Assembly: GCA_021163765.1 (NCBI GenBank)
Contig: JAGGTK010000033.1
Coordinates: 5,923-69,922, forward strand
Origin: a bacterium
GTDB taxonomy: Bacteria; 4484-113
Reading direction: 5' to 3'
DNA length: 64,000 nucleotides
Part shown: one piece after another, positions 1 through 64,000 of the stretch
Layout: every line of letters begins with the position of its first letter
Position numbering within the stretch: the stretch's first letter is position 1
Position numbers and translations under genes: made by a program
The notes under the pieces: model-generated
What the model was told of the DNA's origin: nothing
What the model saw: only the letters and a program-made list of their open reading frames with translations
Database searches by the model: none

Positions 1-629
1 AGAGCGCCAGCGCTCTCAGCACCTTCGGGCTGGGTTTTGGCCGATGGTTCGGAGCCGGTGGACGGTTTGGACTTGGGCGCAGGTCTGGCACCGGTCTCCC
101 TGCCTTCGGTTTTCGCTCCGGGAGGCTGTGCCGCTGCCGGGACACCTGTGGGAGGGCCTTCCATGCCTTCCGCCGCAGGTGCGGGAGGAAGTTCTTCCGT
201 AACAGCTTCACCCTCAGGCGCCTGGCTCGGAACGCCCTTGTTGCTGCGCAGTTGCTCCTTGAAGCTGAGCATTTCCCCGCGCATGCTTTCGGGAAGCTCC
301 CCGAGTTTGCCGTCTTCCACCGACCACCTGTATGTCAGGTCCCGGTTCTCGGGATTATCCACCACCGCAATAACCGGATAGGATTCGCCCTCAAGCACTT
401 CACCGGTCGTCATTGACAGCATCATCAGGGTTACCGGGGGGCGGTAAGTTTCTTCCGGGAAGCCCTCGGCAGAACCCGTCTGGCTGCTCTGACGGCTGCG
501 GGTTGACCTGCTGTAGTCCTGATTGTAATTGGGATTAGTCCGAGTCGTAGTGCTGCTGCTGGTGCAGGCCACAGCCGCGGTGAAGATGATCAGCAAACCG
601 ATCGCATGAAATAAATGCAATTTTCGCAT
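1..629 (-). CDS. Secreted lipoprotein with Ig/PKD-like segment and Pro/Ala/Glu-rich region; 3' end runs off the window
   Basis: Not in the ORF track because there is no stop in the window. Manual translation from ATG at 629: MRKLHLFHAIGLLIIFTAAVAC (lipobox) TSSS...YPVIAVVDNPENRDLTYRWSVEDG... The frame is open to base 1, with AGGAG upstream. Confidence 0.75.
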   Translation of the reverse strand, partial: MRKLHLFHAIGLLIIFTAAVACTSSSTTTRTNPNYNQDYSRSTRSRQSSQTGSAEGFPEETYRPPVTLMMLSMTTGEVLEGESYPVIAVVDNPENRDLTYRWSVEDGKLGELPESMRGEMLSFKEQLRSNKGVPSQAPEGEAVTEELPPAPAAEGMEGPPTGVPAAAQPPGAKTEGRETGARPAPKSKPSTGSEPSAKTQPEGAESAGA

Positions 630-868
630 ACCTATGCCGCTCCTGGTTCGTTGCCCGGTTTCAGTCTATCATCTAGATAGACGAATATCAACGAGCCTTG
701 TTCGTTTCTCATCCCTATTTTAACAGATTACAGCGTAGATGTTGCAGGGCACAGCCGTGTCAGGATTTCGCGTCCCTCATTCTCTGCTAACGCATTGGCA
801 ACACTCTGGTAATAATACGGTGCCACGATTATAGGGTAGAATACACAAATCCCAGGAGGGAGCTAATC

Positions 869-1507
869 GTGAAAGAGATTGAAACAGAATTCCCGAATGC
901 CAACGTGGACGCGGGCAAGGTTGTGCGGACGATATCGGATCGTTACCACCTGCCTGTGTTGCGTGACGGGATGACGCAGGTGCGCGACATTTACGTGGAC
1001 ACTGAGAACTACTTCCTGCTTAAGCACAACCTCTCCTTCCGGTTCAGGCGTAAGCTGGACAACATCTACGCGGGCGAGGGCACCCGGCTGACTTTCAAGT
1101 TCCCTCTGGAGGAACACGCGGAAGTGTTCGTGCGTGAGGAGCTCAAGCTTAAGGTTGAAGTCCACGAGTTCGACGAAGTAGTGAAGTTTTTCAGCGGGCT
1201 CACCAAATCCTTTGTGGATGAGCCTGCGTTACTTCGGCTGGCTGCCGAGGAAACTAGCAAGGAGTTCGACCTGGGCGCTGAAGGCGGGGTGCTGAATGTT
1301 TCGTACGACAGGGTGAAGTTTCGCGATCCGGGGGATTCAAGTAAGGTTCATACCATTAACTACCTGGAAATAGAGGACCACGGCATCGGGATGGATGAGC
1401 TTGTCAAGGTGAAAGACTTCCTGGAAGAGCATTACTCCCTGTCGCCCTCCACCGAGTCGAAGTACCGTTACGGGCTTAGAGCCCTGTCTCTTCTTCCTCC
1501 GGAGTAG
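869..1507 (+). CDS. CYTH-superfamily (triphosphate tunnel metalloenzyme) protein
   Basis: Motifs EIETEF, DIYVDT, FRFRR, LTFK, REE, YDRV, YLEIE and C-terminal SKYRYGL; GGAGGGAG RBS before GTG. Confidence 0.8.
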   Translation: MKEIETEFPNANVDAGKVVRTISDRYHLPVLRDGMTQVRDIYVDTENYFLLKHNLSFRFRRKLDNIYAGEGTRLTFKFPLEEHAEVFVREELKLKVEVHEFDEVVKFFSGLTKSFVDEPALLRLAAEETSKEFDLGAEGGVLNVSYDRVKFRDPGDSSKVHTINYLEIEDHGIGMDELVKVKDFLEEHYSLSPSTESKYRYGLRALSLLPPE

Positions 1508-4500
1508 GCTTCTTTTGCGTCAGCAGGACATCGAAACGGTCTCTATGCCCGCTCATGGCGAACGTAGAGGTGCTTTCAGCGTAGAAGCTCGGAGCCAGGT
1601 CTTCCGCGCTGGCAGACTGCAAATCCACTTCCAGGTTGAGCATATACAGGCCGCTCGCGCTGCCCGTTGAGCCGTATGCGAGGATCAGCCGCCCGTCCGG
1701 CGACAGCAGCCAGTTGCGGCTTTCAAAGCCGTTGAGCGCGGTCAGGTTCACCGGCATGCCCGGGGAATCTCCTCTTGGCCGGATAACGATGATGTCGCCG
1801 GTCTGAAGCGAGTAGGCGATGGTCTTGCCATCGTCGCTGACCTGGAGGGATTCCTTTGCATTTCCATCGTGGGTCAACTGCCACCGCTCACCAGATTCGG
1901 TTGTCACCTGGTAGACATTACCGTCCAGCCCTAACAGGAACGCGCTTACCGCGTCAGCCGTAAGGACTCCACATGTTGCCTTGTCAAACAGATCCGCGCT
2001 GCCGCTAAGCCCGCCGGTGAACGTGTCAATGTAAAACATCCGCACGCCTTTGTCCGACGCTAGCAGAATCGCCGACCCGTCCGGCGTGATGTCAACCACC
2101 CGCTCATTGCGTTCGCTGACGGGCAGGATGCCCGATGCCTCGCTGCGGAGATAACCCCGCACGCCTCTGTCGTTCTCGATGTTGAATGCAAGAAGCTCCT
2201 GCGCGCCGGTCAGGAACACTTCCGTGACCTTCCCCCGGCTGGGGGTGAAGCTCATTATCTCGCGCCCGCCTGCCAGGTCGTACGCTACAAATCCGTCGTC
2301 GGCCAGAAGCGCGATTGCGGTTCCCTGCGGCGCGAGTGTGACGTCCGTGGGATTGTCCGGCCCGATTACGAATGTGCATTCACTGCTGCCGTCATACTCG
2401 GACAGCTTCACGCGGGGTTCTCCGTCCTCGGCTGGTGCGAAATACGCGACCGGATACCTGAACTTTTTCGGGGTTCTGCTGACCTCGACGGCAACCGGAT
2501 ACGTGTCGTACGTGTTGCCCTTGGCATCGCCGACTGTAAGCTGAAGCTTGAAGGTGCCGGGCTTTTCCAGCACGAACTCGGGGTATTCCTCTTCACTGAA
2601 GAGCTCTCCGAGCTTCCAGCGGAAGAACAGGGGGAACTTGCCGCCCGTAACCACAGCGTGCGGCGTCAGCCCGAAGGGAACCATTCCGCGCACGACAGGT
2701 GGAAGGTCTATCGCCGCGGCCAGCTCCCCACCGCCCACCGGCAGCGTTCGCTCGGCGAATCGGCGTTCGAAACCATCGTCTGCGGTCAGCCGGACACGGT
2801 ACTCGTCGGCATGCGCATAGGCCTTTTTCGGGCTGCGCTCATCGCTTGCGGTCCCGTCGCCGAATTCCCAGTGCAGCTTCGTTTTCTTGCCCGCACCGGC
2901 AGCTTCAAACCTGAGAGTCCATCCGTCTTTTTCGTATTTAACGGCGAAGGACAACCTGCCAGCGCTGGTGTAGGCGCCTGAATCCCCGCTCTCGCCCGCT
3001 GTCACCGCGACGGGCACGAAGGTCTTAGCGCCGCGGCCTGCGCGGTCGGTCGCCGTGACGGTCACGATGTAATAGCCGGCGTTGGCGAAGCTGAGGGTGA
3101 ACGCCCTGTCTTCCGTAGCCAGCGGTTCGCCGAAGCCCGGGTCCACCAGCAGCGTCACCGGCTCACGGGCGCCGCTCACCGTGGCTTCGAACTGCACCTT
3201 TCCGGGAACGTCGAGATAGACCCGGTTCGGGCGCACTTTCACCTCAGGCTTACCTTCTACATCGGATGGGGCTGAGATAACGTTAGCCGAAACAGTCCGC
3301 TGGACAGTTCTGCCTGACGAGTCGGTGACGGTCAGATTGCCCGTGAGTTCACCTTTGCGGCCGGGAACGAGGATGACCGCTGGCTCGTCGGCGGTGGTGC
3401 CGTCGCTGAAAGTCCAGCCGAAAGTGTAGGGCGGTTCGCCACCCGTCGCAGCCGCGCCGAGCACGACTTTGCCGCCGCTTTTCGTTTCTGCGGGGAACGC
3501 CACGGAGTTCACTTTGAACGGCAGTTTTGGAGCCAGCGGGTCGCGCTGGATCTCAAACGCGGCAAACGTAACATCCCTTCCCACCGGCTCCGCGTCGTCC
3601 TCGACCTGCAGGATGGCGAGCAGCGACCCGTAAGTATCATATTCGCGTGTGGCTTCGGGCGTGCTGGATACGCGGTCAGCCACGCCGTCAGCATTGAAAT
3701 CCCAGATGTAGCGTAATATCTCCCCGTCGGGGTCGGACGACTCCGCGGCCGAAAATTCCACGGTCGCGCCGATCGTCGGCTCAGGCTTCACCGGTTCCTC
3801 AGGAGTCTCCACCAGGAAGCTCTCGCGCCGCTTATGAGCCGTATCCTCCGGCTCAATAACCTCCGCATCGTCCAGTTCCTCATCTGGCATGGTGCGTGCA
3901 GGCGCTTCCTCCTCAACCGCATACTCCTCTCCGGGCAGCCCTTCTTCGTTGGCTCCGATCGGCACAGGATTAGCGATTGGCGGCACGCCGTCGGCTGGAG
4001 CCTGCGGCGCACCTTCCGCTTCCGGCTCTGCGGGGCTTGCGGGCTCTTCGATTACCTCATCCGCCGGAGCTACTCCTTCTGGCGCTTCAGGAGCTTCTTC
4101 TTCCGCAGCGGGCTCCTCCGCAGGCGTTTCCTCTTCCTCGCCGGGCAGAATTATTTCGTATGTGATGCGGGCAACAGGAGGATCGTTTATAAGAGGTGTG
4201 CGCGGCGCAATGACCATCAGCGCAAAGACTCCTAGGCGATCAATGCTGGCGGTGACGATGTTGTTGTAGATGTCCAGCGTAAAATCGCCAACCGGCATCC
4301 ACAGGCCTTCTACGAGCCGAACGAGCTTGATATCGCTTTCATCCTCGCTGGCTTCCAGGTCATCATCAAAGTAATGCAGGGACAGCAGCGCAGGCTTGTC
4401 CAGAGGCACGGTTTCCGGGGTAATGCTGTAAGCGGATTCGGTGACGAAGCCTTCCGGCGCATCCTCGGGGAAGGCGATCGCGACATAAATGTCCTCGCTG

Positions 4501-4742
4501 AAAGCGCCCGTGGGGAATACGACCTTGCATTGCCGGAAAGAGATTTCCGTGCCGAAGCGCGTCACCAGCGCACGCTCCTGAGTGGGGCCGTGCTCGGATT
4601 CGCGCAGCTCCTCGGCGGTCTTCTCCGGTTCAGTGCGGCTGACAGCCTTTCCGGTCGGGCCGACGCTCTGGCAGGCTGCGAGCGCGAGCGCTATCGCCAA
4701 ACCGCTTATCGCCAGCATCAGACGGATGATGTGTCTTTTCAT
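1476..4742 (-). CDS. Large lipoprotein: ZU5-like domain, several PKD domains, C-terminal TolB/WD-like beta-propeller
   Basis: LALAAC lipobox; ZU5-like VVFPTGAFSEDIYV...LDKPALLSLHY; PKD motifs (VEFSAAESSDPDGEILRYIWDF, GGEPPYTFGWTFSDG, LHWEFGDG); propeller repeats (SDDGKTIAYS, SPDGRLILAY). Confidence 0.85.
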   Translation of the reverse strand: MKRHIIRLMLAISGLAIALALAACQSVGPTGKAVSRTEPEKTAEELRESEHGPTQERALVTRFGTEISFRQCKVVFPTGAFSEDIYVAIAFPEDAPEGFVTESAYSITPETVPLDKPALLSLHYFDDDLEASEDESDIKLVRLVEGLWMPVGDFTLDIYNNIVTASIDRLGVFALMVIAPRTPLINDPPVARITYEIILPGEEEETPAEEPAAEEEAPEAPEGVAPADEVIEEPASPAEPEAEGAPQAPADGVPPIANPVPIGANEEGLPGEEYAVEEEAPARTMPDEELDDAEVIEPEDTAHKRRESFLVETPEEPVKPEPTIGATVEFSAAESSDPDGEILRYIWDFNADGVADRVSSTPEATREYDTYGSLLAILQVEDDAEPVGRDVTFAAFEIQRDPLAPKLPFKVNSVAFPAETKSGGKVVLGAAATGGEPPYTFGWTFSDGTTADEPAVILVPGRKGELTGNLTVTDSSGRTVQRTVSANVISAPSDVEGKPEVKVRPNRVYLDVPGKVQFEATVSGAREPVTLLVDPGFGEPLATEDRAFTLSFANAGYYIVTVTATDRAGRGAKTFVPVAVTAGESGDSGAYTSAGRLSFAVKYEKDGWTLRFEAAGAGKKTKLHWEFGDGTASDERSPKKAYAHADEYRVRLTADDGFERRFAERTLPVGGGELAAAIDLPPVVRGMVPFGLTPHAVVTGGKFPLFFRWKLGELFSEEEYPEFVLEKPGTFKLQLTVGDAKGNTYDTYPVAVEVSRTPKKFRYPVAYFAPAEDGEPRVKLSEYDGSSECTFVIGPDNPTDVTLAPQGTAIALLADDGFVAYDLAGGREIMSFTPSRGKVTEVFLTGAQELLAFNIENDRGVRGYLRSEASGILPVSERNERVVDITPDGSAILLASDKGVRMFYIDTFTGGLSGSADLFDKATCGVLTADAVSAFLLGLDGNVYQVTTESGERWQLTHDGNAKESLQVSDDGKTIAYSLQTGDIIVIRPRGDSPGMPVNLTALNGFESRNWLLSPDGRLILAYGSTGSASGLYMLNLEVDLQSASAEDLAPSFYAESTSTFAMSGHRDRFDVLLTQKKPTPEEEETGL

Positions 4743-4830
4743 CGGTAAAGCCCTCGAAACTTTAGAGGGGGAAACCTGCCCCAGTGTTCACTTCCCGGCG
4801 CGGTGATTATAGCATCGGATAGCGGTATCC

Positions 4831-5445
4831 CTACCGCTTCTCCGCCGAGAGAAAGAAGCTGTCGTGGCCGTCGTGAAGCTCCAACACCTTGAAGCCGTGC
4901 GATTCAACGGGCCTTTGCAGTGCCTGCGGCTCCGGCAGCAGGTCGCGCTCCACCGGCCCGCCGGCGCGCATATGGATCTCGTTCACCCGCTGCCGCGAGT
5001 TGCTGTGCGCTATCACCAGCTTCCCGCCAGGCCTAAGGCACTCAACGGCCACCTGCAAAGCCAAATCGCGGTCGCAGAAGTGCGGGAACGAGTTGAAGCA
5101 GAATACGAGGTCAAACTCACCCCGGTGGCCCTCCATCTCTTCAATCGCGCCGTGCTCAACCTGCACCTGCGGGAGTTCTTCCATGCGCTTCTTGCAGTGC
5201 TGCACCATCACGGGGCTGATGTCCAGCGCCAGGACGCGGCCGTCAAAGCCCGCCCGCTCGGCAATCAGCGGAGTTATCAGGCCCGGCCCGCAGCCCGGCT
5301 CCAGGATGCGCCAGCCGGGCTGGATGCCGCTTCGCTCGATGAGTTCGATGACGCGGTGGATTTCGTCGGCGTCGTAGCCGTGCCCGGCCCGCTCCTCGGC
5401 CAGACGGTCGAAGAAAAGCGACTTCTTCCGGTGCTTGGAGTTCAC
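4831..5445 (-). CDS. Class I SAM-dependent methyltransferase
   Basis: ILEPGCGPG motif I, ALDIS motif II, FDLVFCFNSFPHF, LRPGGKLVI. Confidence 0.87.
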   Translation of the reverse strand: MNSKHRKKSLFFDRLAEERAGHGYDADEIHRVIELIERSGIQPGWRILEPGCGPGLITPLIAERAGFDGRVLALDISPVMVQHCKKRMEELPQVQVEHGAIEEMEGHRGEFDLVFCFNSFPHFCDRDLALQVAVECLRPGGKLVIAHSNSRQRVNEIHMRAGGPVERDLLPEPQALQRPVESHGFKVLELHDGHDSFFLSAEKR

Positions 5446-5448
5446 GGC

Positions 5449-5964
5449 TTACTTGATCAGCGGTTCCCTGCCCAGTCCCCGGCGCAGGAAATACATCTGC
5501 CCGTTGTGGAGGTTCTCGTGCGCAATCATCAGCGAGACCAGATCCACGTGCTGCGGGCAGAGCTCTTTGAGCGGCCCCTCCGTTGGCTTGGCCAGGTCTT
5601 CTGGGGTCATTCCCTTGATGGCTTCGATAATGTCGTCGCGTTCGGCGATGAGCGCGTTGGCGAATTCGATGAAGGAGGGATATTCCTTGTCCTCTATAAA
5701 GAAACCGCCTATGTTGAAGTCCTGGTCAACTTCGGGGCCGTCTTCACGCTTGGGAAAGCCAAGAGTTTCCCTTAGCTCATCATTGGAGATAAGCAGGTGT
5801 GCGGCCAGCCACAGCGCGTTGTTGTTGTGCGGCGTAGGCCGCCAGCGCGCGGTCTCCTCGTCAAACTCGTGCAGCAGTGTAATGGTCGAGTCGCGGGCGA
5901 ACTTGAACTGCCGTGCCAGAATCTCACTGGGAGCTGAGATTCCGGTGTTTGCTTTGTCATTCAT
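5449..5964 (-). CDS. DinB/YfiT-like protein
   Basis: WRPTPHNNNALWLAAHL and HENLHNGQ; the typical His triad is intact. Confidence 0.8.
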   Translation of the reverse strand: MNDKANTGISAPSEILARQFKFARDSTITLLHEFDEETARWRPTPHNNNALWLAAHLLISNDELRETLGFPKREDGPEVDQDFNIGGFFIEDKEYPSFIEFANALIAERDDIIEAIKGMTPEDLAKPTEGPLKELCPQHVDLVSLMIAHENLHNGQMYFLRRGLGREPLIK

Positions 5965-6051
5965 CGTATTCCTCCCGTGTGCGCCATGGGGCGAAGTGAA
6001 TATATTCTATAATGAAGTCCGTGAATATTACTACGAGCAAGGGGACCCCGG

Positions 6052-7851
6052 GTGATTAGAATCAAGCATCCTACGCCGCCGAGCTATCTGATAGCCGCCG
6101 ATGCGCTCGCCCAGGCCCGGCCGATTGAGCAGGTGGTTGGCGATATGGGCCTGCCGGCCGACCCGGAGGAGTTTTACTCCTACGGACACCGCATCGCCAA
6201 GATTGACGGCACGCAGGTGCAGCGGCATCTGAAGCGCCGCACCGACGGGCACGTTATCATCACAACCGCGATGACACCCACGCCGAAGGGCAGCGGCAAG
6301 ACGCTGACGACGATTGCGCTCACCGACGCTATCAACCGCGTGCTCGGGCGCAAGGGCAGCCCGAAGCAGAAGGCAACCGCGGTGCTGCGCGAGCCTTCAA
6401 TGGGGCCGGTGCTGGGGATGAAAGGGGGCGCCGCGGGCGGAGGCTACTCACAGGTCATCCCGATGGAGGACATAAATATGCACTTCACCGGCGATATCCA
6501 CGCGGTCGGCACCGCACATAACCTGCTGTTCGCTATGGGCATGGCCTACGCTTATGAGGGCAAGAACCGGCACGGTGTAAACCTGAAGCGTTTCTCCTGG
6601 CCGCGTGCGGTGGATATGGTGGACCGCAGCGTCCGCCAGATCCGCCTGTCTGCGTCCGGGAAATACGTCGATGAGAATATGCGCCTGAAGTCGCGCTACG
6701 TCATTACGGCGGCGAGCGAAGTGATGGCCACGCTGGGCCTGGCAACCGGCATCGACGACCTGCGCCGCCGGCTGGGGCGCATAACGATTGGCCGATACGA
6801 CAGCGGAGAGCTGATTACCGCGCAGAAGATCGACGCGGTCGGCGCGATGCTGGCAATACTGCTGCACGCTTTCAACCCTAACATCGTGCAGACGCTGGCC
6901 GGCAACGGCGTTTTCATACACACCGGCCCGTTCGCCAATATCGCGCACGGCAACTCGTCGGTGGTGGCGCTGGAGACGGCGGTGAAAGCCTGCGATTACG
7001 TGGTCACGGAAGGCGGCTTCGCGGCTGACCTCGGCGCCCAGAAGTTCCTCGATATCGTCTGCCGGACAACCGGGCGGCATCCGTCCTGCGCGGTAATTGT
7101 CTGCTCGACGCGCGACCTGAAATACCAGGGAGGTATGGAACCGACCGGCAAGTCCAGGCGCGAACAGCGGCTCTTCCGCTTCCCCGACAGCGTGGAGGGC
7201 TGTCTTGCCGGAATGTGGAATCTGCGGATACACGTGGAGAACCTGCGCAAATACAACATTCCCGTTGTCGTCGCGGTGAACCGCTTCAGCTTCAACACTG
7301 AGGCCGAACTCGATGCGATAGTCGGGTACGTGCGCGACGAAATCGGCGTGCCCTGCGAGGTTCATTCAGGCTATGCCGACGGCCCGAAGGGAGCCGAGAA
7401 GCTGGCCAGGACCGTTCTCGACACCATCAGCAAGACCCACGAGAAGACCGCCAGGGATTTCCGCCTCCTTTACCCGCGCACAATGAATCTCAAGGCCATC
7501 ATTGAGACTATCGCCCGCGAGATATATCGCGCCGGTGAAGTGCGCTACGGTCGCGGCGTGGACTCGGCTATGGCGTCCATTGAAGCACTGCACGAGCCAA
7601 TGCTCAACGTGTGTATGAGCAAGACGCAGTATTCAATTACCGATGACGCGAAATACCGTGGCGACCCGGCCGGAAGGCCGATAACGGTAACAAAGGTTCG
7701 TTACGCGGGCGGCCCTGGCTGGGTCGTGGCGTTGTGCGGGAGCGTCTTTGAGATGCCGGGGATGACCTATGCCACCGCGGGTGCGCGCAAACTGGAGCTT
7801 GAGCGCGACGACGACGCCTTTGGCGGTTTTGTCATCAAGAACCTGGCGTAG
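6052..7851 (+). CDS. fhs: Formate--tetrahydrofolate ligase (divergent)
   Basis: TAMTPTPKGSGKT, LREPSMGPVLGMKGGAAGGGYSQV, HFTGDIHA, GPFANIAHG, KTQYS, MPG. Confidence 0.92.
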   Translation: MIRIKHPTPPSYLIAADALAQARPIEQVVGDMGLPADPEEFYSYGHRIAKIDGTQVQRHLKRRTDGHVIITTAMTPTPKGSGKTLTTIALTDAINRVLGRKGSPKQKATAVLREPSMGPVLGMKGGAAGGGYSQVIPMEDINMHFTGDIHAVGTAHNLLFAMGMAYAYEGKNRHGVNLKRFSWPRAVDMVDRSVRQIRLSASGKYVDENMRLKSRYVITAASEVMATLGLATGIDDLRRRLGRITIGRYDSGELITAQKIDAVGAMLAILLHAFNPNIVQTLAGNGVFIHTGPFANIAHGNSSVVALETAVKACDYVVTEGGFAADLGAQKFLDIVCRTTGRHPSCAVIVCSTRDLKYQGGMEPTGKSRREQRLFRFPDSVEGCLAGMWNLRIHVENLRKYNIPVVVAVNRFSFNTEAELDAIVGYVRDEIGVPCEVHSGYADGPKGAEKLARTVLDTISKTHEKTARDFRLLYPRTMNLKAIIETIAREIYRAGEVRYGRGVDSAMASIEALHEPMLNVCMSKTQYSITDDAKYRGDPAGRPITVTKVRYAGGPGWVVALCGSVFEMPGMTYATAGARKLELERDDDAFGGFVIKNLA

Positions 7852-7950
7852 GTTTCCAACAGCTTTTACCATTTAACATGGACAGTAAGCTGCTGCATAA
7901 TGTTACTGAAAGGCTAAACGATAGGATGATTCGACAATGAAGAAACCAGT

Positions 7951-8877
7951 ATGGCAATTGCTGTGTGTGTGTCAGCGTTGGCAGTGGTTCTCGTGAGTAC
8001 TAGTCTAATCGCGCTAGCGTGGTTCCCTCCTTATTGCGAGGTAGAGATCGAGATACGTTACATCTTCCACGATGATGAAGAAGGCTCACCGACCTTCTGT
8101 AACTATTATTTAAGGGACGAGAATGGTGACCATTTGCTGCATCATGCCACCGGATCAGACGACCTATATCTTGATGAGAACGGCAACGGTTGGTATGACA
8201 AAGGGGAGCCGCTTTGGCATGACCTTGGAGGTGACTGGGTTCTGGGTCCAACCATACTGGACCCGCATGAACACTGGTTCCTTCCTGACCCCATCAATCC
8301 CCCAGAACCGGGTGACAAAACATGGTGGTGGGAGCCCACTGGGATAATGTCTCCGGAAGACACTGCGAAATTCAACAGCTTCGGAGGTCAGTATGGAGCA
8401 CTTGGCCGCGCATTGGATGGACTTGAGGAGTATGAGTATGATGTCAGTGTCGCGGGAATCCTAAGCAACATCTACGGTGGTTTAGAACCGGACGACCCGG
8501 AGGACCCGCTTGACTTGAGCAACTACCAGGTGCTCGTTCAAAGGCGAAGCGAATATTATCCTTTACTTGAGGAACTCACGCCGCCACAAACTCTTGTAAT
8601 GTTCCATATGATAGTGCTCTTCGGACTGCGACAGGACACCTTCGTATTACTCCCTTATCAGAATCTTGACGATAATACCTTTGCGACATCGTATGACGAA
8701 GGAGTAACTCATCTTGTCGACACCGATGATGAAGATGTAGTGTACGATATATACATCGAAAGGTCGGGCGATGAAGTGACCGTGTCCGGCAGCTTCCAGG
8801 CGGAAGAGCTTTCACCGGAGATGGTAGAACATCCCATTTTGATACTAAACGGGGTCCTTGATGAGCTGATGATGTAG
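7951..8877 (+). CDS. Hypothetical acidic secreted or membrane-anchored protein
   Basis: N-terminal hydrophobic segment; very acidic; DENGNGWYDKGE Ca-binding-like loop; lower GC than neighbours. Confidence 0.7.
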   Translation: MAIAVCVSALAVVLVSTSLIALAWFPPYCEVEIEIRYIFHDDEEGSPTFCNYYLRDENGDHLLHHATGSDDLYLDENGNGWYDKGEPLWHDLGGDWVLGPTILDPHEHWFLPDPINPPEPGDKTWWWEPTGIMSPEDTAKFNSFGGQYGALGRALDGLEEYEYDVSVAGILSNIYGGLEPDDPEDPLDLSNYQVLVQRRSEYYPLLEELTPPQTLVMFHMIVLFGLRQDTFVLLPYQNLDDNTFATSYDEGVTHLVDTDDEDVVYDIYIERSGDEVTVSGSFQAEELSPEMVEHPILILNGVLDELMM

Positions 8878-8890
8878 CGGGGCACCAAGA

Positions 8891-9979
8891 ATGACAGGTC
8901 GGAGACCATATATAAGAACCTGGCGCTTCGTAGCCCTTTTGGCTTGTGTTCTCGCCGTTGGGCTGATAGCAGCACTGTATCTCTCAGGGGGGCTGCGGCA
9001 TCTGCAGGCTGCCGAACAGAGCGATGGGAACTGGAAGCTCTGGCCGATATACGTGACCATTACTCCATCGAAGCAGGTTGCTGATTCCAAAACGTTGCGC
9101 ACACCATTTGTGCGGCGCTCTGATGGCGAGATAGGCATCAGCGTCCTGGCTCTTGAGGAGATGTTGTGCCAGAAGCTTCCTGGTAGCTCGTTTCGTCAGC
9201 CCTGTGGATTTGAGACGCATTTCTTATGGTTGCTACACGCAAGGCTATCTTTGGAGGAGCAGAATCTCCATTCACAAGCGAACTACTTCAGCCCTTCCTA
9301 CTGGCGGAATCTTAAGTGCGAAGACTGTGTGATCGGCGAGCCGCCGCTGGCTGAGGATAGACCGCAGGTTTTCCTGGGACGTTATACGGCGCTGAAACTC
9401 AGTCAAGCTGGGATTAAGTTAGAAGACCTAGAAGGAGTAAGTGTTGATTTAACTCTTGCTTTCCCTGTTGTTGAAGCCCCCGAAGGTGAATCGGGCTTAC
9501 CGATGCGAATGGTGACGATTCCCGCAGAGGTGTCTGGTGTTGCTACGCGCGAGCTGGTTGAAATAGACCAACATGGCCGCCTGGCCACTGCCAAGAAACG
9601 CGGAATGCCATACGATGCGGGATGGGTAAATAGCAATGTCATCAACCTCGCCTGGCTAAAAGCGGTAGCTGCTGAAGTGAATGTGGACCCGCCGGAAAGC
9701 GTGTTTGTTTATGCATTACAAAACGTTTTCAAAGACAAGTTCTGGTCCAATGATGAAGCGCTCGCGAGCCTCTCCAGGTATGAGGAGCGGCAGTCGCTCC
9801 TGGCAGGCTACTACAGCACCGGGGAGCTCCCTGGTCCTGTCGAGGATTTCGTCAGCCCGCGTGAATTCAAGATTCTGACACACCCAATTAAGCGAGAGTA
9901 TGTTGCCGCGCTCGTTGCGACACTCGAAGAACTTGGTTTCAATACGCAGGTGCACTACAATGTCTTCAGAACGTTCTAG
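8891..9979 (+). CDS. Hypothetical protein with N-terminal membrane anchor
   Basis: 362-aa ORF with basic N-terminus followed by FVALLACVLAVGLIAALYL; 13 bp after the previous gene; lower GC. Confidence 0.7.
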   Translation: MTGRRPYIRTWRFVALLACVLAVGLIAALYLSGGLRHLQAAEQSDGNWKLWPIYVTITPSKQVADSKTLRTPFVRRSDGEIGISVLALEEMLCQKLPGSSFRQPCGFETHFLWLLHARLSLEEQNLHSQANYFSPSYWRNLKCEDCVIGEPPLAEDRPQVFLGRYTALKLSQAGIKLEDLEGVSVDLTLAFPVVEAPEGESGLPMRMVTIPAEVSGVATRELVEIDQHGRLATAKKRGMPYDAGWVNSNVINLAWLKAVAAEVNVDPPESVFVYALQNVFKDKFWSNDEALASLSRYEERQSLLAGYYSTGELPGPVEDFVSPREFKILTHPIKREYVAALVATLEELGFNTQVHYNVFRTF

Positions 9980-10093
9980 AGAGGCAGGGACTATGAGACG
10001 GGTCTGATAATTCCAGCGGAGCAGGCGCATTTAGGGCTGTGGCTATGCCCGAAAGCGTTCACGGTGCCAATGGCAGGTCTGCGTGGATGCCCG

Positions 10094-10522
10094 TCAGTTG
10101 CCCTTTGATTCGATGTAGCGTTCCAGCGCCGGGCGCAGGTGCTCGCACTCATCGGCGATGAGATCTTCTACGACCTCGCGCACGGTCATGCCCGTGTTTA
10201 GGTACAACTGGTCAAGGTCTTCATCGGTCATGGTCGAAAGCTCGGTCAGGAGCTTGCCCCGCCTTTCCGATGCCACTCGCACGAAGTACAGCGGGTGCAG
10301 GAACGGGCCGACTTGAGGGGCTTCCATCAGCGAAACCATGTCGCTGGTGAATTCCGCGTCTGAAGTCGCTATGAGTTCAAGGATGTCCAGTACGCTAAGG
10401 TCATCAGTGCCGGATGGCATCAGCAGATCTTTTTCTTCTATCGCCCGGCCGATAGTCAGCAGGGTGCGGGCGCGCTCCGTCGCCAGACGCCGGCACAGCT
10501 TTTCGATACCTTCCTTGCCCAT
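10094..10522 (-). CDS. DinB-like four-helix protein lacking the His triad
   Basis: Pattern LSVLDILELI...LSTMTDEDLD...TVREVVEDLIADECEHL parallels DinB; start placed at ATG 10522. Confidence 0.6.
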   Translation of the reverse strand: MGKEGIEKLCRRLATERARTLLTIGRAIEEKDLLMPSGTDDLSVLDILELIATSDAEFTSDMVSLMEAPQVGPFLHPLYFVRVASERRGKLLTELSTMTDEDLDQLYLNTGMTVREVVEDLIADECEHLRPALERYIESKGN

Positions 10523-10631
10523 CACGTTTAGTTTACCATAGAGATAAGAGGTTGCCAACACACTTCTCAAGCAGGCCTTTGCGGTGCTATACTTGTGGCA
10601 ACCCAAAGTAAGCAGGTTTCGGAGGTCGGAG

Positions 10632-11024
10632 GTGGAAGAACGTCAAAAACCGGGGGGCACTGCCAGACGACGCAAACCAATTCGCGCGCCTGACGAAAGC
10701 GTAATCAAGAAATCAATCCGTACGGAGCAGGAACGGGCTGCTGAAGAGGCTAAATTCAGCGGAAGACCGCTTAAATCTGGAGAGGGTAATCACTTTCACC
10801 GCGAACAGTACAAGCGTAAGGATACGGGTGCTCCCCAGCCGTGGGATGCCGCCCAGCGTGTCACCAAGAAGGTGAAAGAATATAAAGATAGTACAGAGGA
10901 CTTGCCGGAAGCTGAAAAGAAGACGCCTAAGGCGAAGTCCGGTTGCCTGGGAGTAGCACTTGTGGCGATTGGATTGCCGGCTTTCCTGGCTGCCGTGCTT
11001 ACCGAGATTATACGCCTGAGATAA
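10632..11024 (+). CDS. Hypothetical basic protein with C-terminal membrane anchor
   Basis: GGAGG RBS before GTG 10632; charged N-terminus; KSGCLGVALVAIGLPAFLAAVL transmembrane tail. Confidence 0.65.
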   Translation: MEERQKPGGTARRRKPIRAPDESVIKKSIRTEQERAAEEAKFSGRPLKSGEGNHFHREQYKRKDTGAPQPWDAAQRVTKKVKEYKDSTEDLPEAEKKTPKAKSGCLGVALVAIGLPAFLAAVLTEIIRLR

Positions 11025-11040
11025 AAACGGAGAGAGTCCC

Positions 11041-11901
11041 GTGGACGAGAAAAAGCGCCCGGGGCAAGGCGGCAAAAGCGGTCGCGCAAATGTGCCGCGC
11101 AAGCCTGGCGCCGGGCTCCTGGGAGAAAAGCTAAAACGCCTTGAAAGCAGGCGCAGCAGGCGCGCAAGCCGCCCCGCGAAGCATGATGACACTGGCGATG
11201 CGCGCTCATTGCTTGCGGATGGGAGCAGCAATTCCGTCAGGGGCTACGGGAAATACGCAGAACATACAGATTCCAGGGACTTGACGAACCTCTTTCCCGA
11301 TACTGATGTCTCCGGCGGCGAGAAGCGGTTGGCCACGAAGACGGGCATCTTGCTTACAGAAGAAAACAGGGATTTCCTTCGCGGTTATTCTATGGGGCCT
11401 GTTTGCGGCCTGTATATGGCTAACCGGGTCTCTTGGCCGCTCCTCTTGCCTTTCGCGCTCGGCCTGATACCGCTTGCGCTGCTCGGGCTGCCGATGGGGG
11501 CTTTCATTGTGATGGCTCTTGCCTGCGCTTTCTGTCCTCCGGCGATAGCGCTGGTCTGTTTCCACGTCGGGCTTGTGCTCCTTAATCGTCCCTGGGATAT
11601 AGAGCTTTTGCTGCTGGGCGCAGGAGCGGAGCCATCCACTATGGCGGGATACGCTTACATCGGCGCAGGCTGGCTGACTCTGATTTACGTGCTCCTGCTG
11701 GGGAATTGGTCAAGGCGGATGCGGTGGAAAGAACTGCGCTGGTCCAGCTTCGATGCATTCCAGCGGGAGGAAGACCTCTGGTATGGGCTGGGCGGCCTTC
11801 TGGGGATAGTGGTAATCGCTCTGGCTGTGGGCATATTCGCCCTTGGCGGGCTGGACAAGCTCACTGACTGGTTTGAAAGGTTCTATTATCTTAACTTTTA
11901 G
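11041..11901 (+). CDS. Hypothetical integral membrane protein
   Basis: Charged N-terminal region followed by about 4-5 hydrophobic helices; 16 bp after the previous gene. Confidence 0.7.
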   Translation: MDEKKRPGQGGKSGRANVPRKPGAGLLGEKLKRLESRRSRRASRPAKHDDTGDARSLLADGSSNSVRGYGKYAEHTDSRDLTNLFPDTDVSGGEKRLATKTGILLTEENRDFLRGYSMGPVCGLYMANRVSWPLLLPFALGLIPLALLGLPMGAFIVMALACAFCPPAIALVCFHVGLVLLNRPWDIELLLLGAGAEPSTMAGYAYIGAGWLTLIYVLLLGNWSRRMRWKELRWSSFDAFQREEDLWYGLGGLLGIVVIALAVGIFALGGLDKLTDWFERFYYLNF

Positions 11902-11962
11902 CCTCTACCGAGCGGCAATTGTATGGTATATAATCAATTACCAGGCCGCTGGGCTTGGTCTT

Positions 11963-13018
11963 ATGGAAAGCGATACTTCGTCAAGAAGGCGTGGCTTGAC
12001 CTACAAACAGGCGGGCGTGTCGATTGCGGCACAGGACACAGCCATTGAGTTAATCAGGCCGCTGGCGGAAGCCACCCATACGCCCCAGGTGCTCGCCGGG
12101 ATTGGCGCGTTCGGAGGTGCCTTTAAGGCGGGCTTTGAGCACTATGAGGACCCGGTGCTTATAGCCTCGACCGACGGCGTAGGCACCAAGGTGAAGCTCG
12201 CTGCACGCTTCGATGCGTGGGATGGCATCGGACGGGACCTGGTCGCGGTAAGCGTCAACGACATCATTACGACAGGCGCAAGGCCGCTATTCTTCCTTGA
12301 CTACATCGCCTGCAACAAGCTCGCGCCGAAGGTCGTCGAGCGTGTAATTACCGGTGTGCGTGATGGGTGTCTGGAGTGCGGCTGCGCACTGCTGGGCGGT
12401 GAGCTTGCAGAGATGGGCGACGTCTACGGCGAAGGCGAGTTCGATCTGGCCGGCTTTGCCGTGGGTGTCGTGGACTCCCGTCACCGTATCGACGGAAGCA
12501 GTGTGAATGAGGGAGATATCGTGATGGGCCTGCCTTCGAGCGGTGTGCACTCGAACGGGTATTCACTCGCGCGCAAGGCCTTCGAGTCGCTTTCGGACGG
12601 TGACTGGCAGGCGTATGACGACCTCTTGGGCTGCTCGCTGGCCGAGGAATTGCTGAAACCCACGACGATATACTGCCGGCATATCCAGGCGCTGCTTGAC
12701 GCCGGGATTGAGATCAAGGCAATTGCCCATATCAGCGGCGGCGGAATACCCGGTAACGCTGCCAGAATGCTGCCACCGGGGCTGGGTTTGCGCATTCTGC
12801 GCTCGGCGATTCCCGTGCTTCCCGTCTTCCGTCGCATTGCCGAGGCGGGAGGCGTTGAGGATGCCGAGATGTGGAGTACTTTCAATATGGGTATAGGGTG
12901 CACACTAATAGCTGCTTCCGAGCAGGCGGAAGCCGCGCTATCGTTGAGCGGCAGAGGGCTCGGCCTGCTCAGGATTGGCGAGGTCGTGGCCGGAAGCGGT
13001 AATGTGCTGATAGAGTAA
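11963..13018 (+). CDS. purM: Phosphoribosylformylglycinamidine cyclo-ligase (AIR synthase)
   Basis: LTYKQAGV, STDGVGTK, GARPLFFLDY, GGELAEM, SSGVHSNGYSL, TFNMGIG; start placed at ATG 11963. Confidence 0.95.
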   Translation: MESDTSSRRRGLTYKQAGVSIAAQDTAIELIRPLAEATHTPQVLAGIGAFGGAFKAGFEHYEDPVLIASTDGVGTKVKLAARFDAWDGIGRDLVAVSVNDIITTGARPLFFLDYIACNKLAPKVVERVITGVRDGCLECGCALLGGELAEMGDVYGEGEFDLAGFAVGVVDSRHRIDGSSVNEGDIVMGLPSSGVHSNGYSLARKAFESLSDGDWQAYDDLLGCSLAEELLKPTTIYCRHIQALLDAGIEIKAIAHISGGGIPGNAARMLPPGLGLRILRSAIPVLPVFRRIAEAGGVEDAEMWSTFNMGIGCTLIAASEQAEAALSLSGRGLGLLRIGEVVAGSGNVLIE

Positions 13019-13042
13019 CTCTGGGTTCCAGGAGGACGCTAA

Positions 13043-13420
13043 ATGAGAAATCTTTTAATCTTGGCGTTGGCCGCGCTGCTCCTGCTAGCGGTGACAGACT
13101 GCGCGAAAATCAAGGCGGGCATCAAGAGTGTCATCAAGGTGACGGTTTACGACGAGACCGGTGCTACGTATGGCTATGTGGCGGTCAAGCTGCTCGACGA
13201 GAACGGCGTAGTGAAATACTCGCAGAACGCGAACGAGCGGGGTGTCACGCTCTTCGAGGGCATAAAGGCCGGGGAATACTCGTTTGAAGTGATAAACGCA
13301 AACGGGGTTAGTATGACCGTGGTCTCGCCCGAGAGCATAACAGTCAGGCTGGGCAAGACGACGAATGTCGATTTGAAAGTGTCGCGGGTTGCGCCGACAG
13401 AACGAAGCTCAGACTACTGA
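13043..13420 (+). CDS. Small secreted protein or lipoprotein with prealbumin/carboxypeptidase-regulatory-like fold
   Basis: Signal peptide ending VTDC; TNERG-like NANERGVTLFEGIKAGEYSFEV pattern; AGGAGG RBS. Confidence 0.7.
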   Translation: MRNLLILALAALLLLAVTDCAKIKAGIKSVIKVTVYDETGATYGYVAVKLLDENGVVKYSQNANERGVTLFEGIKAGEYSFEVINANGVSMTVVSPESITVRLGKTTNVDLKVSRVAPTERSSDY

Positions 13421-13536
13421 TGGCGGGCCGGGCCAGTTAGCCCTCTTGTCTTCCCAAACGCAAATGGCAGGCCTGGCATACCTGTTAGGCATAGGCGGCA
13501 CTAATGGGCGGCACGCCGAATTGTTAACCATTTCAC

Positions 13537-13565
13537 TTGACAAAGGCAGAAGCCTTGTGTAACTT
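13537..13565 (+). promoter_or_regulatory. sigma70-like promoter for the tdh-acs-acp-kbl operon
   Basis: TTGACA (13537-13542), 17-nt spacer, TAACTT (13560-13565). Confidence 0.55.
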
Positions 13566-13658
13566 TGGTGCACGGGAATGCAGCCGGTTGCCCGCGTGTG
13601 CGGCGGACGAGGTTGTGGTGCCCGATCAATCAGAATATTTCCCCTCTCGGAGGTAGGC

Positions 13659-14645
13659 ATGCGGGAAATCAATCGCATCCTTGTTGTTGGCGCGGTGGGC
13701 CAGATTGGCAGTGAGCTCACGCTGGCATTGCGCGAGAAGTATGGAGCGGACAACGTGGTCGCGGCGGGACGCAAGACTAAGCCTTCACCCGCACTGCGCG
13801 ATTCGGGACCCTTCACCTGGTGCGATGTGGTTGATAGGGAGAAGCTGGACGAGACCATAAAGGAGTTCAGCATCGACACCATCATCAACATGGCTGCCAT
13901 TCTTTCTGCCACGGGCGAGAAGAACCCGCAGCGATGCTGGGACGTGAACGTGACCGGCCTTATCAACACGCTGGAGGCGGCGCGAGACCACAACCTGGCG
14001 CAGGTGCTCTGCCCTTCCAGCATAGCGGTATTCGGGCCCGAGACCCCGCGCGACAATACGCCGCAGGAAACCGTCCTGAAGCCAACGACAATGTACGGTG
14101 TCACGAAGGTGACGGGCGAATTGTTGTGCGACTACTACGTGCGGCGGTTCGGTGTTGATGCTCGCGGGCTGCGCTATCCGGGGATCATTTCGGCCGAGAC
14201 CCTGCCGGGCGGCGGCACCACAGATTATGCTGTGGAAATTTACTACAAGGCAATCGAAGAAGGGCGTTACACGTGCTTTGTGAGAGAGGACACGTCGCTG
14301 CCTATGATGTATATGCCCGACTGCATAAAGGCGACCATGGACCTTATGGCTGCTCCATTCGATGGGTTGAAGCACCACGGCGACTTCAACGTCGGCGCGA
14401 TGAGCTTCACCGCGGGGGAGCTGGCCGCCGAGATAAAGAAGCACATCCCCGGATTCGAGGTTACATACGAGCCTGACTTCCGTCAGGACATCGCGGACAG
14501 CTGGCCCAGCAGTATTGACGACAGTGCCGCGCGGGCGGAGTGGGGCTGGAAGCCGGCGTACGACCTGGCGAAGATGACCGAGGATATGCTAAAGCGCCTG
14601 AAGGAGCGCCACGCGCGGGGTGAGCTATACCAAGCGGGAGCGTAA
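13659..14645 (+). CDS. tdh: L-threonine 3-dehydrogenase (SDR / NAD-dependent epimerase type)
   Basis: GAVGQIGSEL, AAILSATGE, PSSIAVFG, MYGVTK, GLRYPGIIS, PGGGTTDYA, PMMYMPD; GGAGG RBS before ATG 13659. Confidence 0.9.
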   Translation: MREINRILVVGAVGQIGSELTLALREKYGADNVVAAGRKTKPSPALRDSGPFTWCDVVDREKLDETIKEFSIDTIINMAAILSATGEKNPQRCWDVNVTGLINTLEAARDHNLAQVLCPSSIAVFGPETPRDNTPQETVLKPTTMYGVTKVTGELLCDYYVRRFGVDARGLRYPGIISAETLPGGGTTDYAVEIYYKAIEEGRYTCFVREDTSLPMMYMPDCIKATMDLMAAPFDGLKHHGDFNVGAMSFTAGELAAEIKKHIPGFEVTYEPDFRQDIADSWPSSIDDSAARAEWGWKPAYDLAKMTEDMLKRLKERHARGELYQAGA

Positions 14646-14705
14646 CTGAGCTGAGTCCCGACGAAGACGCGGGCCGCGCGAGGGCTCTGGCTGGGCGGGA
14701 ATCCC

Positions 14706-16448
14706 ATGACAACTAAGAGGAATACACCTATGAACTCGACAAACGAGGGGACGAATATTGGCCCGTACGAGGAACGGGTGAAAGACTTCTCGTGGGATGC
14801 GGTTTCCCGCGAACTGGGGCACGAGGATGGAGCGCCCCTTAACATCGGCTGGTACTGCACCGACCGTATCTGCAAACAAGGTCTGGGCGGCAAGACCGCG
14901 CTCATCTGGGAAAGCACCCAGGGGGAGGAGCGCAAGTACACGTTTGACCAGATGCGCCTGTACAGCAACGCTTATGCGAAACTCCTCCAGGAACTGGGCG
15001 TAAAGGATGGTGAGCGTGTTGCCATATACCTGGACCGTGTTCCCTCGTTGTACTTTTCTCTTCTGGGCATCCTGAAGCTTGGTGCCATTGCCGTCCCTAT
15101 GTTCTCCGCGTTTGGAGAAGAGGCGCTACAGGTGCGTCTGGCTAATTGTGACGCGGTCGCCTGCATCACAAGCCCGCGTCTCGCGCGCAAGCTGCGCAAA
15201 GCAAGGCCGGGCCTGCCCGCGCTCAAGCGCGTCATCGTTGTGGATGTCGATGACGAAAGCAAACTCAAGGGAGACGAAATGGCGTATTCGGTGGAGGATG
15301 CGCCGCCGGTCGATGATTTCCCTGTTTTTCCTGCCACCGAGGAGACACCCTCACTCCTGCACTACACATCCGGCACTACCGGTCAGCCGAAGGGCGCGCT
15401 GCACGTACACGGCTCCATATTGTCGCAGTACATCACGACCAAGTGGGTAATGGACCTTAAGCCGGATGACGTTTACTGGTGTACTGCGGATCCCGGCTGG
15501 GTAACCGGCATCTCATACGGCGTCATCGGCCCTTGGAGCCTGGGGGCGACGCAGCTCGTCCTGGAGGTCGGTTTCATCCCTGCCCGCTGGTACTCCGCCA
15601 TAGAAAAGCACCGGGTGTCAGTCTGGTACTCCGCGCCCACTGCAATCCGGCTGCTGATGCGTGAGGGAGAGGAAATCGTCAAGCAATACGACCTGTCATC
15701 GCTGCGCCATCTTTGCAGCGTGGGCGAACCCCTCAACCCGGAGGCCGTGATCTGGTCGGAGAAAGTGTACGGGCTGCCGTTCCACGATACGTGGTGGCAA
15801 ACCGAGACCGGAGCGATAATGATCACAAACTACCCGGGGATGGAAGTGCGGCCCGGCTCAATGGGCAAGCCTTTCCCCGGGACGGCTGCCGCAGTGCTCG
15901 ACGACCGGTTCGAGCCCATCACCGAACCCAACAAGCCGGGTAAGCTGGCGCTCAAGCCGCCGTGGGCCTCGATGTTCCGGGAGTATTGGGGAAACCGCAC
16001 GATATACGAGAGCAAGTTCAAGAACGGATGGTACATAACCGGCGACCGAGCGCGCATTGACGAAGATGGCTACTACTGGTTTGAGGGGCGCGACGACGAT
16101 GTCATCAACACCGGCGGCCACCTCGTTGCGCCGTTCGAGGTTGAGTCCGCCCTGCTGGAGCACGAAGCTGTGGCTGAATCAGCCGCCATCGGTACTCCCG
16201 ACAAGGTAAATATGGAAGTGGTCAAGGCCTACGTGGCGTTAAAGTCCGGTTTTGAGCCAACCAAAGACCTTGAATTGAGTATAATGAACTTTGTCCGGAA
16301 GAGGCTGTCTCCCCTGGCTATGCCGCAATACATCGAGTTTATGGACAAGCTGCCCAAGACTCGAAGCGGCAAGATAATGAGGCGCGTGCTTCGCGCGATG
16401 GACCGGGGAGAGCCCATAGGCGACATATCGACTCTTGAAGACGAATAA
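14706..16448 (+). CDS. acsA: AMP-forming acetate/short-chain acyl ligase (AcsA-like)
   Basis: HYTSGTTGQPKG, WCTADPGWVTG, SVGEPLNPE, DTWWQTETG, LPKTRSGKIMRR. Confidence 0.88.
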   Translation: MTTKRNTPMNSTNEGTNIGPYEERVKDFSWDAVSRELGHEDGAPLNIGWYCTDRICKQGLGGKTALIWESTQGEERKYTFDQMRLYSNAYAKLLQELGVKDGERVAIYLDRVPSLYFSLLGILKLGAIAVPMFSAFGEEALQVRLANCDAVACITSPRLARKLRKARPGLPALKRVIVVDVDDESKLKGDEMAYSVEDAPPVDDFPVFPATEETPSLLHYTSGTTGQPKGALHVHGSILSQYITTKWVMDLKPDDVYWCTADPGWVTGISYGVIGPWSLGATQLVLEVGFIPARWYSAIEKHRVSVWYSAPTAIRLLMREGEEIVKQYDLSSLRHLCSVGEPLNPEAVIWSEKVYGLPFHDTWWQTETGAIMITNYPGMEVRPGSMGKPFPGTAAAVLDDRFEPITEPNKPGKLALKPPWASMFREYWGNRTIYESKFKNGWYITGDRARIDEDGYYWFEGRDDDVINTGGHLVAPFEVESALLEHEAVAESAAIGTPDKVNMEVVKAYVALKSGFEPTKDLELSIMNFVRKRLSPLAMPQYIEFMDKLPKTRSGKIMRRVLRAMDRGEPIGDISTLEDE

Positions 16449-16462
16449 AAGGAGAAAAAATT

Positions 16463-16711
16463 ATGGCGATGCAGGACCTCATCATTGAGTACATCAAGGA
16501 TGAATATCTGGAAGAAGACGACGAAGTGGGTCTCGATACGCCGCTGATATCGAGCGGGATAGTCGATTCCTTCTCGATGGTGTCACTGAAGACGTTCCTC
16601 GAGAACAAGTACAACATCAGCATTCCGGATGAGAAGGCCGCTCCCGAGGCTTTCGATACGGTGCGCAAGATAATCGATCTGGTTCATGAGTTCAATCCCG
16701 ATGCGGAATAA
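16463..16711 (+). CDS. Acyl carrier protein
   Basis: 82 aa, acidic; GIVDSFSMV phosphopantetheine Ser motif; AAGGAG RBS. Confidence 0.88.
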   Translation: MAMQDLIIEYIKDEYLEEDDEVGLDTPLISSGIVDSFSMVSLKTFLENKYNISIPDEKAAPEAFDTVRKIIDLVHEFNPDAE

Positions 16712-16789
16712 CGGGCAAGACGTGGGGCGTCAGGGGTTGCACTCATACAGCCGGACACGTTCATAATTTAAATCGCCAGGAGGATAATT

Positions 16790-18037
16790 ATGGCTTATTC
16801 AGAAAAGGTAAGATCTGCCTATAAAGAGCTGATCGATGGTATCCGAAACGACGGGCTGTTCAAGGAGGAGCGTTACATCCATTCGGAGCAGGGCATTGAA
16901 ATCAAGGTCGAGTTTCCCGCCGGTAGCGAGCCCAGGGATGTGCTCAACTTCTGCGCTAACAACTACCTGGGGCTTTCCAGCCACCCTGACGTGGTTAAGG
17001 CCGCCCACGAGGGGCTGGACACCCGCGGATACGGGATGTCCTCGGTGCGCTTCATTTGCGGCACGCAGGACATACACCGCGAGCTGGAAGAAAAGCTGAC
17101 CGCGTTCCTCGAGACCGAGGATACGGTGCTTTTTGCATCCTGCCTGGATGCCAACGCGGGCCTGTTCGAAGCAGTGCTTTCCGCCGACGACGTAATGATT
17201 GCAGACCGGCTGGTGCACGCTTCGGTCGTAGACGGAATGCGCCTGTGCCCGGCGAAGCACGACACGTTCAAGCACTCCAACATGGAGCACCTGGAGAAGA
17301 AGCTGCAGGAGCACCAGGACGCCCGCTACAGGATGATTATCACTGACGGCGTCTTCTCTATGGACGGCGATATGGCCAAGCTCGACGTGATTTGCGACCT
17401 GGCCGACAAGTACGACGCGATGGTCGTGGTGGACGATTCCCACGCAACCGGCTTCATCGGCAAGCGCGGGAAGGGCACGCACGAGCACTGCGGCGTTCTG
17501 GGCCGCGTCGATGCGATAACGACGACGCTGGGCAAAGCGCTCGGCGGCGCTTCGGGCGGCTGCGTCAGCGGGCGCTCCGAGCTCGTTGAGATGTGCCGCC
17601 AGCGCGCGCGTCCGTACCTGTTTTCCAATACGATGGCGCCGGTGGTCGTTGCTGCGGCGAACAAGGTGCTGGACATAATCACTGCGACTACCGAGCGGCG
17701 TGACAAGCTCGAAGCCAGCACCAAATACTGGCGCGAGGGCCTTGAGAGCGCCGGCTTTGACCTCAAAGCGGGCGATACCCCCATCGTGCCCGTGATGCTC
17801 TACAACGCCAAGCTGGCCCAGGATATGGCGCGCGACCTCTTCGACGAGGGCATCTACGTCATCGGCTTCTTCTTCCCGGTGGTGGCGAAGGGCCAGGCGC
17901 GCATCCGCACTCAGATCTCCGCCGCGCACGAGAAGGAGCACCTCGACAAGGCCCTTGAGGCTTTCACCAAGATCGGCGCCAAATACGACATCCTGGGCAA
18001 GTCTAAAGACGACATCATCGCCAAGTACGGTCTGTAA
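16790..18037 (+). CDS. kbl: Glycine C-acetyltransferase (2-amino-3-ketobutyrate CoA ligase)
   Basis: NFCANNYLGL, SSVRFICGTQDIH, TDGVFSMDGD, TLGKALGGASGG (PLP Lys), RIRTQISAAH. Confidence 0.93.
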   Translation: MAYSEKVRSAYKELIDGIRNDGLFKEERYIHSEQGIEIKVEFPAGSEPRDVLNFCANNYLGLSSHPDVVKAAHEGLDTRGYGMSSVRFICGTQDIHRELEEKLTAFLETEDTVLFASCLDANAGLFEAVLSADDVMIADRLVHASVVDGMRLCPAKHDTFKHSNMEHLEKKLQEHQDARYRMIITDGVFSMDGDMAKLDVICDLADKYDAMVVVDDSHATGFIGKRGKGTHEHCGVLGRVDAITTTLGKALGGASGGCVSGRSELVEMCRQRARPYLFSNTMAPVVVAAANKVLDIITATTERRDKLEASTKYWREGLESAGFDLKAGDTPIVPVMLYNAKLAQDMARDLFDEGIYVIGFFFPVVAKGQARIRTQISAAHEKEHLDKALEAFTKIGAKYDILGKSKDDIIAKYGL

Positions 18038-18039
18038 GT

Positions 18040-19830
18040 TCAGATCTCGTACTCGGTTTCGTGGCGCTTGAGCGCTTCGGGGTAGGCGTGCACTATGTCG
18101 CTTCGCGTCACAATGCCGATTATCTTGCGCGGATTGTCCCGGCTGACAACGGGGAAGCGACCGAGTTTTAGCGTGTCAAACATTTTGAGCACTTCCCACA
18201 CTGACATATCCGGGTACACGGACTTCACGTGCGTGCACATTATCTCCTTGAGCTTGACCTCGTGACCGCGCTTCGTGTCGGTGATGATGTGGCGGCCGAA
18301 ATCGCCCTCGGTGATGATGCCGACCAGAAGCCCCTCGCGGTCAACCACCGGGAAGCCGTTGTGGTGGCTGCTGAAAACAGCGTGGTACGCTTTGTCGTAC
18401 GGCGTGTCCTCGCTGATGCTGTCGACGACTTTGTTCATTATCTCGCCTACCTGGATCTCCTCCAGGACGTTTACCTCGTGCGCAAATCGGTAATGCACCC
18501 CGCGCTTTATCAGCTTCCGCGTGTAGATAGTTGTTTTCCTGAAATGATTGTAGATTACTGTGGCAATCACCACGCCGAACATAACGGGCACGATCAGGTT
18601 GTAATCGCGCGTCATCTCAAAGATAAGCATAATGGAGGTAAACGGCGCCTGTGCGGCCGCGCCGAACACCGCAGCCATGCCGACAAGCCCGTAAGCGCCC
18701 GGATGGGCTATTGAAGTCCCCAGGTATCGTTGAGCTATGGTGCCGAATCCTGTTCCAAGCATGGCGCCCATGAATAAGCTCGGTGACATAATGCCGCCGC
18801 TGGCACCGGATCCAAGCGTGAACGAGGTCGCCAGCATCTTCAGCACGATAAGCATGAGCAGAAGCCATACCGCGTAATCGTTGGTGAGCACTTGGTTGAT
18901 GTAATCGTAGCCAACTCCCATTACCTGAGGTGTCCAGATGGCGATGATGCCGACCAGCAGTCCGCCGAGTGCCGGTTTGAGGATCGGTGGAATGCGAATC
19001 CCGTGCTCGAAGAGGTCGTCCGTTTTGTAAAGCAGATAGGTGAAAGCAAGCGCCACCCCGGCGGCCAGAACGCCCAGAGCCAGGAAAAGCCCGAATTCGG
19101 TGGGATTGACCACGCCGTATGCCGGTATGGCGAAGGAGGGCGAACTGCCGAGGAAATACCATCCTACAACGCTTCCCGCAACAGCAGAGAGAATGACAGA
19201 GGCGAAACTGCGCACCGCGAAATCGCCGATGATAATCTCGATGGCGAAAATACTGCCGGCAACCGGGGCGTTAAAAACCACAGCGATTGCGGCGGCACAG
19301 CCGCAGGCGATTATCCGGCGGGTGCGCCCTGGCGTCAGATTGAAGATCCTTGAAAAAGTTGAGCCGATGCCTCCGCCTATCAGCACGATCGGCCCCTCCC
19401 GACCCGCGCTGCCACCTGAAGTGAGCGTTATCGCGCTTGCCAGCAGCTTCATTAATGCCGCACGCGGCCGGAGCCTCCCTTTCTTGGTGCGGATTGCCAG
19501 CATTAATTCGGGGACACCGTGCCCCTTGGTTTCTGGGGCGAAGTAAGTTGTTATGGGCGCGACAAGCAATCCACCGAGAGTAGGTATCAGGACGATAGCG
19601 GTAACGCCAAGGAAAGGAATCGTTGCAGGATGCAGGACGTCAAAGAAGAAGTGCTGCGTAAGACGCATTACGTGGATAAACAGGACCGCTCCCAGTGCGG
19701 ATGTCACCCCGACAGTAATCGCGAGGATATTTATCGTTAAATTGCTTTCTTGCCACGGGCGGGTTTTGGAGTGCCGGCTAGCGCTTTCCGGATCGTCACG
19801 CTCTGAACTGGCTTCTGACGGGGCACTCAT
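18040..19830 (-). CDS. ClC chloride channel/antiporter with C-terminal CBS pair
   Basis: GHGVPE, GGSAGREGP, FNAPVAG, GGIMSPSLFMG, IYT; CBS motifs HHNGFPVV and LGRFPVV. Confidence 0.9.
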   Translation of the reverse strand: MSAPSEASSERDDPESASRHSKTRPWQESNLTINILAITVGVTSALGAVLFIHVMRLTQHFFFDVLHPATIPFLGVTAIVLIPTLGGLLVAPITTYFAPETKGHGVPELMLAIRTKKGRLRPRAALMKLLASAITLTSGGSAGREGPIVLIGGGIGSTFSRIFNLTPGRTRRIIACGCAAAIAVVFNAPVAGSIFAIEIIIGDFAVRSFASVILSAVAGSVVGWYFLGSSPSFAIPAYGVVNPTEFGLFLALGVLAAGVALAFTYLLYKTDDLFEHGIRIPPILKPALGGLLVGIIAIWTPQVMGVGYDYINQVLTNDYAVWLLLMLIVLKMLATSFTLGSGASGGIMSPSLFMGAMLGTGFGTIAQRYLGTSIAHPGAYGLVGMAAVFGAAAQAPFTSIMLIFEMTRDYNLIVPVMFGVVIATVIYNHFRKTTIYTRKLIKRGVHYRFAHEVNVLEEIQVGEIMNKVVDSISEDTPYDKAYHAVFSSHHNGFPVVDREGLLVGIITEGDFGRHIITDTKRGHEVKLKEIMCTHVKSVYPDMSVWEVLKMFDTLKLGRFPVVSRDNPRKIIGIVTRSDIVHAYPEALKRHETEYEI

Positions 19831-19901
19831 TCCAGCTCAAATCGCTCCACGATACAGGTTACATATCCACATGTCGGTGCATCAGTGAACCCGCGCATGT
19901 C

Positions 19902-20738
19902 TCAGGAACGCTCCTTGGATTTCACGAAGCCGTCAAGGGCTTTCATTTCCTGAAGCAGATGCGCCATCTCACCCAGCGGTATCATATTCGGGCCGTCGCT
20001 GAGGGCTTCTTCCGGGTGCGGGTGCACTTCCCAGAATACTGCGGCGATACCCTGCGCCAGCGCGCTGCGCGTGAGAGGGACAACGAACTCCCGCTGGCCG
20101 GCGCTCCTGTCTCCGCCGCCGCCCGGTAGCTGCACCGAGTGCGTCGCGTCAAAGCATACGGGCACGTCAAACGATTTTAGCTGCGAGAAACCGCGCATGT
20201 CCACGACCAGGTTGTTGTAGCCAAACGTGGTGCCGCGCTCGGTGATGATGAGCTGCTTGCCTCCGCTTTCGGCGAACTTCGTGATGATGTTGCCGACTTC
20301 GGGGGGCGAGATGAACTGCCCTTTCTTAATATTCGCCGGCCGGCCAGTTTGCGCCACGGCAGTAACGAGATCCGTCTGGCGGCAGAGGAATGCCGGCACC
20401 TGCAGGATGTCAACGACCTTCGCCGCCCGGCGCGCCTCCTCCGGTGAATGAACGTCGGTCAGCACCGGCACCTTGTACCGCTCGCGCACATCTGCCAGCG
20501 CTTCGAGCCCGGCCTCTAGGCCGAAGCCCCGATAGCTGTGGATGGAGCTCCGGTTGGCTTTGTCATAGCTGGCTTTGAATATGTACGGAACGCCCAGTTC
20601 GCGCGTAAGTTCCGACAGCCTTTCCGCAACTTCAAGATAGCTGCGGTTGTCTTCCAGCACACACGGCCCGGCAATGAGGGTGAAGGGGCGGTCGTTGCTG
20701 ACCGTAACGCCGAACTCCGGGAGGACAACTTCGCGCAC
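19902..20738 (-). CDS. kdsA: 3-deoxy-8-phosphooctulonate (KDO8P) synthase
   Basis: IAGPCVLE, KASYDKANRSS, PAFLCRQTDL, KKGQF, ERGTTFGYNNLVVD, FDATHSVQLPG, EVHPHPEEALSDGPN. Confidence 0.95.
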   Translation of the reverse strand: MREVVLPEFGVTVSNDRPFTLIAGPCVLEDNRSYLEVAERLSELTRELGVPYIFKASYDKANRSSIHSYRGFGLEAGLEALADVRERYKVPVLTDVHSPEEARRAAKVVDILQVPAFLCRQTDLVTAVAQTGRPANIKKGQFISPPEVGNIITKFAESGGKQLIITERGTTFGYNNLVVDMRGFSQLKSFDVPVCFDATHSVQLPGGGGDRSAGQREFVVPLTRSALAQGIAAVFWEVHPHPEEALSDGPNMIPLGEMAHLLQEMKALDGFVKSKERS

Positions 20739-20739
20739 G

Positions 20740-21288
20740 CTAACCTCCCTGCTCCCCCATCGGTGGCGGTGAACTTGCGGCGTTTATGAAGTTCAGTTTG
20801 AGGTCCTTCACCGCCCGCACGAGTTCCTCCCTGTCGCGCGCAGGAAGCTTGTCTTTGATTTTATCCACAAGCATCTCGAACACGTCAACCGACAGCTTAG
20901 CTCGCTCAAGCTCTTTGGTTACCAGGCCTGTGGACGGGTTCGCCACCAGCCCCATATAGACGTACGCGAACTGGAGCACAACGCCGAGGTTGTACTGGAT
21001 GAAGCCTTCTATGCCGATATCGAAAACCGTCTGCACCGTTTTCTCGGCAGTCTGTTCCCCGGCAGATTCCGCAGCCTTCCCTGGCCCCTCTTCTGCTGGC
21101 CCCTCTTCTGCTGGAGGCTCTTCAGGCGGTTCTTCCGGCTTGTCAGCTTCAGGCGGAGGCTCAACGGGTGCCGCCTCAGGTTCCGCGGCGGGCGGCTCAT
21201 CGTCAGCCTCGTATGAGACCCGCTTGTCCTCGATGATTATTTTGGGACGCTTCTTGGGCTCTTGGTCCCCGAACTCGTTCTTGTTCAT
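20740..21288 (-). CDS. DUF1844-like protein with acidic Pro-rich N-terminus
   Basis: C-terminal AYVYMGLVANPSTG...ELERAKLSVDVFEML...LKLNFI matches my recollection of DUF1844. Confidence 0.7.
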   Translation of the reverse strand: MNKNEFGDQEPKKRPKIIIEDKRVSYEADDEPPAAEPEAAPVEPPPEADKPEEPPEEPPAEEGPAEEGPGKAAESAGEQTAEKTVQTVFDIGIEGFIQYNLGVVLQFAYVYMGLVANPSTGLVTKELERAKLSVDVFEMLVDKIKDKLPARDREELVRAVKDLKLNFINAASSPPPMGEQGG

Positions 21289-21347
21289 AGCGCTTCTATT
21301 CTATCAGAAACAGTGCGCTGTTTAGCCGGGTGATTAGCACATTTTGG

Positions 21348-22388
21348 TCAAACGATAGTTACGAGATGCTCACTGCGTTCGGTGATTTGGCCGATGACGG
21401 CGGGCTGCTCGCCCTTCTCGCCCATGATTGCCATCAGCTCGCCAAGCTCATCATTCGGGCACGCGATTAAGAGGCCGCCCGAAGTCTGGGCATCGCAAAG
21501 CAGCATTTTCTGCGCGAAGTCCGCCGCCCCGAAATCGGTGAACGCGCCGGCGAACTCGTAGTTCATTGCAGTTCCGCCCGGCACGAAGCCTGTGGCCAGT
21601 TCCATTGCTCCCTGCATCAGCGGCACCGAGGCCAGTTCGATGCGGGCTCCAACCTGTGAGCCTTCAAGGATGTGCAGCAGGTGTCCCAGCATACCGAAGC
21701 CGGTCACGTCCGTTGCCGCAGTCCGCGAGAGCGTCAGCATTGCCTCGCTTGCAGACCGGTTAAGGTGTGACATTACAGCGATCGCTGCATCCAGGGCTTT
21801 TGCAGGTGCTTTCTCGCTCATGCCGGCTGTCGTGATGATGCCGCTCCCAAGCGGTTTGGTGAGTACGATGGCGTCGCCGGGCTGCGCAGCATCCGCGCCG
21901 ATTATCTTATCCGGGTGTGCGATTCCCGTGACAGCCAGGCCGAAGGCCGGCTCCGGCAGCTTCAGGGAGTGCCCGCCAACGATAGGCGCGTCGGCTTCCG
22001 CAGCCACTTCGTTCGCGCCCGTCAGCATCTCGCTGGCTGCCCACGCGGGGAAGTCCTTGGCCGGTATAGCCATAATGGCCAGGCACGTCACCGGACGCCC
22101 GCCCATGGCGTAAACGTCCGAGAGGGAGTTCGCGGCGGCAATGCGCCCGTACTGGCGCGGATCGTCCACGACCGCCGTGAAGACATCCACCGTCTGGATG
22201 AGCGCCAGCTCGTCGCTTAATCGAATAATGCCCGCATCATCGCCGCTAGCGATGCTCGTGATGATTTCCGGCTTCGTGAAAAAGCCTACTTCCTTCAGGA
22301 TGGCCTCCAGGTCTGCCTGACCCACTTTGGAGGCTCATCCGGCACAGGACGCGTAGGAGGTCAGCCGGATTTTGCGGGACTCATTCAC
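21348..22388 (-). CDS. selD: Selenide, water dikinase, selenocysteine-containing (in-frame UGA at 22337-22335)
   Basis: The ORF track starts at 22325, but the frame extends 21 codons upstream: MNESRKIRLTSYASCAG-U-ASKVGQADL. Also GDDAG, QTVDVF, AANSLSDVYAMGG, TDVTGFGMLGH, DAQTSGGLL. Confidence 0.93.
22303..22334 (-). promoter_or_regulatory. SECIS-like hairpin of selD
   Basis: Immediately 3' of the UGA: GCCUCC-AAAGUG-GGUC-AGGCA-GACC-U-GGAGGC, i.e. a 6-bp lower stem, 4-bp upper stem and G-containing loop. Confidence 0.75.
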
Positions 22389-22420
22389 AAAACCTAATCA
22401 TACCATAAGAATTGTCGATA

Positions 22421-24490
22421 CTACGCGAACCAGGCGACGAAGATTAAAGCGACAATGCTCATCAGCTTCAGGAGTATATTCAGGCTGGGACCGGCGGTGT
22501 CCTTGAACGGGTCGCCCACGGTGTCGCCGACCACGGCGGCTTTATGCGCGTCGCTGCCCTTACCGCCGTAGTTACCCACCTCTATAAACTTCTTGGCGTT
22601 GTCCCAGGAGCCGCCTGCGTTCGCCATGAAAAGCGCCAGCATCACACCGGAGCCAAGCGCTCCGGCCAGCATCCCGCCGACAGCTTCGGCCCCCGCAGGA
22701 GCATCAGTGCCTGGATAAAGCCAGAGCTTTAATAGCTTGAATACCAGTCCGACAGTGATTGGAGCAAGCACCGCTAGAAGCCCCGGCGCGACCATCCGGT
22801 GCAAAGCTCCACGGGTAGCGATATCCACGCAGCGGGCATGGTTGCCCTGGGCTTTGCCTTCAAGCAATCCGGGGATCTCCCGGAACTGGCGGCGCACTTC
22901 GTCAATCATGTCCTGTGCTGCCAGGCCCACAGCCCGGATGGACAGCGAGCAGAATAAAAACGGCAGCGCGGCGCCCACAAACACGCCGATGATGACCACC
23001 GGCTGCGCGAGGTCAAGTACGGTGATGTTGGCTTTGGCGGTGAACGCGGCGAAGAAGGCAAGCGCCGTCAGAGCGGCTGAGCCGATGGCGAATCCCTTGC
23101 CCATGGCGGCGGTTGTGTTACCCACGGAATCCAGCTTGTCCGTCACTTCCCGCACCGACGGCGGCAGCTCGCTCATCTCCGCGATGCCCCCGGCGTTATC
23201 CGCGATCGGCCCGTAGGCGTCAACAGCGAGTGTTACGCCGAGAGTGGACAGCATCCCCACTGCGGACATGGCGATGCCGAAGAGTCCCTTTGCCATATCG
23301 GTAAAGCCCCCGGTGACAGCGAAGGCGATGAAGATGGCAACGCAAATCGTAAGCATTGCAGGCACCGCCGAGAACATTCCCAGGCTTAACCCTGACAGGA
23401 TATTTGTTGCAGCGCCTGTCTTGGAAGACTGCGACACCTGGCGCGTTGGCGTGTACTGGTAGCTCGTGTAGTACTCGGTGAGCAGGCCGATGAGTGTGCC
23501 CGCGATTAAGCCGGCGACAATAGCGGAGAACACGCCTATGGGAATCGCCTCGAGCGCCAGCGTGGCCCACAGGGCTCCCAGTATCATCAGTATGGCGGCG
23601 ACGAATGTTCCGTTGCGAAGGGCTGCGTGAGGGTGGTTGGCGGTGAAGGCCAGCGTGTAGATAATGCCGGCAACGGAGGCGATAATGCCGATACCGGCTA
23701 TTACCAGCGGAAATATCGCCACGTCTGCGATGTGGTACGCAATGAAGCCCAGCAGCATCGCGCTGATTATGGAGCCCACGTAGCTTTCAAAGAGGTCAGC
23801 CCCCATCCCTGCGACATCACCCACATTGTCCCCTACATTGTCGGCAATGACAGCCGGGTTTCTGGGGTCGTCCTCCGGCATGCCTGCTTCAACCTTGCCG
23901 ACGAGGTCCGCGCCTACGTCGGCCGCTTTGGTGTAGATGCCGCCGCCCACGCGGGCGAAAAGGGCGATTGACGAGGCTCCAAGAGAAAATCCCAGTATAT
24001 CGCCGCCCAGCACGTCATTGAAATAGGCGGCGTTGCCTCCTTTCGTGAAGATAAGGAAGAGCACTGCGATTCCGAGGAGGCCCAGGCCCACAACCATCAG
24101 TCCGGTTACAGCCCCCGCGGAAAACGCTATCCTCAGCGCTGGTGCGATGCCCTGCGTTGCGGCCTGCGCCGTTCTCACATTGCTCTTTGTCGCGGTGCGC
24201 ATTCCCAGGTATCCGGCCGTGCCGGAGCACAGAGCGCCCACGATAAACGCAATGGCTGTGCGAATGGACAAATTGGGCGCTATAACGATAACCAGGAAGA
24301 TGACAATCGCAAAGACCAGCAGATACGAGTACTCGCGGCGCATAAAGGTGATGGCGCCTTCCTGTATGGCAAGGCTGATGCGGCGCATGTTTTCGCTCCC
24401 GTAGGGGGCGTTCATGTTTCGCAATGCCAGGATGCCTGCCGTGAGGAGGGCTATTAGTGCTACGATTATCGCGACATAGACTAAAATCAT
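22421..24490 (-). CDS. hppA: Membrane-integral pyrophosphatase, K+-dependent type, probably Na+-translocating
   Basis: [67 protein letters not shown]; GGAG RBS before ATG 24490. Confidence 0.95.
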
Positions 24491-24598
24491 GGGTACATCT
24501 CCGACCGCAGTTGAAGCCACATTTTAGGTAGGTATGCAGGCGGAGTCAATGGACGGTATGAACTCGGGAGCGCCTATGCCGTCTGATATACTACGCCC

Positions 24599-24988
24599 GT
24601 GCTTGGAAAGCTGCGCCAGGTGGTTGTGCCCGTCATTTTGCTTTTGGGAGCGCTGGGCGCGGTGCACTACACCGTGTTCTGGATGGCTTCCTGGCAGTTC
24701 GCGCCGGCTATGTACTGGCTGACGGTACTCCTCTGCGGGCTGGTGCTTTTCGTTTTGCTCGCGTGCTGGTATTACTTCGGGCGCAGCCGCGCACCCGTAC
24801 TCGCTGCAGCAACTGCGGTGATTTTCGTTGACGCGCTGGGCATCCTGTCAGCGGGGGGGATGGACTTGAGCCGCGTATCCTTCGCCAGAGGATTCGACCT
24901 CGAAATTGCGGCTATCACGCTGCCTTTAGGGGCGTATGTGGCGGCGCACTTCGTGAGCCGGCTGGCCCGAGGAAGGGACCAGGCGTAG
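24599..24988 (+). CDS. Hypothetical membrane protein (about 4 TM)
   Basis: Strongly hydrophobic 129-aa ORF; its 3' end overlaps the convergent gene by 63 bp. Confidence 0.55.
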   Translation: MLGKLRQVVVPVILLLGALGAVHYTVFWMASWQFAPAMYWLTVLLCGLVLFVLLACWYYFGRSRAPVLAAATAVIFVDALGILSAGGMDLSRVSFARGFDLEIAAITLPLGAYVAAHFVSRLARGRDQA

Positions 24989-25708
24989 CAGGGGTTGGAC
25001 CACGTGCTCGTTAACTTCCGCCAGCTCCGGGCGTGAGGTCAATAGCTCAATCGCCGCCTTTGTGCTCACGATGCCACCTTCGGTATGCAGCTCGCTATAG
25101 ATGGATTCTAATAGCGCCAGGTCTTCTTCGGTGCCGAGAGTCAGCCTGAATTCCGGATGGGCCATGCCTGGCGGAGGGTCGAGGAGCACGATGTTGAAGG
25201 GCGCCGGATTCTCCACCAGGTAGTAGGTAACGTGCTTCCGCATTAGCGGGGTGCGAGCCAGGAAGTCCAGCTTGTCCAGCGTTTTTTGCGTGAAGGTCTC
25301 GGTTGAGACGCCCAGGGGCAGATCCTTGGTGTAAACGTAGTCCGTCTCCGGATTCTCCACAATGTACCGGATCTGCTCGTCCATCACTCCGGCATCTATA
25401 AGCGGGTTATCCGCGGCGGCCCGCACAATAATGTCCGCCCGGGTTTCGTGCGCGGCGATAATGAAGCGCGTTAGAACGTTGGATTCCGGGCCGCGCGTGA
25501 GATGGACATCGCGTCCGGCGAGAGTCTGCGCGAGTTCGTCGTCGCTTTCGCTTTCGGGGATAGCAACGCAGATCTCATCTAGCTCCCGGGAAGTCTCAAG
25601 TCGGTCAAGGATATGATGGATAACAGGCCTACCGGCCAGATCGGCCAGCACTCTCCGTGGCAAACGCGAGGAATTAAGCCGCGCTTGCAGGATGACGACT
25701 TTCTTCAT
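24926..25708 (-). CDS. SpsF/PseF-like acylneuraminate cytidylyltransferase-family protein
   Basis: ILQARLNSSRLPRRVL, RGPESNVLTRF, ADNPLID, PLGVSTETF, HVTYY, RLTLGTEEDL. Confidence 0.85.
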   Translation of the reverse strand: MKKVVILQARLNSSRLPRRVLADLAGRPVIHHILDRLETSRELDEICVAIPESESDDELAQTLAGRDVHLTRGPESNVLTRFIIAAHETRADIIVRAAADNPLIDAGVMDEQIRYIVENPETDYVYTKDLPLGVSTETFTQKTLDKLDFLARTPLMRKHVTYYLVENPAPFNIVLLDPPPGMAHPEFRLTLGTEEDLALLESIYSELHTEGGIVSTKAAIELLTSRPELAEVNEHVVQPLLRLVPSSGQPAHEVRRHIRP

Positions 25709-25865
25709 CCAGCAACTCCTGTGGGATAAAAAAATAGGCCCGGCCCGATCTCGTTATCGCAAGCCTTAAGCCTTCGTTGATGAAAACCATAGGAAGCGGA
25801 TTCAGTATAGCCGAATGCGGGCGGAATAGCAAGGCTGTCAGGTCGCTGTTTCTGGCTGGGTTATA

Positions 25866-26570
25866 ATGCCCCAGATGCTGGTCAAGTCGCGCCGCTACCT
25901 GCCTTCAAAGGGCTGTTACGAGCTTCGGCTGGAGGACGGCTCCCGCCTTTGGGCGTCGATGGAGCTGGATGACCGGCTCTCAGATGCGCTGAACCGGGAC
26001 GAACTCGCAAGGCTGCATGCGGAATCGGAGTATCTCCACGCGCGGGATTACGCTCTGCGTGCCATTGGGCGCCGCGAGCACTTCGCGAAGGAAATATGGC
26101 AGCGTCTTGAGAAGCGCCAGGCGAGCACGGCCGTAATTGGCAGGATACTGAGGGAGCTCACGGACGGAGGGCTGCTGGACGATGAGCGCGTGGCGAGGGC
26201 TTTCACGGAAGAGAAGCTGGCCCGGGGCCTGGTAGGGCCGTTCAGGATAATCTCAGACCTGGTGAAGCGCGGGCTGGGTAAGGACCAGGCGCGCCGGATA
26301 GTCGCGGAGGTTATGCCGTCCAACTACGAGGAGGATACCCTGAACCGTTTCGCCGGGCGGCAGGCGGCAGCTTACCGGCGGAAAATCGCTGGTGAGCTGG
26401 AGCGAACGCTCGGCGATAGCGAGCGCACAAAGAAGCTTGGTGGCAGGCCCGGCGTTATCCGGCATCTGCGCCTGAAATACCTGTCGAAGATACGCTCGAA
26501 GCTGGTTGGCGCGGGCTTCACCGGCGAACTGGCTTCGCGGACCGCACAGCGCATCGTCTTTAAAGAGTGA
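25866..26570 (+). CDS. recX: Regulatory protein RecX
   Basis: ALRAIGRREHFAKEIWQRL, GLLDDERVA, GPFRIISDLVKRGL. Confidence 0.8.
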   Translation: MPQMLVKSRRYLPSKGCYELRLEDGSRLWASMELDDRLSDALNRDELARLHAESEYLHARDYALRAIGRREHFAKEIWQRLEKRQASTAVIGRILRELTDGGLLDDERVARAFTEEKLARGLVGPFRIISDLVKRGLGKDQARRIVAEVMPSNYEEDTLNRFAGRQAAAYRRKIAGELERTLGDSERTKKLGGRPGVIRHLRLKYLSKIRSKLVGAGFTGELASRTAQRIVFKE

Positions 26571-26579
26571 AACGGAGCG

Positions 26580-28079
26580 TTACTGCTTCCTGAGCTGCGG
26601 GAAGAGTATCACTTCACGGATGCTTTGCTCCCCCAGCAGCGCCATCAGCAGCCTTTCAACGCCCATGCCGAGTCCGCCCGTGGGCGGCATCCCGTACTCC
26701 AGCGCGTGCAGAAAATCCTCGTCCAGCTCGCGGTAGCCTTCGGCGGCCCGGGCTATCTGCTCTTCCATCCGTACGCGCTGCTCCACCGGGTCGTTGAGCT
26801 CCGAGAAGGCGTTTGCCAGCTCGACTGCATTGGCGAACAGCTCAAACCGGTAAGCCAGATGCGGCCTGTCGGGTATCCGCTTTGCCAGGGGCGAAACAGC
26901 CACGGGGTAATCCAGGACAAACGTCGGCTGGATAAGGTGCGGCTCGACCCGGTCCGACCAGATTCGGTCGAGGATTTTCTCGTATCCCGCGTCCTTCTCA
27001 AACTCAACATCGAGCTTCTTCGCCTGCGCAACCGCTGCCTTGCGGTCGGGCAGGTCCAGGACTGAAACGCCTGCGTGTTCCTGCATCAGGTCGTCGAACT
27101 GCGCCCGCGCGAACGGCGGCTCAAAGGACAGTGGCTCTTTGCCTCCCTCTATCCTGCGCGTGCCCAGGCAGGAATCGCATATGTGGACGACGAGATCCTC
27201 CGTGAGCCGCATAATGTCGCTGTAGTCCACATAAGCCCAGTAAAGCTCAAGCATCGTGAACTCTGGGTTGTGCTGCGTGTCCACTCCCTCGTTGCGGAAG
27301 ATGCGCCCGATCTCGTAGACCTTCTCAAAACCGCCCACGATCAGGCGCTTCAGGCGAAGCTCAATTGCGATGCGAAGGTAATAATCGTCATCCAGCGCTT
27401 CCCACCGGGTGATAAACGGCTCGGCGGTGGCCCCGCCGCACACCGGTTCCAGCACCGGCGTCTCAAACTCCATGAAGCCCCGCTCGTCTTCCAGGAACCG
27501 CCGCATCTGGGCAACTATCATGCTTCGCAGCCTGAACCGCTTGCGCGCTTCGGGGGTAACGATTAGATCCACGTAGCGCTGCCGGTATTTCAGCTCGATA
27601 TCCGTCAGGCCGTGCCACTTCTCCGGCAGCGGCTCAAGCGACTTGACGAGAAGCGTGCAGGTTGCGGCCTTCACCGACTGCTGGCCCGTCCGGGTTTTGA
27701 ACACCTCGCCCTCAACGCCCAGGATGTCGCCGATGTCCACCGCTATCAACCGCTCAAACGGCTTGTCGCCAAGCGTGTCCACATTCGCATACACCTGGAT
27801 CCTTCCGTCCTGGTCGGCAAGGTCGAGGAATATCGCTTTGCCATGCCCGCGCTTGGCCATAACCCTTCCGGCGATGCGCGCCTGCTTGCCAAAGAGGTCG
27901 TCGAACTTCGAGAGAAGCTCGGCGATGGTGTGTGTCCGGTCGTAGCGCACTTCGCGGTACGGGTCTCGCTCCGCCTCTTTGAGCTGCCGCAGCTTCCAGC
28001 GGCGCATCCCGCTCTGGTCGTCGGGGGAGGGCTGCTCAACAGGCAGGTTGTCTTCTTCAAATGGCGTAAGTTTGGTCAT
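26580..28079 (-). CDS. lysS: Lysine--tRNA ligase (class II)
   Basis: IAGRVMAKRGHGK, YRQRYVDLI, LRIAIELRLKRLIVGG, FRNEGVDTQHNPEFT, YGMPPTGGLGMGVERL. Confidence 0.96.
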   Translation of the reverse strand: MTKLTPFEEDNLPVEQPSPDDQSGMRRWKLRQLKEAERDPYREVRYDRTHTIAELLSKFDDLFGKQARIAGRVMAKRGHGKAIFLDLADQDGRIQVYANVDTLGDKPFERLIAVDIGDILGVEGEVFKTRTGQQSVKAATCTLLVKSLEPLPEKWHGLTDIELKYRQRYVDLIVTPEARKRFRLRSMIVAQMRRFLEDERGFMEFETPVLEPVCGGATAEPFITRWEALDDDYYLRIAIELRLKRLIVGGFEKVYEIGRIFRNEGVDTQHNPEFTMLELYWAYVDYSDIMRLTEDLVVHICDSCLGTRRIEGGKEPLSFEPPFARAQFDDLMQEHAGVSVLDLPDRKAAVAQAKKLDVEFEKDAGYEKILDRIWSDRVEPHLIQPTFVLDYPVAVSPLAKRIPDRPHLAYRFELFANAVELANAFSELNDPVEQRVRMEEQIARAAEGYRELDEDFLHALEYGMPPTGGLGMGVERLLMALLGEQSIREVILFPQLRKQ

Positions 28080-28156
28080 CGGGTGACTCCCACGCACGGC
28101 AAAGCCTGATTATACCGTGAAGCGGGACGCGGTGAACGGTAACGGCGCGAACGAGC

Positions 28157-31100
28157 TCAATCCTCGTCGTTCGCGTCGGCTTCGGCAGCCAGTCGCACAA
28201 TGCGTTCCATCAGGTCGTGCACCTGGTCGGCGAACTGCGCATCGAACGGGATGCGGACCTCTATGTGCTCACCCGGCGGCAGGCTAGCGGTTGAGCTGAA
28301 GGCTGCATCGCTTACGCTGTAGCGCCCGGGCCCCCGGGCGGTTTGGGCGGGGCGTGCTGCGTTTCCCTGCACGATCCGCACCCTGGAGTCGAGCATGATA
28401 AGTTCCTGCAGCCACGGCCGCACGTCAGGCGTGGCGAAGACCAGCGACATCTTCCGCTGGGCGGGTATGTAACTGATCTGATGGATACCCGCGTCGCGGC
28501 AGGCCAGCTTAATCTCCTGCACGTAAAACAGATTCTCCACCGACTGCGGCAGTTTCCCAAAACGGTCGCGCATTTCATCGCGCAATGCCGCCATTTCGTC
28601 GGCGTCCTTGCAGTCGGCGATGCGGCGGTAGATGCGCATCCTCAGCGCGGTGTCGGCGATATAATCCTCCGGGATAAAGCAGGCCAGCGGCAGGTCAACC
28701 TGCACCGCCTGGCGTTCCCGCTCCCAGGCAATCTCGCCGGTGTCAACAAAATCTTCAGGCAGTTCCTTTATCTTCTCGACAGCCTCGCAGAGCAGCTCGA
28801 AGTAATAATCCATGCCCACAAGCTCGATTGCGCCGCTCTGGTCGGTGCCCAGAATGGTCCCCGCGCCCCGAATGAGCAGGTCCTGCTGCGCGATCTCGTA
28901 GCCCGCGCCGAGATATGCGTAGTTGTAGATTGCGCGCAGCCTTTCGCGGGCTTCATCGGTCAGCACGGCCTGCGGCGAATGGAACAGGTAAGCGAAGGCT
29001 TTAACGTGGCTTCGCCCCACGCGGCCGCGCAACTGGTGCATCTGCGCCAAGCCCAGGAGTTCGGCGCGGTCCACAATGAGCGTGTTGACCGTGGGTATGT
29101 CCAGCCCGTTTTCGATGATGGTCGTTGCCAGCAGGACTTTGAATACTCCCATGCTAAACGCGTCCATCATCTCCTCCAGTCGCCGCTCCGGCAGCTTCCC
29201 GTGGGCAATTCCGATTGACGCTTCGGGGACAATCTCCTTGAGCCGTCTCTCCACCAGGTGCAGGTCCTGCACCCGGTTGTGCAGGAAGTAGACCTGGCCG
29301 CCCCGCCCCAGTTCCTTGAGGATGGCGTCGCGCACCAGGTTTTCGTTGTATTCCCCAACGTATGTCTTGACCGCCTTGCGCTGGGGGGGTGGGATGCCCA
29401 GAAGCGACACGTCCATCAGTCCCAGAAGCGACAGGCGAAGCGTGCGCGGTATTGGTGTTGCGGTGAGCGTGAGCACATCAAGGTGGGGGAAGCGCATCTT
29501 GAGTGTCTCCTTCTGCTTGACCCCGAAGCGCTGTTCCTCGTCCACGATGAGCAGCCCCAGCTCGGCGGGCTCAACGTCTTTTCCCAGCGCGCGGTGCGTT
29601 GCGATAACCACGTCAACGCGTCCCGCCGCCAGGTCCCGCAAAACCTGTTTCTGCTCGGCCGGGGTCTTGAAGCGGGACAGCAGCTCAACGCGGAACGGGA
29701 AGGGCTTGAAGCGCCGGGAAAACGTGTTGTAGTGCTGGTCGGCGAGAATGGTCGTCGGGCAGAGCATCAGCGTCTGCTTGCCCGACAGGCAGGCTTTAAA
29801 CGCCGCGCGAAGCGCGATTTCGGTCTTGCCGAAGCCGACTTCACCGCAGACCAGGCGGTCCATCACCTTCGGGCTTTCCATATCGCGGCGCACCCCTTCC
29901 CAGGCTTCAGACTGGTCGCGCGTCAGCTCGTAGGGAAATCGTTCCTCAAACTCCGCCATCCACTCGTTGCGGGTGAACGCGAAGCCGGCGTGCAGCCGCC
30001 GCTGGCGGTAAAGTTTAAAGAGCTTCTTGGCGTAGCGCAGCACGTCCTGGCGCACACGCTCCTTAGTTTTGTGCCAGGTGTCGCGCCCCAGATTCGAGAG
30101 TTTCGCTACGCCCGCTGCGCGGTATGGCTTAAGGCGGTCAAGCTGGTCGGCTGGCACAAACAGCTTGTCCCCGCCGGCATATCCCAGCTCCACGTAGGTG
30201 CGGGTGATGCCTTTGACTTCCAGGTCTTTAAGGGCGGAGAACCGGCCGATGCCGTAATCGATGTGAACGACATAATCGCCCGGTTTGAGGTCGGTCTCGC
30301 TCTCGACGAATCCGCGCTGGTAGGTTCGCGCCGGGGCGCGGGACACTTCGGTGAGTTCGCCGAATATCTCAAGGTCGGTCACGACCGTTGCGCCGGAGGA
30401 TCCCGGAACGGCGAATCCACGTGGCAGCAATCCCGGATGAACCGGGGCCTTCACATTCGCCTCGTTAAGCAGTTCCGATATTCGCCGCGCAAACTGGCTG
30501 ACGACAAGGTGCGGTCGGCTGGATGAGCGGATAGCTTCGGCGATGCCCGTGGTTGTGTAGGTGCTGGTGGAGAGGGTTTCCAGGCCCGCGGAAATATGCT
30601 TGCGGGGAGCAGCTTCCCCCGGTGACTGGAATCCATAGAGCAGCGCGCGCGGTGTTTCCTCTAGCTTGAACCCGAAGTCCTCGGCCAGCCGCCCGGGGGT
30701 TTCCAGCCAGCCCGGCAGCGGCTCTTCGGGGAAGGCGTAGTAGTCGGAGAAGTACGTAAACGCCAGGCCATTCTCCCGCCAGTCGGAAAACCGGCTCTCC
30801 CAGAACCTGCGGTAACTCCGAGTCTCGTTTTCAATCAGCGCGTCTTCCAGAAAAGCCAGTGCGGGCGGCGGGTCGGCGAAGTGCATTATTGTCTCGTTCC
30901 GGGCGCCCGCAAGCTCAACGTAGAATCCCTGGCGCGGGAAGCTGCGCCCTTCGCGGATGCAGCCCAGGTCGTGTTCCACAGCCTCCTCCAGCGATTGGCG
31001 TGCGCTCTCGCTCAACGCGCGGCCCGTTTCGCGGTAGAACCGCTCCAGGTGCCCTTCAATGACGTCGAGAGCGTAAGGCTGCGCCAGAATGCGCTTGGCG

Positions 31101-31837
31101 GGATCTGCCGGAAGTATGCTGACACCGCCCACAGGCTGGACGCTGCGCTGGGTCGCGGGGTCAAACGACTTGACGCTCTCTATTTCGTCGCCGAAGAAGT
31201 CCAGGCGCACCGGGTAATAGCTCGTGAACGGGAATACGTCAACGATTCCCCCGCGCCGGGAGAACTGCCCTTTGGCGACCACGGTATTGCTGTGCTCGTA
31301 ACCGAATTCGGCCAGCAGCCTGGCCAGCTCCGCCGGGTCAATGGCGTCCGCAGCCTGCGGAAAGAGACCGTCGGCTCCTTCGCCTGCTTGTTTTAGCTGG
31401 AGGCGCGCGGCTTTTATGAGTTCGCGCCCCAGTGTGCGGCGGAAAAGCGCGCGGTAGGGCAGGAAGACTATCCGCGCACGGCCTGCGAGAAGAGCCTGCT
31501 GCGTCCGCTGAATCTGCTCGGTTTGGGTTTCGGTAAGCGGCGTGTAATCAAAAAGCGACGAGCACTCGTAGTCCGGATAGACCAGCGCGCTGTCTTCCGG
31601 CAGCTCCAGGCTCAGGACGCGGGCTGCCGACTGGAAGTACACCAGGCTCTGCTCCGCCTGTTCATTGCTCTCGGTGATGAAGAACAACGTGCGCCCGTCA
31701 AGGCGCTCGAGGATAGCCGCTGCCCAGAAGTACGGTGCCGAGCCGCTGAGATCCTCCACCGCAACCGTGGCTCCCGGCTCCGGGAGCGAGAGCCCGGTGA
31801 GCTGGCGGAAGAACCCGCTGACACGCAGCTTAGGCAT
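28157..31837 (-). CDS. mfd: Transcription-repair coupling factor
   Basis: UvrB-like N-terminus (RRGGIVDVF), RID (GDYVVHIDYGIG), CGEVGFGKTE, DEEQRFGV, QMHQLRGRVGR, TRCF domain. Confidence 0.96.
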   Translation of the reverse strand: MPKLRVSGFFRQLTGLSLPEPGATVAVEDLSGSAPYFWAAAILERLDGRTLFFITESNEQAEQSLVYFQSAARVLSLELPEDSALVYPDYECSSLFDYTPLTETQTEQIQRTQQALLAGRARIVFLPYRALFRRTLGRELIKAARLQLKQAGEGADGLFPQAADAIDPAELARLLAEFGYEHSNTVVAKGQFSRRGGIVDVFPFTSYYPVRLDFFGDEIESVKSFDPATQRSVQPVGGVSILPADPAKRILAQPYALDVIEGHLERFYRETGRALSESARQSLEEAVEHDLGCIREGRSFPRQGFYVELAGARNETIMHFADPPPALAFLEDALIENETRSYRRFWESRFSDWRENGLAFTYFSDYYAFPEEPLPGWLETPGRLAEDFGFKLEETPRALLYGFQSPGEAAPRKHISAGLETLSTSTYTTTGIAEAIRSSSRPHLVVSQFARRISELLNEANVKAPVHPGLLPRGFAVPGSSGATVVTDLEIFGELTEVSRAPARTYQRGFVESETDLKPGDYVVHIDYGIGRFSALKDLEVKGITRTYVELGYAGGDKLFVPADQLDRLKPYRAAGVAKLSNLGRDTWHKTKERVRQDVLRYAKKLFKLYRQRRLHAGFAFTRNEWMAEFEERFPYELTRDQSEAWEGVRRDMESPKVMDRLVCGEVGFGKTEIALRAAFKACLSGKQTLMLCPTTILADQHYNTFSRRFKPFPFRVELLSRFKTPAEQKQVLRDLAAGRVDVVIATHRALGKDVEPAELGLLIVDEEQRFGVKQKETLKMRFPHLDVLTLTATPIPRTLRLSLLGLMDVSLLGIPPPQRKAVKTYVGEYNENLVRDAILKELGRGGQVYFLHNRVQDLHLVERRLKEIVPEASIGIAHGKLPERRLEEMMDAFSMGVFKVLLATTIIENGLDIPTVNTLIVDRAELLGLAQMHQLRGRVGRSHVKAFAYLFHSPQAVLTDEARERLRAIYNYAYLGAGYEIAQQDLLIRGAGTILGTDQSGAIELVGMDYYFELLCEAVEKIKELPEDFVDTGEIAWERERQAVQVDLPLACFIPEDYIADTALRMRIYRRIADCKDADEMAALRDEMRDRFGKLPQSVENLFYVQEIKLACRDAGIHQISYIPAQRKMSLVFATPDVRPWLQELIMLDSRVRIVQGNAARPAQTARGPGRYSVSDAAFSSTASLPPGEHIEVRIPFDAQFADQVHDLMERIVRLAAEADANDED

Positions 31838-31883
31838 ATCGGGTTAGTCTATCACCTATTCGCACGCTTTTTCAGTCAAATGC

Positions 31884-31911
31884 TTTACATACGGGTATCA
31901 TCGCGTATAAT
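31884..31911 (+). promoter_or_regulatory. sigma70-like promoter for rpsP-khpA-rimM
   Basis: TTTACA, 16-nt spacer, TATAAT. Confidence 0.6.
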
Positions 31912-31960
31912 ATTTGTTCGCGCAATATCTCAACTACTGGTGTTACAGGAACTGTAGTAC

Positions 31961-32254
31961 ATGGGACTAAAAATCAGGCTAATGCGAATGGGCAAGCCGA
32001 AGCAGCCCAGCTACCGCGTCGTGGTGAAGGAAGCACGCAGCCCGCGGCAGGGCAGGTATCTCGAGTGGGTGGGCAATTATAACCCCCTCACGGACCCCGA
32101 GACGGTCGAGCTCAATGAGGAGCGCATCCGCCACTGGCTCTCCGTCGGCGCGCTGCCTACGGACACGGTGCGGCGGCTCATCAACAAGTACACAAGCGTG
32201 GAACTCAAAACACGTACCTACGCCAAGCCAACTAAACCAAAAGAAGGAGAGTAG
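31961..32254 (+). CDS. rpsP: 30S ribosomal protein S16
   Basis: LKIRLMRMGKPKQPSYRVVV...PRQGRYLEWVGNYNP. Confidence 0.96.
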   Translation: MGLKIRLMRMGKPKQPSYRVVVKEARSPRQGRYLEWVGNYNPLTDPETVELNEERIRHWLSVGALPTDTVRRLINKYTSVELKTRTYAKPTKPKEGE

Positions 32255-32260
32255 TCAACT

Positions 32261-32491
32261 ATGGTAGACCTCGTTCGTGACATTCTCAAAGCCATTGTGG
32301 ACCATCCGGATGCGGTTGAGGTAAAAGAGGTCGAAGGCGAGCGCGCGTCGATTATCGAGATCAAGGTTCACGAAGAAGATGTCGGTAAGGTTATCGGCCG
32401 CGAGGGGCGAATCATCAACTCCCTGCGGCAGATTGTCCGCGCCGCCGCTGGCAAGGACAACAAGCGCATCACCATCGAGCTCCTCTCGTAG
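32261..32491 (+). CDS. khpA: KH-domain RNA-binding protein
   Basis: DVGKVIGREGRII GxxG loop; canonical position after rpsP. Confidence 0.9.
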   Translation: MVDLVRDILKAIVDHPDAVEVKEVEGERASIIEIKVHEEDVGKVIGREGRIINSLRQIVRAAAGKDNKRITIELLS

Positions 32492-32507
32492 GAGCGCCGC
32501 GTAAGAA

Positions 32508-33017
32508 GTGGCCACGGTAACAGTTGGAAGAGTATTAGGAGCCCACGGGGTGCGGGGGGATTTTCGTATTGAATACCGCACGGATTTCCCGGAGCGCATC
32601 AGCGGGCGGTCGCACTATCTGCTGCGCGATCCCCGAACCAACGAAACAGTCCAGGTAACTCTTGACCGCGTCGTGCTGCAGGACAGGAGCTTCATCGCTT
32701 CCTTCAGCGAATTTGCCACGCGCGAGCAGGCTGGCGCGCATCGCGGATGGTTGCTGGAAATTGCCGAGGACAGCGTGCCCTGCGACACGGAAGAAGGTGA
32801 GTTTTACTACTTCCAGCTTGAAGGCCTGTCCGTATTGAGTGCTGGCGGGAGGGTGCTGGGGCGCGTTGTGAACGTAATCCCCGGTGCCGCGCATGAGCTT
32901 CTGGAATACGAGGACGAATCGGGTGCTCTGCAGCTTGTGGCATTCGCCCGCAGCGCAATCTCCGAAGTGAACCTGAAGGAACGCCGCATCATCCTTCAGC
33001 CTGAGGATAGAAGCTGA
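32508..33017 (+). CDS. rimM: Ribosome maturation factor RimM
   Basis: VGRVLGAHGVRG, EGEFYYFQLEGL, PRC barrel. Confidence 0.9.
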   Translation: MATVTVGRVLGAHGVRGDFRIEYRTDFPERISGRSHYLLRDPRTNETVQVTLDRVVLQDRSFIASFSEFATREQAGAHRGWLLEIAEDSVPCDTEEGEFYYFQLEGLSVLSAGGRVLGRVVNVIPGAAHELLEYEDESGALQLVAFARSAISEVNLKERRIILQPEDRS

Positions 33018-33041
33018 TTCTTACAGGGAGAGCAGGCTTTC

Positions 33042-34730
33042 TCAGTAAAGAGCCGGATCCCGGTAAAGCCCCCAGACGTCCCGGAAGACGTCGCAGATCT
33101 CCTGCAATGTGCATTCGGCCCGCACGCACTCCACGATTTTCTCCATAGTGTTCTCCCGCTCGGTCTGGCAGGTCTTGTGAAGCGCGTCCAGCGTTGCGGC
33201 TACCTTGCCTTTATCGCGCCGCTGCTTCATCTTCTCGTGCTTCTCGACCTGGCGCTGTTCAATCTCCGGCGGGATCTTTAGGATTTCAACGCTGAGTTCC
33301 TCGTCGGTTATGAAGTTGTTAACCCCCACGACAACCCGCTCTCCGGTCTCAATCCGTTGCTGGTCGGCATAGGCCGCCTGCGCAATCTCCTGCTGGAAAA
33401 ATCCTTTTTCGATTCCCGCGATAACGCCGCCGAGCGCTTCGATCTTATCGAAGTACTCCTGCGCCTGTTCCTCCATCTGGTTGGTAAGCGCTTCAACGAA
33501 GTAGGAACCTGCAAGCGGGTCAATGGTATTGGCGATTCCCGTCTCATAAGCGCAGACCTGCTGCGTGCGGAGTGAGATCTCCACAGCCTTCTCGGTGGGA
33601 AGCGCCAGCACCTCGTCCATCGAGTTTACGTGCAGCGACTGGGTCCCGCCCAGAACCGCAGCCATCGCCTGGCTGGTGGCGCGGATGATGTTGTTGTAGG
33701 GCTGCTGCGCCGTAAGGCTGCATCCGGCAGTCTGGGTATGGAAGCGCAGCAGCATTGAGCGCGGGTCTTCCGCACCGTACTTGTCCTTCATAGTCCGCGC
33801 CCAGATGCGGCGGGCGGCGCGGTATTTGGCGATTTCCTCAAAGAAATCGATATGGCTGTTGAAGAAATGCGAGAAGCGGCGGGCGAAGCTATCCACCGCC
33901 ATTCCCCGTTCCAGGCACGCTTCCACATAGGCGAACCCGTTAGCGAGAGTGAACGCCAGTTCCTGCACGGCGGTCGAGCCGGCTTCCCGTATGTGGTAGC
34001 CGCTGATGGAGATCGTGTTCCAGCGCGGCACGTGTTTCGTGCAGTATTCCACCGTGTCCACGATGAGCCGTACCGATGGCGCGGGAGGCACTATCCACGT
34101 CTTCTGCGCCTGGAACTCCTTGAGCATATCGTTCTGGATGGTGCCGGTGAGCTTCTCCGGCGGAATGCCCTTGCGCTCAGCCGCGACAATGTAGAAGGCG
34201 AGCAGCACGTTTGCCGGCGGGTTGATGGTCATAGAGGTCGAGATGGCGCCCTGGTCGATGCCGTCCATCAGCGTTTCCATGTCCTGCAACGAGCAGATGG
34301 CCACGCCCGCCCGGCCCACTTCGCCCAAAGCCCTGGAGCTGTCACTGTCGTAGCCGTAGAGTGTCGGGAAATCAAACGCGACCGACAGGCCGGTCTGCCC
34401 CTGGGCGATTAGGTACTTGTAGCGCTCGTTGGTTTCCTCTGGACCGCCAAAGCCCGAGAACTGCCTGAAGGTCCACAGCTTCCCGCGGTACATATTGTCG
34501 CGCACGCCGCGGGTGAAGGGGAAAGCGCCGGGATCTCCCAGGTCCCGCGCGTAATCCAGGCCACTGATGCTCTCCGGGGTGTAGAGCATCTCGATGGGCA
34601 CGCCGGAGACGGTCTGGGGGAATTTCACGAAAGGCTGCGCGCTCTTGGTGTCCCGTATGCGCTTGTGGACGTTCCCGTCGGCGCACGTCTGCGACACCGT
34701 AGGTTTATCGTTAGTGGGGCTTTTGGACAT
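33042..34730 (-). CDS. B12-dependent acyl-CoA mutase large subunit, isobutyryl-CoA mutase (IcmA)-type active site
   Basis: [55 protein letters not shown]; no DxHxxG B12 domain. Confidence 0.88.
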
Positions 34731-34866
34731 CCTTTTCACCATCCAGCTACATTCTCGTAGCATTTTATCACAGCGATGTGCTCCGGAGACCCCTGGACCT
34801 CTGCAGCCGGTTGCACTAAGCCGTCCTTTTCTCTAGAATAGGTGGCCATTTCGTCATAGGAGATAT

Positions 34867-35973
34867 ATGAACTACGCGCAAAGAATCCAGCGCATAAGGG
34901 ACAGCCTGGCCGGCCATCAAATTGACGCCATACTCGTCAGCTATCTCAAGAACATCTTTTACCTCTCCGGCTTCAGCGGATCCACCGCTGAAATTATTAT
35001 TTCGGAGGAGGATGCGCTGTTCCTGACAGATTCCCGCTATTACGAGCGCTTCAAAGAAGAGGTTCACGAGGGCTACAAGCTCGTCCCGTTTTACCAGGAG
35101 AGCCTCGGCCGTAAGCTCAAGGAGCTGGCGGGCAGGCACGGGATCGGCCGCCTGGGGATTGAGGCGGATCACCTGTCGCTTACGCAGGTTGAGGAGCTGA
35201 AGGAAAATTCCGGCGTGGACATCGTGCCGCTCAGCGGCGTTGTCGAGAAGCTGCGCATCGTTAAGGATGACGAGGAGATAGCCGCTCTGGAACGCGCTAT
35301 TCGGCTGAAAGAAGAGGTGTTCACCGAGCTCGTCGGGCTCATACGGGGCGACGTCACCGAAGCAGATCTGGCCGCCGAGTTTGAGTACCGACTGCGCAAA
35401 AAGGGCGCTCAGGTGGCGAGTTTCGCTCCCATTGTGGCCTTTGGCAAGAACTCCTCCAAGCCTCACGCCACGTTCACAAGCCAGACCCTCGTGCCCACAA
35501 TGCCGCTGACCTTCGATCTGGGGGTAGAGCTGGATGGGTATTGCAGCGATATGACCCGCACCGTCTTCTATGGCGGGGTGGCGCAGGGCTGGCGGGAAAT
35601 CTACACTCTCGTGCGCGAAGCGAAAGAAGCGGCAGCCGCCGCCGCGCGCGCGGGTGTGCGCTGCGCCGACGTTGACCGTGTCGCGCGGGACATCATCTGC
35701 CAGGGCGGATACGACTCATACAAGGCCGACGGCGAAGAGCGCAAGTACTTCGGGCACGGCCTGGGGCACGGCGTGGGCGTTGAGGTGCACGAAGCGCCGC
35801 GCCTGAACAACCAGAGCGAGGAGATTCTTGAGGTTGGCAATATCGTGACAATCGAGCCCGGCATCTACCTGCCGGATCAGGGCGGCATACGGATTGAGGA
35901 TATGTATGTGGTCAGAGGCGACGGGTTGGTAAACCTGAACGCTCTGCCAACGGACATTCTGGTCGTGGAGTAG
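34867..35973 (+). CDS. Xaa-Pro aminopeptidase (M24)
   Basis: Creatinase N-domain; DLGVELDGYCSDMTRT, HGLGHGVGVEVHE, TIEPGIY, GIRIED. Confidence 0.9.
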   Translation: MNYAQRIQRIRDSLAGHQIDAILVSYLKNIFYLSGFSGSTAEIIISEEDALFLTDSRYYERFKEEVHEGYKLVPFYQESLGRKLKELAGRHGIGRLGIEADHLSLTQVEELKENSGVDIVPLSGVVEKLRIVKDDEEIAALERAIRLKEEVFTELVGLIRGDVTEADLAAEFEYRLRKKGAQVASFAPIVAFGKNSSKPHATFTSQTLVPTMPLTFDLGVELDGYCSDMTRTVFYGGVAQGWREIYTLVREAKEAAAAAARAGVRCADVDRVARDIICQGGYDSYKADGEERKYFGHGLGHGVGVEVHEAPRLNNQSEEILEVGNIVTIEPGIYLPDQGGIRIEDMYVVRGDGLVNLNALPTDILVVE

Positions 35974-35981
35974 GCTTTGAT

Positions 35982-36545
35982 ATGATAACGCCAAACGATT
36001 TTCGCACTGGTACCACTTTCAAGAAGGGCAACGACCTTCTGCGGGTCATCGAATTCCAGCATGTCAAGCCCGGGAAAGGCCCTGCATTCGTGCGCGTCAA
36101 GCTGCTAAATGTGCGCTCCGGTTCTATCAACGAGGTCACAATGCGCACGGAGGAGAAGCTGGAGGACGTGCGGATTGAGAAGCGCGAGATGACGTTCCTC
36201 TACCGCCAGGGTGAGAGCTACATCTTTATGGACAGCCAGGATTACGACCAGGTCACAGTGCAGGCTGATATACTTGGTGAGAAGGTTCGGCTAATTCGGG
36301 AAAACGATGTTGTATTTATCGATATGTATGAGGATGAGATACTGGGTGTGGACCTTCCCGCATCTGTCGTTCTGAAAGTCGTCCAGACTGAACCTGGCGT
36401 GAAAGGCGACACTGCGACCGCTGCCACCAAGGCCGCCACGCTGGAAACCGGCGCAGTCGTCCAGGTGCCGCTTTTCATTGAGGAAGGCGATATGGTGAAA
36501 GTGGATACGCGCGCGATCAAGTACCTTGAGCGCGTTAGGCGGTAG
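35982..36545 (+). CDS. efp: Elongation factor P (PGKGP subfamily)
   Basis: QHVKPGKGPAFVR, TEPGVKGDTA, QVPLFI. Confidence 0.96.
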   Translation: MITPNDFRTGTTFKKGNDLLRVIEFQHVKPGKGPAFVRVKLLNVRSGSINEVTMRTEEKLEDVRIEKREMTFLYRQGESYIFMDSQDYDQVTVQADILGEKVRLIRENDVVFIDMYEDEILGVDLPASVVLKVVQTEPGVKGDTATAATKAATLETGAVVQVPLFIEEGDMVKVDTRAIKYLERVRR

Positions 36546-36645
36546 TATTTAGCGTGCCTCCATCTGCCGTACGCGCAAGGGTAGCTGTATTCGGGTCTAA
36601 TTGGGTATAATAGAGCGGTAAACTTCACCTATGAGGTGTAAGAAT

Positions 36646-39600
36646 ATGATGAGAATAACGATTTGGCTCTGGGTGGTCATTCTGATTGCCGCGTTCGCAG
36701 TTGCCTGTGGCGGCGGCAGTAGCGGTCGCGCTCCGATCGCGCCGTCTCAGGAGACTGGCGGCGGAGAACCACCCTCTGACGAGGGCCAACCGTTCTCGGT
36801 GGTGCTAACGGCGACCCCTGACCAGGGACCGACCCCGCTGACGGTTAGCTTCTCAGCCTACGCGTTCGGGGGCTACCCTTCGTATTCGTACGAATGGGAC
36901 TTTGACGGAGACGGAGTAGCCGACTCGAACGCTGTCGACCCGTACTGGACATTCAATAACAGTGCGATTGTCGCAGTCAAGATAACCGATTCGCGTCACC
37001 AGACGGTTACAGTTAGCAAATCGATTACGGTAACCGCCCCAACGGGCGAAACCGGTGGGACTGGAACCCAACCGCTGGTGGTACGATTCCAACCTTCAGT
37101 TAATTCAGGCCCCGCTCCCTTACGGGTGCAGTTCACGGCTCTGGTGACTGGTGGGAGCTCGCCATATGGGTTCATCTGGGATTTCGAGGGCGACGGCGTC
37201 CCCGACAGCAACAGTGAAAATCCGGTGTTCGTCTACGAGCAGCCCGGCCCGCAGATTGGTGATGACTCCTACTTTTACTATCCTGTGCTGACCGTGGTGG
37301 ACAACCGGGGCGTTGAGGTATCCACGGCAGACGACCTGAATGGTGATGGCGAGCCCGATTGGCCTGTCGCGATCAACGTGGTACCGCCATCGGCTCTGCT
37401 GGCCTACGCCGCGGCGAATCCCGGTTCCGGCCAGGCTCCGCTGCCGGTGGTATTCAGCGGTGGCGCTTCGGGCGGAGAACCGCCCTATGAGTTCTACTGG
37501 GATTTCGGAGACGGCACTTACCGCGATTTCGACTCCTCTGTAGTAGCCCAGCACACATACGTGGCGACGGGCAACTACAACGCCCTGCTGACCGTCAGGG
37601 ACAACCAGGGCGTGACGGGAACGAGCGGTATTGTCCCGGTCTACGTGAGCCAGGAAGTCACCTTTAAAGTTCGCATCGAGGCCGACGCGACAGAAGGCCC
37701 TGTCCCCTTCAACGTGCAGCTCACGAGCTACACCGAGGGCGGCAAGGAGCCGGTTCATTACAACTGGGAGGTTTTCACTGACCTTGTTCCGGCCGGAGAG
37801 GAGCCCGTTATTGTGCTCCCGCCCACGTACCCGATGCCGGTGAAAGACCCTCAGGCGATTGTGGTGCCGGATAGGACATCTGACCCCAACCCGGTGATAA
37901 CTTTCGCGACTTACGTTGGCCAGTATGTCGATATGAACGCCAACGAAGCTTACGATGCCGGCGAAGGCGTAGGTGCTCCTTATGTTGTCCGCCTTGTGGC
38001 GAAAGACGACAACGGTGTGGAAGCGGTTAGTAACCTGCTCCGCATCGAGCCGCGTCCGCCCGAGCCCGATACGCTTTACCGCGCCGAGCGCGCCCCGACA
38101 ATCGGCTGGTCAATCTACGGCGGCAACTCCGTCGGCGGCAACCTGCCGGCATTCAGCGCGCGCGCCAATCCTGCAGTAGCTACGCACCCTTCCGGTATGG
38201 TGTACCTGTTCGGTGGCGATGTCTACAATGACGCGGGCGAGTTTACGGGAATCGTGGATCTCCCCAAGTCGTCTTATGCGCTGAACCTGACCGGCACCGA
38301 CCGTACGCCTTCCGGTATGTTCGGCTCGGTATCAGGCGCTGGCGCAGCGGCGGGAGCCTACGAGGATGGCGGATTTACGCTGCTGAACTCGTTGCAGGGC
38401 CTCCCCTACGCGTACATTGGAATGGCGCCTACGGTGAAGACCCCGCCCACGCAAGGCAACGGCGGCCCGCCGAACTGTGGCGGCGCTTTCATGAATCGTA
38501 CGCTACAGAAGAGCGTGCCGTTTGAGCCGCGCGGCTCGGCGGCGGCTACAATGGTGCACGAGGACTGGGACCTGAATCCCGGCGGTTTCGGCTCGTGCCC
38601 CGGATGACAGCCGCGTCCAGACTTAGGCCCAGGTTGGGCCTTGGGTAATGGAGGATACGGCGTTCCGGTGTTCTACGTGTTCGGCGGCCGAAACGAAAGC
38701 GGCGAGCCTCTGGACGTGGTGCAGAAGTACTACCCGGAGACCTACGGTGTCGAGGACCAGTTCCCGATACTGTTCTTCCCCGGTCCGGTAGCGCAGTACG
38801 TGAACGCTCAGACCGACATCTGGTCGGATCGTTTTCAGTTCCACGACTACGACTGGCTCCCGCAGAAAGATCAGTGCATCAACACACCTATCGTGCCGGA
38901 CCGTCCTCCGACACAGGGCGGTGGCGGCCAGGGCGCTGTGCCTTTGAATACGCTTCCCGAGCCGCTTTACGGGCACGCTGCGGTGACTCTCGAGTCTAAA
39001 GGTAACCTGTTCCCGCCGCCCGTGTGGCCGGAATCGCATTACTGCTACGTGTTCATCCTCGGCGGTATCAACGACAGCGGCGTACCGGTTGCCACGATGC
39101 GCTGGTTCAATGTTTGGGCAACCCCGGCCGAGCGCCAGCAGGATGAGGAGCCCTCTGCGGGAGACTACTCAGTTGTCTCGGAGATGCCGGTAGAGCGCGC
39201 ATATCACAGAGCGTTTGTAACACTGCCTGACAAGCTCACCGACAAACCGTGGCGGATAGTTGTCGTTGGCGGTTTCGACCGGAACGGCAATTACATCTCG
39301 CAGGTGGACGAGTACACCTTCGACAGCATTACAGACCCGAGGACGGGTACGTGGAGAACGGTAGCCAACGTTTCGGAGGCTGCTGCTGGTGCTGGAGCAG
39401 GCTGGCAGGAAGACGACCGTGGAATGGTGTATCGCCAGATGGGCGGTCGCACGGTTGACGGTTACACCGGCTCGGTGTATGACGTGCTGTCAAACGGATC
39501 GATGTCCCTGGCTCCCACGGGGCTGATTCCGCGTGGATGGGCCGGAGCAACCGGTGTCAGGGTGTATAACGACTTCTACACACCTGGTGGAGACTTCTAT

Positions 39601-39660
39601 ATTGTCGGTGGCCTGACCCAGATGGGGATGGACACCATTGTTGAGCATTACCGGCCGTAG
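36646..39660 (+). CDS. PKD-repeat / Kelch-propeller lipoprotein, candidate selenoprotein (in-frame UGA 38605-38607 in CPGU)
   Basis: ORFs 36631-38607 and 38641-39660 are in the same frame, separated by one TGA and 33 sense nt. AVAC lipobox; PKD motifs (YEWDFDGDG, FIWDFEGDG, FYWDFGDG); six Kelch GG blades only when joined. Start at 36646 (GAGGTG RBS) or 36631. Confidence 0.75.
38608..38651 (+). promoter_or_regulatory. Candidate SECIS hairpin after the UGA of the PKD/Kelch gene
   Basis: GGCCC-AGGUU-GGGCC at 38626-38640, extendable by ACUUA/UUGGGU pairing; the loop begins 23 nt after the UGA. Confidence 0.55.
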
Positions 39661-39705
39661 AAAGCCGGACGTTCGTGACCCCGATGGTTGGGAGGACGTA
39701 ACCTG

Positions 39706-42486
39706 ATGAAAGTGTTGAGAGCAATCGGTACTTTACTGATACTTCTCGCTGCCGTCGCCGCTTGTGGCGGCGGCGGCAGCAAGGGGAGCATATCCCTGCC
39801 GAGCCAAACGGATGGCAACGGTGACGAGAGCGATCTGAAGATCGTCACGTATACCGCATCTCCCACCACCGGTGGGTCGCCTCTGGGTGTCAACTTCATT
39901 GTCACCATAACCGGCGGGGAGCTCCCTTTCACGTACATGTGGGACTTCGACAATGACGGGGCATTTGACTTCTACGTCAACGAGGTCGCAAGACGCACGG
40001 AACAGTCATACCACCTTTACTACTTGCGGAACGCTGACGTTCTCCAGGGATCGTCCCTCTACCAGGCGGTGGTAAGGGTGAAGGATAACGCCGGTGTGGT
40101 TCGTACCAGCGAGCCGGTGTCAATCCTGATTACGGACGTTCCACAGTTCGCGCTCGACTCTGCACTGACGCGCATTATCAGTGACACTGTAGTCGGGTAC
40201 GACCAGGAAGGGCAGCCGATCTACGCCTACCTTTCCGGTGAGCCGGTTTACTGCCGTGTGTTCCCTGATCCTTCGAGCCCCGGCACTCCTCCCTACCGTT
40301 TCCAGTGGGACTTCGACGGTGACGGGCGGATTGACTCGACCCTGCAGAATCCTCAGTACACCTTCACTGTGCTTGAGGGCGAGTCCGAATCCTTCATCGT
40401 CAATCTGACCGTAACCGACTCCAACGACTACTCGATTACGCGTCAGTTCCCTCTGACGGTGATCAGGCATTTGCCGGAAGAACCCACGGGGCCTCCGGAG
40501 CTTATTGTGAACAGCGCCCCGCCGATTCGGCCTGATGGAACGATCCTGATAGAGTTCGATTCCGCAAGCGACTTCCCTGCCGACCGGGAGCCTCATATGA
40601 ACGCCAGCGTGACGGTATCCCCGGACCATCCGGGCGTGCTTCCGTACGCGTACTTCTGGGACTTCACCAACGACGGCATATACGACGCGAACACGACATC
40701 AGTGTCGGTGCCCTATTACGATTCCGACCTGAACATTTCCATTAACCCGTACAATACGTTTGGCCAGGCGACGCGGGACTTCACTCTGGCGCTGCATTTC
40801 GTCGATGGTATCGGTCAGATAGTGCACCTTGAATGGCCGGTGCGCGTGGTAGATCGCGCCTATGAGCCCGTTGTGGATCCGCTGCTCACTGAAGCCACGG
40901 TCGACATCAACAATGACGGCGTCTACGATGTCCTTGAAGATGGGACCTACGCCGAGCAGGCTAGCACCGTCGCTCTGGCCAGCGACCTGGTTGTTCACTT
41001 TCAGGTGGCTGCGAGCGGCGTGACGGAAAGGCCGGGGTTGTATCGCTTCCAGATTGACATCCTGGGTAACGGCGTATACGCCGAGGATATCAACGAGGGC
41101 GATTCGGACAACCCGATTTATGACCAGACTCTGGAATGGGATCCCGACTATGACGGGATATACGAAGATGTGGATCTTGATGGAGATTCGGAGACGCTCA
41201 ACGAGGCTAGGGTGAACATTACGCCGCAGCCGGGCGGCAAGGAGATTGCCATATTCGAGATCAAATACCCGGCGAATCTCCTGCCCGGATACAAGGCGGT
41301 TCGCACCAAGGTGATAGCAACATCCGAGAGCGGGCTTGAGCTGGCGAGCCGCGTCAACCATGTGCCTGTGTCGCTGGTGGTACCCAGCAGTATCGATTTC
41401 TCTGCCACCGGTGATCCGTTCAGGATGCGTCGCGACTTCGGGATGGCGGCGGTTACCGTCATTGACGACAACGGCACCCCGGACCTGACCGACGACTTCC
41501 TGTCGCAGCGGCGCGTGTTCCTCGTCGGCGGCATGGACGGCAATGTTGCGCTGCGCAGCGTTCAACTCCTGACACAGGAGGCATTGGTGACCACCGGGGA
41601 ATGGGTAGGCCAGGTCAGCGTCAGTGACCGTCTGCCCCTGTCCACGCCTCGGGGACAACTGGCTGCGGAGCCGCTCGGCGGATTCACGAGAGGTGCGAAC
41701 TCGGTCGGCATTTACGCGATTGGCGGCATCAACAATGTTGACCAGACGCTTTCGGTGGTTGAGATGCTCCCGAGTTTCGACGGCGACGGCACCGACTATC
41801 CAACGGTGCCGTGGACGACAGTCGGTTCTATCGGGAACAACAACACGCAGCTAAGGCTTATGTCTTCCGCTTACGGCGTGTCCTACGGAGGTGGGTCATC
41901 GCTCATCGTTATAGGTGGCCTGCAAGGCAATCCTCCGGGCGAGCACGTGAGTGGTACCGGCTGGGTGTTCAGGCCGCAAGACAACGCCTGGTTTAGCTCG
42001 GCCATCAGCCCGATGCCGACGCCCCGGTATGACTTCGCCGCGGTTCTTGACTTCCCGTACCTGTACGCGATTGGCGGAAGAAGCAACGCTGGCGTGAGCA
42101 CGCGAACCGTTGAGAGAGTCCGCCTTGACACCGGGGGCTGGGAGATAATGCCGGATATGAAGTTCTCGCGGGCAGGCGCTGCCGCGGAGATAATCAACGG
42201 CAAGATCTATGTCTACGGTGGCGTTGACTATCCTCAGGATAAGAGCGCGCCCGAGTATATCGGCACGTCGGAAGTGTTCAATCCTGACACTTACGTCTGG
42301 TCCAAGACGGTCGGTCCGGCCCAGGGGCGTGCGGGCGCAGGCTCTGCGGCCCTGTTCACGTACCTGGATGCGGAAGGCAACCCGATGCCCAATGACACAG
42401 TGTGGATAATGGGCGGCGAGACTGCTAACGGTCCCATTGGAACGCTGGCCCAGCTCTACATCGAAGGCGTTGGAAACATAGACTAA
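39706..42486 (+). CDS. PKD-repeat / Kelch-propeller lipoprotein with many DxDxDG loops (paralog of the upstream gene)
   Basis: VAACGGG lipobox; YMWDFDNDG, FQWDFDGDG, YFWDFTNDG; Kelch blades RVFLVGG, IYAIGG, LIVIGG, LYAIGG, IYVYGG, VWIMGG; GGAGG RBS. Confidence 0.87.
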   Translation: MKVLRAIGTLLILLAAVAACGGGGSKGSISLPSQTDGNGDESDLKIVTYTASPTTGGSPLGVNFIVTITGGELPFTYMWDFDNDGAFDFYVNEVARRTEQSYHLYYLRNADVLQGSSLYQAVVRVKDNAGVVRTSEPVSILITDVPQFALDSALTRIISDTVVGYDQEGQPIYAYLSGEPVYCRVFPDPSSPGTPPYRFQWDFDGDGRIDSTLQNPQYTFTVLEGESESFIVNLTVTDSNDYSITRQFPLTVIRHLPEEPTGPPELIVNSAPPIRPDGTILIEFDSASDFPADREPHMNASVTVSPDHPGVLPYAYFWDFTNDGIYDANTTSVSVPYYDSDLNISINPYNTFGQATRDFTLALHFVDGIGQIVHLEWPVRVVDRAYEPVVDPLLTEATVDINNDGVYDVLEDGTYAEQASTVALASDLVVHFQVAASGVTERPGLYRFQIDILGNGVYAEDINEGDSDNPIYDQTLEWDPDYDGIYEDVDLDGDSETLNEARVNITPQPGGKEIAIFEIKYPANLLPGYKAVRTKVIATSESGLELASRVNHVPVSLVVPSSIDFSATGDPFRMRRDFGMAAVTVIDDNGTPDLTDDFLSQRRVFLVGGMDGNVALRSVQLLTQEALVTTGEWVGQVSVSDRLPLSTPRGQLAAEPLGGFTRGANSVGIYAIGGINNVDQTLSVVEMLPSFDGDGTDYPTVPWTTVGSIGNNNTQLRLMSSAYGVSYGGGSSLIVIGGLQGNPPGEHVSGTGWVFRPQDNAWFSSAISPMPTPRYDFAAVLDFPYLYAIGGRSNAGVSTRTVERVRLDTGGWEIMPDMKFSRAGAAAEIINGKIYVYGGVDYPQDKSAPEYIGTSEVFNPDTYVWSKTVGPAQGRAGAGSAALFTYLDAEGNPMPNDTVWIMGGETANGPIGTLAQLYIEGVGNID

Positions 42487-42504
42487 GGGCTGTATCAGAG
42501 AATC

Positions 42505-42536
42505 AAAAGAGGGGCGTGCCTGTGGGCGCGCCCCTC
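42505..42536 (-). terminator. Intrinsic terminator (U-tract on the minus strand, possibly bidirectional)
   Basis: aaaa-GAGGGGCGTGCC-tgtg-GGCGCGCCCCTC: 12-bp stem between convergent operons. Confidence 0.7.
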
Positions 42537-42618
42537 CTGCTATTTAAGCACTTGAAGCGGCGCGCGGCTTTAAACCGGGCGGTGGTGGCGGACGAAGTGC
42601 GGCAGTTGTGGTTGCCGC

Positions 42619-43284
42619 TCACGGAACGTCTGGGTTCAGCTCCAGCGCCATTGAAGCCAGGTAAGTCTCGTTGGGGAATCTTCGCAATCCTTCTTCCAGG
42701 AACTCCTGAGCGGTGTCGAATCGGCCGCGCTTGAGTTCGATCTTCACTGCAAGCCGCCAGGCTGGCGCGAGGTACGGGATAAGTTCGATTGCCCGCTCGA
42801 TGTGATACGAGGCGTCAGCGTAATACTGGCGGCGGGCGGAAGTCAGCGCAAGGTTGAAGTGCTGCTTGCCGATCGTCTCGGCTTCGTGAAGTGAGATGAT
42901 TTCGTGGAGCAGCGCCGGCTTCTCCCGCACCGCGTCGGGCAGGGCTTGCGCCTGTTCCCACGCGTGCGAGAACCGCCTTTCACCAAGCGCAATGCGGGCT
43001 TGCAGCAGCGCCACCTGCTCTGCTACCAGAGGAGTCATCGTCTGAGCCTTGCTGCCCAGTTCGCGCGCGCGCTCAATCTCGCCGCGCGTTACGGCGTTGA
43101 AGGCTTCCGTGAGCGACTTATTCGCTTCGTCCAGTTGCTCATAGTAGGGCGTGAGCTGTGCGCCGCAGCCTGGGCATACCTCTGCGCGGCCTGAGAGTTC
43201 ACCGCGGCAGACCGGACATTCTTTCAACTGTGCCAAAAGCAATTCGTCAACCAGTATGCCCGTATTAGTACGAGTAGTCCGCAA
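42619..43284 (-). CDS. Zinc-ribbon + TPR protein
   Basis: CPVC...CPGC followed by TPR-like helices (AKQHFNLAL-type, HIERAIELIP, FLEEGLRRFP); start codon uncertain. Confidence 0.75.
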   Translation of the reverse strand: MRTTRTNTGILVDELLLAQLKECPVCRGELSGRAEVCPGCGAQLTPYYEQLDEANKSLTEAFNAVTRGEIERARELGSKAQTMTPLVAEQVALLQARIALGERRFSHAWEQAQALPDAVREKPALLHEIISLHEAETIGKQHFNLALTSARRQYYADASYHIERAIELIPYLAPAWRLAVKIELKRGRFDTAQEFLEEGLRRFPNETYLASMALELNPDVP

Positions 43285-45013
43285 TCAGACCTGTAGCCTT
43301 CTCAATATGCTCTTCGAGCAAAGAGAGATCTTCGGACTTCAGGGCCTCCTTTATCTTATTGGCCATTTCGCTCAGCCGGGAGATCTCGATACTGTCGATT
43401 TTTTTCTCGCCCTTCTCGCCGGCCCGAATGAGCAGAGTGAGGTCTTTGAGTGTGCTCTCCGCCTCGTATAGCACCTTCGAGCGCTCGCGCTGGGCCAGCA
43501 TCGAGCCGGTATGCCGGCTCACGTCACGCTGGGCGTGGGCCACCTCGTCTGTGGTTAGGCGCTTCTTCGAGGCTTTAATCGTGATTGACTTGCCCTGGGC
43601 GGTTTTCCTGTCTTTTGCGGTGATCTTCACGATTCCATTGACGTCGTAGTCGAAAAAGACCTCAACCAGGGAATCGCCCCTTGCCGCCGGTGTGATTTCG
43701 GAGAGTATGAACTCGCCAAGCGATTCGTTTTGCGACGCCTTGTCGCTTTCGCCCTGCAACACGTGAATGAGCGCCTCAGTCTGGCCGTCCACCGTGGTGC
43801 GGTAAAGGCTCTTGCGCGAGCAGGGGATGGCGGTGTTGCGGGGGACGATGCGGGAGAACTTGTCGCCTTCGGTTTCAATGCCAAGCGTAAACGGGGCAAC
43901 GTCGACCACGACGAACTCTTCCAGCGAGCCGCGCTTGATTCCGGCCTGAATCGCCGCGCCCATGGCAACGCACTCTTCCGGGTTGATGTCCTTGAGCGCC
44001 TCTTTGCCCATCTCGTCTCGGACGAGCCGCTGGACCATCGGTGTTCGTGTCATGCCGCCGACCAGGATGATGGCGTCAACCTGCTCGGGCGCAAGATTGG
44101 CATCAGAGAGCGCGAGATGGATCGGCTGCTGCGTTTGCTCGACAAGGTCGCGTACCAGTTCCTCGTACTTCGCCCGGGTCAGGGTTTCGTGCAGGTGAAC
44201 CGGTTCCTCGCCTTCGGTATAGATGAACGGGAGGTTAACCTCAGTCTCAAGGAGCGATGAAAGGTCGATTTTGGCGGTTTCCGCGGCTTCCTTCAGGCGC
44301 TGGAGGATAGCGCGCTGTTGTGACACGTCAGGGATGTTCTTCAGGTCGATCTTTTCTTTGTCCTTGAAGCGCTCGATGAGGTACTCAACGACGCGGTAGT
44401 CAAAGTCATCGCCGCCCAGGTTGTTGTTGCCGGTTGTAGCGAGCACTTTGAAGGCGCCCTCGACCATCCGGATCAGCGAGACATCGAACGTGCCGCCGCC
44501 GAGGTCGTAAACGAGGATTGTTCGTGCCTCTCCGCCCTTGTCGAATCCGTATGCAAGCGCTGCGGCGGTGGGCTCGTTTATGATGCGTTCCACCTTGAAT
44601 CCCGCGATCTCCCCGCCGTCCTTCGTGGCCTGCCGCTGCGCGTCGGTGAAGTACGCGGGAACGGTAATAATAGCTTCGTTCACGACAGACCCCAGATAAG
44701 TTTCGGCGTCGAGCTTCAGCTTCTTGAGGATAACTGCGGAAATCTCCTGCGGTGAGTACTCCTTCTCCCCGATTACGATGCGCCGGTCCGTGCCCATCAG
44801 TCGCTTGATGCTTGTCACGGTGCGTTCGGGATTGGCTACCGCCTGATTCTTCGCCGGTTCGCCCACAAGCAGCTCGCCGGTGTCAGTGAATCCCACGACA
44901 GAAGGGGTGATAAACTTGCCGCGCTCGTTCGGGATGAGCGTCGGCTTGCCGTCAATGACAGCAGCAACCAGGGAGTTTGTAGTTCCCAAGTCAATTCCAA
45001 CAATCTGCGACAT
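43265..45013 (-). CDS. Hsp70-family chaperone (DnaK paralog with short C-terminus)
   Basis: GIDLGTTNS, TVPAYF, INEPTAAALAYG, YDLGGGTFDVS, VGGMTRTP, HVLQGE; 582 aa. Confidence 0.93.
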   Translation of the reverse strand: MSQIVGIDLGTTNSLVAAVIDGKPTLIPNERGKFITPSVVGFTDTGELLVGEPAKNQAVANPERTVTSIKRLMGTDRRIVIGEKEYSPQEISAVILKKLKLDAETYLGSVVNEAIITVPAYFTDAQRQATKDGGEIAGFKVERIINEPTAAALAYGFDKGGEARTILVYDLGGGTFDVSLIRMVEGAFKVLATTGNNNLGGDDFDYRVVEYLIERFKDKEKIDLKNIPDVSQQRAILQRLKEAAETAKIDLSSLLETEVNLPFIYTEGEEPVHLHETLTRAKYEELVRDLVEQTQQPIHLALSDANLAPEQVDAIILVGGMTRTPMVQRLVRDEMGKEALKDINPEECVAMGAAIQAGIKRGSLEEFVVVDVAPFTLGIETEGDKFSRIVPRNTAIPCSRKSLYRTTVDGQTEALIHVLQGESDKASQNESLGEFILSEITPAARGDSLVEVFFDYDVNGIVKITAKDRKTAQGKSITIKASKKRLTTDEVAHAQRDVSRHTGSMLAQRERSKVLYEAESTLKDLTLLIRAGEKGEKKIDSIEISRLSEMANKIKEALKSEDLSLLEEHIEKATGLIADYSY

Positions 45014-45021
45014 AATGTCTC

Positions 45022-45729
45022 CTATAAATGCGAATTATCATGGCTTGTCTCAGCGTTTCCGCCATGGCGGTTGCGGACAACAACTACCTGCGCGGCGCGC
45101 AGAATTCTTCCGCCCAGCGTGTAACCGGTGAGCTGTACCTGCGAGATTGAGCCATCGGGCTTGGCTGGGTCCTCCACGGTGGCCATTGCCATGTGCCGGT
45201 TTGGGTCAAACATTTCGCTTTCCGGCATCGGCTCCACGCCAAGCTTCTTAAGCCTGGCCAGCAGGAGCCGGTAGATGGCCTCCACGCCCGTCAGCACGCT
45301 TTCGGGAATCCCATCCGTGCTCCGGGCCGATTCGAGAACCCGCTCACAGGAATCTGCGACTTCGAGAAAGCCCTCAATGGCGGATCTGAGGGGGTCCAGG
45401 TCGGCCACGTCCGCGACCTTGCCCATTAGTCTCCGCATCTCCGCCCGCAAACCGTCAATGTCCTCGCCGACGCGGTTCAGTCCAACGACCTCAAGCGCCG
45501 GCATCTGCAAGTTCTTCACATTCCGCTGCAAGCGAAACAGCTCGATGCGAATCCGGTTTAGTTCGGTCTGGTACTCATACAGGCTGTGCCCGGATACATC
45601 CCCCTTGGATGTTGCTGGCGCACCGCTAACCCCCAGCCCGAAACTAATATTGTAATATTGCTCAGAACCGAAGTCAACGCGGGCGGCGGCCTGCCGCAAA
45701 TTCAAGCGCCTTTTCCGCGTTGCTTTCAC
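45022..45729 (-). CDS. grpE: GrpE-like nucleotide exchange factor (divergent N-terminus)
   Basis: FLEVADSCERVL, LKKLGVEPM, FDPNRHMAM, GYTLGGRILRAAQVVV; GTGA overlap with the upstream stop. Confidence 0.8.
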   Translation of the reverse strand: MKATRKRRLNLRQAAARVDFGSEQYYNISFGLGVSGAPATSKGDVSGHSLYEYQTELNRIRIELFRLQRNVKNLQMPALEVVGLNRVGEDIDGLRAEMRRLMGKVADVADLDPLRSAIEGFLEVADSCERVLESARSTDGIPESVLTGVEAIYRLLLARLKKLGVEPMPESEMFDPNRHMAMATVEDPAKPDGSISQVQLTGYTLGGRILRAAQVVVVRNRHGGNAETSHDNSHL

Positions 45730-48700
45730 AGTACGGATATGTCTCCCAGCTTAAAGTAGATCTGTATCGAGTCAGCCAGCTTGGCGATGATTGTCTCCGG
45801 CGGGGTGTCGTCGGGCTCAAGCTGCGAGTAGTCCGGCCCCGGCACTTTAACTCGCAGGTTCAGATCCTCAAATACGGAGCTGACGCGCCGGTCGCCGAGG
45901 ACCATCTGTCGCAGCCTGCCTGCGTCCACCGGATTGTAGGCGAATATATCAATGCGTTCTCGCTTGTGCTGGTCGGTCAGATTCGCGTAAGCGTCCTCAA
46001 GCAGCATGAAGTCGGAGGCGTGGCGTTCCGGGTCGAATATTTTAACCAGCCTGAAGTAGCTCTTCTCGATTTGCCCCTTGGTGGCGGTCTTGTCGAGCCC
46101 CAGTATCCAGTAGAACTCGTTTGCCCGCCGGTAGTAATCCACCATCTCTTCGGTCTTGGCAATGTAAACCTCATCAGCTTCCTGTGTCTTGACCACGAAC
46201 ACGTCTGACAGCAGCCGCTCCACCTCGCCGATAGCAACCGTGAGGTGGGCGTGGCTTTGCGGGTCTCGTTCCACCATCACCCTCCAGCGGTTCATCAGCC
46301 GGCGCCAGTGCAATGCTGAGAGGTCGAAGTCCTCTACCGACATATGTGCGATGGCAACGTTCTGGATGATGGCGAGGTTGTCCGGGTCGTATTCGGTGGC
46401 TTTTTCCCATTCGGCGATTGCCAGCTTGATGTTGCCTTTCTGCGCGAGCGTGTAGGCGTTGAGATTCAGGGTGTACGCCCAGAGCTTCGGGAGATGCTGG
46501 AAGTTCTCGTCGAACTTCTTGAGATCTTCCCAGGTTTCCATCGCTTCCTGGGCGTATCCGGCCTCCAAAAATGCCAGCCCTATTTCGAGCAATTGAGCGA
46601 GCTTGGTCTCATCGTGGGTCTGCCGGGCCTGAGATGCATCCAGCAGTTGCTTCCAGTAAGTTATCGCAAGCGTGCGGTCGCCCTTCTTTGCGGCTGCCTT
46701 TCCCTGGAACCACAGGCGCTGCATCGTCTGGTGTTCGCCCTTGGCATGCTTCGTCAGCAGGTCAAGCGCACGCTCGTACTGGCCGTCATGAATGTAAAAC
46801 GCGGCGAAGGGGATGGGGCTTTTCGCATCCTCGGGGAACTCAAACTCCTTGAACGTCTCGCTTCCCTCCTGCTCCTCATCGGCGAGATACGTGTCGAGCA
46901 GCAGTGGTATGTTGGCCGCTATCAATGTCCCGCGGCGCTTAAGGTCCAGGAAAACGCGCCACGCCTTCCGGGTCTGCTTGTTCTGCAGGTAGCAATAAGC
47001 CTGGGACCGTTCAAAGGTTGGCATATCTGTCGTCCAGGTGATGTCGCGGTAGTATATCAACGCCTGCGAGTACTTATTCAGCAGATGATATGAGTATGCG
47101 AGGTATATCTTGGCTTCGATGCTCTTTGGAAGGATGCGGTGGGCGACTTCAAGAATCTTCACAGCCATCTCGTAATCGCTGTCGAAGAAGAACCGCTTTG
47201 CATAGTTGACGAGCAGTTCTACAATGACGCTCCTCAGCATCCGGTCGTTGCGGTTGGCTTCAACGCTTTCAAGGAAGCTGTTCAGCGCATCATCCCATTC
47301 CCCCTGCTGTATTTGCTCGTAGCCGTGAAGCACGAGGATATAGGAATAGTTGCGCTGCTCTGCGCGGCCGTTCGGGTTGTAGCGGTAGACCTCTCCAAGT
47401 TTGCGCCGCGCCTCGGCAGTTGCGCCCATACGCCAGAGCGCCAGCCCGATTTCTATGTCTACCCAGCGGCGGTACGGCAGTCCGCCAGGATTTTCCAGCA
47501 ACTCGTTGTACAGCTCTACGGCGTCGCCGTAATCTCCCAGAAGCTCGGCGTTAAGGCCTTTGCGCAGCTTGATGAGGACTTCCGGGACGGCGTCTCCGTC
47601 CAGCTCGAGTTTCTTGATTAAAGGTGATGCTTTCTCGGGCTTGTTCTCCTGCTGATACGCCGCTGCCCGCCAGTAAAGGACATAAGACGCTTTCTCCTGC
47701 GATTTCACCGTGTCCAGCAGCGCAAACGCCTGTTCCGTCTTGTCTTCATACAGGCGGATCTTGGCAAGCTGATAGTCGTTTTCTTCAGTATGGTGGTATT
47801 CGTTAGCAACCGAATATGCGCGTGCGGCAAGCTCGTAGTTGTAACGTTCCAGGTAGAAGTGGCCGATTTGCTGAAGGACATCCAGTTCCCCGGCTTTCTT
47901 GAGCTCATCGGCGAGCCGCGCGCTGTCAGCCTCCAGGCATCGGACGGCCAGGTGCAGGCGGTACTTGTATTCCTGGTTATGGTTCAGGACGTGGTCCAGC
48001 AGGTAAAAGGCGATGTTTGCGGGGCAGCTAAACTTCTCGCTCTCAAAGCGTTCGTAGAATATCTGCCTTCTCAGGTTTTCTTCGGCCGCCACCTCTTCCG
48101 GCTGTTCGATGAGGATGTCAGACAGGATTCCTATCAGCTTGACATCCTGGGTTCGTGCGTCGCCCAGCTTTTTGTAGAGCTCCAGGTAGATCTCCACTGC
48201 CTCCTTGTCCCGCCTGTTTAGCGTCAGGAAGCACTTCGTACGGGCCTCGTGGAGTTTCTCTTTGCGGGTTCCGGTCGCGGACTGCAAAGCCAGCTCGATA
48301 TATTCAAGGGTGCGCTTGTCGTAGTTGCCATCCTCTATCCGGTGCTCCGCCATCAGCAGCGCTATTCGGTTGCGTATATCTGTATCGCTTATGTAAGGGA
48401 AAGCGCGCTCGTAAACTGAATAGGCCTTGGGCTGGCGGGTTTCGAACGTCAGGTAGCTTGCGGCAAGCAGGGGGAGGATGTCGGTATTCGTCGCGTCATG
48501 CACCAGCGACTTCTCGTAAATAACCTGCGCCTGCTCGTCAATCCGTTTCTTCTCCACATAGGTCGCGGCGAGCAGGCTGTACAGCCTGGGCGTTCTACGT
48601 TCCGGCCATGACCCCAGATAGTGCTCGTATACCTTGCACGCGAACTCATCCCGTCTGTCCTCGCTGAGAAAGTGCTCGGTCAGCACGAGAGTGATGCGCT

Positions 48701-49700
48701 TCGTGAGCAGGTTGTTCTTCAGCGCCTCCTCGTAGGCCATCAGGGCTTCGTTCGAGAAGTTGCCTTCTTCTGCGAACGCCTGGGCGAGGAATGCCAGGAC
48801 GTTCTTGTTGAAGTAACCTGCGCGGAACACGAGCAGCAGGAGCCGCTTCTTGTCGAGAAACTCCTTCCTCGTTCGCAGCAGGTACGCCGCAAGGTTCTCC
48901 AGTATGTCGTGGCGCGGCAGTTTCTTTTCAAGCGCCTGGTCGATATAGCCGACGGTGCCGGGAGTGATCTCGTGCTGCTCCACGTAATATTCCGCCAGCA
49001 GGCGCAGCGCATCGTCGTTTTCGCGCCCGGCTTCCAGCAGGTCTCGGTATAGCTTCGCAGCGAAGTCGCTCCGTTCATTGTTGGCTATCAGGTGCTTCAG
49101 CAGGATTTCCACCAGCTTCTCGTCGTGCTTGCGCGTTGGATACGCTATGCGGTAAATCTCGACGGCTTCGTCGTCCTCGCGCCCCTGGGAAAGGAATCTG
49201 TCGGCAATAAGGCTGCTTCCGCCTTTCCAGAGGGTAAAGGCCTTGCTGGCTTCCACAACGAGCTCGAATTCGGTATCGGTCAGCACAGCGTCGCCGTCGC
49301 CCACCAGTTTTTTCGCGTAGCTCAGCAGGAATCCTTTCTCGTCCGCGGTGTGCTTGGCAAGATCCAGGATATAGTCCGTCGCCTCCGGCGAAACGAGGTC
49401 CATTTCCTCAATGAGGATCGCGCCCTCGCGCAGCAGTGATTCGTTGTGCTTGGCTTGGTGGGAAAGCTGGTAATGCTCCAGGGCTCCGGGGTCTTTCAGC
49501 TTTGCGAGACAGCGGCCCCACTGTGCGTGGAGTTCGGCGTATTCGTCAATCTTGTCCTCGGGCGGAGGGGAGGGCATTTGCTCGGCAAGCTTCTCTATCA
49601 TACGCAGGGCGTCTTCGGTTTTGCCCTTGCGCAGCAGATCTGCCGCCCTTTTCAGGGACGCGCCTCCAACAAGCCCCGATAGAACGCGAAGTATCCCCAT
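45726..49700 (-). CDS. 1324-aa TPR-like repeat protein with C-terminal J-like domain (HPD replaced by DPE)
   Basis: All-helical repeats; YWILGLDKTATKGQIEKSYFRLVKIFDPERHASDFMLLEDAYANLTD at 45972-46115. Confidence 0.85.
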   Translation of the reverse strand: MGILRVLSGLVGGASLKRAADLLRKGKTEDALRMIEKLAEQMPSPPPEDKIDEYAELHAQWGRCLAKLKDPGALEHYQLSHQAKHNESLLREGAILIEEMDLVSPEATDYILDLAKHTADEKGFLLSYAKKLVGDGDAVLTDTEFELVVEASKAFTLWKGGSSLIADRFLSQGREDDEAVEIYRIAYPTRKHDEKLVEILLKHLIANNERSDFAAKLYRDLLEAGRENDDALRLLAEYYVEQHEITPGTVGYIDQALEKKLPRHDILENLAAYLLRTRKEFLDKKRLLLLVFRAGYFNKNVLAFLAQAFAEEGNFSNEALMAYEEALKNNLLTKRITLVLTEHFLSEDRRDEFACKVYEHYLGSWPERRTPRLYSLLAATYVEKKRIDEQAQVIYEKSLVHDATNTDILPLLAASYLTFETRQPKAYSVYERAFPYISDTDIRNRIALLMAEHRIEDGNYDKRTLEYIELALQSATGTRKEKLHEARTKCFLTLNRRDKEAVEIYLELYKKLGDARTQDVKLIGILSDILIEQPEEVAAEENLRRQIFYERFESEKFSCPANIAFYLLDHVLNHNQEYKYRLHLAVRCLEADSARLADELKKAGELDVLQQIGHFYLERYNYELAARAYSVANEYHHTEENDYQLAKIRLYEDKTEQAFALLDTVKSQEKASYVLYWRAAAYQQENKPEKASPLIKKLELDGDAVPEVLIKLRKGLNAELLGDYGDAVELYNELLENPGGLPYRRWVDIEIGLALWRMGATAEARRKLGEVYRYNPNGRAEQRNYSYILVLHGYEQIQQGEWDDALNSFLESVEANRNDRMLRSVIVELLVNYAKRFFFDSDYEMAVKILEVAHRILPKSIEAKIYLAYSYHLLNKYSQALIYYRDITWTTDMPTFERSQAYCYLQNKQTRKAWRVFLDLKRRGTLIAANIPLLLDTYLADEEQEGSETFKEFEFPEDAKSPIPFAAFYIHDGQYERALDLLTKHAKGEHQTMQRLWFQGKAAAKKGDRTLAITYWKQLLDASQARQTHDETKLAQLLEIGLAFLEAGYAQEAMETWEDLKKFDENFQHLPKLWAYTLNLNAYTLAQKGNIKLAIAEWEKATEYDPDNLAIIQNVAIAHMSVEDFDLSALHWRRLMNRWRVMVERDPQSHAHLTVAIGEVERLLSDVFVVKTQEADEVYIAKTEEMVDYYRRANEFYWILGLDKTATKGQIEKSYFRLVKIFDPERHASDFMLLEDAYANLTDQHKRERIDIFAYNPVDAGRLRQMVLGDRRVSSVFEDLNLRVKVPGPDYSQLEPDDTPPETIIAKLADSIQIYFKLGDISVL

Positions 49701-49724
49701 TTGGTGTGTTTCCCTGGAAATAGC

Positions 49725-49733
49725 ATTATATCA
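49725..49733 (-). promoter_or_regulatory. Extended -10 element upstream of the TPR-J/GrpE/Hsp70 operon
   Basis: TGATATAAT on the minus strand about 25 nt before ATG 49700; no clear -35 and no CIRCE seen. Confidence 0.4.
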
Positions 49734-49824
49734 GATAGCGGGTCGTCAGCGGGGATGAATATGCGCGAATCCTCGCCTGTTTGCCACAGGCAGGCCACGC
49801 AGGCTGGCTGTTTAAGCCATGGAG

Positions 49825-50787
49825 CTAGTCGAAAGACACGTTTATGCTGGCCACGCCCGAAGTGATGCTCAGGTCCACAAACGGAGTCCCAGGTTCGTAG
49901 TCTTCGCTGCACCAGTATCCGTCGGTTTTCGTAAGGCCTGCCTTCGTAAAATTCGTTGAGGAAAGTGCGCTTTCGGTTTCTATCCGCAGCGGCGTGCCTT
50001 CGGGGAAGGCGAGGTCGAGGTCCGACGCTCCCAGGTCGATGTCGACCGTATAGCCCTCAGCGTCCGGCGCGGGCAGAGATGCGTCGATGGAGGCAGCGCC
50101 TGCGTCAATGTCGAGGTGGGAAAGCAGCATATCCTCCAGGTCGAGTTCGCACGCCGACGCGCCAACATCTAGGTCAAGGGACAGAGGTATGCCCACCGGA
50201 AGCTGGACGTTCCATTTCTCCTTGAAATTGCCCCATTTGCCTTGGTAGTGCGGCGACGCCGCGTACATCTTGAGCGTGTTGCCGTCCAGCTCGAAGTTCA
50301 CCGTCGGCTCGCCCGTATTCGCCCTGATTTCCACGCCGATATAGGCGTCCTCAGAAGAGGATTCAACGTCAAGGCTCGCCGCTCCCAGGTCAAACTCCAC
50401 ATTCAGCTCGTGGACATCCTCGGTGCTCTCGTAGTCGTATGCGTATTCGGTCATATCGCGGGATTCTGGTGCGGTAAGGCCTATAAACTTCGGCAGGTGC
50501 CAGCCTCCGCTCTCGTTATCCACCGGCGCCCACGTCGCTGCGTACGCGAAGGCCAGTATGAGTATCACCGGCGAGAGGTAAGAGATAAACTGAAGGCTCG
50601 TATTGCGCAGGATGATGTTCAGGCCCCAGACGATGAGCAGCACCGGCCAGAGACGCCACACGTTCACCCAGACGTCGCTGCTGAGATACCCCGTGTTTAC
50701 GCCCAGCAGCGTCACTCCGATGAGCAGGATAAGCGTGCCCCAGAACAGGCTGTTTACGATGTCACCTTTCTTGTGTGGATGAGTCAC
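49825..50787 (-). CDS. LiaF/LiaI-like TM domain + toastrack (DUF2154/DUF4097-like) beta-domain protein
   Basis: LFWGTLILLIGVTLL...WRLWPVLLIVWGL; beta-repeats ELNVEFDLGAASLDV, LDLDVGASACELDL. Confidence 0.78.
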   Translation of the reverse strand: MTHPHKKGDIVNSLFWGTLILLIGVTLLGVNTGYLSSDVWVNVWRLWPVLLIVWGLNIILRNTSLQFISYLSPVILILAFAYAATWAPVDNESGGWHLPKFIGLTAPESRDMTEYAYDYESTEDVHELNVEFDLGAASLDVESSSEDAYIGVEIRANTGEPTVNFELDGNTLKMYAASPHYQGKWGNFKEKWNVQLPVGIPLSLDLDVGASACELDLEDMLLSHLDIDAGAASIDASLPAPDAEGYTVDIDLGASDLDLAFPEGTPLRIETESALSSTNFTKAGLTKTDGYWCSEDYEPGTPFVDLSITSGVASINVSFD

Positions 50788-50791
50788 TGCA

Positions 50792-51226
50792 TTACCTCCC
50801 GTTTCCAGCGCTGAAGCCGTTTTTGAAAACTCCGGTTATCGTGAGGAATCCGAGCACGAGCAGCGCCAATGCTACCGCCAACTGCACAACGAGCGAGGTG
50901 GCGGTGGATCCCAGGAGCGCGAAAACGCCGACTACCAGAAGCACGATGCCGACGAAAAGCCCCCGGTGCTGCGGCGTAACTTCCCGCTTTGCCCGATGCC
51001 TGTGCTCGCTGTCCCAGGTCATATCCGAGCGTTCGGCCGGCACGAGCATCCACGCCAGGACGTAGATGAGCAGTGCGACTCCGCCCGTTGTGAAGAAAAG
51101 CAGTAGCCATATAGCGCGCACGATCAGCGAGTCTATATCGAAGTAATCCGCCAGCCCGCCGCATACGCCGCCCAGGATCTTGTCGCTCTGCGACCGGTAA
51201 ACCTTTCTTTTAGTTCCTGCCGCCAT
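50792..51226 (-). CDS. pspC: PspC-domain membrane protein
   Basis: YRSQSDKILGGVCGGLADYFDIDSLIVRAIW...LLIYVLAWMLVP. Confidence 0.88.
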   Translation of the reverse strand: MAAGTKRKVYRSQSDKILGGVCGGLADYFDIDSLIVRAIWLLLFFTTGGVALLIYVLAWMLVPAERSDMTWDSEHRHRAKREVTPQHRGLFVGIVLLVVGVFALLGSTATSLVVQLAVALALLVLGFLTITGVFKNGFSAGNGR

Positions 51227-51230
51227 TGCC

Positions 51231-52388
51231 TTATCGCCTTCTGATGTTGAGTTTCGCCGCGTTGTTTTCCAGATGCATCCGTACCTTCCGCGGGTTGCTG
51301 TCGAAGTCCTCGCTATAGTAGTGGTCGTTCACGCGCCGGGGCAGCAGATCGGTAACGTTGTGCCTGCCCACATTGCTGTCCACCGTGGCTTCGTAGGCGA
51401 AGTCCGCAGGGAGAACCAGGTCGAACTTGGCGGCGTTGTTGTCAATTCGCAGTGTGGCCTCGTTCTCGCGGGAGCCGATGCGGACCTCGCTGGCGGCTGC
51501 ATTGTTTCCCATTGCGAGTGATGTCAGGCGCAGCTTGCTGAAATCCAGGTTCGCCTTGGCCGCGTTCACGTCGCAGTTCATTGTAAGGGGCAGCTCGCCG
51601 TTGAGCTTAAGGGTCCATACGGTGCGCACTCCAAACATGCGAACGGAGCTCTTAAAGTGCGCCTGCTCTATCTTGAGCCGCGCTACCTTCACGCCGTCGG
51701 TTTCTTCCAGCGAAACATCAACCTGCGGCTCTACGTCGGAGCCCGGCCCCGTGTCAATCTCGAACAGCTTGTCGGTGTCCCCGGCAAGCTCCAGCTTGCC
51801 CGCGTTGAAGTCCAGGTCGCAGATCAGTCGCTCCGCGCCTTCAGGCACGTCCGCGAGGAAGTGGGCGCTCCGGTCGCGGTACTCTCCTTCTACGGCAGCA
51901 GCGGCGCTTTCTTCCCGCGCTTCGGATTCGGGCCGTTTCGTTTCGTCAGTCATTTCAACACCTCCCGGCTCAGATGATGCCGCGCCAGCCTTGGAAGTTC
52001 CATCTGCGGTTTCATCTCGGACCGCGTACTTAACGTTCTTCACTTCCTGCGCAGAAGCGCCCGTTTTGACCTTGACCCGCTTTTCCCGCGGGTCGTGCTC
52101 CGTTGCGCTGAATATAATCAGCAATCCGACAACAATCAGCACCGGCGCCCAGAACCCCGTGTGGCTCAGGCCGAGAATGCTGGGAGCCAGCGCGTCCGCC
52201 AGCAGCACCAGGGCAACGACAATCAGCCCTCCCCGATACGCCGGGCTGAGCCCGTGCGCGAGAAGCGCGTAGACAACTACCAGCAAGGGCCAGAAGCGCA
52301 GCACGAGCGAGATATCCTGCACGATGACGCCAAGCAGCAATATGGCTCCAAGAATCACCAGCATTACGCCAAACGTGGTGTGTCTCAC
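51231..52388 (-). CDS. LiaF-like TM domain + toastrack beta-domain protein
   Basis: FGVMLVILGAILLL...RFWPLLVV; acidic linker; DLDFNAGKLEL, DVNAAKANLDFSKL repeats. Confidence 0.75.
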   Translation of the reverse strand: MRHTTFGVMLVILGAILLLGVIVQDISLVLRFWPLLVVVYALLAHGLSPAYRGGLIVVALVLLADALAPSILGLSHTGFWAPVLIVVGLLIIFSATEHDPREKRVKVKTGASAQEVKNVKYAVRDETADGTSKAGAASSEPGGVEMTDETKRPESEAREESAAAAVEGEYRDRSAHFLADVPEGAERLICDLDFNAGKLELAGDTDKLFEIDTGPGSDVEPQVDVSLEETDGVKVARLKIEQAHFKSSVRMFGVRTVWTLKLNGELPLTMNCDVNAAKANLDFSKLRLTSLAMGNNAAASEVRIGSRENEATLRIDNNAAKFDLVLPADFAYEATVDSNVGRHNVTDLLPRRVNDHYYSEDFDSNPRKVRMHLENNAAKLNIRRR

Positions 52389-53287
52389 TTCGCACCTCCT
52401 TGGTTCTCGTTCGCAAAGTCCAGCTCGACTTCGCCTCTCTTGTTGGCTTCGACCCGCCCGAGCATCTCACCGTCCAGGCCCATAAGCGCCAGCGGCTGCG
52501 AGATCCCGGTTATTGTGAGCTGCCAGTCCGCATGCTTAACGGTAAGCTTCCTTTTGGACCTCGTGACCTTTAACGAACCCACGCTGGCCGCGTCCAGCTT
52601 CATAAGCAGCGCGTTTTCCGAGAGCGCGAGCCTGATCTGCGGTTCCTCAAATCTCACATAGGGGACATTCCGGGGAAGCTTTAGCGTAAGCGCGCCTGGC
52701 GTCTCCCCGCGAAACGAGAGCGCGATGGTCTCGCTGTCAACGGGCGAAATATCGGGCGACTTCAACTCGCCGCTTCCCACCGCCGTGACGCCCAGCGTGC
52801 TCTTTCTGGACCGCCCGAAGTCAAGCGCGGTCTCGTTGCATACAGCGGGCACGTCAAGCGCCAGATCAATCCCGGTGGGAGATGCCAGTTCGCGGGTGAT
52901 GCTGAGCCTCACCGTTTCGGGCTTCCCGCCAACTCCATCGTCGTTATCCAGGCTTGCCGTAATACCTTTGGCTTCTTCATCTATTCCCTCGAAACTCTCG
53001 CCAATGCCCTCTCCGAGCTTTCCCATCTGTTCGCCAAACTCCTCGCCGGCCTTCCCCATGTGCTCGCCAAATTCGCCCATGCGCTCACCGAACTCGTCCA
53101 TGCGCTCACCGAACTCCTCCATGTTTTTTTCCATGTCCGACGCGATGCGCTCGGCGTGTTTGGCTGCACGGTCAGCGGCGTGTTCTGCCCGCAGCAAGTC
53201 AAAGGCATCGCCCCTAAACGCGCAGCGGTTGAATAACAGGCCTATTACCAGCAGGAGCGCCAGTACTGTTATATCTTTGAATGTCAT
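52385..53287 (-). CDS. Hypothetical exported protein with 7-aa amphipathic repeats
   Basis: Signal/TM segment; (E/G)EFGERM repeats; AGGAGG RBS; TGATG coupling to the upstream gene. Confidence 0.72.
   Translation of the reverse strand: MTFKDITVLALLLVIGLLFNRCAFRGDAFDLLRAEHAADRAAKHAERIASDMEKNMEEFGERMDEFGERMGEFGEHMGKAGEEFGEQMGKLGEGIGESFEGIDEEAKGITASLDNDDGVGGKPETVRLSITRELASPTGIDLALDVPAVCNETALDFGRSRKSTLGVTAVGSGELKSPDISPVDSETIALSFRGETPGALTLKLPRNVPYVRFEEPQIRLALSENALLMKLDAASVGSLKVTRSKRKLTVKHADWQLTITGISQPLALMGLDGEMLGRVEANKRGEVELDFANENQGGAK
53010..53135 (-). repeat. Imperfect 21-bp tandem repeats encoding EFGERMD/G heptads
   Basis: catgcgctcaccgaactc recurs at a 21-nt period around 53078-53123. Confidence 0.7.
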
Positions 53288-53856
53288 CAACGCACCTCCT
53301 TTCGGTGCCCGCCGGTGTGATACCAGATGACGAAAAGGCCGAGCGCGATGGTGACTATCGCAGCAAGGCCGGATGCCAGGTCGCGGGAGACTGTGTTGAG
53401 AGCCCAGATGATGTTACGCGCGAGCAGGGCGATGCCGATAAACAAAATCACCAGCCCCGCGAACTGCCGGAAATTGATGAGGGCGCGGCCCTTGCTTTCC
53501 TCCTCAACCAGCGGATAGAAGTAATCCCAGATGCTCACGCCGTACGCCAGGAATATGAAGACAGCCTCGCCCGAGAATGCGGCGAGGAAGAAGTACACCA
53601 GCAGCAGCGAGCCCTTGTAGCTTTCGCCTTTCAGCAACTGCGCCAGTCCGGGGAGCACCAGGCCCACCCAGGCGGGCGAGTCGTCGTGGGCCGCATTTTG
53701 CGCACCGTTCGCGCGGGCACGCTCTTCTCGCTGCAGGCATCGCGGGCAGACAGCCTTGCCGTTACGGGTGGTCCGGCAGTGCTCACAGATGGGCTTGCCG
53801 CAGATATCACAGCGCACGTCCGTTTCGATTTCGGGATGGTAGAAGCAACGGCTCAT
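53287..53856 (-). CDS. B-box-type zinc finger + multi-TM protein
   Basis: CFYHP...CDICGKPICEHC...CPRC followed by about 4 TM helices. Confidence 0.8.
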   Translation of the reverse strand: MSRCFYHPEIETDVRCDICGKPICEHCRTTRNGKAVCPRCLQREERARANGAQNAAHDDSPAWVGLVLPGLAQLLKGESYKGSLLLVYFFLAAFSGEAVFIFLAYGVSIWDYFYPLVEEESKGRALINFRQFAGLVILFIGIALLARNIIWALNTVSRDLASGLAAIVTIALGLFVIWYHTGGHRKEVR

Positions 53857-54398
53857 GCCACGGATACCTCCGGTTCGGTGGCGCTAGTGGTGCGCTCTCC
53901 TTCCTCTTCGTCCGGGCTCGGCGGCGCAAGCAGTTCGCCCAGGCTCTCCGTAAGTTCGTCTCTGCGTTCTGTCAGTTCGGTCTGGGCTTCGCCGCCGAGC
54001 TGCTCGACCCTGGTGCGCGTATCGGCGAGGAAGCGTGAAACCGGGGCCTGGAAATAGGAGAAGAGGAACAGCACGATGACGATTATCACGAGCGCTACCG
54101 CGGTTGCCTTTCGCGGTGAGAGGGCGCGGGACGCGAAGACCCGCTCCCACCAGGTCTGCTCGTAGCTTCTGAGCCGGAGCGCGTTCATCATTCTCAGCTC
54201 AAGCGTCGGGTCCTCGGCTTCCTCTCGCAGGTGCTCGGTGGTCAGCCGCCGCAGCGACTGCAGTTTGTTGAAGTACCCTTCCGCCTCGCTGTTTTCCGCG
54301 ATGAAATCGCTGACCTGCCGGGTTGTTTCCAGGTCGAGCTCGTCGTCGGCGTACTCCGAGATCAGCGTCTTGAGGTAATCGTTAAGCAACCCCGTCAC
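53853..54398 (-). CDS. Membrane-anchored anti-sigma factor (zf-HC2-like fold without Zn ligands)
   Basis: LISEYADDELD...FIAENSEA; one TM helix; overlaps the sigma gene 3' end. Confidence 0.75.
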   Translation of the reverse strand: MTGLLNDYLKTLISEYADDELDLETTRQVSDFIAENSEAEGYFNKLQSLRRLTTEHLREEAEDPTLELRMMNALRLRSYEQTWWERVFASRALSPRKATAVALVIIVIVLFLFSYFQAPVSRFLADTRTRVEQLGGEAQTELTERRDELTESLGELLAPPSPDEEEGERTTSATEPEVSVA

Positions 54399-54969
54399 CT
54401 CCGTCCAGGCAGAGGTCGAGAAGCCCGCCGGCTTCGACGATTTCCCCCGCCAGGTCTACCCACATCGTGCGGGCACGGGCCAGTCGCGAGCGCACTGTGC
54501 CGATAGGCACTCGCAGAGTCAAGGCGATCTCCTCGTAGTCCAGGCCTTCGATCTCGCGCAGCACGAGTATTTCCCTGTAGTGCTCCGGAAGCTGGCGCAG
54601 CAGCCTTCCGAGGATTTCTCTCGTCTCAGCGCTTCCCCTGTCGTCCTTGGTGGAAGCGAGCTGGTAGGAGAGGCTCTCCTCGCTCTCGTTTTGCGCTTCG
54701 CGTTTCAGCTTCCGGTTCATCATTCGGCACTCGTTAATCAGGATCTGCACCATCCAGGGCATGGCTCTTGACCGGTCCCGCAGCTTGCGCAGGTTGCGGA
54801 AGACCTTGAAATATGTCTCCTGCAGCACGTCGTCTGTCAGGCTGGGATCCCGCAGGTTCACCCGGGCGATGCGCTGGAAATGGCCGCCGGTAAGGCGGAT
54901 GAGTTCCTGCCAGCAGGTGTCGTCCCCACTGGCACATCCGATTAGCAACGACGACGGTATCTCCACCAT
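54382..54969 (-). CDS. ECF RNA polymerase sigma factor
   Basis: DDVLQETYFKVF, WMVQILINEC (region 2); LPEHYREILVLREIEGLDYEEIA...GTVRSRLARAR (region 4). Confidence 0.93.
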   Translation of the reverse strand: MVEIPSSLLIGCASGDDTCWQELIRLTGGHFQRIARVNLRDPSLTDDVLQETYFKVFRNLRKLRDRSRAMPWMVQILINECRMMNRKLKREAQNESEESLSYQLASTKDDRGSAETREILGRLLRQLPEHYREILVLREIEGLDYEEIALTLRVPIGTVRSRLARARTMWVDLAGEIVEAGGLLDLCLDGGDGVA

Positions 54970-55053
54970 TCCCGCACCGCGCCTTCAGGCTCGTCCTTGC
55001 CGGGTTTGCCATGCCGTTTCACCTCCACTGCAAAGACCGGACTCACCAGATAC

Positions 55054-55080
55054 GATGCAGTGACCCCCTCCGAAGTTCCA
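55054..55080 (-). promoter_or_regulatory. Possible ECF-type autoregulatory promoter
   Basis: Minus strand GGAAC, 16-nt spacer, GCATC (CGTA follows). ECF -35 elements typically carry AAC. Confidence 0.3.
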
Positions 55081-55177
55081 GAAGGCCGGAATCGAGGTTT
55101 TGCGGCTGAAAGCCCGAAGGCTTTAGGATTATAGGCGATGCAGGGGTGAGTGCAGGAGTTTATGCTAAAGCCGGGTG

Positions 55178-55247
55178 CAGCCACCTATCTAGGTGGCTGG
55201 CCTTCGTTCGCGCCGGCTTGATAGCCGGCGCCGCTCCTAATCGCCGG
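55178..55247. repeat. REP-like palindrome cluster (copy A)
   Basis: CAGCCACCT-atct-AGGTGGCTG and CGCCGGCT-tgat-AGCCGGCG hairpins; 55201-55232 matches 60400-60431 at 31/32; 55228-55247 is identical to 56044-56063. Confidence 0.7.
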
Positions 55248-55253
55248 CAGCTC

Positions 55254-55925
55254 TTACTGGATATCGCGCCACAGGTTTGCCCGCGCCGCTTTAGCCGCCC
55301 CCACCGCATTCCGCAGCCGCTCCACATACTTCACGTTCGGCGGGATGGTCAAAAGCTGCGCGTAGCCCCAGCGCGCAAGCTGCGCATTCACGAAAACGGG
55401 AGCCGGGTCGCCGTCGCCCTGCGCCCAGACGTAGGCCAGCAGCCTGCCGTACCTGTCGCGCCGCTCCACGTCAAACTCCAGCAGCACCGTCCGGTCCGCA
55501 AGCAGTGCCTCCAGGAACGCTCCGGCAGGCTTGCCGAACGGCTCGTTCTTGCCGCGCGTAATCTCCGGCGTGTCAATGCCGACAAGCCGCACCGACTCCA
55601 GCTTTCCCCTGTAGCGCACCTTGATGGTGTCGCCGTCCACGACGCGCACGACAGGCACTTCTACAGTCTCGGCTGGAGCGGTCGCAGCCCCTATGGGCGC
55701 GTCCGGTGCTGGAGGCTTGCAGACCTTGCACGGGCGGTATCCGCGCTCGACCGCGTCGGTGAGAGAAAGCGGCATCGCGGAGCTTCGCAGGCAGGAGCAT
55801 TCCGCGGTGTGGTAGCAGCTTCCGGTGCGCGTGATGTAGACGGTGACGTCCGAAGACAGCGCGCTGCCGGCACTGGTGAGTGCCAGAAATGCCAGCACCG
55901 CTGCGGCAACGATAATTCTACGCAT
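55254..55925 (-). CDS. Secreted thermonuclease (SNase-like) with N-terminal Ada-type metal-binding domain
   Basis: Signal peptide; VYITRTGSCYHTAEC...GYRPCKVCKP; VVDGDTIKV, VRLVGIDTPE, DRYGRLLAYV; GGAGG RBS before ATG 55925. Confidence 0.9.
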   Translation of the reverse strand: MRRIIVAAAVLAFLALTSAGSALSSDVTVYITRTGSCYHTAECSCLRSSAMPLSLTDAVERGYRPCKVCKPPAPDAPIGAATAPAETVEVPVVRVVDGDTIKVRYRGKLESVRLVGIDTPEITRGKNEPFGKPAGAFLEALLADRTVLLEFDVERRDRYGRLLAYVWAQGDGDPAPVFVNAQLARWGYAQLLTIPPNVKYVERLRNAVGAAKAARANLWRDIQ

Positions 55926-56026
55926 AACACGCCTCCCTTTTTGCGGAGCTTCCGCCCCCTCAACCAACTACCGCCCCTCCTGGCTCTCCATATAAGTATA
56001 CCGGAAAAGACCACCAGTCCCACCGG

Positions 56027-56063
56027 GTAGGCGGTGCTCACTAGCGCCGCTCCTAATCGCCGG
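56027..56063. repeat. REP-like palindrome (copy B)
   Basis: GTAG followed by GCGGTGCT-cact-AGCGCCGC hairpin, then the 20-nt sequence shared with copy A. Confidence 0.65.
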
Positions 56064-56130
56064 GCGATGATTGACTTCCATACAAACATTTGTTACCCTG
56101 TTATCTGTCTTATCTCAACGGGGAGGAAAG

Positions 56131-57348
56131 ATGATGGCTGGATACTTCTGGAGAATCTGGGCAGTCCTTTTAGCGCTCTCCATCCTCTGGCTCGGCTGGT
56201 GTATGAAGACCTCTCAGCCGGCAGAAGCGCAAGGCGGAGTCCCCGATGAAATCCGCGCGAAGTGCTTTGTCCTCGTGGACGACGAGGGCAAGGAATGCGC
56301 TTATCTTCATAGCGCCCCTGATGGCTCACCGGGTCTGTTCCTCTTGGACACTCAGGGCAAGCCGCGCGTGTCGCTCGCAGTGGCGTCACCTGAAGGCACA
56401 GGAGCCGCCCTTATCGTCTCAGACGCTCAGGGCACTCAGCGTGCTGAGTTCGGTTTGTATGCCGATGGTTCACCGATGGTCGGCTTCTGGGACGCTGAGG
56501 ACAACAAACGAGTCTTGCTCAGCATGTCGGCAGATGGCTCTCCACATCTGCGGCTCTACGACTCTAACGGAAAGGTGGGCGCGGGCATTGCGACGCTGGC
56601 CGATGGTTCTTCTGCCTTCGTTCTCGCCGACTCCAACGGAAAGGTGCGCGCCAGCATTGTGGTGGAGGCAGATGGGTCACCGGCCATGCGGCTCTGGGAC
56701 TCCACCGATAAGCTGCGTGCGCATATCGCACTAGGGGCAGATGGCTCTCCCGTTCTGCGTCTCGCCGACGCTATCGGAAAGGACCGCGTGAGAATTAACA
56801 TCAATGCAGATGGCTCGCCAAGCTTGTGCTTTTCTGACTCCAGCGGGAGCCCTCGCACATTGATAGGACTAGTCCCGGATGGCTCTTCGAACTTAGCGTT
56901 CGTTGACTCCAGCGGAAAGGGACGCGCAGTTATCGGGTTGACGTCAGATGGCTCTCCTGGCTTGTACATGGCCGACTCAAGCGGGAACGACCGAGTGGGC
57001 ATTGCCGTCGACTCAGACGGGTCCCCGGCATTAAGGCTCTATGACTCTGGCGGAGAGAACTGTGCGTTCATTAGCGTAAACCCAGAGGCTACGTTGCTAA
57101 CCCTATCCGACTCAGTGGGAAAGGCAGGGATTAGTCTTGGTGTTTTTGACGATAGTAATCTCGGCTTGTTCCTCTCTGATTCATCAGAGAAGGTGCGCGC
57201 GCACATCGTACTTGCAGATGGCACTCCAGGATTTCGGCTCTATGACTCCGGGGGGAATGCTCGCGTTGCTGGCGGCACTCGCACTGATGGAAGCTGGGGC
57301 CTCGTCGTTCAGGACCTGGAAGGACGTGCCCTCTTCTCCGCGCCGTAA
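56131..57348 (+). CDS. Exported protein of about 15 tandem 23-aa beta-repeats
   Basis: N-terminal TM/signal; consensus ADGSPxLxLxDSxGKxRAxIxxx; GGGAGG RBS before ATG 56131. Confidence 0.85.
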   Translation: MMAGYFWRIWAVLLALSILWLGWCMKTSQPAEAQGGVPDEIRAKCFVLVDDEGKECAYLHSAPDGSPGLFLLDTQGKPRVSLAVASPEGTGAALIVSDAQGTQRAEFGLYADGSPMVGFWDAEDNKRVLLSMSADGSPHLRLYDSNGKVGAGIATLADGSSAFVLADSNGKVRASIVVEADGSPAMRLWDSTDKLRAHIALGADGSPVLRLADAIGKDRVRININADGSPSLCFSDSSGSPRTLIGLVPDGSSNLAFVDSSGKGRAVIGLTSDGSPGLYMADSSGNDRVGIAVDSDGSPALRLYDSGGENCAFISVNPEATLLTLSDSVGKAGISLGVFDDSNLGLFLSDSSEKVRAHIVLADGTPGFRLYDSGGNARVAGGTRTDGSWGLVVQDLEGRALFSAP

Positions 57349-57371
57349 GCAGCCGTAAGGGAGACGTAGAA

Positions 57372-58043
57372 ATGGAGAATGCCACTTGGACAATTGGCCT
57401 TGCCACCATCGGTTATGCACTTCTCACAGCAATCATCGCGTTCTTCGCGTACAGGGCTTTTTCTGAAGCCAGAAAGCAGACCAGGGAAATCGCGGGAACG
57501 CGGTGGAGCGGTTACTTCTTGGAGTACACGAAGCGCTACGACGAGATCTGGGGACGGATGCCCGCATGCGTCACTGATGACCCTCTTGCCCAGAATGATT
57601 GGTTCAACGGTCGAGAGGAGTACGTGTGCAATCGAGTTGGCGAATCGTTAGGACCCATCGGTGTACCCATCATTCATGCCGAGCATGGTTCTGAAGCTCT
57701 GGTAGAACATGCGAGACGACGGACTGAGGAAGAACTGCGCGAGACCTATGGTCAACTGAAGGGGCAAGGCTACTTCTCAGTAGACCATGGTGAGCTGTTG
57801 CGCATAACAGACATGTACTTCAACCTCTGCAGCGAGGAATATCACCTTGCAGGTAAGGGGGAACTCGAGGAAGAGGCCTGGAGGATTTGGAAGGCTGGAA
57901 TCAAGCAGAACATGGATTACATGACCTTGCGGTCGGCTTGGCAGAAAAGGCGTGAGCAATACAAGTACTACGGTGATTTCAAGAACTGGATGGATGACCT
58001 GATAGCGGCAGACGCCAATAAGCTCGACGGGCTTAACCCCTAA
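57372..58043 (+). CDS. Hypothetical protein with N-terminal TM helix
   Basis: 223-aa ORF; GGGAG RBS; TM WTIGLATIGYALLTAIIAFFAY; aromatic-rich helical domain. Confidence 0.72.
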   Translation: MENATWTIGLATIGYALLTAIIAFFAYRAFSEARKQTREIAGTRWSGYFLEYTKRYDEIWGRMPACVTDDPLAQNDWFNGREEYVCNRVGESLGPIGVPIIHAEHGSEALVEHARRRTEEELRETYGQLKGQGYFSVDHGELLRITDMYFNLCSEEYHLAGKGELEEEAWRIWKAGIKQNMDYMTLRSAWQKRREQYKYYGDFKNWMDDLIAADANKLDGLNP

Positions 58044-58075
58044 ACAGCTTGCGCCATACCGCAGCCGCCGTTTTG

Positions 58076-58104
58076 CTGACTGCAAGCACTTCAAATGCTA
58101 TAAT
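58076..58104 (+). promoter_or_regulatory. Promoter for panBCD
   Basis: CTGACT, 17-nt spacer, TG-C-TATAAT (extended -10). Confidence 0.55.
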
Positions 58105-58240
58105 CACTCCGAGCCGCTTGGAGCCTGCGGGACCGAGACGGTGCGGAATATGCCTGTACGCGCTGTCTGCATATTGCGGCAGCGCTGTCTGCATTATCGG
58201 CCGCTGAGCTTCCCTGCGCGTTCCACCGGATGTGATACTT

Positions 58241-59095
58241 ATGGCTGAATTCAAAATACCTCAGCTTCGGCGGAAGAAGGAGCGGGGCGAGCCCATCGTC
58301 TCCATAACCGCCTACGACCTCTTTACGGCGCACCTGGCGCGCGACGCCGGCGTGGATTTTGTGCTGGTCGGCGATTCAATGGCCAACGTGCTTCAGGGGC
58401 ATTCCACGACCGTCCCCGTCAGCCTGGAGGACGTCATCTACCACACGCGCATCGTCGTGCGCGCGCTGCCGGATATGCTGGTAATCGGCGATATGCCGTT
58501 CGGCACGTTCAAGGTCAGCGCGGACGAAACCGTCCACAACGCGCTTGCGCTGTTTAAAGAAACGGGCTGCGGGGCGGTGAAGATGGAGGGCGCTGACGAA
58601 TCCAACCTCGACGCCACCGCGCGGCTGAAGCGCATCGGCGTGCCGGTAATGGGGCACCTGGGATTGCTTCCGCAGCGGGTGCACGCCACCGGCGGCTACC
58701 GCATCCAGGGGCGCAGCGAAAAGTCCCGCCAGCGGCTGCTCGCGGAAGCTCAGGCGCTGCAGGACGCGGGCGCGTTCGCGGTGGTGCTGGAGTGCGTGGA
58801 GAGCCGGTGTGCCGAAGCGATTACCCGTGCGCTCAAAGTGCCGACCATCGGCATCGGCAGCGGGCCGCACACCGACGGCCAGATACTGGTGATCCACGAC
58901 GCGCTGGGGATGCACGCGGAGTACCTGCCCAGCTTCGCGCGCCGCTTCGCCAACCTCTACGCCGATGGGGTGGAAGCTCTGCGTGAATACACCGGTGCTG
59001 TGCGTGCGCGCACATTCCCCGGTCCGGGTGAATACACGATGGTGCCGCAAAAGGCAGCCGATGAATCCGATAACGAAGGAGCGCAAACCGCGTGA
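58241..59095 (+). CDS. panB: 3-methyl-2-oxobutanoate hydroxymethyltransferase
   Basis: ITAYD, LVGDSMANV, GDMPFG, AVKMEG, MGHLGLLPQ, TIGIGSG, DGQILVIHD. Confidence 0.96.
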   Translation: MAEFKIPQLRRKKERGEPIVSITAYDLFTAHLARDAGVDFVLVGDSMANVLQGHSTTVPVSLEDVIYHTRIVVRALPDMLVIGDMPFGTFKVSADETVHNALALFKETGCGAVKMEGADESNLDATARLKRIGVPVMGHLGLLPQRVHATGGYRIQGRSEKSRQRLLAEAQALQDAGAFAVVLECVESRCAEAITRALKVPTIGIGSGPHTDGQILVIHDALGMHAEYLPSFARRFANLYADGVEALREYTGAVRARTFPGPGEYTMVPQKAADESDNEGAQTA

Positions 59096-59976
59096 GTATG
59101 GAAGTAATCCAGACAGTTGATGGGCTGTGGCGCGCGAAGCACCAGCTCTGTAGTGAATTCGCCGCAAAAGAACAGAAGCGCCCCTACGTGGGATTTGTCC
59201 CGACAATGGGCAATCTGCACGATGGCCACCTCTCACTCGTCCGGCGGATGGTGGACGAGTGCGACGTAAGCGCAGTGTCCATCTTCGTGAATCCGACCCA
59301 GTTTGGTCCGGGTGAGGATTTCAACGAGTATCCGCGCACGCCGGAGGCGGACCTGATGCGGTGTGAGGACGCCGGTGTGGACATAGTCTTCATTCCCGAA
59401 AGCGGCGCGTTGTACGCGCCCGACCACAGCACGGAGGTCATCGTCCGGAAGCTAACGGACGGCTACTGCGGCGCGGCGCGGCCGGGGCATTTTGCGGGCG
59501 TCACGTTGGTGGTGGCCAAGCTGCTCAACATCGTCCATCCGGACATCGCCTACTTTGGCCAGAAGGACTACCAGCAATTCCGCGTCATCGAGCGGATGGT
59601 GCGCGACCTCGATTTCCCGCTGGATATCGTAATGTCACCCACCGTTCGCGAGCCGGACGGCCTGGCAATGTCGTCGCGCAACGCTTATTTGGGCGACGAC
59701 GAGCGCAGGGCTGCGGCGACCATCTACGAAGGCCTGGAGGCGCTGGCGGACGCCTTCGCCGCCGGCCAGGACGGTGCGGAGGCGCTGAAGGAAGTTGCGC
59801 GCTCCAAGCTGGCTGACATGGTGCAGCTTGAGTACCTGGAGATTGCCGACGCCTGGTCGCTTGAGCCGAAGGAGAGCGCCGCAAGCGGCGACGTTGTGCT
59901 GGTCGCGGCGAAGGTCGGCGGCATCAGGCTCATTGACAACATTATTCTCGCGGCGGGAGAAGAAAATGCTGATTAG
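59092..59976 (+). CDS. panC: Pantoate--beta-alanine ligase
   Basis: VPTMGNLHDGH, SIFVNPTQF, RPGHFAGV, FGQKDYQQ, GLAMSSRN, RLIDN. Confidence 0.96.
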   Translation: MSMEVIQTVDGLWRAKHQLCSEFAAKEQKRPYVGFVPTMGNLHDGHLSLVRRMVDECDVSAVSIFVNPTQFGPGEDFNEYPRTPEADLMRCEDAGVDIVFIPESGALYAPDHSTEVIVRKLTDGYCGAARPGHFAGVTLVVAKLLNIVHPDIAYFGQKDYQQFRVIERMVRDLDFPLDIVMSPTVREPDGLAMSSRNAYLGDDERRAAATIYEGLEALADAFAAGQDGAEALKEVARSKLADMVQLEYLEIADAWSLEPKESAASGDVVLVAAKVGGIRLIDNIILAAGEENAD

Positions 59977-60316
59977 GATGCTTAAGGCCAAACTTCACGG
60001 CGTGCACATCACTGAATCCGAGCTGGAATACATGGGAAGCATCACCATTTCGCGCGAGATACTCGACGCCGCGGGGATGCTGCCCTACGAAGAGGTGCTC
60101 TGCTCCAATTTCGCCAACGGCGAGCGCTGGACGACCTACATTATCCCCACCGACCGTCCCGGCGTCATCGGGCTCAACGGGCCCGCCGCGCTCAAGGGCA
60201 GCGTGGGCGACAGGCTCATCGTTATGAGCTATTGCCTGATGGGTGAGGACGAAGCCCAGATGCACCAGCCGACCGTCCTGCTCTTCAACGAGGACAACAG
60301 CATTAAGCAGCGCTAG
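59966..60316 (+). CDS. panD: Aspartate 1-decarboxylase
   Basis: MLKAKLH, YMG-SITI (Gly-Ser self-cleavage site), NGERWTTY, LNGPAA; the true start is ATG 59966, not 59795. Confidence 0.95.
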   Translation: MLIRMLKAKLHGVHITESELEYMGSITISREILDAAGMLPYEEVLCSNFANGERWTTYIIPTDRPGVIGLNGPAALKGSVGDRLIVMSYCLMGEDEAQMHQPTVLLFNEDNSIKQR

Positions 60317-60399
60317 CGCTGTCGGGGCGCGGAACGCTGTGCCTTCCCCGTTGGGTGCGGACGCCTGTCCAGGTTTACCCGCCTATGGAGGGCGTCCGA

Positions 60400-60535
60400 C
60401 CTTCGTTCGCGCCGGCTGGATAGCCGGCGCCACCCGTATTGTGTCCTTTACCGCCAACCGAGTACGCGGTGCTTGCCCGCCATTACGCGCCGCGTGTTCA
60501 GTGACCTTAGTTGGTGGCACGGGCGCTTGCCCGCC
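60400..60535. repeat. REP-like palindrome cluster (copy C)
   Basis: 32-nt near-identical copy of 55201-55232; CGGGC-gctt-GCCCG hairpin at 60520-60533; GCTTGCCCGCC occurs twice (60471 and 60525). Confidence 0.65.
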
Positions 60536-60629
60536 GGAGCCTTAGCGTAGGTTGGTCTCGCCCGTGACTCCGCCTACTTGACAGCCCCCCGAATGTGCTA
60601 GACTGGCATTGGCCGATTGAGGGAGCGAT

Positions 60630-60857
60630 GTGGCGAAAGAGCCTGCCGGTAACGGTGTTAGCCGCAGTGGGGGCCAGAACCCGCAGAATCCCGCGCGCGA
60701 AAACACGCCTGGGCCATCTCCAAATACACCCAATGCCGGGACAGCCAAAGCGCCGCCCGCGCAGCCCGATGCCACCGCCGCGTCCGTGCGTTCCTGGAGC
60801 AGCACGACGAGTCGCCGGCGTAGAAAGCGCCCGCTTTCTGCGCGGGTGAGTCGCTAA
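60630..60857 (+). CDS. Possible small disordered basic protein
   Basis: TTGACA...TG-C-TAGACT promoter-like element (60578-60604) and GAGGGAG RBS before GTG; no recognisable domain. Confidence 0.3.
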   Translation: MAKEPAGNGVSRSGGQNPQNPARENTPGPSPNTPNAGTAKAPPAQPDATAASVRSWSSTTSRRRRKRPLSARVSR

Positions 60858-61052
60858 GGATTACTCGCCGGATGCCCCATACGTTCCCGAATAACGCTGT
60901 CTGCTAGAATAATCGCGCCTTAAGAGGGCTGTGCCCTGCGTGTATTCTTTTCGAAGCCCGCAGGGCTCCTTTGCGTCCAGGCTTCCGGCGGCAGCGTTCG
61001 CCAGCGGGATTCCACAGTCCAGTTCCGCGCGTTCCTTCGGGATGCGTGCTTT

Positions 61053-64000
61053 CTAAATTGCTCCCAGCTTCTCGCGCAGCAGCTCTATCGCGTCAGGCAG
61101 CTTGCTTGCGTCGCGGCCACCCGCTTCGGCGAACGCGTCCGCTCCGCCGCCGCCGCCGCCGAGAATCTTCGCCATGTCGCGGACAACCGCGCCCGCCTTG
61201 ACCCCACTTTCGGGAAGCTCCGGCGAAAACCTTAGCGTCAGCGAAACCGACTTCTCGTCCTTGCGGACAATCAGCACGGCGAACGGCTTCTTGCCCGCCT
61301 TCGCGAGCTCCCGCGCCGCCCGGTCGATGACGTTTTTCACGTCGTCCTTGCCCGCGCCTTCAAGCTCCACCGCCACCAGCGACACTTTGCCCGCCATCTC
61401 CGGCTCGGCGACCTTCGGCGCCACCGTGTCGTATAGCGCTCCGCGCTTGAGCACCGCCAGCTCCTGGTGCGTTTCCTTCAGCTCGCGGCGCGTTTTCTCG
61501 ATAGCCTCTTCGACCTCATTTAGCGGCACGTGGAATTCGCGCATCAGGTCTTCGCCCACCTTGCGGAAATCCGCGAGGAACTTCTGCGCTTCCATTCCCA
61601 CCGCCGCTTCCAGCCGCCGGATGCCGGACTGCACCGATTCTTCCTTCACGATGACGAAGCTTCCGGCCTGCGAGCTGTGCGAGAGGTGCGTGCCTCCGCA
61701 AAGCTCTCGGCTCACCTGAGCGCCCTCCTCGCCCATATTCACCACGCGCACGGTCTCGCCGTATTTTTCGTCAAACACCGCCGTCACGCCCTCGCGCTTG
61801 GCGTCCACGAGCGGCATCTGCTGCGTCCACACGGCGTGGTCCGCCAGCAGTATTTCATTGGTGATGCGCTCCACTTCGCGCATCTGCTCGTCGGTCATCG
61901 CCTCGTAGTGGCTGAAGTCAAAGCGGATGCGGTCGGGGTAGATCTGCGAGCCCGCCTGGTTCACGTGCTCGCCCAGCACCCGCTTGAGCGCCGCAAGCAT
62001 CACGTGCGCGGTGGTATGCGCGCGGGCGATTGCAGTTCGCCGTGTCTCATCCACCTTAAGCTCCACCGTTGCGCCTTCCGCGAGGTTTTCCGCGCCGCCT
62101 TCTTCGAAGAAGCCCAGGTGCTCGCCCATATTCTTGCTGTCCACGACGCGGAAGCGCACGTCTTTGCCGACCGCGTATCCCATATCGCCGGGCTGCCCGC
62201 CGGTTTCGGCGTAAAACGGCGTCTTATCGGTGTAGAGCGCGAATAGCTCCTTGCCCTTCGCCTCTTCCGCGCCCGCGGCGTCCTTTTCCTTCGCGTCGAG
62301 CTTGCCCGTGAACGGCTTTACGCCGCGCACAGTCGCCCTCGCTGTCAGCGTATCGTATCCGACAAATTCAACATCGCCGTTTGCCATCGCGCCTTCCTCC
62401 TCCACCTGGAATTCGGACGTGAACTCCTTGCGCTCCCGCGCCCTGTTGCGCTGCTGCTCCATCTCCGCTTTGAACTCGTCCTCGTCCACCTCGAACCCGC
62501 GCAGCCGCGCCAGCTCCTGCGTAACCTCGAACGGAAGGCCGAGCGTGTCATGCAAGTAGAACGCGAACGCGCCAGACACAGCCCTGCGCTGAAGTTCAAC
62601 AGCTACCGCTCTTAGAGCACTGTCAACGTAGCTCCAGCGTTCTTCCCACTCAGGTGAAAGTTGGAATGTGCCCGGCTGATCTAGAAAACCACCGCCCATC
62701 TGCTGTCCGTTTAATATGACTTGAACGTGCTTGTCTTGTGGAGTATCGGTCACTGGGCATTCGCTACGTACGGTTTCCATTTCATCAATCGCCTTAAGTG
62801 CTTCTTTCCACGCTTCTCCGTGCACCCAGCCTCCGGTTACAATGAGATGCAGATGGTCCCAAACCCCAGTCTCGAGAGAGTTCAGAGCGTCCAATGCGTA
62901 AGTGCTTCTGCCATTCTGCTTCAGTACAGCGAAGTAGTTGTTGATACGCTCCTCAATAGTTTTCTTGAGGTTGACGTCGTAGCCTAGCTTCTCAATGCCT
63001 TTCTCCAGCACCCCCAGGAATCCCTCTTCCTCGCGCGCGAGCCACGTCAGGATATTGTCCTTGCGGCTTGCGAGTTCAGGATACGCGTCGCCCATCTTGT
63101 CGATGATGAGCTTCGCGGGCTCGGTGAGATACGGCTTGCGCACGCCCAGCAGGTACGTCGTCTTCACCACGCGCCTGATCACCCGCCGCAGCACGTAGCC
63201 GCGGTCGAGGTTGCTCGGCGTGATGTTGTCAGCCAGCATAAACGCCGCCGTGCGTATATGATCCGCGCACAGCCAGAACGGCTCGTAGGCGAGCTTGTCT
63301 GGCGCCACGCGCTCATCGCCCGAAGTGCTAGTGCTGAGCGCAGCCGAAGTGCCCGCAGCCAGCTCTTTGAAGTAGCCCACGAGATAATCAAACAGGTCGC
63401 ATTCAAACACGTTGGCCTTGCCCTGCAGCACCGCCGCCAGCCGCTCGAGGCCCATTCCGGTGTCGATATTTTTCTTGGGCAGCGGCGTCATCTTGCCCGC
63501 CGCGTCGCGATTGAACTCCATAAACACGAGGTTCCACACTTCGAGCATCCGCCCGGCTTTTTCCATCCGCTCGAAGTCCTCGCGGCTCTTGCACGGGTTA
63601 CTTTCCGCGCGCTCCATGTCGAAGAAGATTTCCGTGTCATATCCGCACGGCCCGACGTCCGCCGCCGCCCATAAATTGTGCTCGTCGGATAGCCCGAAGA
63701 TGCGGTCGCGCGGCACGCCCGCCAGCTTCTCCCAGAGCCCCGGCGCATTCGGGTCGTTTTCGTGCGTGCTCACATACAGGTATTTCGGGTCGAGCCCCGC
63801 CCACTTCTTGTCCGTCAGGAACTCCCACGCCAGCTCGATGGCCTCGGCCTTGAAGTAATCGCCGAAGCTGAAGTTGCCCAGCATCTCGAAAAACGTGTTG
63901 TGCCGGTTGGTGAAGCCCACGCGGTCTAGGTCGACCGTGCGCACGCACTTCTGGCACGACGCCACGCGCGGCGCCGGCGGCTGCTCCTTGCCCTCGAAGT
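61053..64000 (-). CDS. alaS: Alanine--tRNA ligase (5' end outside the window), with a large internal insertion
   Basis: RVASCQKCVR, RHNTFFEMLGNFSFGDYFK, IDTGMGLERL, RGYVLRR, TPFYAETGGQ, HTTAH, ELCGGTH, GIRRLEA, GGGGG C-Ala domain; the frame continues to the window edge. Confidence 0.96.
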   Translation of the reverse strand, partial: FEGKEQPPAPRVASCQKCVRTVDLDRVGFTNRHNTFFEMLGNFSFGDYFKAEAIELAWEFLTDKKWAGLDPKYLYVSTHENDPNAPGLWEKLAGVPRDRIFGLSDEHNLWAAADVGPCGYDTEIFFDMERAESNPCKSREDFERMEKAGRMLEVWNLVFMEFNRDAAGKMTPLPKKNIDTGMGLERLAAVLQGKANVFECDLFDYLVGYFKELAAGTSAALSTSTSGDERVAPDKLAYEPFWLCADHIRTAAFMLADNITPSNLDRGYVLRRVIRRVVKTTYLLGVRKPYLTEPAKLIIDKMGDAYPELASRKDNILTWLAREEEGFLGVLEKGIEKLGYDVNLKKTIEERINNYFAVLKQNGRSTYALDALNSLETGVWDHLHLIVTGGWVHGEAWKEALKAIDEMETVRSECPVTDTPQDKHVQVILNGQQMGGGFLDQPGTFQLSPEWEERWSYVDSALRAVAVELQRRAVSGAFAFYLHDTLGLPFEVTQELARLRGFEVDEDEFKAEMEQQRNRARERKEFTSEFQVEEEGAMANGDVEFVGYDTLTARATVRGVKPFTGKLDAKEKDAAGAEEAKGKELFALYTDKTPFYAETGGQPGDMGYAVGKDVRFRVVDSKNMGEHLGFFEEGGAENLAEGATVELKVDETRRTAIARAHTTAHVMLAALKRVLGEHVNQAGSQIYPDRIRFDFSHYEAMTDEQMREVERITNEILLADHAVWTQQMPLVDAKREGVTAVFDEKYGETVRVVNMGEEGAQVSRELCGGTHLSHSSQAGSFVIVKEESVQSGIRRLEAAVGMEAQKFLADFRKVGEDLMREFHVPLNEVEEAIEKTRRELKETHQELAVLKRGALYDTVAPKVAEPEMAGKVSLVAVELEGAGKDDVKNVIDRAARELAKAGKKPFAVLIVRKDEKSVSLTLRFSPELPESGVKAGAVVRDMAKILGGGGGGADAFAEAGGRDASKLPDAIELLREKLGAI

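Follow-up and report, generated by a model that had tools for sequence, protein, structure and literature searches.

Why should an acyl carrier protein (ACP) stand between an acetate ligase and a glycine C-acetyltransferase-like enzyme (Kbl), in one run with a threonine dehydrogenase (Tdh), when the CoA-using kbl-tdh operon of E. coli has neither ligase, ACP nor phosphopantetheinyl transferase (PPTase)? This arrangement was found in a 64,000-nucleotide stretch of contig JAGGTK010000033.1, the whole of which we call the window, where four co-directional open reading frames (ORFs) occupy positions 13659 to 18037 of the plus strand:

13537–13565, plus strand: candidate promoter (TTGACA, 17-nt spacer, TAACTT)
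13659–14645, plus strand: SDR-type (GalE-like) L-threonine 3-dehydrogenase, 328 aa (TDH structures, Pfam Epimerase)
14706–16448, plus strand: AcsA-type AMP-forming acetate ligase, proposed acetate:[ACP] ligase (PRK04319, 9G79)
16463–16711, plus strand: acidic carrier protein, 82 aa, dedicated (PF00550)
16790–18037, plus strand: clade-A Kbl, a glycine C-acetyltransferase-like alpha-oxoamine synthase, proposed to be acetyl-ACP-dependent (TIGR01822, 1FC4)

The ORFs, their spacing and their homologies bore out the initial annotation of closely spaced genes for Tdh, an acetate ligase, an ACP, and Kbl. Gaps of 60, 14, and 78 bp separate the genes, a scan of these gaps revealed no terminator-like sites, and 2 bp beyond the Kbl stop codon is the end of a ClC-channel gene in convergent orientation. 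The single promoter claimed for the run is plausible as a candidate upstream of tdh: its -35 element is perfect and its spacer is 17 nt long, but the -10 element matches at three of six positions and a consensus scan made no call. We moved the start of tdh from the ORF start at 13578 to 13659 because a GGAGG ribosome-binding site (RBS) lies 6 nt upstream and TDH homology starts there. The true start of the ligase gene is probably 14730 rather than 14706, and an AAGGAG RBS precedes the ACP gene.

The window Tdh is similar over its full length to TDH structures in the PDB, with E-values from 1e-135 to 1e-109 (7CGV, 1.3e-135; 2YY7, 3.5e-109). It matches Pfam Epimerase, and the alignment shows both the NAD-binding glycine motif (GAVGQIG) and the YxxxK catalytic pair (YGVTK). 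By these comparisons it is confidently predicted to be a bona fide SDR-type TDH; an orthologue at the same position of a related locus (L001) is 88% identical. The ligase, a short enzyme of its family, is homologous over its full length to AcsA of the B. subtilis type (PDB 9G79, E 1.6e-170). The ACP matches PF00550, has a serine (in GIVDSFSM) that aligns with Ser36 of AcpP and is strongly acidic, with a net charge of -14. Two assignments of this protein were rejected: it scores 28.5 bits with the model of housekeeping AcpP (TIGR00517, cut-off 70.45), with 22 of 77 aligned residues identical to E. coli AcpP, and the best-scoring model, the OlsHI ornithine-lipid ACP (NF052616), yields 53.8 bits against a cut-off of 130. 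The FAS II genes of the host lie elsewhere in its genome. Kbl resembles the E. coli enzyme (1FC4, E 1e-145) and, in alignment with it, keeps the catalytic and PLP-binding residues, namely the Schiff-base Lys244 (TLGKALGG), Asp210 and His213 (DDSHA), and the stacking His136 (HAS).

Conservation of gene order, set beforehand as a check on the proposal, held for the ligase-ACP-Kbl trio but not for the place of Tdh. The trio is kept wherever the contig permits, in essentially all of 80 related loci, which represent more than 10 phyla, mostly of uncultured bacteria, whereas a Tdh gene adjoins it at only 12–18 of the 80. The architecture across these relatives can be written [Tdh]-[AcpS]-ligase-ACP-KblA, and its proteins match those of the window at about 62% of residues for the ligase, 68% for the ACP, and 71% for Kbl. 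A synthase, a dedicated ACP, and an adenylating ligase therefore share a conserved neighborhood in 80 loci, in at least 24 of which an AcpS-type PPTase gene (105 bits with TIGR00516, cut-off 59.8) lies immediately 5′ of the ligase gene; the host genome encodes a single AcpS, outside the cassette. The neighborhoods of the related loci revealed no further enzyme consistently linked to the module. Among the genomes surveyed, the module was present in 16 of 24 from the host's class and in 97 of 239 from one class. A literature search found no published description of a ligase-ACP-Kbl cassette. Wherever databases name its genes, they are labelled as housekeeping acetate-CoA ligase and glycine C-acetyltransferase, so that metabolic reconstruction misses the cassette.

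Phylogenetic analysis separated the ACP-adjacent Kbls from their canonical relatives. The 66 such proteins in our tree are monophyletic (support 0.94) and did not group with characterized CoA-dependent Kbl. Members of this clade, which we call clade A, share 77% identity with one another and 52–53% with E. coli Kbl and with co-resident canonical paralogues, while those paralogues are closer to E. coli Kbl (54–62%) than clade A is (52%). Clade A is marked by eight fixed substitutions, including Y108F, F112(M/L), I129M, N135V, A168H, L264C, and S268A, and by a 19-aa C-terminal tail. Two peculiarities of the window Kbl had been singled out at the start. The first, ADRLVHAS in place of SDALNHAS, proved to be a genuine marker, with Asn135 replaced by Val in 95% of ACP-linked Kbls and kept in 100% of canonical ones. 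The second, the segment EFPAGSEPRD, is an insert relative to E. coli only; 12 of 24 canonical paralogues have a segment of equal length, and it has no diagnostic value. Since about 31 loci hold both a clade-A and a canonical Kbl, the two are not redundant. Compared with the E. coli kbl-tdh operon, the cassette has the same two chemistries and protein families and, in Kbl, the same GK Schiff-base lysine, DDSH motif, and PLP-stacking histidine; it differs in its ligase and ACP and in a Kbl of a separate clade, about 52% identical, that coexists with canonical Kbl in many genomes.

The ligase shows a comparable pattern. Like AMP-forming acetyl-CoA synthetases (AcsA 9G79, S. enterica Acs), it has the adenylation motifs, and the acetate pocket (V310, T311, V386, and W414) and catalytic Lys609 are invariant in all 58 module ligases examined. 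In contrast, Arg526 of the A8 loop is Leu in all of these and in each of 120 additional homologues (178 of 178), and Gly164 is Ser. The loop that matches the one involved in binding the CoA nucleotide in Acs (PMC13404658) is shortened and strongly basic, with a mean net charge of +4.7 (+6 in the window ligase); the corresponding loop of B. subtilis AcsA has a charge of -1 and that of E. coli Acs +1. The module ligases also differ from AcsA and Acs in that an ACP gene always follows immediately downstream. We conclude from these alignments that the ligase is, as far as residues can tell, altered at its thiol half-site and unaltered in its acetate pocket.

The order of the trio, the cassette AcpS, the separate Kbl clade, and the changes at the thiol half-site lend good support, short of proof, to the suggestion in the initial annotation that the ligase loads the ACP and that Kbl uses acetyl-ACP. 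We consider it likely that the ligase acetylates the ACP from acetate and that acetyl-ACP is the thioester partner of Kbl. What the comparisons show are the gene identities, the conserved trio, the separate Kbl clade, the residue and charge signatures, and the co-occurrence with Tdh; the use of ACP in place of CoA as thiol substrate by both enzymes, and the direction in which flux runs, are what we infer. In the proposed pathway, the PPTase (the lone host AcpS, or the cassette-encoded one in many relatives) would convert the 82-aa ACP to its holo form. The AcsA-derived ligase would adenylate acetate and pass the acetyl group to the ACP thiol, the acidic ACP docking on the basic loop that replaces the CoA-nucleotide loop. 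Clade-A Kbl, a PLP enzyme, would then convert acetyl-S-ACP and glycine to 2-amino-3-ketobutyrate and holo-ACP, and Tdh would use NADH to turn the ketobutyrate into L-threonine. The net reaction would be glycine + acetate + ATP + NADH → threonine + AMP + PPi + NAD+, the otherwise unfavorable condensation being pushed by a private, fully chargeable thioester pool and by the cleavage of ATP to AMP.

The only characterized system of the same design is AasR/AcpR/SPT of rhodobacterial sphingolipid synthesis, in which AasR acylates its own ACP only and not CoA, SPT prefers acyl-ACP, and the synthase condenses (PMC9386255). Both systems combine an alpha-oxoamine synthase with an adjacent specialized ACP, a ligase annotated as ‘acyl-CoA synthetase’ and an NAD-dependent reductase acting on the keto product. 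The analogy with sphingolipid loci made at the outset is apt as mechanism (PMC9386255), but membership does not follow, the acid here being predicted to be acetate and the synthase being Kbl-like. AasR/AcpR/SPT joins long-chain fatty acids to serine with decarboxylation and makes a lipid base; the cassette differs in its Trp-closed acetate pocket, in a synthase far below the SPT models (224–323 bits against cut-offs of 500–670), and in the family of its ACP. A long-chain acyl/serine system of the SPT type was rejected on this pocket and these scores, and no ceramide genes were found linked to the module. If the ACP-dependent reading is right, this would be the first Kbl chemistry and the first C2 alpha-oxoamine synthesis on a dedicated carrier protein, and the AasR/AcpR/SPT principle would extend from lipid synthesis to central amino-acid and acetate metabolism.

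As to direction, we lean toward threonine synthesis from glycine and acetate because acetate-uptake genes adjoin the module and because the AasR/AcpR/SPT precedent runs that way. Genes of this kind lie immediately 3′ of KblA in five loci: in one (L040), DUF485 and SSF symporter genes are arranged as in E. coli acs-yjcH-actP, and in the four others a GPR1/FUN34/YaaH channel gene follows. Given an ACP-dependent core, the biosynthetic direction is in our judgment slightly the better bet; for the full explanation, an ACP-dependent cassette that builds threonine from glycine and acetate, we would put the chances somewhat short of even. A stronger version, in which the cassette and Tdh form an unrecognized ATP-driven, CoA-independent route to L-threonine that is the only source of threonine in lineages that have lost ThrC (the host's planctomycete class and many Zixibacteria-type genomes), we regard as rather doubtful; were it true, current genome-based calls of threonine auxotrophy would be wrong for these phyla. 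A biosynthetic cassette would in any case be a third threonine route and alter auxotrophy predictions.

The distribution of ThrC bears on this point. The initial annotation had pointed to possible absence of thrB and thrC, and both are indeed missing from the host genome; as evidence this is confounded, because the his, trp, and ilv pathways are missing as well. ThrC is lacking throughout the host's class, in members with the ACP and in those without it, and among carriers at large about 48 of 81 genomes do have ThrC; in the class of 239 genomes, 82 of the 155 ThrC-less ones have no module, and 24 genomes have both ThrC and the module. These counts speak against synthesis. In its favor, the module occurs in the latter class in 47% of genomes without ThrC and 29% of those with it, and ThrC is absent from 11 of the 12 genomes in which Tdh is fused upstream of the module.

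The same ACP-dependent enzymes might instead run catabolically, which we think unlikely but would not set aside lightly. Tdh would oxidize threonine, Kbl with holo-ACP would yield glycine and acetyl-S-ACP, and the ligase in reverse would convert acetyl-ACP, AMP, and PPi to acetate and ATP, which would give anaerobic peptide degraders an energy module complete in itself. From gene content, the host and most carriers are predicted to be broad amino-acid auxotrophs (HisF in only 6 of 80 carrier genomes) and are likely peptide consumers; auxotrophy suits peptide scavengers, more obviously threonine degraders than producers. Neither AckA nor another acetate-forming route was detected in the host genome, AckA is also missing from its closest relative, and its absence would suit a reverse-running ligase. 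Likewise, no family-I pyrophosphatase was detected in the host genome, in which a glycine cleavage system is present for the disposal of glycine. A canonical catabolic Kbl is often adjacent, and an operon devoted to biosynthesis alone would hardly be expected to share its cluster with such an enzyme, as happens at many loci. In Syntrophus aciditrophicus, an AMP-forming Acs is documented to run from thioester to acetate and make ATP, the CoA-binding loop setting the bias; this enzyme, Acs1, is of the long form, however, and works on acetyl-CoA without a carrier protein (PMC4992975, PMC13404658). Against catabolism, AckA occurs in 25 of 33 sampled carriers, where a new ATP-forming route is not needed, and all characterized adenylating enzymes that load carriers run in the loading direction (PMC9386255). 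The adjoining acetate-uptake genes also speak against it, and it offers no reason for the concentration of Tdh-module fusions in genomes that lack ThrC. If the module did prove catabolic, it would be a new substrate-level ATP-forming one.

Could these be ordinary enzymes, Tdh and Kbl degrading threonine with CoA beside a normal acetyl-CoA synthetase, with the ACP serving an unrelated acyl-transfer function or traveling as a linked passenger? Both the ligase (PRK04319, 772.5 bits against 729) and Kbl (TIGR01822, 589.4 bits against 493) pass the cut-offs of the respective NCBIfam equivalogs, and every source that names the ligase names it acetate-CoA ligase. The ligase also retains the equivalents of R194 and R584, CoA-contact residues of S. 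enterica Acs, which is compatible with CoA use, and, no other AMP-forming ligase having been found in the host genome, the role of cellular Acs might fall to it. We nevertheless judge this reading improbable. The ACP lies between ligase and Kbl in essentially every locus and is 65–73% identical across more than 10 phyla, with clade-A Kbl always next; the cassette has an AcpS of its own; the linked Kbl forms a clade apart from the canonical Kbl with which it coexists; Arg526 is gone from the ligase clade, where a basic loop, paired with an acidic ACP, has arisen; and no other ACP-using enzyme was found consistently nearby in the related loci.

No more credence is due to a product other than threonine, made from a different amino acid or, by decarboxylation, in the form of aminoacetone or 1-aminopropan-2-ol; it would be a small aminoketone or amino-alcohol serving as cofactor part, signal, or lipid head group. 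Clade A has Val for the Asn beside the PLP-stacking His, an Asn shared by the glycine-using KBL and ALAS, and is altered around the SSCFDAN loop. Tdh is non-adjacent in most loci, and other carrier-protein alpha-oxoamine synthases do yield aminoketones (PMC9386255). Clade A nonetheless remains a Kbl equivalog by score, its cross-phylum identity resembles core metabolism rather than a specialized product, and no conserved tailoring, transfer, or export enzymes were found near the module in the related loci. Furthermore, a Tdh is encoded in 75 of the 80 carrier genomes; it belongs to either of two non-homologous types, both of which have been recruited directly upstream of the module, each in different lineages.

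CitC with CitD, and the ligase of malonate decarboxylase, use free acetate and ATP to acetylate the thiol of a carrier protein, and acetate:HS-ACP ligases that merely activate the carrier of a lyase are an established kind. The pairing of ligase and ACP with acetate as substrate matches this logic, by which acetyl-ACP would be a catalytic cofactor of a Kbl-ACP complex, regenerated in each cycle, and the ligase would prime or repair de-acetylated ACP as CitC does CitD. This is very improbable: those systems belong to different protein families and use acetyl-ACP as the catalytic cofactor of a lyase, on a 2′-(5″-phosphoribosyl)-3′-dephospho-CoA group installed by CitG/CitX, whereas the cassette encodes an AcpS-type 4′-phosphopantetheinyl transferase, no CitG/X-like neighbor or linked acyl-exchange (CitF-like) subunit was found in the related loci, and Kbl chemistry has no obvious acyl-exchange cycle. 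A CitC/CitD-type carrier was rejected on the AcpS and the missing CitG/X-like neighbor. Genomes with the cassette number in the hundreds and come from uncultured anaerobes of sediments and digesters.

The four closely spaced genes described in the initial annotation are present as co-directional ORFs at 13578-18037, separated by intergenic gaps of 60, 14, and 78 bp, and a scan of the window found no internal terminator among them:

Start 13659, + strand: SDR-type L-threonine 3-dehydrogenase (Tdh), placed by TDH homology and a GGAGG ribosome-binding site.
Start probably 14730, + strand: short AcsA-type AMP-forming acetate ligase (PRK04319; PDB 9G79).
Third gene, + strand: carrier protein (ACP) of 82 aa (PF00550).
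Fourth gene, + strand: glycine C-acetyltransferase (Kbl; TIGR01822; 1FC4).

Tdh matched the solved TDH structures 7CGV (E = 1.3e-135) and 2YY7 (E = 3.5e-109), and the alignment shows the NAD-binding GAVGQIG and catalytic YGVTK motifs. The ligase scored 772.5 bits on PRK04319 (cut-off 729) and matched 9G79 at E = 1.6e-170, while Kbl scored 589 bits on TIGR01822 (cut-off 493) and matched E. coli 1FC4 at E = 1e-145. The serine within GIVDSFSM of the carrier protein was aligned with Ser36 of E. coli AcpP. AcpP itself was rejected as its identity, the score falling below the model cut-off (28.5 versus 70.45 bits), as was the OlsHI ornithine-lipid ACP (PMC12493201), the best-scoring model yet at 53.8 bits against a cut-off of 130. 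The candidate promoter proposed for the operon has a perfect -35 element, but its -10 element matches at only three of six positions and a consensus scan makes no call. Rfam searches for a riboswitch or leader RNA gave no match, either in the window (E ≤ 1) or in 12 module loci (gathering score). Converging on the operon from the minus strand (18040-19830) is a gene for a ClC-type channel of 596 aa with C-terminal CBS-like repeats; its stop codon lies 2 bp from that of Kbl, and the scan detected no terminator shared by the two. Between purM and the operon, a lipoprotein-like ORF of 125 aa (13043-13420, + strand) encodes a signal peptide ending in ...AVTDC; purM and this small ORF also stand together ahead of the cassette in two related loci, L001 and L005.

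An ACP scan using one genome per species gave 486 confirmed hits and, from these, 80 loci, whose ACPs are 63-73% identical to that of the window. They come from Planctomycetota, Bacteroidota, Ignavibacteria/Zixibacteria, KSB1, Calditrichota, Delongbacteria, Cloacimonadota, Acidobacteriota/Aminicenantes, Chrysiogenota, Riflebacteria, and Fermentibacteria, among others. In tblastn searches with the four window proteins, the order ligase-ACP-Kbl was kept wherever the contig extends far enough, with identities of about 60-65% for the ligase, 65-73% for the ACP, and 69-81% for Kbl. A search of ACP representatives at E ≤ 1e-10 returned 53 clusters, a figure this low only because the family members merge when clustered at 50% identity; the ACP family is thus compact, and the cluster count does not measure its abundance. 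In two Ignavibacteria-labelled loci (L016 and L020), the position upstream of the ACP is occupied by succinate dehydrogenase flavoprotein and Fe-S genes, and the ligase is therefore encoded elsewhere or absent.

Clustering of all ORFs near the module revealed two further recurrent partners. The first, an AcpS-type phosphopantetheinyl transferase (105 bits on TIGR00516, cut-off 59.8), immediately precedes the ligase in at least 24 loci, and the second, a classical zinc-type Tdh (578 bits on NF003808, cut-off 380), is found in seven. The remaining recurrent neighbors (succinate dehydrogenase, an LptF/G-like permease, a Ser/Thr kinase, porins, and a thioredoxin-like protein) are lineage-specific and unrelated, and the module is self-contained and not a piece of a larger biosynthetic cluster. 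No DAO-family flavoenzyme follows Kbl in any of the 80 loci.

A second Kbl is encoded in about 31 loci. The 66 Kbls adjacent to an ACP were monophyletic in a maximum-likelihood tree (support 0.94, stem 0.28). Members of this group, termed clade A, share a mean identity of 77% across phyla, but average 53% when compared with the second paralogues and 52% with E. coli Kbl. The identity of these paralogues to the E. coli enzyme is higher, at 54-62%, which marks them as the canonical Kbl. Clade A carries the fixed differences Y108F, S109P, F112M, I129M, N135V, A168H, L264C, and S268A (E. coli numbering) and a constant C-terminal tail of 19 residues. Of the two peculiarities of the window Kbl noted initially, LVHAS in place of LNHAS proved to be a genuine clade marker (N135V is fixed), but the EFPAGSEPRD insert did not, the segment being identical in length in 12 of 24 canonical paralogues.

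For the ligase, 58 module sequences were aligned against two references, E. coli Acs and the sequence of 9G79; K609 coincides with the SGK motif, confirming the residue numbering. The acetate-pocket residues V310, T311, V386, and W414 are invariant, as is K609, and the intact pocket points to acetate as the acid substrate. At the same time, Arg526 of the A8 loop, present in both references, is replaced by leucine in 58/58 module ligases (motif GGHLVxPFE), and Gly164 by serine, again in 58/58. The G-H-L-V sequence recurred in 120/120 further homologues from a collection of 5.8 billion proteins, and those with a name are all annotated as acetate-CoA ligase. In S. enterica Acs, R191 and R194 lie in a loop that touches CoA at its nucleotide end (PMC13404658). 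The same loop is shortened in module ligases and has a net charge of +4.7 ± 0.8 (+6 in the window), compared to -1 in the AcsA of B. subtilis and +1 in the Acs of E. coli. The ACP has a net charge of -14 in the window and -8.3 on average across the family. Carrier proteins usually dock with an acidic face against a basic patch where pantetheine enters the partner enzyme (compare PMC9386255), and the acidic ACP may likewise dock on the basic loop of the ligase. The equivalents of the CoA-contacting R194 and R584 are kept, which is compatible with CoA use.

Eight loci (L010, L024, L025, L056, L063, L064, L065, and L079; for example, L065:9494-12190) encode, one to three genes downstream of the clade-A Kbl, a protein of ~890 aa that joins an ADP-forming acetyl-CoA-synthetase-like region to a C-terminal GNAT domain, the architecture of Pat/PatZ protein acetyltransferases. 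Enterobacterial Pat/PatZ inactivates Acs through acetylation of Lys609, and because the equivalent lysine is invariant in module ligases, these may be regulated in a similar manner.

Five independent lines of sequence evidence, namely the conserved gene order, the private phosphopantetheinyl transferase, a Kbl clade separate from the canonical enzyme beside it, a ligase altered at its thiol site only, and the complementary charges, make it probable that acetate is loaded onto the dedicated ACP and that acetyl-ACP, and not acetyl-CoA, is the partner of the specialized Kbl, as the initial annotation had proposed. This working principle is that of the AasR/AcpR/SPT trio; however, the module is set apart from that system, of which it is not a member, by its acetate pocket, by a synthase of Kbl type, and by an ACP from another family. 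Its origins lie in AcsA and the ordinary pairing of Tdh with Kbl, from which tree and residues distinguish it. A literature search for this gene combination found no description of the cassette, which is widespread and mis-annotated as housekeeping enzymes.

Of the 80 loci, only 12-18 have a Tdh adjoining the module. Across whole genomes, SDR-type Tdh was found in 49 of the 80 carriers of the module, zinc-type in 27, and either type in 75; the two are almost mutually exclusive, both occurring only in G069. Directly upstream of the ligase, or of AcpS and the ligase, the window and L001 carry the SDR type and L005 the zinc type, and the Zixibacteria-type class has examples of each. The Tdh-upstream loci labelled "Ignavibacteria" and "Zixibacteria" share one GTDB class and do not represent independent lineages. 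The presence of Tdh in 75 of 80 carriers and the recruitment of both non-homologous types upstream tie the module functionally to 2-amino-3-ketobutyrate and threonine. The SDR-Tdh matches in five genomes (G015, G018, G033, G030, and G067) contain one in-frame stop (TAG, TGA, or TAA), which may reflect an artefact at the ORF boundary, a pseudogene, or recoding.

The absence of thrB and thrC had been suggested as a check on a threonine-forming role, and both genes are indeed absent from the host genome, a 1.9-Mb MAG that is 78.6% complete. ThrC above cut-off was missing in 13 of 33 carriers and, in a later count, 20 of 48, but in none of 14 controls; among the 12 genomes in which Tdh is fused upstream, 11 had no ThrC. 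In the class of the host, ThrC was absent from 24/24 genomes with or without the ACP (present in 16/24), including a closed 4.1-Mb chromosome. The class of genome G009 was sampled without bias (239 genomes of at least 85% completeness), and here the ACP was present in 47% of the genomes lacking ThrC and 29% of those encoding it (odds ratio 0.45; p = 0.006 without phylogenetic correction, or p = 0.09 when the ACP was defined strictly); 82 genomes had neither and 24 had both. The module is therefore modestly enriched where ThrC is missing and is no simple replacement for it. Auxotrophy is also broad: hisA-I, trpA-E, ilvA/C/D/I, and leuA were not detected in the host MAG (78.6% complete), and HisF scored above cut-off in 6 of 80 carriers compared to 14 of 14 controls. 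Class-wide absence, broad auxotrophy, and modest enrichment together weaken ThrC complementarity as proof of biosynthesis. The hosts are mostly amino-acid scavengers, and the module marks an amino-acid-auxotrophic guild across many phyla.

As to the direction of flux, we lean toward biosynthesis, in which glycine, acetate, ATP, and NADH would be converted to threonine. In L040, a DUF485 (YjcH-like) protein and an SSF symporter directly follow the clade-A Kbl (L040:7611-9515), as in acs-yjcH-actP, the acetate-scavenging operon of E. coli, and this arrangement supports acetate activation. GPR1/FUN34/YaaH-family acetate channels directly after the clade-A Kbl in L003, L071, L072, and L077 (for example, L071:7523-8149) count for the same direction, as does the AasR/AcpR/SPT trio, the only characterized system of like design, in which loading precedes condensation and the ligase cannot use CoA (PMC9386255). 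The same ACP-dependent enzymes could instead break down threonine, a real possibility that we regard as less likely. It would suit the auxotrophic lifestyle of the hosts and the canonical Kbl that often adjoins the module; AckA is absent from the host and its nearest relative, a family-I pyrophosphatase was not detected in the host MAG (78.6% complete), and there is precedent in Syntrophus for an AMP-forming Acs that makes ATP (PMC4992975, PMC13404658). On balance, biosynthesis from acetate and glycine remains our preferred reading.

A more divergent version of the cassette was observed in genomes G092-G098, which belong to the same taxonomic order as the host (for example, G096:C1:1539085-1540588). 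Its ACP is 52-61% and its adjacent Kbl 58-60% identical to those of the window, and G094, G095, G096, and G098 encode a second Kbl elsewhere in the genome.

Follow-up and report, generated by a model that had tools for sequence, protein, structure and literature searches.

The window, by which we mean the whole stretch of 64,000 nucleotides that was analysed, carries a table-11 ORF on its forward strand at positions 36631-38607, which encodes 658 aa and is closed by a TGA codon at 38605-38607, and a second ORF running from a TTG at 38641 to 39660, which shares the same frame. As the original prediction had it, the two ORFs are parted by this TGA only, there being no further stop between them, and the read-through product would be 1009 aa long and contain the segment ...NPGGFGSCPG-U-QPRPDLGPGW.... 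The complete predicted selenoprotein gene (36631-39660, forward strand) then comprises 1009 codons plus a TAG, in keeping with the TGA-free orthologs, which are full-length single ORFs of 962-1016 aa; an alternative ATG start at 36646 agrees with a called homolog (P0007). The UGA, read as selenocysteine (Sec), would specify Sec659, and the sequence places a potential partner, Cys656 (38596-38598), in the same C-P-G-U motif.

The N-terminus (MRCKNMMRITIWLWVVILIAAFAVAC, followed by GGG; the junction reads ...AAFAVAC-GGG) is a lipoprotein-type signal, indicating that the protein is exported and membrane-anchored. This signal peptide with its lipobox occupies positions 36631-36708 of the forward strand, the codon of Cys26, the predicted lipidation site, being 36706-36708, and C26-G27-G28 are invariant in the family. 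The protein had been described from the outset as a surface lipoprotein: the lipoprotein part of this description is supported by the signal, while a surface location has not been shown. The Lgt and LspA enzymes were absent from the window's assembly, which is 78.6% complete, and were found in 22 of 24 genomes of the phylum, both congeners included. The signal is followed by the stalk that had been foreseen, made of about four PKD/Ig-like domains (residues ~55-475; 36793-38055, forward strand), which match Pfam above the gathering scores (PKD_4 with 58.1 bits for a cut-off of 27 and PKD with 46.2 bits for a cut-off of 23.5) and appear as beta-sandwich strands in the full-length structural model. 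Immediately downstream, a tandem paralog recognised by its sequence (39688-42486, forward strand) encodes a Sec-free PKD-Kelch lipoprotein, and the gene order pepP-efp-selenoprotein-paralog is conserved.

The remainder of the chain (residues ~505-1009; 38143-39657, forward strand) is modelled as a six-bladed Kelch beta-propeller with unusually long loops. The full-length AlphaFold model, built from 13 sequences, was poor for the propeller (pLDDT 57.6); a propeller-only model (mb1eb80890c9e), built from 24 sequences, reached a pLDDT of 78 and a pTM of 0.87. Foldseek matched it to KLHL3, Keap1 and NS1-BP, with TM-scores of up to 0.77 normalised to the target, and almost all of its best 50 matches were six-bladed Kelch domains, natural or designed. 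Sequence profiles gave weaker signals: Pfam Kelch families scored only 19-22 bits, with Kelch_4 alone barely passing its 21.6-bit cut-off, a sequence search of the PDB returned marginal KLHL12 matches only and the NCBIfam profile search gave nothing useful. In the model, the UGA falls between strand A (PRGSAAATMV, residues 638-644) and strand B (VFYVFGG, residues 678-684) of blade 3, upholding the original view that it lies inside one blade, between the first two strands, and that the six blades are complete only if the codon is read through. Sec659 and Cys656 are found in a 33-residue A-B loop flanked by the family-invariant residues E644, N649 and D664; as the pLDDT of this loop is below 50, its position on the propeller is not fixed by the model. 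No thioredoxin-like domain was detected by Pfam or in the model, and the CxxU motif sits in a Kelch-blade loop and not at the N-terminus of a thioredoxin helix.

That this organism decodes UGA as Sec follows from another gene of the window, selD (21348-22388, reverse strand; TIGR00476, 342.7 bits), which is itself a selenoprotein gene with a single in-frame TGA (22335-22337): its translation confirmed the predicted C-A-G-U motif, in the context C-A-G-U-A-S-K. A genome without selABC would have counted against the original prediction, and most of this machinery was found. The genome encodes selA (450 bits) and a tRNA-Sec (70 bits, called SeC(tca) by ARAGORN), which sits on another contig, ARAGORN detecting no tRNA in the window. 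selB was not found in the 78.6%-complete assembly; a genuine selB with GTP_EFTU and SelB-wing_3 domains is present in a genome of the same genus (G001), and SelB-type matches were obtained in 19 of 21 relatives. TGA is otherwise an ordinary stop that terminates 360 of the 1077 long ORFs of the genome, showing that the genetic code is not reassigned; global TGA reassignment was thus ruled out. A genome-wide codon-usage screen for further in-frame TGAs was swamped by adjacent same-frame genes and left selD itself unranked.

A hairpin of the SECIS type (38621-38646, core 38625-38641, forward strand) follows the UGA, as had been predicted. Its sequence is A-GGCCC-AGGUU-GGGCC-U, with the GGCCC-AGGUU-GGGCC element beginning 17 nt 3' of the UGA, and its apical loop contains the G-G-U that is typical of SelB-bound bacterial SECIS elements. 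The 71-nt stretch that includes the UGA and the hairpin folds better than 200 out of 200 shuffled sequences (z = -3.6). The hairpin is conserved across genera: 97.4% of the cells of its alignment are paired, and three base pairs show compensatory changes, namely 24-40 (GC/AU), 27-37 (UA/CG) and 26-38. None of 500 shuffles matched either the observed percentage paired or the covariation score, and 20 of the 500 did match the count of compensated pairs. In the Pro and Gly codons of the loop, synonymous positions do not vary among Sec forms, and this constraint is relaxed in a Sec-free ortholog (L017). A comparable hairpin with a GGU loop follows only 1.7% of the TGAs of the genome, whose selD carries a similar element. 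A scan of the window at Rfam gathering thresholds returned nothing, with no match to a bacterial SECIS family.

The PKD-Kelch lipoprotein family is near-universal in GTDB phylum 4484-113, a small phylum of 24 species, and the locus was compared across several genera. The MAGs bear the name 'Planctomycetales' at NCBI, but an anammox or Planctomycetes identity was rejected, since their GTDB phylum, with no more than 24 species, matches 4484-113. Besides the window, TGA occupies the identical codon in 10 distinct orthologous sequences, with protein identities among Sec-type orthologs going down to 52%. In all Sec-type orthologs of this set (f1: genomes G001, G002, G003, G007 and G004, and metagenome contigs L093-L098, L133-L138, L140 and L143), the stop at this codon is TGA and never TAA or TAG, and C-P-[GST]-U is kept in every one except the 4484_113 MAG, where a Cys is found 7 residues after the U. 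About 350 codons downstream of the TGA remain open in these orthologs, and dN/dS is 0.13-0.23 downstream of the TGA versus 0.10-0.20 upstream; judged from these sequence comparisons, purifying selection acts equally on the two parts of the gene.

The test that the original prediction had called decisive, the occurrence of homologs with a Cys where the window has Sec, came out negative. No homolog with Cys at the Sec position was found by word-indexed or exhaustive HMMER searches, by the metagenome scan or by genome scans; the TGA-free homologs that were found all have another loop here, devoid of Cys, and in one lineage Sec is replaced by Leu and the hairpin is destroyed too. Selenoproteins usually have Cys-containing homologs aligned to Sec (PMC12013277). 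The missing Cys homologs break this rule, and Sec/Cys pairing is a usual correlate rather than a mechanistic requirement. Since this test was not met, the case for a genuine Sec codon in a PKD-Kelch lipoprotein of about 1000 aa, as initially proposed, rests on the conservation of the TGA, the purifying selection downstream of it, the covariation of the SECIS hairpin and the presence of Sec machinery. On these grounds, and without direct selenium, read or transcript data, we consider it very likely that the gene encodes one polypeptide of ~1009 aa in which the UGA at 38605-38607 is decoded as selenocysteine; the insertion of Sec at this codon, inferred with no selenium detected in the polypeptide, we hold with the same confidence or slightly more.

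Other explanations of the in-frame TGA were weighed against this one. That it results from a nonsense mutation in a decaying gene or from an assembly error is suggested by the bare in-frame stop only, together with a frameshift located ~15 codons past the TGA in one JGI contig (L095/L139). The identical TGA recurs in the 10 distinct orthologs, from independent assemblies, with low dN/dS downstream, and the comparative data in effect refute this explanation, which we regard as scarcely credible. The TGA could also be a true stop, with the 339-350 downstream codons translated separately from an internal start to give two proteins. Gene callers do split the gene into two ORFs in every assembly, and the TTG at 38641 is a possible start, but the internal starts that were called vary among orthologs and the downstream piece would begin within the beta-strand region of blade 3; having no signal peptide, it would be unable to join the exported N-terminal part. 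Homologs that were consistently two separate genes would have spoken against the original prediction, and those lacking the TGA turned out to be single chains. As two separate proteins would also leave the constant TGA and the covarying hairpin unexplained, we find this possibility highly improbable.

A third possibility is that the UGA is read through in a programmed manner without Sec, a near-cognate tRNA inserting Trp, Cys or Arg with stimulation by the hairpin. Downstream structures can promote the read-through of UGA in other systems (PMC3159437), and no selenium measurement exists for this protein. However, the size, spacing and G-G-U loop of the hairpin are those of a bacterial SECIS, selD of the same genome has its like, and the full Sec machinery is kept in the lineage; moreover, a Cys or a second TGA always adjoins the site, which fits chalcogen chemistry and not a neutral residue. 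Read-through without Sec thus appears very unlikely to us, and we retain selenocysteine insertion as the best explanation.

In other lineages of the family, a TGA accompanied by a hairpin occurs at different places in the loops (GSU, UAU, CGGU), and a Cys or another Sec lies within 2-9 residues of every Sec site of the family, in the patterns CP[GST]U, U-x6-C, C-x4-C-x4-U, U-A-U and CGGU. We are mildly inclined to see in this phylum-specific lipoprotein a hot spot of de novo Sec evolution, with at least three gains, each with its own SECIS, and one loss to Leu; this would also make it a clear exception to the rule that Sec derives from a catalytic Cys. The gains proposed in this reading, all in glycine-rich propeller loops and from ancestors that had no Cys there, are C-P-G-U in f1; in an f2 lineage, G-S-U, which was extended to a double-Sec U-A-U; and, in an f3 species, C-G-G-U in a different loop. 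If true, such a pattern would point to a chemistry that depends on selenium and is under strong selection in the cell envelope of phylum 4484-113; a surface selenol/thiol or diselenide that serves redox defence or captures sulfur species or metals would be one example.

In the mechanism that we propose, SelB-GTP-Sec-tRNA(Sec) would bind the hairpin on the mRNA being translated, leading to the insertion of Sec659; the chain would then leave the cytoplasm unfolded, be lipidated at Cys26 and become membrane-anchored, with about four PKD domains forming a stalk that carries the six-bladed Kelch propeller. The most likely chemistry would be a reversible selenenylsulfide (selenolate/thiolate) between Cys656 and Sec659, outside the cytoplasm, and the pair may either be redox-active or serve to capture soft ligands, for instance metals, polysulfide or thiols. 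An extracytoplasmic redox or capture role gains some support from the Cys or Sec found within 2-9 residues of every Sec site of the family; as an inference on the function of the Sec loop, it is possible but remains tentative and open to real doubt. Since some orthologs have neither Sec nor Cys, the core function that the family conserves does not depend on the chemistry of the loop.

To our knowledge, almost all selenoproteins of bacteria are small redox enzymes that also have homologs with Cys. Current selenoprotein predictors filter on Sec/Cys pairing, a filter that would miss the PKD-Kelch family, and public annotation cuts the gene into two ORFs. If confirmed, the selenoproteome would gain an exported, non-enzyme-like Kelch-propeller lipoprotein in which Sec was gained repeatedly without a Cys precursor, in flexible loops and at differing positions; one hairpin would apparently serve both Sec codons of a U-x-U pair. 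The family would also provide a naturally occurring series of short SECIS elements, with spacings of 11-20 nt, for studying the tolerance of SelB, and a first functional handle on a protein near-universal in an uncultured phylum. As the original prediction had supposed, no PKD-Kelch selenoprotein is described in the main texts of the selenoprotein papers that were searched, a statement that does not extend to the supplementary family lists of BSepDB.

The gene resembles known systems in several respects. Like the SelB/SECIS-dependent genes of which E. coli fdhF is the archetype, it has an in-frame UGA with a G-G-U-loop hairpin in the coding region within ~20 nt. Like CxxU/UxxC selenoproteins of the Prx-like, DsbA-like and AhpD-like types, the PKD-Kelch protein has a CxxU motif, in an organism with selA, selC, selD and, in the genus, selB; it differs from them in that its Sec is carried by a long, flexible loop belonging to a Kelch propeller rather than by a thioredoxin fold or that of another oxidoreductase, that no Cys homolog was found for the site and that the Sec position shifts between lineages of one family. 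The use of Sec outside the cytoplasm is shared with FdnG/FdhA and with [NiFeSe] hydrogenase. It is also found in an exported (periplasmic) multiheme cytochrome c selenoenzyme for sulfur respiration (PMC13510729) and in a predicted TonB-dependent-receptor selenoprotein (PMC12013277). Those exported selenoproteins are cofactor redox enzymes or a barrel receptor, whereas the PKD-Kelch protein is a lipoprotein that combines Ig-like domains with a propeller and in which no cofactor motif can be recognised. Selenoprotein P of eukaryotes is likewise extracellular, with Sec beside Cys or Sec in U-x-U-like clusters, but the PKD-Kelch protein has no homology to it, and selenoprotein P is decoded via a SECIS in the 3'-UTR and functions in selenium transport. 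Finally, the propeller matches the fold of six-bladed Kelch proteins (Keap1, KLHL2/3/12, NS1-BP and bacterial NanM-type mutarotases) with a Foldseek probability of 1.0, and its blades share with known Kelch blades a GG doublet that follows strand B and the R-x-G-x-A of strand A; it differs from these proteins in its 10-20% identity and mostly sub-threshold Pfam Kelch scores, in its A-B and D-A loops of 30-50 residues, in its fused PKD stalk and lipid anchor, and in its Sec.

In a table-11 ORF listing, an upstream ORF of 658 aa (36631-38607, + strand) ends in TGA and is followed by a downstream ORF of 339 aa with a TTG start (38641-39660, + strand), in the same frame and with no other stop in between, as expected from the original prediction that the two are parted only by this TGA. 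The codon lies at 38605-38607 (...tgc ccc gga TGA cag ccg cgt...), and the read-through product is 1009 aa long, contains NPGGFGSCPG-U-QPRPDLGPGWALGNGGYGVPVFYVFGGR and carries a lipoprotein-type signal at its N-terminus (…WVVILIAAFAVAC/GGG); translated separately, the downstream fragment would have no signal peptide, as had been anticipated. Its PKD domains are above threshold in Pfam and its Kelch matches are marginal, only Kelch_4 just passing the cut-off. TGA is a normal stop elsewhere in this genome, where it terminates 360 of 1077 long ORFs.

Among 5.8 billion proteins, a homolog search picked out six relatives of full length (962-1014 aa) and, excluding the window's own fragment, eight distinct clusters of truncated homologs, which are 62-79% identical over the matched part and all stop exactly after G-x-G-x-C-P-[GS]. 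We inspected the contigs behind six truncated clusters, as well as L014 and L015, the closest pair of genome contigs that carry a stop at this point: the stop was TGA in all inspected contigs of truncated homologs, and the frame past it stays open for ~350 codons that encode the conserved propeller remainder, except in contig L094, which ends 22 codons past the TGA, and in contig L095. The latter (also L139; JGI Ga0172366_10028028, low coverage) has a frameshift ~15 codons past the TGA, probably a mistake of assembly, if not the mark of a decaying copy. With further examples from a metagenome scan and whole-genome searches, distinct orthologous TGA sequences number ten without the window; they represent three genera in the genome search as well as unplaced metagenome contigs, and the lowest identity is 52% (MAG 'Planctomycetales bacterium 4484_113'). 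Pairwise dN/dS values of 0.10-0.20 upstream and 0.13-0.23 downstream of the TGA show that the codons past it are translated in frame with those before it. The contigs of MAG 4484_113 (L015, L108, L150) have Pro in place of the CxxU Cys (A-P-P-G-U) and a new Cys 7 residues past Sec (U-TVGYPD-C), a shift in the position of the partner Cys; in the related contig L143 the motif is still C-P-T-U.

The SECIS-like hairpin that had been proposed past the UGA proved to be conserved, paired and marked by compensatory changes when 11 distinct sequences of family f1, the one in which the window falls, were aligned. In the window, its core is GGCCC-AGGUU-GGGCC (38626-38640, + strand), and none of 200 shuffles folds as well as the 71 nt surrounding the UGA (z = -3.6). 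Across the alignment, 97.4% of the cells of the 7-bp helix are paired, with compensatory changes at three helix pairs (GC/AU, UA/CG and GC/CG); neither the percentage paired nor the covariation score was matched by any of 500 shuffles, 20 of the 500 matched the count of compensated pairs, and pairing falls to 61-68% when the 3' partner is slid by one column. In one covarying pair, the third base of a Gly codon, where changes are synonymous, is matched to the first base of an Ala/Thr/Val/Ile codon, where they alter the amino acid, and the protein sequence therefore pays for keeping the structure. As background, only 1.7% of the genome's TGAs have, 8-30 nt downstream, a stem of 5 bp or more whose loop contains GGU.

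Absence of selABC would have refuted the original prediction, and this question was settled only in part: tRNA-Sec (contig C73 of this genome; 70.3 bits, over the Rfam cut-off; ARAGORN call SeC(tca)) and selA (450 bits, Pfam SelA domain) were found, and selB was not found in the assembly, which is only 78.6% complete. A same-genus genome (G001), whose ortholog is 88% identical and has the same TGA, encodes a SelB of 662 aa with GTP_EFTU and SelB-wing_3 domains, and 19 of 21 relatives have SelB-type matches. lgt and lspA are likewise absent from the assembly, and because both are present in 22 of the phylum's 24 genomes, all three genes are probably missing through incompleteness; no gene should be called absent on the strength of this MAG. 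Both congeners have selB, lgt and lspA. The window's selD (21348-22388, - strand) does use C-A-G-U as had been noticed, with its TGA in SYASCAG-U-ASK (motif C-A-G-U-A-S-K), and is thus a selenoprotein gene too; the ORF caller placed the selD start 3' of this TGA.

A full-length structure model (13 sequences) was poor, and a propeller-only model (24 sequences) reached pLDDT 78 and pTM 0.87, its best PDB matches being the six-bladed Kelch domains of KLHL3, KLHL12, Keap1 and NS1-BP (TM-score up to 0.77, normalised to target). The UGA had been placed between the strands of one Kelch blade, and the model puts it in the third, between strands A (157-163) and B (197-203, model numbering), where a stop would be predicted to leave an unclosable fragment, in keeping with the proposed need for read-through. 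The loop that holds Sec659 (model residue 178) is 33 residues long, is modelled at pLDDT below 50 and is flanked by the family-invariant E644, N649 and D664. By analogy with Kelch domains in general, A-B loops would be on the side of the propeller away from the canonical D-A/B-C ligand face.

GTDB phylum 4484-113 is listed in PMC11382960 with 12 genomes, 1.54-4.11 Mb in size, whose habitats are bioreactors and activated sludge. In our genome collection it comprises only 24 species genomes (1.5-4.1 Mb), the 4484_113 MAG included; NCBI titles its MAGs (L014-L017, L147-L162) 'Planctomycetales bacterium', 'bacterium' or 'UBP7', and the collection keeps them as a separate 24-species phylum. The propeller is present in 21 of these 24 genomes, including 13/13 high-quality ones, in the conserved order pepP-efp-selenoprotein gene-paralog. 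This Sec-free PKD/Kelch lipoprotein of 932 aa (39688-42486, + strand), with much stronger Kelch motifs, adjoins the selenoprotein gene at every locus examined and may be its partner. In a maximum-likelihood tree, the f1 Sec forms are one clade, and nested inside it, with 100/100 support, are two Sec-free members (G006/L107 and P0003); L017, the same gene as L107 (also L149), has CTA (Leu) for TGA, Asp for Cys and an erased hairpin. As read from these sequences, the history of the f1 site is one gain and one loss of Sec. Genome G006 still has selB. The Cys-for-Sec pairing sought as a decisive test did not materialize, as indexed searches, exhaustive HMMER and metagenome and genome scans gave no TGA-free homolog with Cys at the Sec position.

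Two other families of the phylum have further candidate Sec sites, at each of which Sec has a Cys or a second Sec close by and is accompanied by a hairpin with a GG(U) loop. In genus g8 of family f2 (genomes G013 and G015), a TGA lies 17-24 alignment columns past the f1 position, still within the A-B loop, in ...C-H-G-W-G-C-D-A-G-[SG]-U-G-T-I-D-G (L116 from G015, L118 from G013; L144/L145/L161), and the hairpins (GGCAC-GGGC-GUGCC versus GGCGC-AGGU-GCGCC) show a compensatory A-U to G-C change between the two species. An f2-like ortholog on a metagenome contig (L163, JGI Ga0589154_00002891) has two in-frame TGAs at 4547-4555, 6 nt apart with one Ala codon between them (…GWGLET-U-A-U-GNPPGTGVPV…); the g8 Sec is aligned with the second of these, neither Cys is present, and a single hairpin (GGCAC-AGGU-GUGCC) lies 18 and 12 nt downstream, making a U-x-U diselenide motif served by one SECIS possible. 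In family f3, one species (G019, MAG AUK090; L128/L156) has P-D-C-G-G-U-G-Q (ORF codon 760) in another loop, one of D-A type that connects blades 3 and 4 and corresponds to residues ~758-768 of the window protein, with the hairpin GUGCA-GGU-UGCAC 12 nt past the TGA and the truncated product on five contigs from several sources. This C-G-G-U occurs in that species only: its closest relatives' loops are G-rich and Cys-free there, and its congener has neither TGA nor Cys at the site. With one to three sequences each, these extra f2 and f3 sites are probable, not proven.

Altogether, we showed that the UGA is conserved, that the hairpin covaries, that the downstream frame is under selection and that the lineage has Sec machinery. 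We infer that SelB would insert Sec at the UGA, that the protein would be exported and lipidated, and that a flexible loop of the propeller would hold a reversible Se-S (or Se-Se) pair, which may serve redox exchange or the capture of soft ligands outside the cytoplasm. Some orthologs have no trace of the motif, so that the Sec loop provides an accessory function, particular to certain lineages, on top of a scaffold that is conserved. The terms PKD, Kelch, propeller and lipoprotein are absent from the main texts of the 2022 and 2026 prokaryotic selenoproteome reviews and of the deep-Sep and BSepDB papers, and the view that no PKD-Kelch selenoprotein had been described holds within these main texts, which do not include the BSepDB family table. 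Compared with known bacterial selenoproteins, the decoding is ordinary SelB/SECIS, and what makes the family unusual is its scaffold, its lack of Cys-bearing homologs and the fact that Sec occurs at several positions.

Follow-up and report, generated by a model that had tools for sequence, protein, structure and literature searches.

An operon of four genes in the genome of an uncultured vent bacterium probably encodes, as judged from sequence comparisons, an insulated Hsp70 machine that exists alongside the housekeeping DnaK system and belongs to the core genome of its phylum; we give this reading a probability of about 0.6. The operon lies in a 64,000-nucleotide stretch of DNA (the window) and encodes a giant TPR protein that carries a J-like domain (TPRJ), a private GrpE-type nucleotide exchange factor (GrpE2), a DnaK-like paralog (Hsp70-2), and a zinc-ribbon TPR protein (ZnR-TPR). 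No published description of this four-gene operon was found in the literature, and the arrangement looks like an undescribed core machine kept apart from ordinary DnaK, not like an immune system. An earlier sequence-only reading of the window had proposed that these genes encode a dedicated Hsp70 system complete with co-chaperones and that each component departs from its housekeeping version; both proposals hold, a canonical dnaK-grpE-dnaJ set being present separately.

Operon Structure and Signals

The coordinates of the operon and its signals are collected in Table 1. All four ORFs are real, as first described, and two of the three tight junctions claimed for them stand: the GTG start of grpE2 overlaps the TPRJ stop codon (GTGA, read directly in the sequence), and grpE2 is separated from the Hsp70-2 gene by 8 nt, with an AGGAG over the grpE2 stop codon. 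The third junction, said to be an overlap, is less certain. ZnR-TPR orthologues have their start codon 6–9 residues ahead of the CPxC motif, and translation therefore likely begins at the TTG at 43242, 22 nt past the Hsp70-2 stop codon, and not at the overlapping TTG at 43284, which is possible. The extended -10 that had been assigned to the operon is readable in the sequence as well; it has no -35 match, which is why a consensus promoter scan passed over it. A TATAAT-like element also lies just 5' of the giant TPRJ gene in related loci. The terminator is indeed shared, being common to the operon and a convergent Kelch gene.

Table 1. Features of the operon (positions in the window)
Feature	Position	Strand	Details
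Extended -10 promoter element, TGaTATAAT (TGnTATAAT type)	49725..49733	-	25 nt ahead of the TPRJ ATG
TPRJ, TPR solenoid and J-like domain	45726..49700	-	1324 aa; Pfam TPR and DnaJ
J-like domain of TPRJ	45948..46118	-	Residues 1195-1251; DnaJ PF00226
GrpE2, private GrpE-type nucleotide exchange factor	45022..45729	-	235 aa; GrpE PF01025
Hsp70-2, DnaK-like paralog	43265..45013	-	582 aa; HSP70 match
ZnR-TPR	42619..43242 (43284 possible)	-	221 aa for the 42619-43284 ORF; start codon uncertain
Intrinsic terminator	42505..42536	-	12-bp GC-rich hairpin (42536-42509), then TTTT

The Four Proteins

TPRJ is a cytoplasmic, all-helical protein in which a TPR-type solenoid of about 58 helices is followed by the J-like domain and then by a conserved C-terminal tail of about 70 aa. 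Pfam TPR matches extend from residue 650 to residue 1136, and the J-like domain matches the DnaJ family with 34 bits against a cut-off of 27.8. The AlphaFold model of residues 126–1324 has a mean pLDDT of 88, and its best PDB fold matches, at low TM-score, are the giant TPR scaffolds IFT139/TTC21B, Ski3, and Ctr9. The length of the protein is held at 1314–1351 aa down to 16–18% identity, and purifying selection is even along the entire solenoid.

Conservation within TPRJ is highest in the J-like domain. Aligned with the J-domain of E. coli DnaJ (structures 5NRO and 1XBL), this domain has a helix II–III loop six residues shorter than that of DnaJ, and the HPD motif is replaced in every member by (N/D)-P-E, of which P-E is invariant (D-P-E here, at 46026–46034; N-P-E in nearly all relatives). 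N-P-E-R is nearly invariant in close and distant members alike, which, together with the high conservation of the domain, argues for selection on a working contact and not for decay.

Hsp70-2 has a strong Pfam HSP70 match (612 bits), passes one NCBIfam DnaK model, and is 47% identical to the DnaK of the same genome and about 55% identical, as estimated from the alignment, to that of Geobacillus. Its catalytic residues (D8, K70, E171, D194, T199, and D201) and ATP-binding residues are all kept, its interdomain linker is still hydrophobic, and its substrate-binding domain is complete, with Glu at the arch position; a disordered C-terminal tail is absent. Phylogenetic analysis places Hsp70-2 and its relatives in a separate paralog clade (support 98/90), apart from the canonical DnaKs (100/98). 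GrpE2 matches its family with 89.9 bits. ZnR-TPR consists of an N-terminal CPxC...CPxC zinc ribbon and nine TPR-like helices; Pfam finds a weak double-zinc-ribbon match and a TPR in the longer ORF. Its structure model has a pLDDT of 95, a fold search returned generic TPR matches only (TM-score <0.4), and the protein is membrane-tethered in one lineage.

Distribution and Canonical Chaperones

The canonical dnaK-grpE-dnaJ set of this genome is on contig C11, where the canonical GrpE gene adjoins that for DnaK, and a CIRCE-hrcA-dnaJ arrangement is found on contig C34; the operon thus does not hold the only dnaK and grpE of the genome. A separate canonical set is also present in five other genomes checked, and genomes G001–G005 each have exactly two full-length Hsp70 genes and two GrpE genes.

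TPRJ is single-copy in all 24 species genomes of the source phylum, representing 13 of 13 genera, and in 14/14 genomes of a second phylum, where TPRJ-GrpE and Hsp70-2 occupy two separate loci and still co-occur. Such a pattern, one copy in every genome, suggests a role in a constitutive process of the cell and not in an accessory trait. In a neighbourhood survey the order TPRJ-GrpE-Hsp70-ZnR-TPR was identical in the 14 of 14 related loci long enough to show it, so the arrangement is not due to chance; it holds in all informative loci of the source phylum. The sequence-only reading had noted the lack of hrcA, CIRCE, and a canonical dnaJ; none of the three lies in the operon, and hrcA and a canonical dnaJ are absent from this window. 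A sister clade in the same phylum, however, has the order hrcA-dnaJ-TPRJ-grpE-hsp70-ZnR-TPR. With hrcA and a class A dnaJ directly upstream there on the same strand, the canonical DnaJ could serve Hsp70-2, and a link to heat shock is possible.

Altered Contact Residues of the J-Like Domain and Hsp70

The E. coli DnaJ-DnaK contact residues listed by Mayer 2021 (PMC8215388) served as the interface reference. Within the Hsp70-2 clade E217 is replaced by K in 28/28 members and E206 by K/R in 24 of the 28 (Q in four), whereas all eight canonical DnaKs are acidic at 206 and have E at 217; L391 has become V/I, and R167, Q378, P419, and D477 are retained. The GrpE-binding loop has R for E31 in 27/28 members, against E in all eight canonical DnaKs. 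On the other side of the interface, the J-like domain differs from DnaJ by H33 to N/D, D35 to E, R22 to E, K26 to F, K48 to M, and K51 to E; R27 is retained, and four of the five basic DnaK-docking residues are gone. The J/Hsp70 docking surface is thus altered on both sides, consistently across the whole family. The J-domain had earlier been listed merely as deviating, which it does, the key change being that from HPD to (N/D)PE with matching charge reversals on Hsp70. By our own count over aligned residues, the net charge of helix II is about that of DnaJ, and only specific positions change; with D477 kept and K51 turned into E, a simple swap of charges, residue for residue, does not give the whole picture.

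Proposed Mechanism and Alternative Explanations

We propose that the solenoid of TPRJ binds, selects, or scaffolds a specific client or assembly, and that its J-like domain would dock at the junction of the linker, NBD, and SBD-beta of Hsp70-2 and trigger ATP hydrolysis, so that Hsp70-2 would clamp the client that the solenoid has bound. The hydrogen bond that His33 donates to the linker backbone could come from Asn instead, and Glu could take the place of Asp35 facing Arg167 and Gln378, both of which are retained. GrpE2 would then reset Hsp70-2, and ZnR-TPR may be a further adaptor. The charge reversals would keep DnaJ off Hsp70-2 and TPRJ off DnaK, allowing two Hsp70 cycles to run in one cytoplasm without cross-talk.

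By analogy with Pam16/Tim16, the J-like domain might instead be a docking-only or regulatory module through which TPRJ tethers or restrains Hsp70-2 on its solenoid, with stimulation left to a genuine HPD J-protein. HPD is missing in every TPRJ member, and no system tested retained ATPase stimulation once His33 or Asp35 had been replaced (PMC8215388), so the NPE domain may not stimulate at all; a candidate stimulator is the class A DnaJ encoded beside hrcA, and six sister-clade loci have a canonical dnaJ immediately upstream of TPRJ. However, the hrcA-linked DnaJ has an ordinary basic helix II, which the change of E206 and E217 to K/R on Hsp70-2 should disfavour, dnaJ is not linked to the operon in this genome or its close relatives, and the near-invariance of N-P-E-R speaks for a specific contact at the catalytic junction; we therefore consider this explanation unlikely, if a serious one. 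It is improbable that the operon is a stress-inducible general DnaK operon, that is, hrcA-grpE-dnaK-dnaJ in rearranged form, joined by two accessory TPR factors, and no separate machine. The sister-clade gene order would fit such an origin, as would, at one locus (L025), a divergent groESL neighbour separated from the operon by an intergenic region that carries a CIRCE-like palindrome, at another (L034), cyclophilin genes near the operon, and, upstream in this window, an envelope-stress operon that includes an ECF sigma factor. Yet in every tested genome another DnaK-GrpE pair scores higher against the family models, no locus examined has a CIRCE upstream of TPRJ and each has its own TATAAT, and Hsp70-2 combines reversed docking residues for DnaJ and GrpE with the arch Glu and the missing tail.

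In most loci, down to a TPRJ identity of 38%, a convergent PKD-Kelch-Kelch cluster stands beside the operon, and a PspC/LiaF operon lies directly upstream in closer relatives. Both would suit a machine that serves its neighbours, either by holding the large PKD/Kelch lipoproteins until they are exported or by remodelling components of the adjacent Psp/Lia-type envelope-stress operon, much as HSP70B-CDJ2-CGE1 acts on VIPP1. Such a role appears very improbable: both neighbourhoods have been lost at four loci that keep the four genes (L017, L018, L025, and L032), the second phylum has rpsP-rimM-trmD-rplS in their place, and the cluster has no PspA homologue. The sequence-only reading had also raised a conflict or anti-phage sensor system built on the Hsp70 cycle, since Hsp70 paralogs occur in several predicted NTP-dependent conflict operons. 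Hsp70, GrpE, and DnaJ/TPR themes do occur in GAP1-N2 GTPase conflict neighbourhoods (PMC7159879), and long TPR arrays can act as sensors. That suggestion was not borne out and is now scarcely tenable. The operon contains neither the GAP1-N2 or DO GTPase and tubulin of published Hsp70-containing conflict systems nor an effector or EAD domain; PADLOC gave no significant match, its sole hit being a weak one to Hsp70-2 (E = 3e-4, 17.5 bits); the solenoid has no hypervariable region; and the GC content of the operon is that of its flanks. The core-gene pattern, single-copy with conserved gene order in two phyla, argues further against a defence island.

Comparison with Known Systems

The insulated machine proposed here has the same three roles and folds as the housekeeping DnaK-DnaJ-GrpE set (hrcA-grpE-dnaK-dnaJ type), and hrcA-dnaJ adjoins it in the sister clade, but it is the second copy in every tested genome, with reversed docking residues, no Hsp70 C-terminal tail, and no CIRCE; TPRJ, unlike housekeeping DnaJ, lacks the HPD, the G/F region, the zinc finger, and the C-terminal DnaJ domains. 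In the eukaryotic proteins DNAJC3 (p58IPK) and DNAJC7 (Tpr2), TPR repeats that bind clients or partner chaperones precede a C-terminal J-domain. Their likeness to TPRJ is one of shared domains; they have about 500 aa and a canonical HPD, and work with general Hsp70. Pam16/Tim16, part of a dedicated Hsp70 motor, also has the J fold and lacks HPD, but Pam16 regulates a true J-protein partner, Pam18, of a kind that the operon does not encode, and the NPE triad of TPRJ is strictly conserved. The GAP1-N2 GTPase conflict systems (Kaur et al. 2020, PMC7159879) also bring Hsp70, GrpE, and a DnaJ- or TPR-bearing protein into one neighbourhood; the operon differs in having no GTPase or FNIII protein and in its core-gene phyletic pattern.

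Of the known systems, E. coli HscC (Hsc62) and its dedicated J-proteins DjlB and DjlC come closest. Unlike HscC, Hsp70-2 lacks the loop L1,2 insertion that defines that protein, reverses E206 and E217, which HscC keeps, and has its own GrpE, whereas HscC was reported by Kluck 2002 not to interact with GrpE. As partner it has a solenoid protein of 1324 aa in whose C-terminal J-like domain His33 is replaced too, giving NPE where the HscC partners have HPE, as reported for DjlB and DjlC (PMC10410713). HscC has no settled position in the Hsp70 tree because of its long branch. The likenesses are nevertheless several. Each is a specialised Hsp70 that shares its locus with J-type partners of its own, and the djlB-ybeT-ybeU-djlC-hscC locus includes a TPR-like (Sel1) protein. 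Two sequence motifs are common to HscC and Hsp70-2, TNSL at the N-terminal end and, within the substrate-binding domain, PY/PF-(S/T)-LG-(I/V)-E; the J-protein dedicated to HscC, DjlC, has the same D35 to E change and shortened helix II–III loop as the J-like domain of TPRJ; and at one metagenome locus (L093) an HscC-type Hsp70 is linked to a PPER-type J-like/TPR protein homologous to that domain.

Organization of the Operon

The four minus-strand ORFs that the sequence-only reading had placed within 42619-49733 are present and tightly packed, as claimed (see the table). They encode TPRJ (a TPR solenoid with a J-like domain), GrpE2, Hsp70-2, and ZnR-TPR. The GTGA overlap at the TPRJ/grpE junction and the 8-nt gap that follows GrpE2 are both seen in the sequence, the latter containing AGGAG, but the overlap claimed for the third junction is uncertain: orthologues of ZnR-TPR start 6-9 residues ahead of a CPxC motif, which makes TTG at 43242 a likelier start than the one at 43284. 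The extended -10 element and the shared terminator attributed to the operon were likewise located, and a TATAAT-like element lies just ahead of TPRJ in every lineage. A search for RNA-seq evidence yielded no run that contains the gene.

Features of the TPRJ operon and adjoining genes (window positions)
Feature	Position	Strand	Description
TPRJ (P0001)	45726-49700	minus	1324 aa; Pfam TPR matches within residues 650-1136; DnaJ-domain match 1195-1251
TPRJ C-terminal tail	45726-45935	minus	residues ~1256-1324
GrpE2 (P0002)	45022-45729	minus	GrpE PF01025, 89.9 bits
Hsp70-2 (P0003)	43265-45013	minus	HSP70 PF00012, 612 bits
Hsp70-2 E381	43798-43800	minus	M404 position of E. coli DnaK
ZnR-TPR (P0004)	42619-43284	minus	weak zinc-ribbon match, then TPR repeats
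Extended -10	49733-49725	minus	TGaTATAAT, read in sequence
Terminator	42536-42505	minus	12-bp GC hairpin then TTTT; common to the operon and the convergent Kelch gene
Upstream co-directional operon	49825-54398	minus	LiaF-TM/toast-rack, PspC, and LiaF-TM proteins; three ORFs with no Pfam match
Convergent PKD/Kelch cluster	36631-42486	plus	

A Second Hsp70 System in the Genome

The window comes from a 1.9-Mb metagenome-assembled genome that is 78.6% complete and derives from samples of hydrothermal vents and marine sediment. The separate canonical dnaK-grpE-dnaJ set that the operon's proposed specialization presupposed was found on contig C11, where a dnaK scoring above Hsp70-2 is followed by grpE and dnaJ; the two Hsp70s share 47% identity. 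Exactly two full-length Hsp70 genes and two GrpE genes are present in each of four further genomes from the phylum, including a complete chromosome of 4.1 Mb, and in one genome of a second phylum, and all five (G001-G005) likewise contain a higher-scoring second DnaK besides Hsp70-2. The operon therefore does not hold the only dnaK and grpE of the genome.

Hsp70-2 has the residues of an active Hsp70 ATPase (D8, K70, E171, D194, T199, and D201), the hydrophobic interdomain linker VVVD, and a substrate-binding domain. It groups with relatives from other uncultured lineages in a clade (support 98/90) apart from the canonical DnaKs (100/98). Members of this clade share the linker VVVDVAP(F/Y), lack a disordered C-terminal tail, have in most cases an I-P-C-S motif, and carry six extra residues in the nucleotide-binding domain at the DLKNIPDVSQQRAI stretch, an insert that we take to lie in subdomain IIB. 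"Firmicutes-like" best matches carry the same paralog signature and fall in the same clade, so they were rejected as evidence of transfer from a canonical Firmicutes DnaK. Binding of the C-terminus by a TPR carboxylate clamp was also set aside, since the ...ADYSY end aligns with the last helix of the DnaK lid and is a truncation, not an EEVD-like tail.

The partner-binding surfaces of Hsp70-2 are altered (E. coli DnaK numbering). E217 is replaced by K in all 28 clade members sampled, and E206 by R in Hsp70-2 and by K or R in 24 of the 28 (Q in the other four); both positions are acidic in 8/8 canonical DnaKs. In the GrpE-binding loop, E31 has become R in 27 of 28 members and is E in all eight canonical proteins. 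R167, Q378, P419, and D477 are kept, and L391 is V or I. Neither at E206/E217 and E31 nor as the principal or only DnaK of its genome does Hsp70-2 resemble a canonical DnaK. The substrate-arch position M404 is occupied by Glu (E381) in the window's subclade (11/28 sampled) and by Ile or Val in the others, which suggests an unusual client preference.

The TPRJ Scaffold and Its J-Like Domain

The first 600 residues of TPRJ match no Pfam family. In a structural model of residues 126-1324 (pLDDT 88, pTM 0.50), about 58 helices stack into one unbroken solenoid and the J-like helices come after it; the best PDB fold matches of the model are the giant TPR scaffolds IFT139/TTC21B, Ski3, and Ctr9. Across two phyla, the protein stays within 1314-1351 aa while identity falls from 90% to 16-18%; such constancy is unusual for a repeat protein and suggests a structure whose size matters. 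The C-terminal tail is mostly non-helical and unusually confident in the model (pLDDT ~64-92), and its end is conserved as hydrophobic-x-hydrophobic-x-LGD(W)xVV (...IYFKLGDISVL in the window). The tail may dock back in the solenoid groove, perhaps as a form of auto-inhibition. A QL[SD]LF-type beta-clamp-binding motif is absent from the TPRJ C-terminus, with no conserved Gln in the family consensus, and identity as a clamp-binding scaffold was rejected on these grounds.

Class A and B DnaJs combine an N-terminal J-domain with a G/F region, zinc-finger, and C-terminal domains; TPRJ matches the J-domain model alone, and at its C-terminus. The J-like domain belongs to PF00226 by score (34 bits; gathering score 27.8) and aligns to the E. 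coli DnaJ structures 5NRO and 1XBL with predicted helices at the expected positions, although its helix II-III loop is six residues shorter than that of DnaJ. The HPD triad is regarded as indispensable for J-domain function. In this alignment its position reads D-P-E in the window; P-E is invariant and N-P-E-R nearly so among close and distant relatives, and this stretch is the most conserved part of TPRJ. HPE variants account for about 1% of J-domains, DjlB and DjlC of E. coli among them (PMC10410713), and we found no report of an NPE variant in the literature searched. Five basic residues set the position of DnaJ on DnaK (R22, K26, R27, K48, and K51; Mayer 2021, PMC8215388). Of these only R27 is kept, the others being replaced by E (R22), F (K26), M (K48), and E (K51).

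GrpE2 and ZnR-TPR

The GrpE2 match to PF01025 covers profile positions 44-164 of 165, including the C-terminal beta-domain, and the protein aligns to chain A of 1DKG; all NCBIfam equivalog scores are under their cut-offs. Its gene is translationally coupled within the operon and co-occurs with Hsp70-2 in all genomes tested. The model of ZnR-TPR (pLDDT 95) consists of a four-Cys ribbon and nine helices with only generic TPR fold matches. Fold searches with this model and that of TPRJ yielded generic TPR scaffolds at low TM-score, and no function was assigned from them. One ZnR-TPR orthologue (L025:9767-10510) ends in a transmembrane helix (…IVLLIIIIVILLTR), and in some lineages the module may act at the membrane.

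Distribution

TPRJ is represented by only 14 clusters in a set of 5.8 billion proteins, and a profile search of that set for further relatives was dominated by generic TPR proteins and gained nothing. The first 620 residues have 48 relatives (E <= 0.001) among 1.84 billion representatives, some of them 1315-1334 aa long with only 24-26% identity over that region. The order TPRJ-GrpE-Hsp70-ZnR-TPR is found in each of the 14 genome loci with sufficient sequence, with identities to the window proteins of 72-96% (Hsp70), 38-90% (TPRJ), 33-89% (GrpE), and 28-80% (ZnR-TPR). A whole-genome survey found one copy of TPRJ in each of 24/24 species genomes of the phylum (13/13 genera, four families) and in each of 14/14 genomes of the second phylum. 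There, TPRJ-GrpE lies directly upstream of rpsP-khpA-rimM-trmD-rplS (L029/L030 and L044, the last being G005:C76), with the paralogous Hsp70 at another locus. Universal, single-copy, and syntenic in small genomes, TPRJ thus has the pattern of a core gene rather than of a mobile defense island. In the "bacterium JZ-2024" lineage (L026:3430-10422), GrpE, Hsp70, and zinc-ribbon genes from this paralog clade form a trio that has no adjacent TPRJ and lies downstream of two pseudopilin-like genes (N_methyl/PilW_C).

Alternative Roles

The operon could be the heat-shock DnaK operon of the lineage, supplemented with accessory factors. In a sister family, TPRJ is directly preceded on the same strand by hrcA and a dnaJ of class A, and in some other lineages the neighbors are groESL. 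The window's genome has its canonical set elsewhere, and no CIRCE precedes TPRJ at any locus, with up to 5 mismatches allowed. A good CIRCE occurs just once in the assembly (78.6% complete), as a perfect palindrome (TTAGCAGTC-N9-GACTGCTAA) that matches the consensus at 16/18 arm positions and lies upstream of hrcA-dnaJ on another contig (C34:18171; locus L007:2884); none was found within 5 mismatches at the C11 dnaK. HrcA/CIRCE control of the operon was rejected on this distribution, and we regard the heat-shock reading as distinctly unlikely. That the machine serves adjacent genes is very improbable: the PspC/LiaF-like envelope-stress operon precedes TPRJ only in the window and closer relatives, and the PKD/Kelch cluster adjoins the operon in most loci of the phylum but not all. 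The ribosomal neighbors in the second phylum, and the divergent rbfA, DHH-family gene, and truB in L032, could reflect a link to ribosome maturation or chance, and were judged too thin as evidence for a role in ribosome biogenesis.

A conflict or anti-phage defense sensor, as had been suggested because Hsp70 paralogs occur in several predicted NTP-dependent conflict operons, fares worst. Hsp70-bearing NTP-dependent conflict systems include a GTPase of the GAP1-N2 or DO type, sometimes alongside tubulin (Kaur et al. 2020, PMC7159879), and no GTPase of these types, tubulin, or effector gene is among the genes flanking the operon. Three of the four operon proteins have no match in PADLOC-DB, and the single match of Hsp70-2 (E = 3e-4, 17.5 bits) falls short of a defense model. 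These results, with the universal single-copy pattern, led us to reject the defense hypothesis, to which we give almost no weight. A rival of another kind concerns the J-like domain, which might be a docking-only regulator. We consider this reading unlikely, although it deserves more weight than the other rivals.

Proposed Function and Significance

The best-supported reading, to which we assign a probability of roughly 60%, is that the operon encodes a private Hsp70 cycle. The TPRJ solenoid would pick or scaffold a client, the NPE J-like domain would couple to the charge-reversed Hsp70-2, GrpE2 would reset Hsp70-2, and ZnR-TPR would act as an adaptor. The genes, their conservation, and their residue changes are direct observations; stimulation of the ATPase by the J-like domain, insulation from DnaK and DnaJ, and the existence of a specific client are what we infer. 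That client is likely to be basic to cell biology, given that the system belongs to the core genome throughout at least two small-genome phyla of uncultured bacteria. More tentatively, and with the odds against it, Hsp70-2, the NPE J-like domain, and GrpE2 might form a naturally orthogonal cycle in which both partners carry a rewritten form of the J-domain code (HPD and a basic helix II facing an acidic patch), letting a fixed-length, phylum-defining 1320-aa solenoid drive an essential assembly or remodeling process without touching general proteostasis.

The list of bacterial Hsp70 types is short, and Hsp70-2 extends it by one defined clade. If the orthogonal cycle is real, bacteria would have a fourth type of Hsp70 system in addition to those of DnaK, HscA, and HscC, and TPRJ would hold the first J-type domain demonstrated to function with both His and Asp of HPD replaced. 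A near-invariant N-P-E facing a charge-reversed Hsp70 would be a natural test of the HPD rule, and the system would show how parallel Hsp70 circuits are insulated and be a source of ready-made orthogonal chaperone parts.

Comparison with Known Hsp70 Systems

Specialized Hsp70/J pairs such as HscA/HscB and HscC/DjlB/DjlC are known. In the literature searched we found no such pair with a private GrpE, no giant TPR scaffold joined to a J-like domain in one protein, and no reversed docking charges on an Hsp70. HscA works from the isc operon with the HscB-type J-protein, whereas there are no isc genes near the TPRJ operon, and the scores of Hsp70-2 against HscA models are under the cut-offs. HscC is defined by a 4-8-residue insertion in loop L1,2 of SBD-beta (Mayer 2021, PMC8215388). 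This insertion is present in E. coli HscC and in the Hsp70 of locus L093 but absent from Hsp70-2 and its whole clade, and membership in HscC was rejected accordingly; the HscC branch is too long to place in the tree.

Scanning metagenomes with the J-like motif brought up further full-length TPRJ operons and, in addition, a set of 449-460-aa proteins whose J-like domain is N-terminal and of the (P/Q)PER form; an Hsp70 gene precedes them in both loci that extend upstream (L093 and L095). L093 (4107-8344) is the only locus of this type that was annotated. There, genes for GrpE, for an HscC-type Hsp70 that carries the L1,2 insertion, and for a TPR protein of 285 aa are followed by the gene of a 449-aa protein, in which a PPER J-like domain at the N-terminus leads into TPR repeats and a SEC-C zinc motif lies at the C-terminus. 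The similar proteins of 458-460 aa are those of L094 and L095.

The nearest known system is that of HscC. Its J-protein DjlC shares with the TPRJ J-like domain the Glu of the triad and a short helix II-III loop; DjlB and DjlC have an xPE triad, whereas the TPRJ domain has lost the His too, and the remaining architecture is unrelated. The HscC subfamily is reported to work without GrpE, whereas the Hsp70-2 operon has a dedicated, coupled GrpE of its own.

Follow-up and report, generated by a model that had tools for sequence, protein, structure and literature searches.

A foreign in-frame segment beside the tRNA-reading motif of a bacterial alanyl-tRNA synthetase: a candidate mosaic alaS gene

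Alanyl-tRNA synthetase (AlaRS) recognizes its tRNA through a single base pair, and the few residues that read this pair are almost invariant in evolution. The only alaS gene that we found in the genome of an uncultured bacterium combines a large foreign segment near the key Asp of the tRNA-reading motif with the replacement of two near-invariant neighbors of that Asp. The gene, annotated as alanine--tRNA ligase, lies at 61053 to 63998 of the window (the whole 64,000-nucleotide stretch analyzed) and, like every feature described below, on the minus strand. It is open to the window end; its first 49 codons lie beyond, and the complete ORF of 1030 aa was read on contig C3. The protein scores 746 bits against the TIGR00344 alaS equivalog model (cutoff, 457), and all parts of AlaRS were found: the catalytic, tRNA-recognition, editing, and C-terminal regions, covered by PF01411 (tRNA-synt_2c), PF07973 (tRNA_SAD), and PF02272 (DHHA1). 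PF01411 has one match in the entire genome, which is this alaS. The genome is a metagenome-assembled genome (MAG) of 99 contigs with a contamination estimate of 0.23%; it is 78.6% complete, so a second alaS might be unassembled.

Between the anchors ...GIEKL and AVSGAF... lies an in-frame insert of 134 codons (62583 to 62984; residues 339 to 472 of protein P0001). A sequence-only reading of the window had placed it at 62586 to 62987, which is the same stretch, one codon off. In an alignment with the AlaRS of relatives, the site holds 11 residues rather than 134, for a net gain of about 123 aa. The insert interrupts the Pfam model between model positions 374 and 378; aligned to E. coli AlaRS, its place is between residues 378 and 384, about 10 residues from the key Asp (E. 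coli D400) of the tRNA-reading motif. It is an orphan sequence with a net charge of -7, and its composition is foreign. The low GC remarked on earlier was borne out: the insert has a GC of 0.51 and a GC3 of 0.52, against GC3 values of 0.77 to 0.97 upstream and 0.87 to 0.97 downstream, about 0.85 for the host gene, and a genome mean of 0.72. In the long ORFs of this genome, 0.7% of 134-codon windows have a GC3 as low.

None of the other 23 genomes in the phylum was found to carry the insert. Two of them belong to the same genus; their alaS genes are otherwise 91 to 97% identical in DNA and hold 11 residues at the site. Conservation across the lineage, one of the outcomes that the sequence-only reading had considered, is thus not seen. 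The other was an assembly or binning chimera, in which part of an alaS from a different organism in the sample was joined into the contig. The fragmented, incomplete state of the MAG is compatible with such an error, the insert was seen in no independent sample in metagenome searches, and a foreign piece that is alaS-like at both ends would remain in frame. However, the assembly would have had to switch twice, at points 475 bases apart, between sequences about 55 to 60% identical at the joins, and the low contamination estimate speaks against it. An identical full-length protein is also on record from three contigs (NCBI, JGI, Logan, and ENA), the longest of 161,830 nt, which argues against a one-off assembly chimera. 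We therefore consider this explanation very improbable. Taken together, these data support a real, recently imported insert in the Mid2 helical tRNA-recognition part of the sole alaS found, in line with the foreign and recent origin first proposed.

We examined several kinds of genetic element that might account for such a segment. The insert begins with Gly and ends in ...QRR followed by Ala, consistent with the earlier remark that it has no intein termini, and Pfam searches at E<=1 revealed no Hint blocks, so an intein was rejected. A group I or II intron was likewise rejected: no Rfam model matched at E<=1, RNA folding gave a z-score of -0.12, and only 15 of 20000 base shuffles were as free of stops as the insert frame (p ~7.5e-4). 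The suggestion of a spliced element is therefore not upheld. Nor is that of a domesticated mobile element. The insert is single-copy, matching itself alone in the genome in both protein and DNA searches, and lacks the terminal or boundary repeats that an intragenic repeat element of the MITE or RPE type would show. A hidden nuclease frame was dismissed because the remaining five frames are closed by 8, 8, 4, 7, and 7 stops and no HNH or nuclease signal was detected. An 88-aa antisense ORF had no match in PHROGs, the sole library run on it.

These observations also bear on whether the insert is a selfish in-frame homing element, either an atypical intein or a ShiLan-like element with a hidden nuclease, that spread by co-conversion of its flanks. 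It has the size of a mini-intein, its neighbor in this essential gene is a highly conserved functional motif, and it has co-imported flanks, as in homing. Against this, Pfam, PHROGs, NCBIfam, and PADLOC gave no Hint or intein match and no nuclease family, the insert starts with Gly and has no final Asn with Cys, Ser, or Thr after it, the alternative frames are closed, and the insert is single-copy. We find a homing origin hardly credible.

Searches for homologs of the insert covered families, proteins, and DNA. No family matched in Pfam (E<=1), NCBIfam, or PADLOC, and the two families that PHROGs returned have no assigned function and scored no better than chance (E 0.096 and 0.27). A protein-language atlas search and a phage tblastn search gave nothing beyond chance, word-indexed searches at near, longer, and AlaRS-like lengths gave no convincing relative, and scans of genome, metagenome, and viral contigs found no relative. 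An exact 28-mer of the insert was not found in metagenomes. Six-frame and DNA searches of its own genome and of the phylum yielded no source for the DNA, and a genome-wide screen for step-like low-GC3 in-frame segments revealed no family of similar inserts. In 90% clustering, the representative of the cluster that contains this protein is a C-terminal fragment of 244 aa, and searches based on clusters can therefore miss insert-bearing AlaRS; records from the sample behind this window may also be missing from the collections searched. A phmmer search of 1.84 billion representative proteins returned six weak matches, to repeat proteins with summed scores, four of them WG_beta_rep proteins. The stretch at 62601 to 62690 (GFLDQPGTFQLSPEWEE...) resembles one WG-type beta repeat unit, which we treat as a lead. 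An HMM built from those WG repeats scored 10.1 bits on the insert, equaled by 0 of 2000 shuffles, a circular result in that the proteins were chosen by their similarity to the insert; the Pfam WG_beta_rep model (PF14903) gave no match at E<=1.

The diverged tract is broader than the insert, spanning about 62532 to 63005, and it includes AlaRS-homologous sequence on both sides that was imported as well. On the left, EKGIEKL (62985 to 63005) is recoded relative to its counterpart ERGYEDL in relatives (CGG>AAA, TAC>ATT, and GAC>AAG). On the right, AVSGAFAFYLHDTLGLP (62532 to 62582) is homologous to ALSGKFAFTLHDTYGFP of relatives, with whole-codon changes that include AAA>GCG and ACG>TAC, and it holds the motif that reads G3:U70. 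DNA identity to the same-genus genomes is 0.91 to 0.92 over the 81 codons that border the tract and 0.57 to 0.62 in the 24 AlaRS-homologous codons inside it, where identity to another order is 0.53 to 0.56 and other family members compared with each other reach 0.67 to 0.86. This is an abrupt, two-sided drop in a gene otherwise close to its relatives, as in mosaic genes. The flanks carry 8 amino acid replacements in 30 codons versus 4% in the remaining gene, and four replaced codons differ at all three bases against a background divergence of 3 to 9%. Between the two same-genus relatives, too, synonymous sites diverge more in the flank region (0.43) than across the gene (0.21), and flank GC3 is ordinary at 0.73; the flank argument therefore consists of the multi-base codon changes and the amino acid replacements and leaves silent sites aside. 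Such whole-codon changes in AlaRS-homologous flanks, along with an altered DTYGFP motif, point to recombinational import from another alaS allele. The sequence-only reading of an inserted domain thus holds for the foreign segment and fails for a plain insertion, the event being a replacement that took in recoded flanks and the motif.

One alternative needs no donor allele: foreign DNA unrelated to alaS may have inserted in place, after which compensatory evolution altered the neighboring codons. In its favor, an alaS donor carrying this insert is not known, the flank GC3 resembles that of relatives and not that of the insert, and changes from Tyr to Leu and from Phe to Leu in the motif could be packing adjustments to an added structure. 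Gradual compensation sits poorly, however, with four codons changed at all three bases, with flanks equally far from their own genus and from another order, and with searches of every frame in the genome and the phylum that turned up no source for the DNA. We judge this course of events decidedly improbable.

The explanation that we favor, with somewhat better than even confidence, is a mosaic alaS in which a patch imported from a distant, lower-GC allele brought along the insert as a tolerated surface decoration. A patch of about 475 bases (about 62532 to 63005) would have taken the place of about 105 native bases. The source of the patch would be an unsampled and distant alaS allele of lower GC, in which a large insertion was already present where the Mid2 helical hairpin has its tip. 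Recombination would have brought the patch in, and the conserved segments REEEGF... and ...PFEVTQELAR would be where the crossovers fell. Neither a donor alaS nor a donor lineage was found in any collection searched. In one genus of the same family, alaS has a GC3 of 0.53, so mid-GC donors exist nearby.

Structure prediction suggests how the patch might be accommodated. In an AlphaFold2 model (m380f8b5a4c2b), the native Mid2 helix runs unbroken about 24 residues into the insert as a predicted outgoing stalk helix (62913 to 63062; model helix 78-127, block pLDDT 94 to 73). A predicted returning stalk helix leads back into the AlaRS fold (62589 to 62654; model helix 214-235, block pLDDT 73 to 85). 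The helix extension and the returning helix have pLDDT values of 73 to 88. Between them lies a cap or loop with a short predicted beta-hairpin (62667 to 62756; model residues 180-209), which is of low confidence at pLDDT <50. The insert columns of the alignment consist of one sequence. A single-sequence model of the insert also places short strands in the cap region; with a pLDDT of 46.6, it is too poor for a fold search, and a fold search with the larger model returned AlaRS only. The prediction is thus of antiparallel helices that form an acidic stalk, topped by a small cap.

Under the mosaic explanation, the insert would be translated and retained in the mature enzyme, where it would prolong the two flanking Mid2 helices into this acidic stalk with a small helical and loop cap. 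The stalk would project from the end of the hairpin opposite the Asp that reads G3:U70. In E. coli AlaRS, D400, Y399, and G403 act in reading G3:U70, and N303 is the major-groove reader of U70 (PMC6055181). By alignment to the E. coli enzyme, the equivalents of N303, D400, and G403 are all present, the Asn within an unchanged TPSNLDRGY (63195 to 63221). The motif (Y/H)DTYGFP is altered to HDTLGLP (62532 to 62552), in which the Asp (D400) and Gly (G403) are kept and the positions of Tyr402 and Phe404 are both Leu. All 11 relatives and 20 diverse AlaRS retain Y and F, or H and F, in this motif, and changes at two positions of a near-invariant motif mean that full activity is not assured. All three tRNA-Ala genes carry G3:U70 and A73. 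With a stalk that would project away from the reading Asp, the enzyme most likely still charges tRNA-Ala normally, judging from the residues kept.

The same loop carries inserts elsewhere. Rhodothermales AlaRS have an acidic helical insert of +42 to 52 aa there, common to 14 loci of the order, and genome G141, from another candidate phylum, has one of about +150 aa that is absent from its two phylum mates and has the composition of its host gene. HMM comparison with the Rhodothermales insert and BLAST comparison with the G141 insert detected no similarity to ours, and none was found among the three. The Mid2 loop between E. coli AlaRS residues 378 and 384 is permissive to unrelated acidic inserts.

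This recurrence bears on another possibility, that the insert is a selected functional module, one allele in a set of acidic cassettes that can be exchanged where AlaRS reads the acceptor stem. Its retention or turnover could follow from a changed tRNA contact, or from changes to a surface on which a phage factor, a toxin, or an inhibitor acts. That three separate lineages carry large, unrelated, uniformly acidic inserts at precisely this loop, and that co-imported changes fall within the tRNA-reading motif itself, argues for such a role. Against it, the insert shows no diversity within the phylum, with all 23 other genomes lacking it, and about 140 other families sampled yielded one further large insert. 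The insert is known from a single sequence, so selection on it is not measurable. We also know of no agent that targets AlaRS at this surface, which counts against the idea. We regard such a module as unlikely. That acidic helical AlaRS cassettes travel from one distant lineage to another along with a retuned reading motif and are kept by selection, for example for tRNA discrimination or release or for escape from a docking phage or toxin factor, strikes us as improbable; were exchangeable cassettes real, AlaRS would be the target of an unrecognized conflict. If, as the mosaic explanation would have it, the enzyme is active, the gene is a natural experiment on the tolerance of the AlaRS reading head, and the insert marks a permissive site ready for use in domain insertion. 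Alongside the unrelated inserts that other phyla carry at this loop, it adds to the recurrent, compositionally foreign add-ons in synthetase genes.

Several known systems resemble parts of this arrangement. Mini-inteins share its size (about 134 residues), its in-frame position beside a conserved motif of an essential enzyme, and its co-transferred flanks, yet their defining sequence features are absent here, and the alaS insert is expected to stay in the protein. A ShiLan-like in-frame homing insertion is likewise non-splicing, is read through in frame with its host, and should, by prediction, loop out of the host fold, whereas the alaS insert has no open alternative frame and no HNH or nuclease signal. 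The genes penA and pbp2x are mosaic chromosomal genes that arose by interspecies homologous recombination. Like them, alaS has a short internal patch with an abrupt identity drop in an otherwise near-identical essential gene; unlike theirs, its patch brings 123 extra codons and has no known donor or selective agent. Finally, lineage-specific insertions occur in universal enzymes, among them the insertion modules of aminoacyl-tRNA synthetases; the AlaRS inserts of Rhodothermales and G141 are in-frame, translated, helical, and acidic, and they sit at the same position, on a surface hairpin of a conserved fold. What sets the present insert apart from these is its occurrence in one species representative, its foreign composition, and its recoded flanks. 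The alaS insert, itself of no known family, is a further case of a recurring kind of AlaRS add-on.

The alanyl-tRNA synthetase (AlaRS) gene alaS occupies a single open frame on the minus strand, from 61053 to the end of the window, and the complete gene on contig C3 of the same genome has 1030 codons. Its product matches the Pfam families tRNA-synt_2c, tRNA_SAD, and DHHA1, reaches 746 bits with the alaS equivalog model (cutoff, 457), and is the only protein matching the AlaRS catalytic domain family in a 1.9-Mb assembly of 99 contigs that is 78.6% complete. The sequence-only reading had proposed a low-GC, in-frame insertion in this gene, and the proposal was borne out with a position off by one codon. 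The insert comprises 134 residues (62583 to 62984; residues 339 to 472 of P0001, the window-encoded part of the enzyme), lies between ...GIEKL and AVSGAF..., and interrupts the Pfam model at positions 374/378. Its GC content is 0.51 and its GC3 0.52, compared with a GC3 of 0.77 to 0.97 in the 30-codon windows adjoining it; across the genome, 134-codon windows have a mean GC3 of 0.72 (standard deviation, 0.08), and 0.7% of them are as low as the insert. A stop-free frame arose in just 15 of 20,000 base shuffles of the insert, and each of its other five frames contains 4 to 8 stops.

Several other features were observed in and around the gene. A second variable patch at 63320 to 63410 (P0001 residues ~196 to 225), in the linker preceding the tRNA-recognition domain, has an indel and reduced identity relative to one same-genus genome, and GC3 there falls to 0.63. 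Between alaS and a convergent panD-like gene lies a 736-base spacer without genes (60317 to 61052; GC, 0.6 to 0.68), in which no tRNA, Rfam family, or promoter-like or terminator-like site was found. A screen of the whole genome (G000) identified three further long frames with an internal low-GC3 step of similar size (drop, 0.26 to 0.27), on contigs C47 (998 aa), C19 (1245 aa), and C13 (704 aa); these resemble surface or unknown proteins and have no similarity to the alaS insert.

The insertion of 134 residues into this alaS, the only one found, is real, recent, and foreign. Using the 267 residues surrounding it as a query, we detected alaS in 38 of 41 relatives, and in all 38 the sequences that flank the insert lie only a few codons apart. 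Alignment of the AlaRS of eleven relatives, a check put forward with the original proposal, showed that the insert is not conserved, with 11 residues in place of the 134 here. Protein and DNA searches found the insert in none of the 23 other phylum genomes searched and in a single copy within its own genome. It is very improbable that a piece of another alaS was stitched into the contig to form a chimera, as the assembly would have to switch twice, at points 475 bases apart, between sequences just ~55 to 60% alike at the joins. Also arguing against a chimera, an identical 1030-residue protein is on record from three contigs (NCBI, JGI/IMG, Logan, and ENA), the longest of which, at 161,830 nt, is twice the length of the window's own contig.

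Divergence reaches beyond the insert itself, over a tract from about codon 332 to 489 (62532 to 63005) that contains clearly AlaRS-homologous stretches. Outside this tract, alaS shares 91 to 97% DNA identity with two same-genus genomes. Its left flank reads EKGIEKL, compared with ERGYEDL in relatives, and its right flank reads AVSGAFAFYLHDTLGLP, compared with ALSGKFAFTLHDTYGFP. Over 24 AlaRS-homologous codons of the tract, DNA identity to the organism's own genus is 0.57 to 0.62, no closer than that to another order (0.53 to 0.56); other family members share 0.67 to 0.86 among themselves over the same stretch. Amino acid changes affect 8 of 30 flank codons versus 4% elsewhere in alaS, and four flank codons differ at all three bases (CGG/AAA, TAC/ATT, AAA/GCG, and ACG/TAC). 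Given a background divergence of a few percent in alaS, such codon changes would not plausibly arise by point mutation, and our reading is that the whole tract was imported from an alaS allele that already bore the insert. Silent sites alone do not prove import, since the flanks have an unremarkable GC3 (0.73) and silent-site divergence there is also raised between the two same-genus relatives (0.43 versus 0.21). An alaS GC3 of 0.53 occurs in one genus of the same family, and a donor with the composition of the insert therefore need not be very exotic. Most likely, recombination brought the insert in within a larger patch from an unsampled alaS allele that already carried the insertion.

Searches for relatives of the insert yielded no convincing one. 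Against 1.84 billion representatives, phmmer returned six matches (E values, 3.5e-5 to 8e-4), all of them repeat proteins with scores summed over 5 to 7 stretches and four of them WG-repeat proteins. The stretch at 62601 to 62690 resembles one WG unit, and an HMM of such units, built from proteins picked for their likeness to the insert, scored this stretch at 10.1 bits, a value reached by 0 of 2,000 shuffles. Pfam's own WG model gave no match to the insert, and the apparent likeness is no more than a lead. Nothing was recovered by word-indexed searches, by scans of contigs, or by searches of phage sequences. In the 90%-identity cluster that includes this AlaRS (P0008/P0009), a 244-aa C-terminal fragment encoded on a 935-nt contig serves as the representative, so representative-based searches can miss insert-bearing AlaRS.

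Large inserts at this AlaRS loop are uncommon. Of 158 genomes sampled across about 140 families, only the window's genome and G141, from another candidate phylum, show a large split at this loop. The G141 insert (locus L082, 1837 to 2280, on contig C80) sets these two anchor sequences 164 residues apart, versus 11 in typical AlaRS, for a net gain of ~150; this helical, acidic segment has the composition of its host gene and is missing from the two other genomes of its phylum. Smaller insertions emerged from a survey of 62 alaS loci in named genomes, among which the Rhodothermales group was defined by title (Rhodothermales, Rhodothermaceae, Longimonas, and one Bacteroidota MAG). All 14 of its loop-spanning loci are ~27 to 42 codons longer than typical, and in nine that were aligned (L043, L045, L046, L049, L053, L059, L061, L064, and L069, at ~1800 to 2000) the loop has 53 to 63 residues versus 11. 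This acidic helical insertion of 42 to 52 aa is shared by Rhodothermales AlaRS, in which it takes at least two sequence forms. No sequence similarity was detected among the window, Rhodothermales, and G141 inserts, and all three are net acidic (-2 to -14). The presence of unrelated inserts in three lineages marks the loop as a permissive site into which insertions have occurred repeatedly. Separately, genome G146 has, alongside a normal alaS, two short AlaRS-like pieces (locus L083, contig C14, 602870 to 603354; frames of 111 and 161 aa) that may be a gene fragment or pseudogene.

The insert site falls between E. coli AlaRS residues 378 and 384, with a single short helix separating it from the downstream Asp400, the residue that binds the 2-amino group of G3 (PMC6055181). 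Alignment to the E. coli enzyme shows that the equivalents of N303, D400, and G403 are kept, and G3:U70 and A73 are present in all three tRNA-Ala genes. Leu occupies both the Tyr402 and the Phe404 position here; the aromatic pair is kept in 11 of 11 relatives and 20 of 20 diverse AlaRS. In an AlphaFold2 model from a 12-sequence alignment (mean pLDDT, 76.9), the native helix ending at GIEKL extends ~24 residues into the insert, followed by three short helices (block pLDDT, 61 to 78), a 30-residue stretch with pLDDT below 50 that includes a small hairpin, and a 22-residue helix leading back into the AlaRS fold (block pLDDT, 73 to 85). The shape of the cap is uncertain, since the alignment holds a single sequence in the insert columns and a single-sequence model of the insert was poor (pLDDT, 46.6). 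A net charge of -7 argues against direct RNA binding by the insert. It is probably a tolerated, solvent-exposed, acidic helical stalk on a still-working enzyme, and the direction of the modeled helix suggests that it would point away from the tRNA.

Several known element types were considered and rejected. The insert matches no Hint or intein family, and, as had been noted from the sequence, it lacks intein termini, beginning with Gly and ending with QRR before Ala. An intron is not supported, as the open frame, the lack of an Rfam match, and an RNA fold no more stable than that of shuffles (z = -0.12) all show. A repeat element is not supported either, as the insert has no terminal repeats and no second copy in the genome. 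Nothing significant was found for the insert in Pfam, PHROGs, NCBIfam, or PADLOC, and its 88-aa antisense open reading frame had no match in PHROGs, the library searched for it. The ShiLan insertion of phage methylases is an in-frame element that conceals an out-of-frame HNH nuclease (PMC11855218); in contrast, stops close every alternative frame of the alaS insert, and with no significant library match a hidden nuclease of this type was rejected. Notable for adjoining the G3:U70 reader and for the altered DTYGFP motif (DTLGLP here), the alaS insert belongs with lineage-specific insertions and mosaic housekeeping genes, both of which are known kinds.
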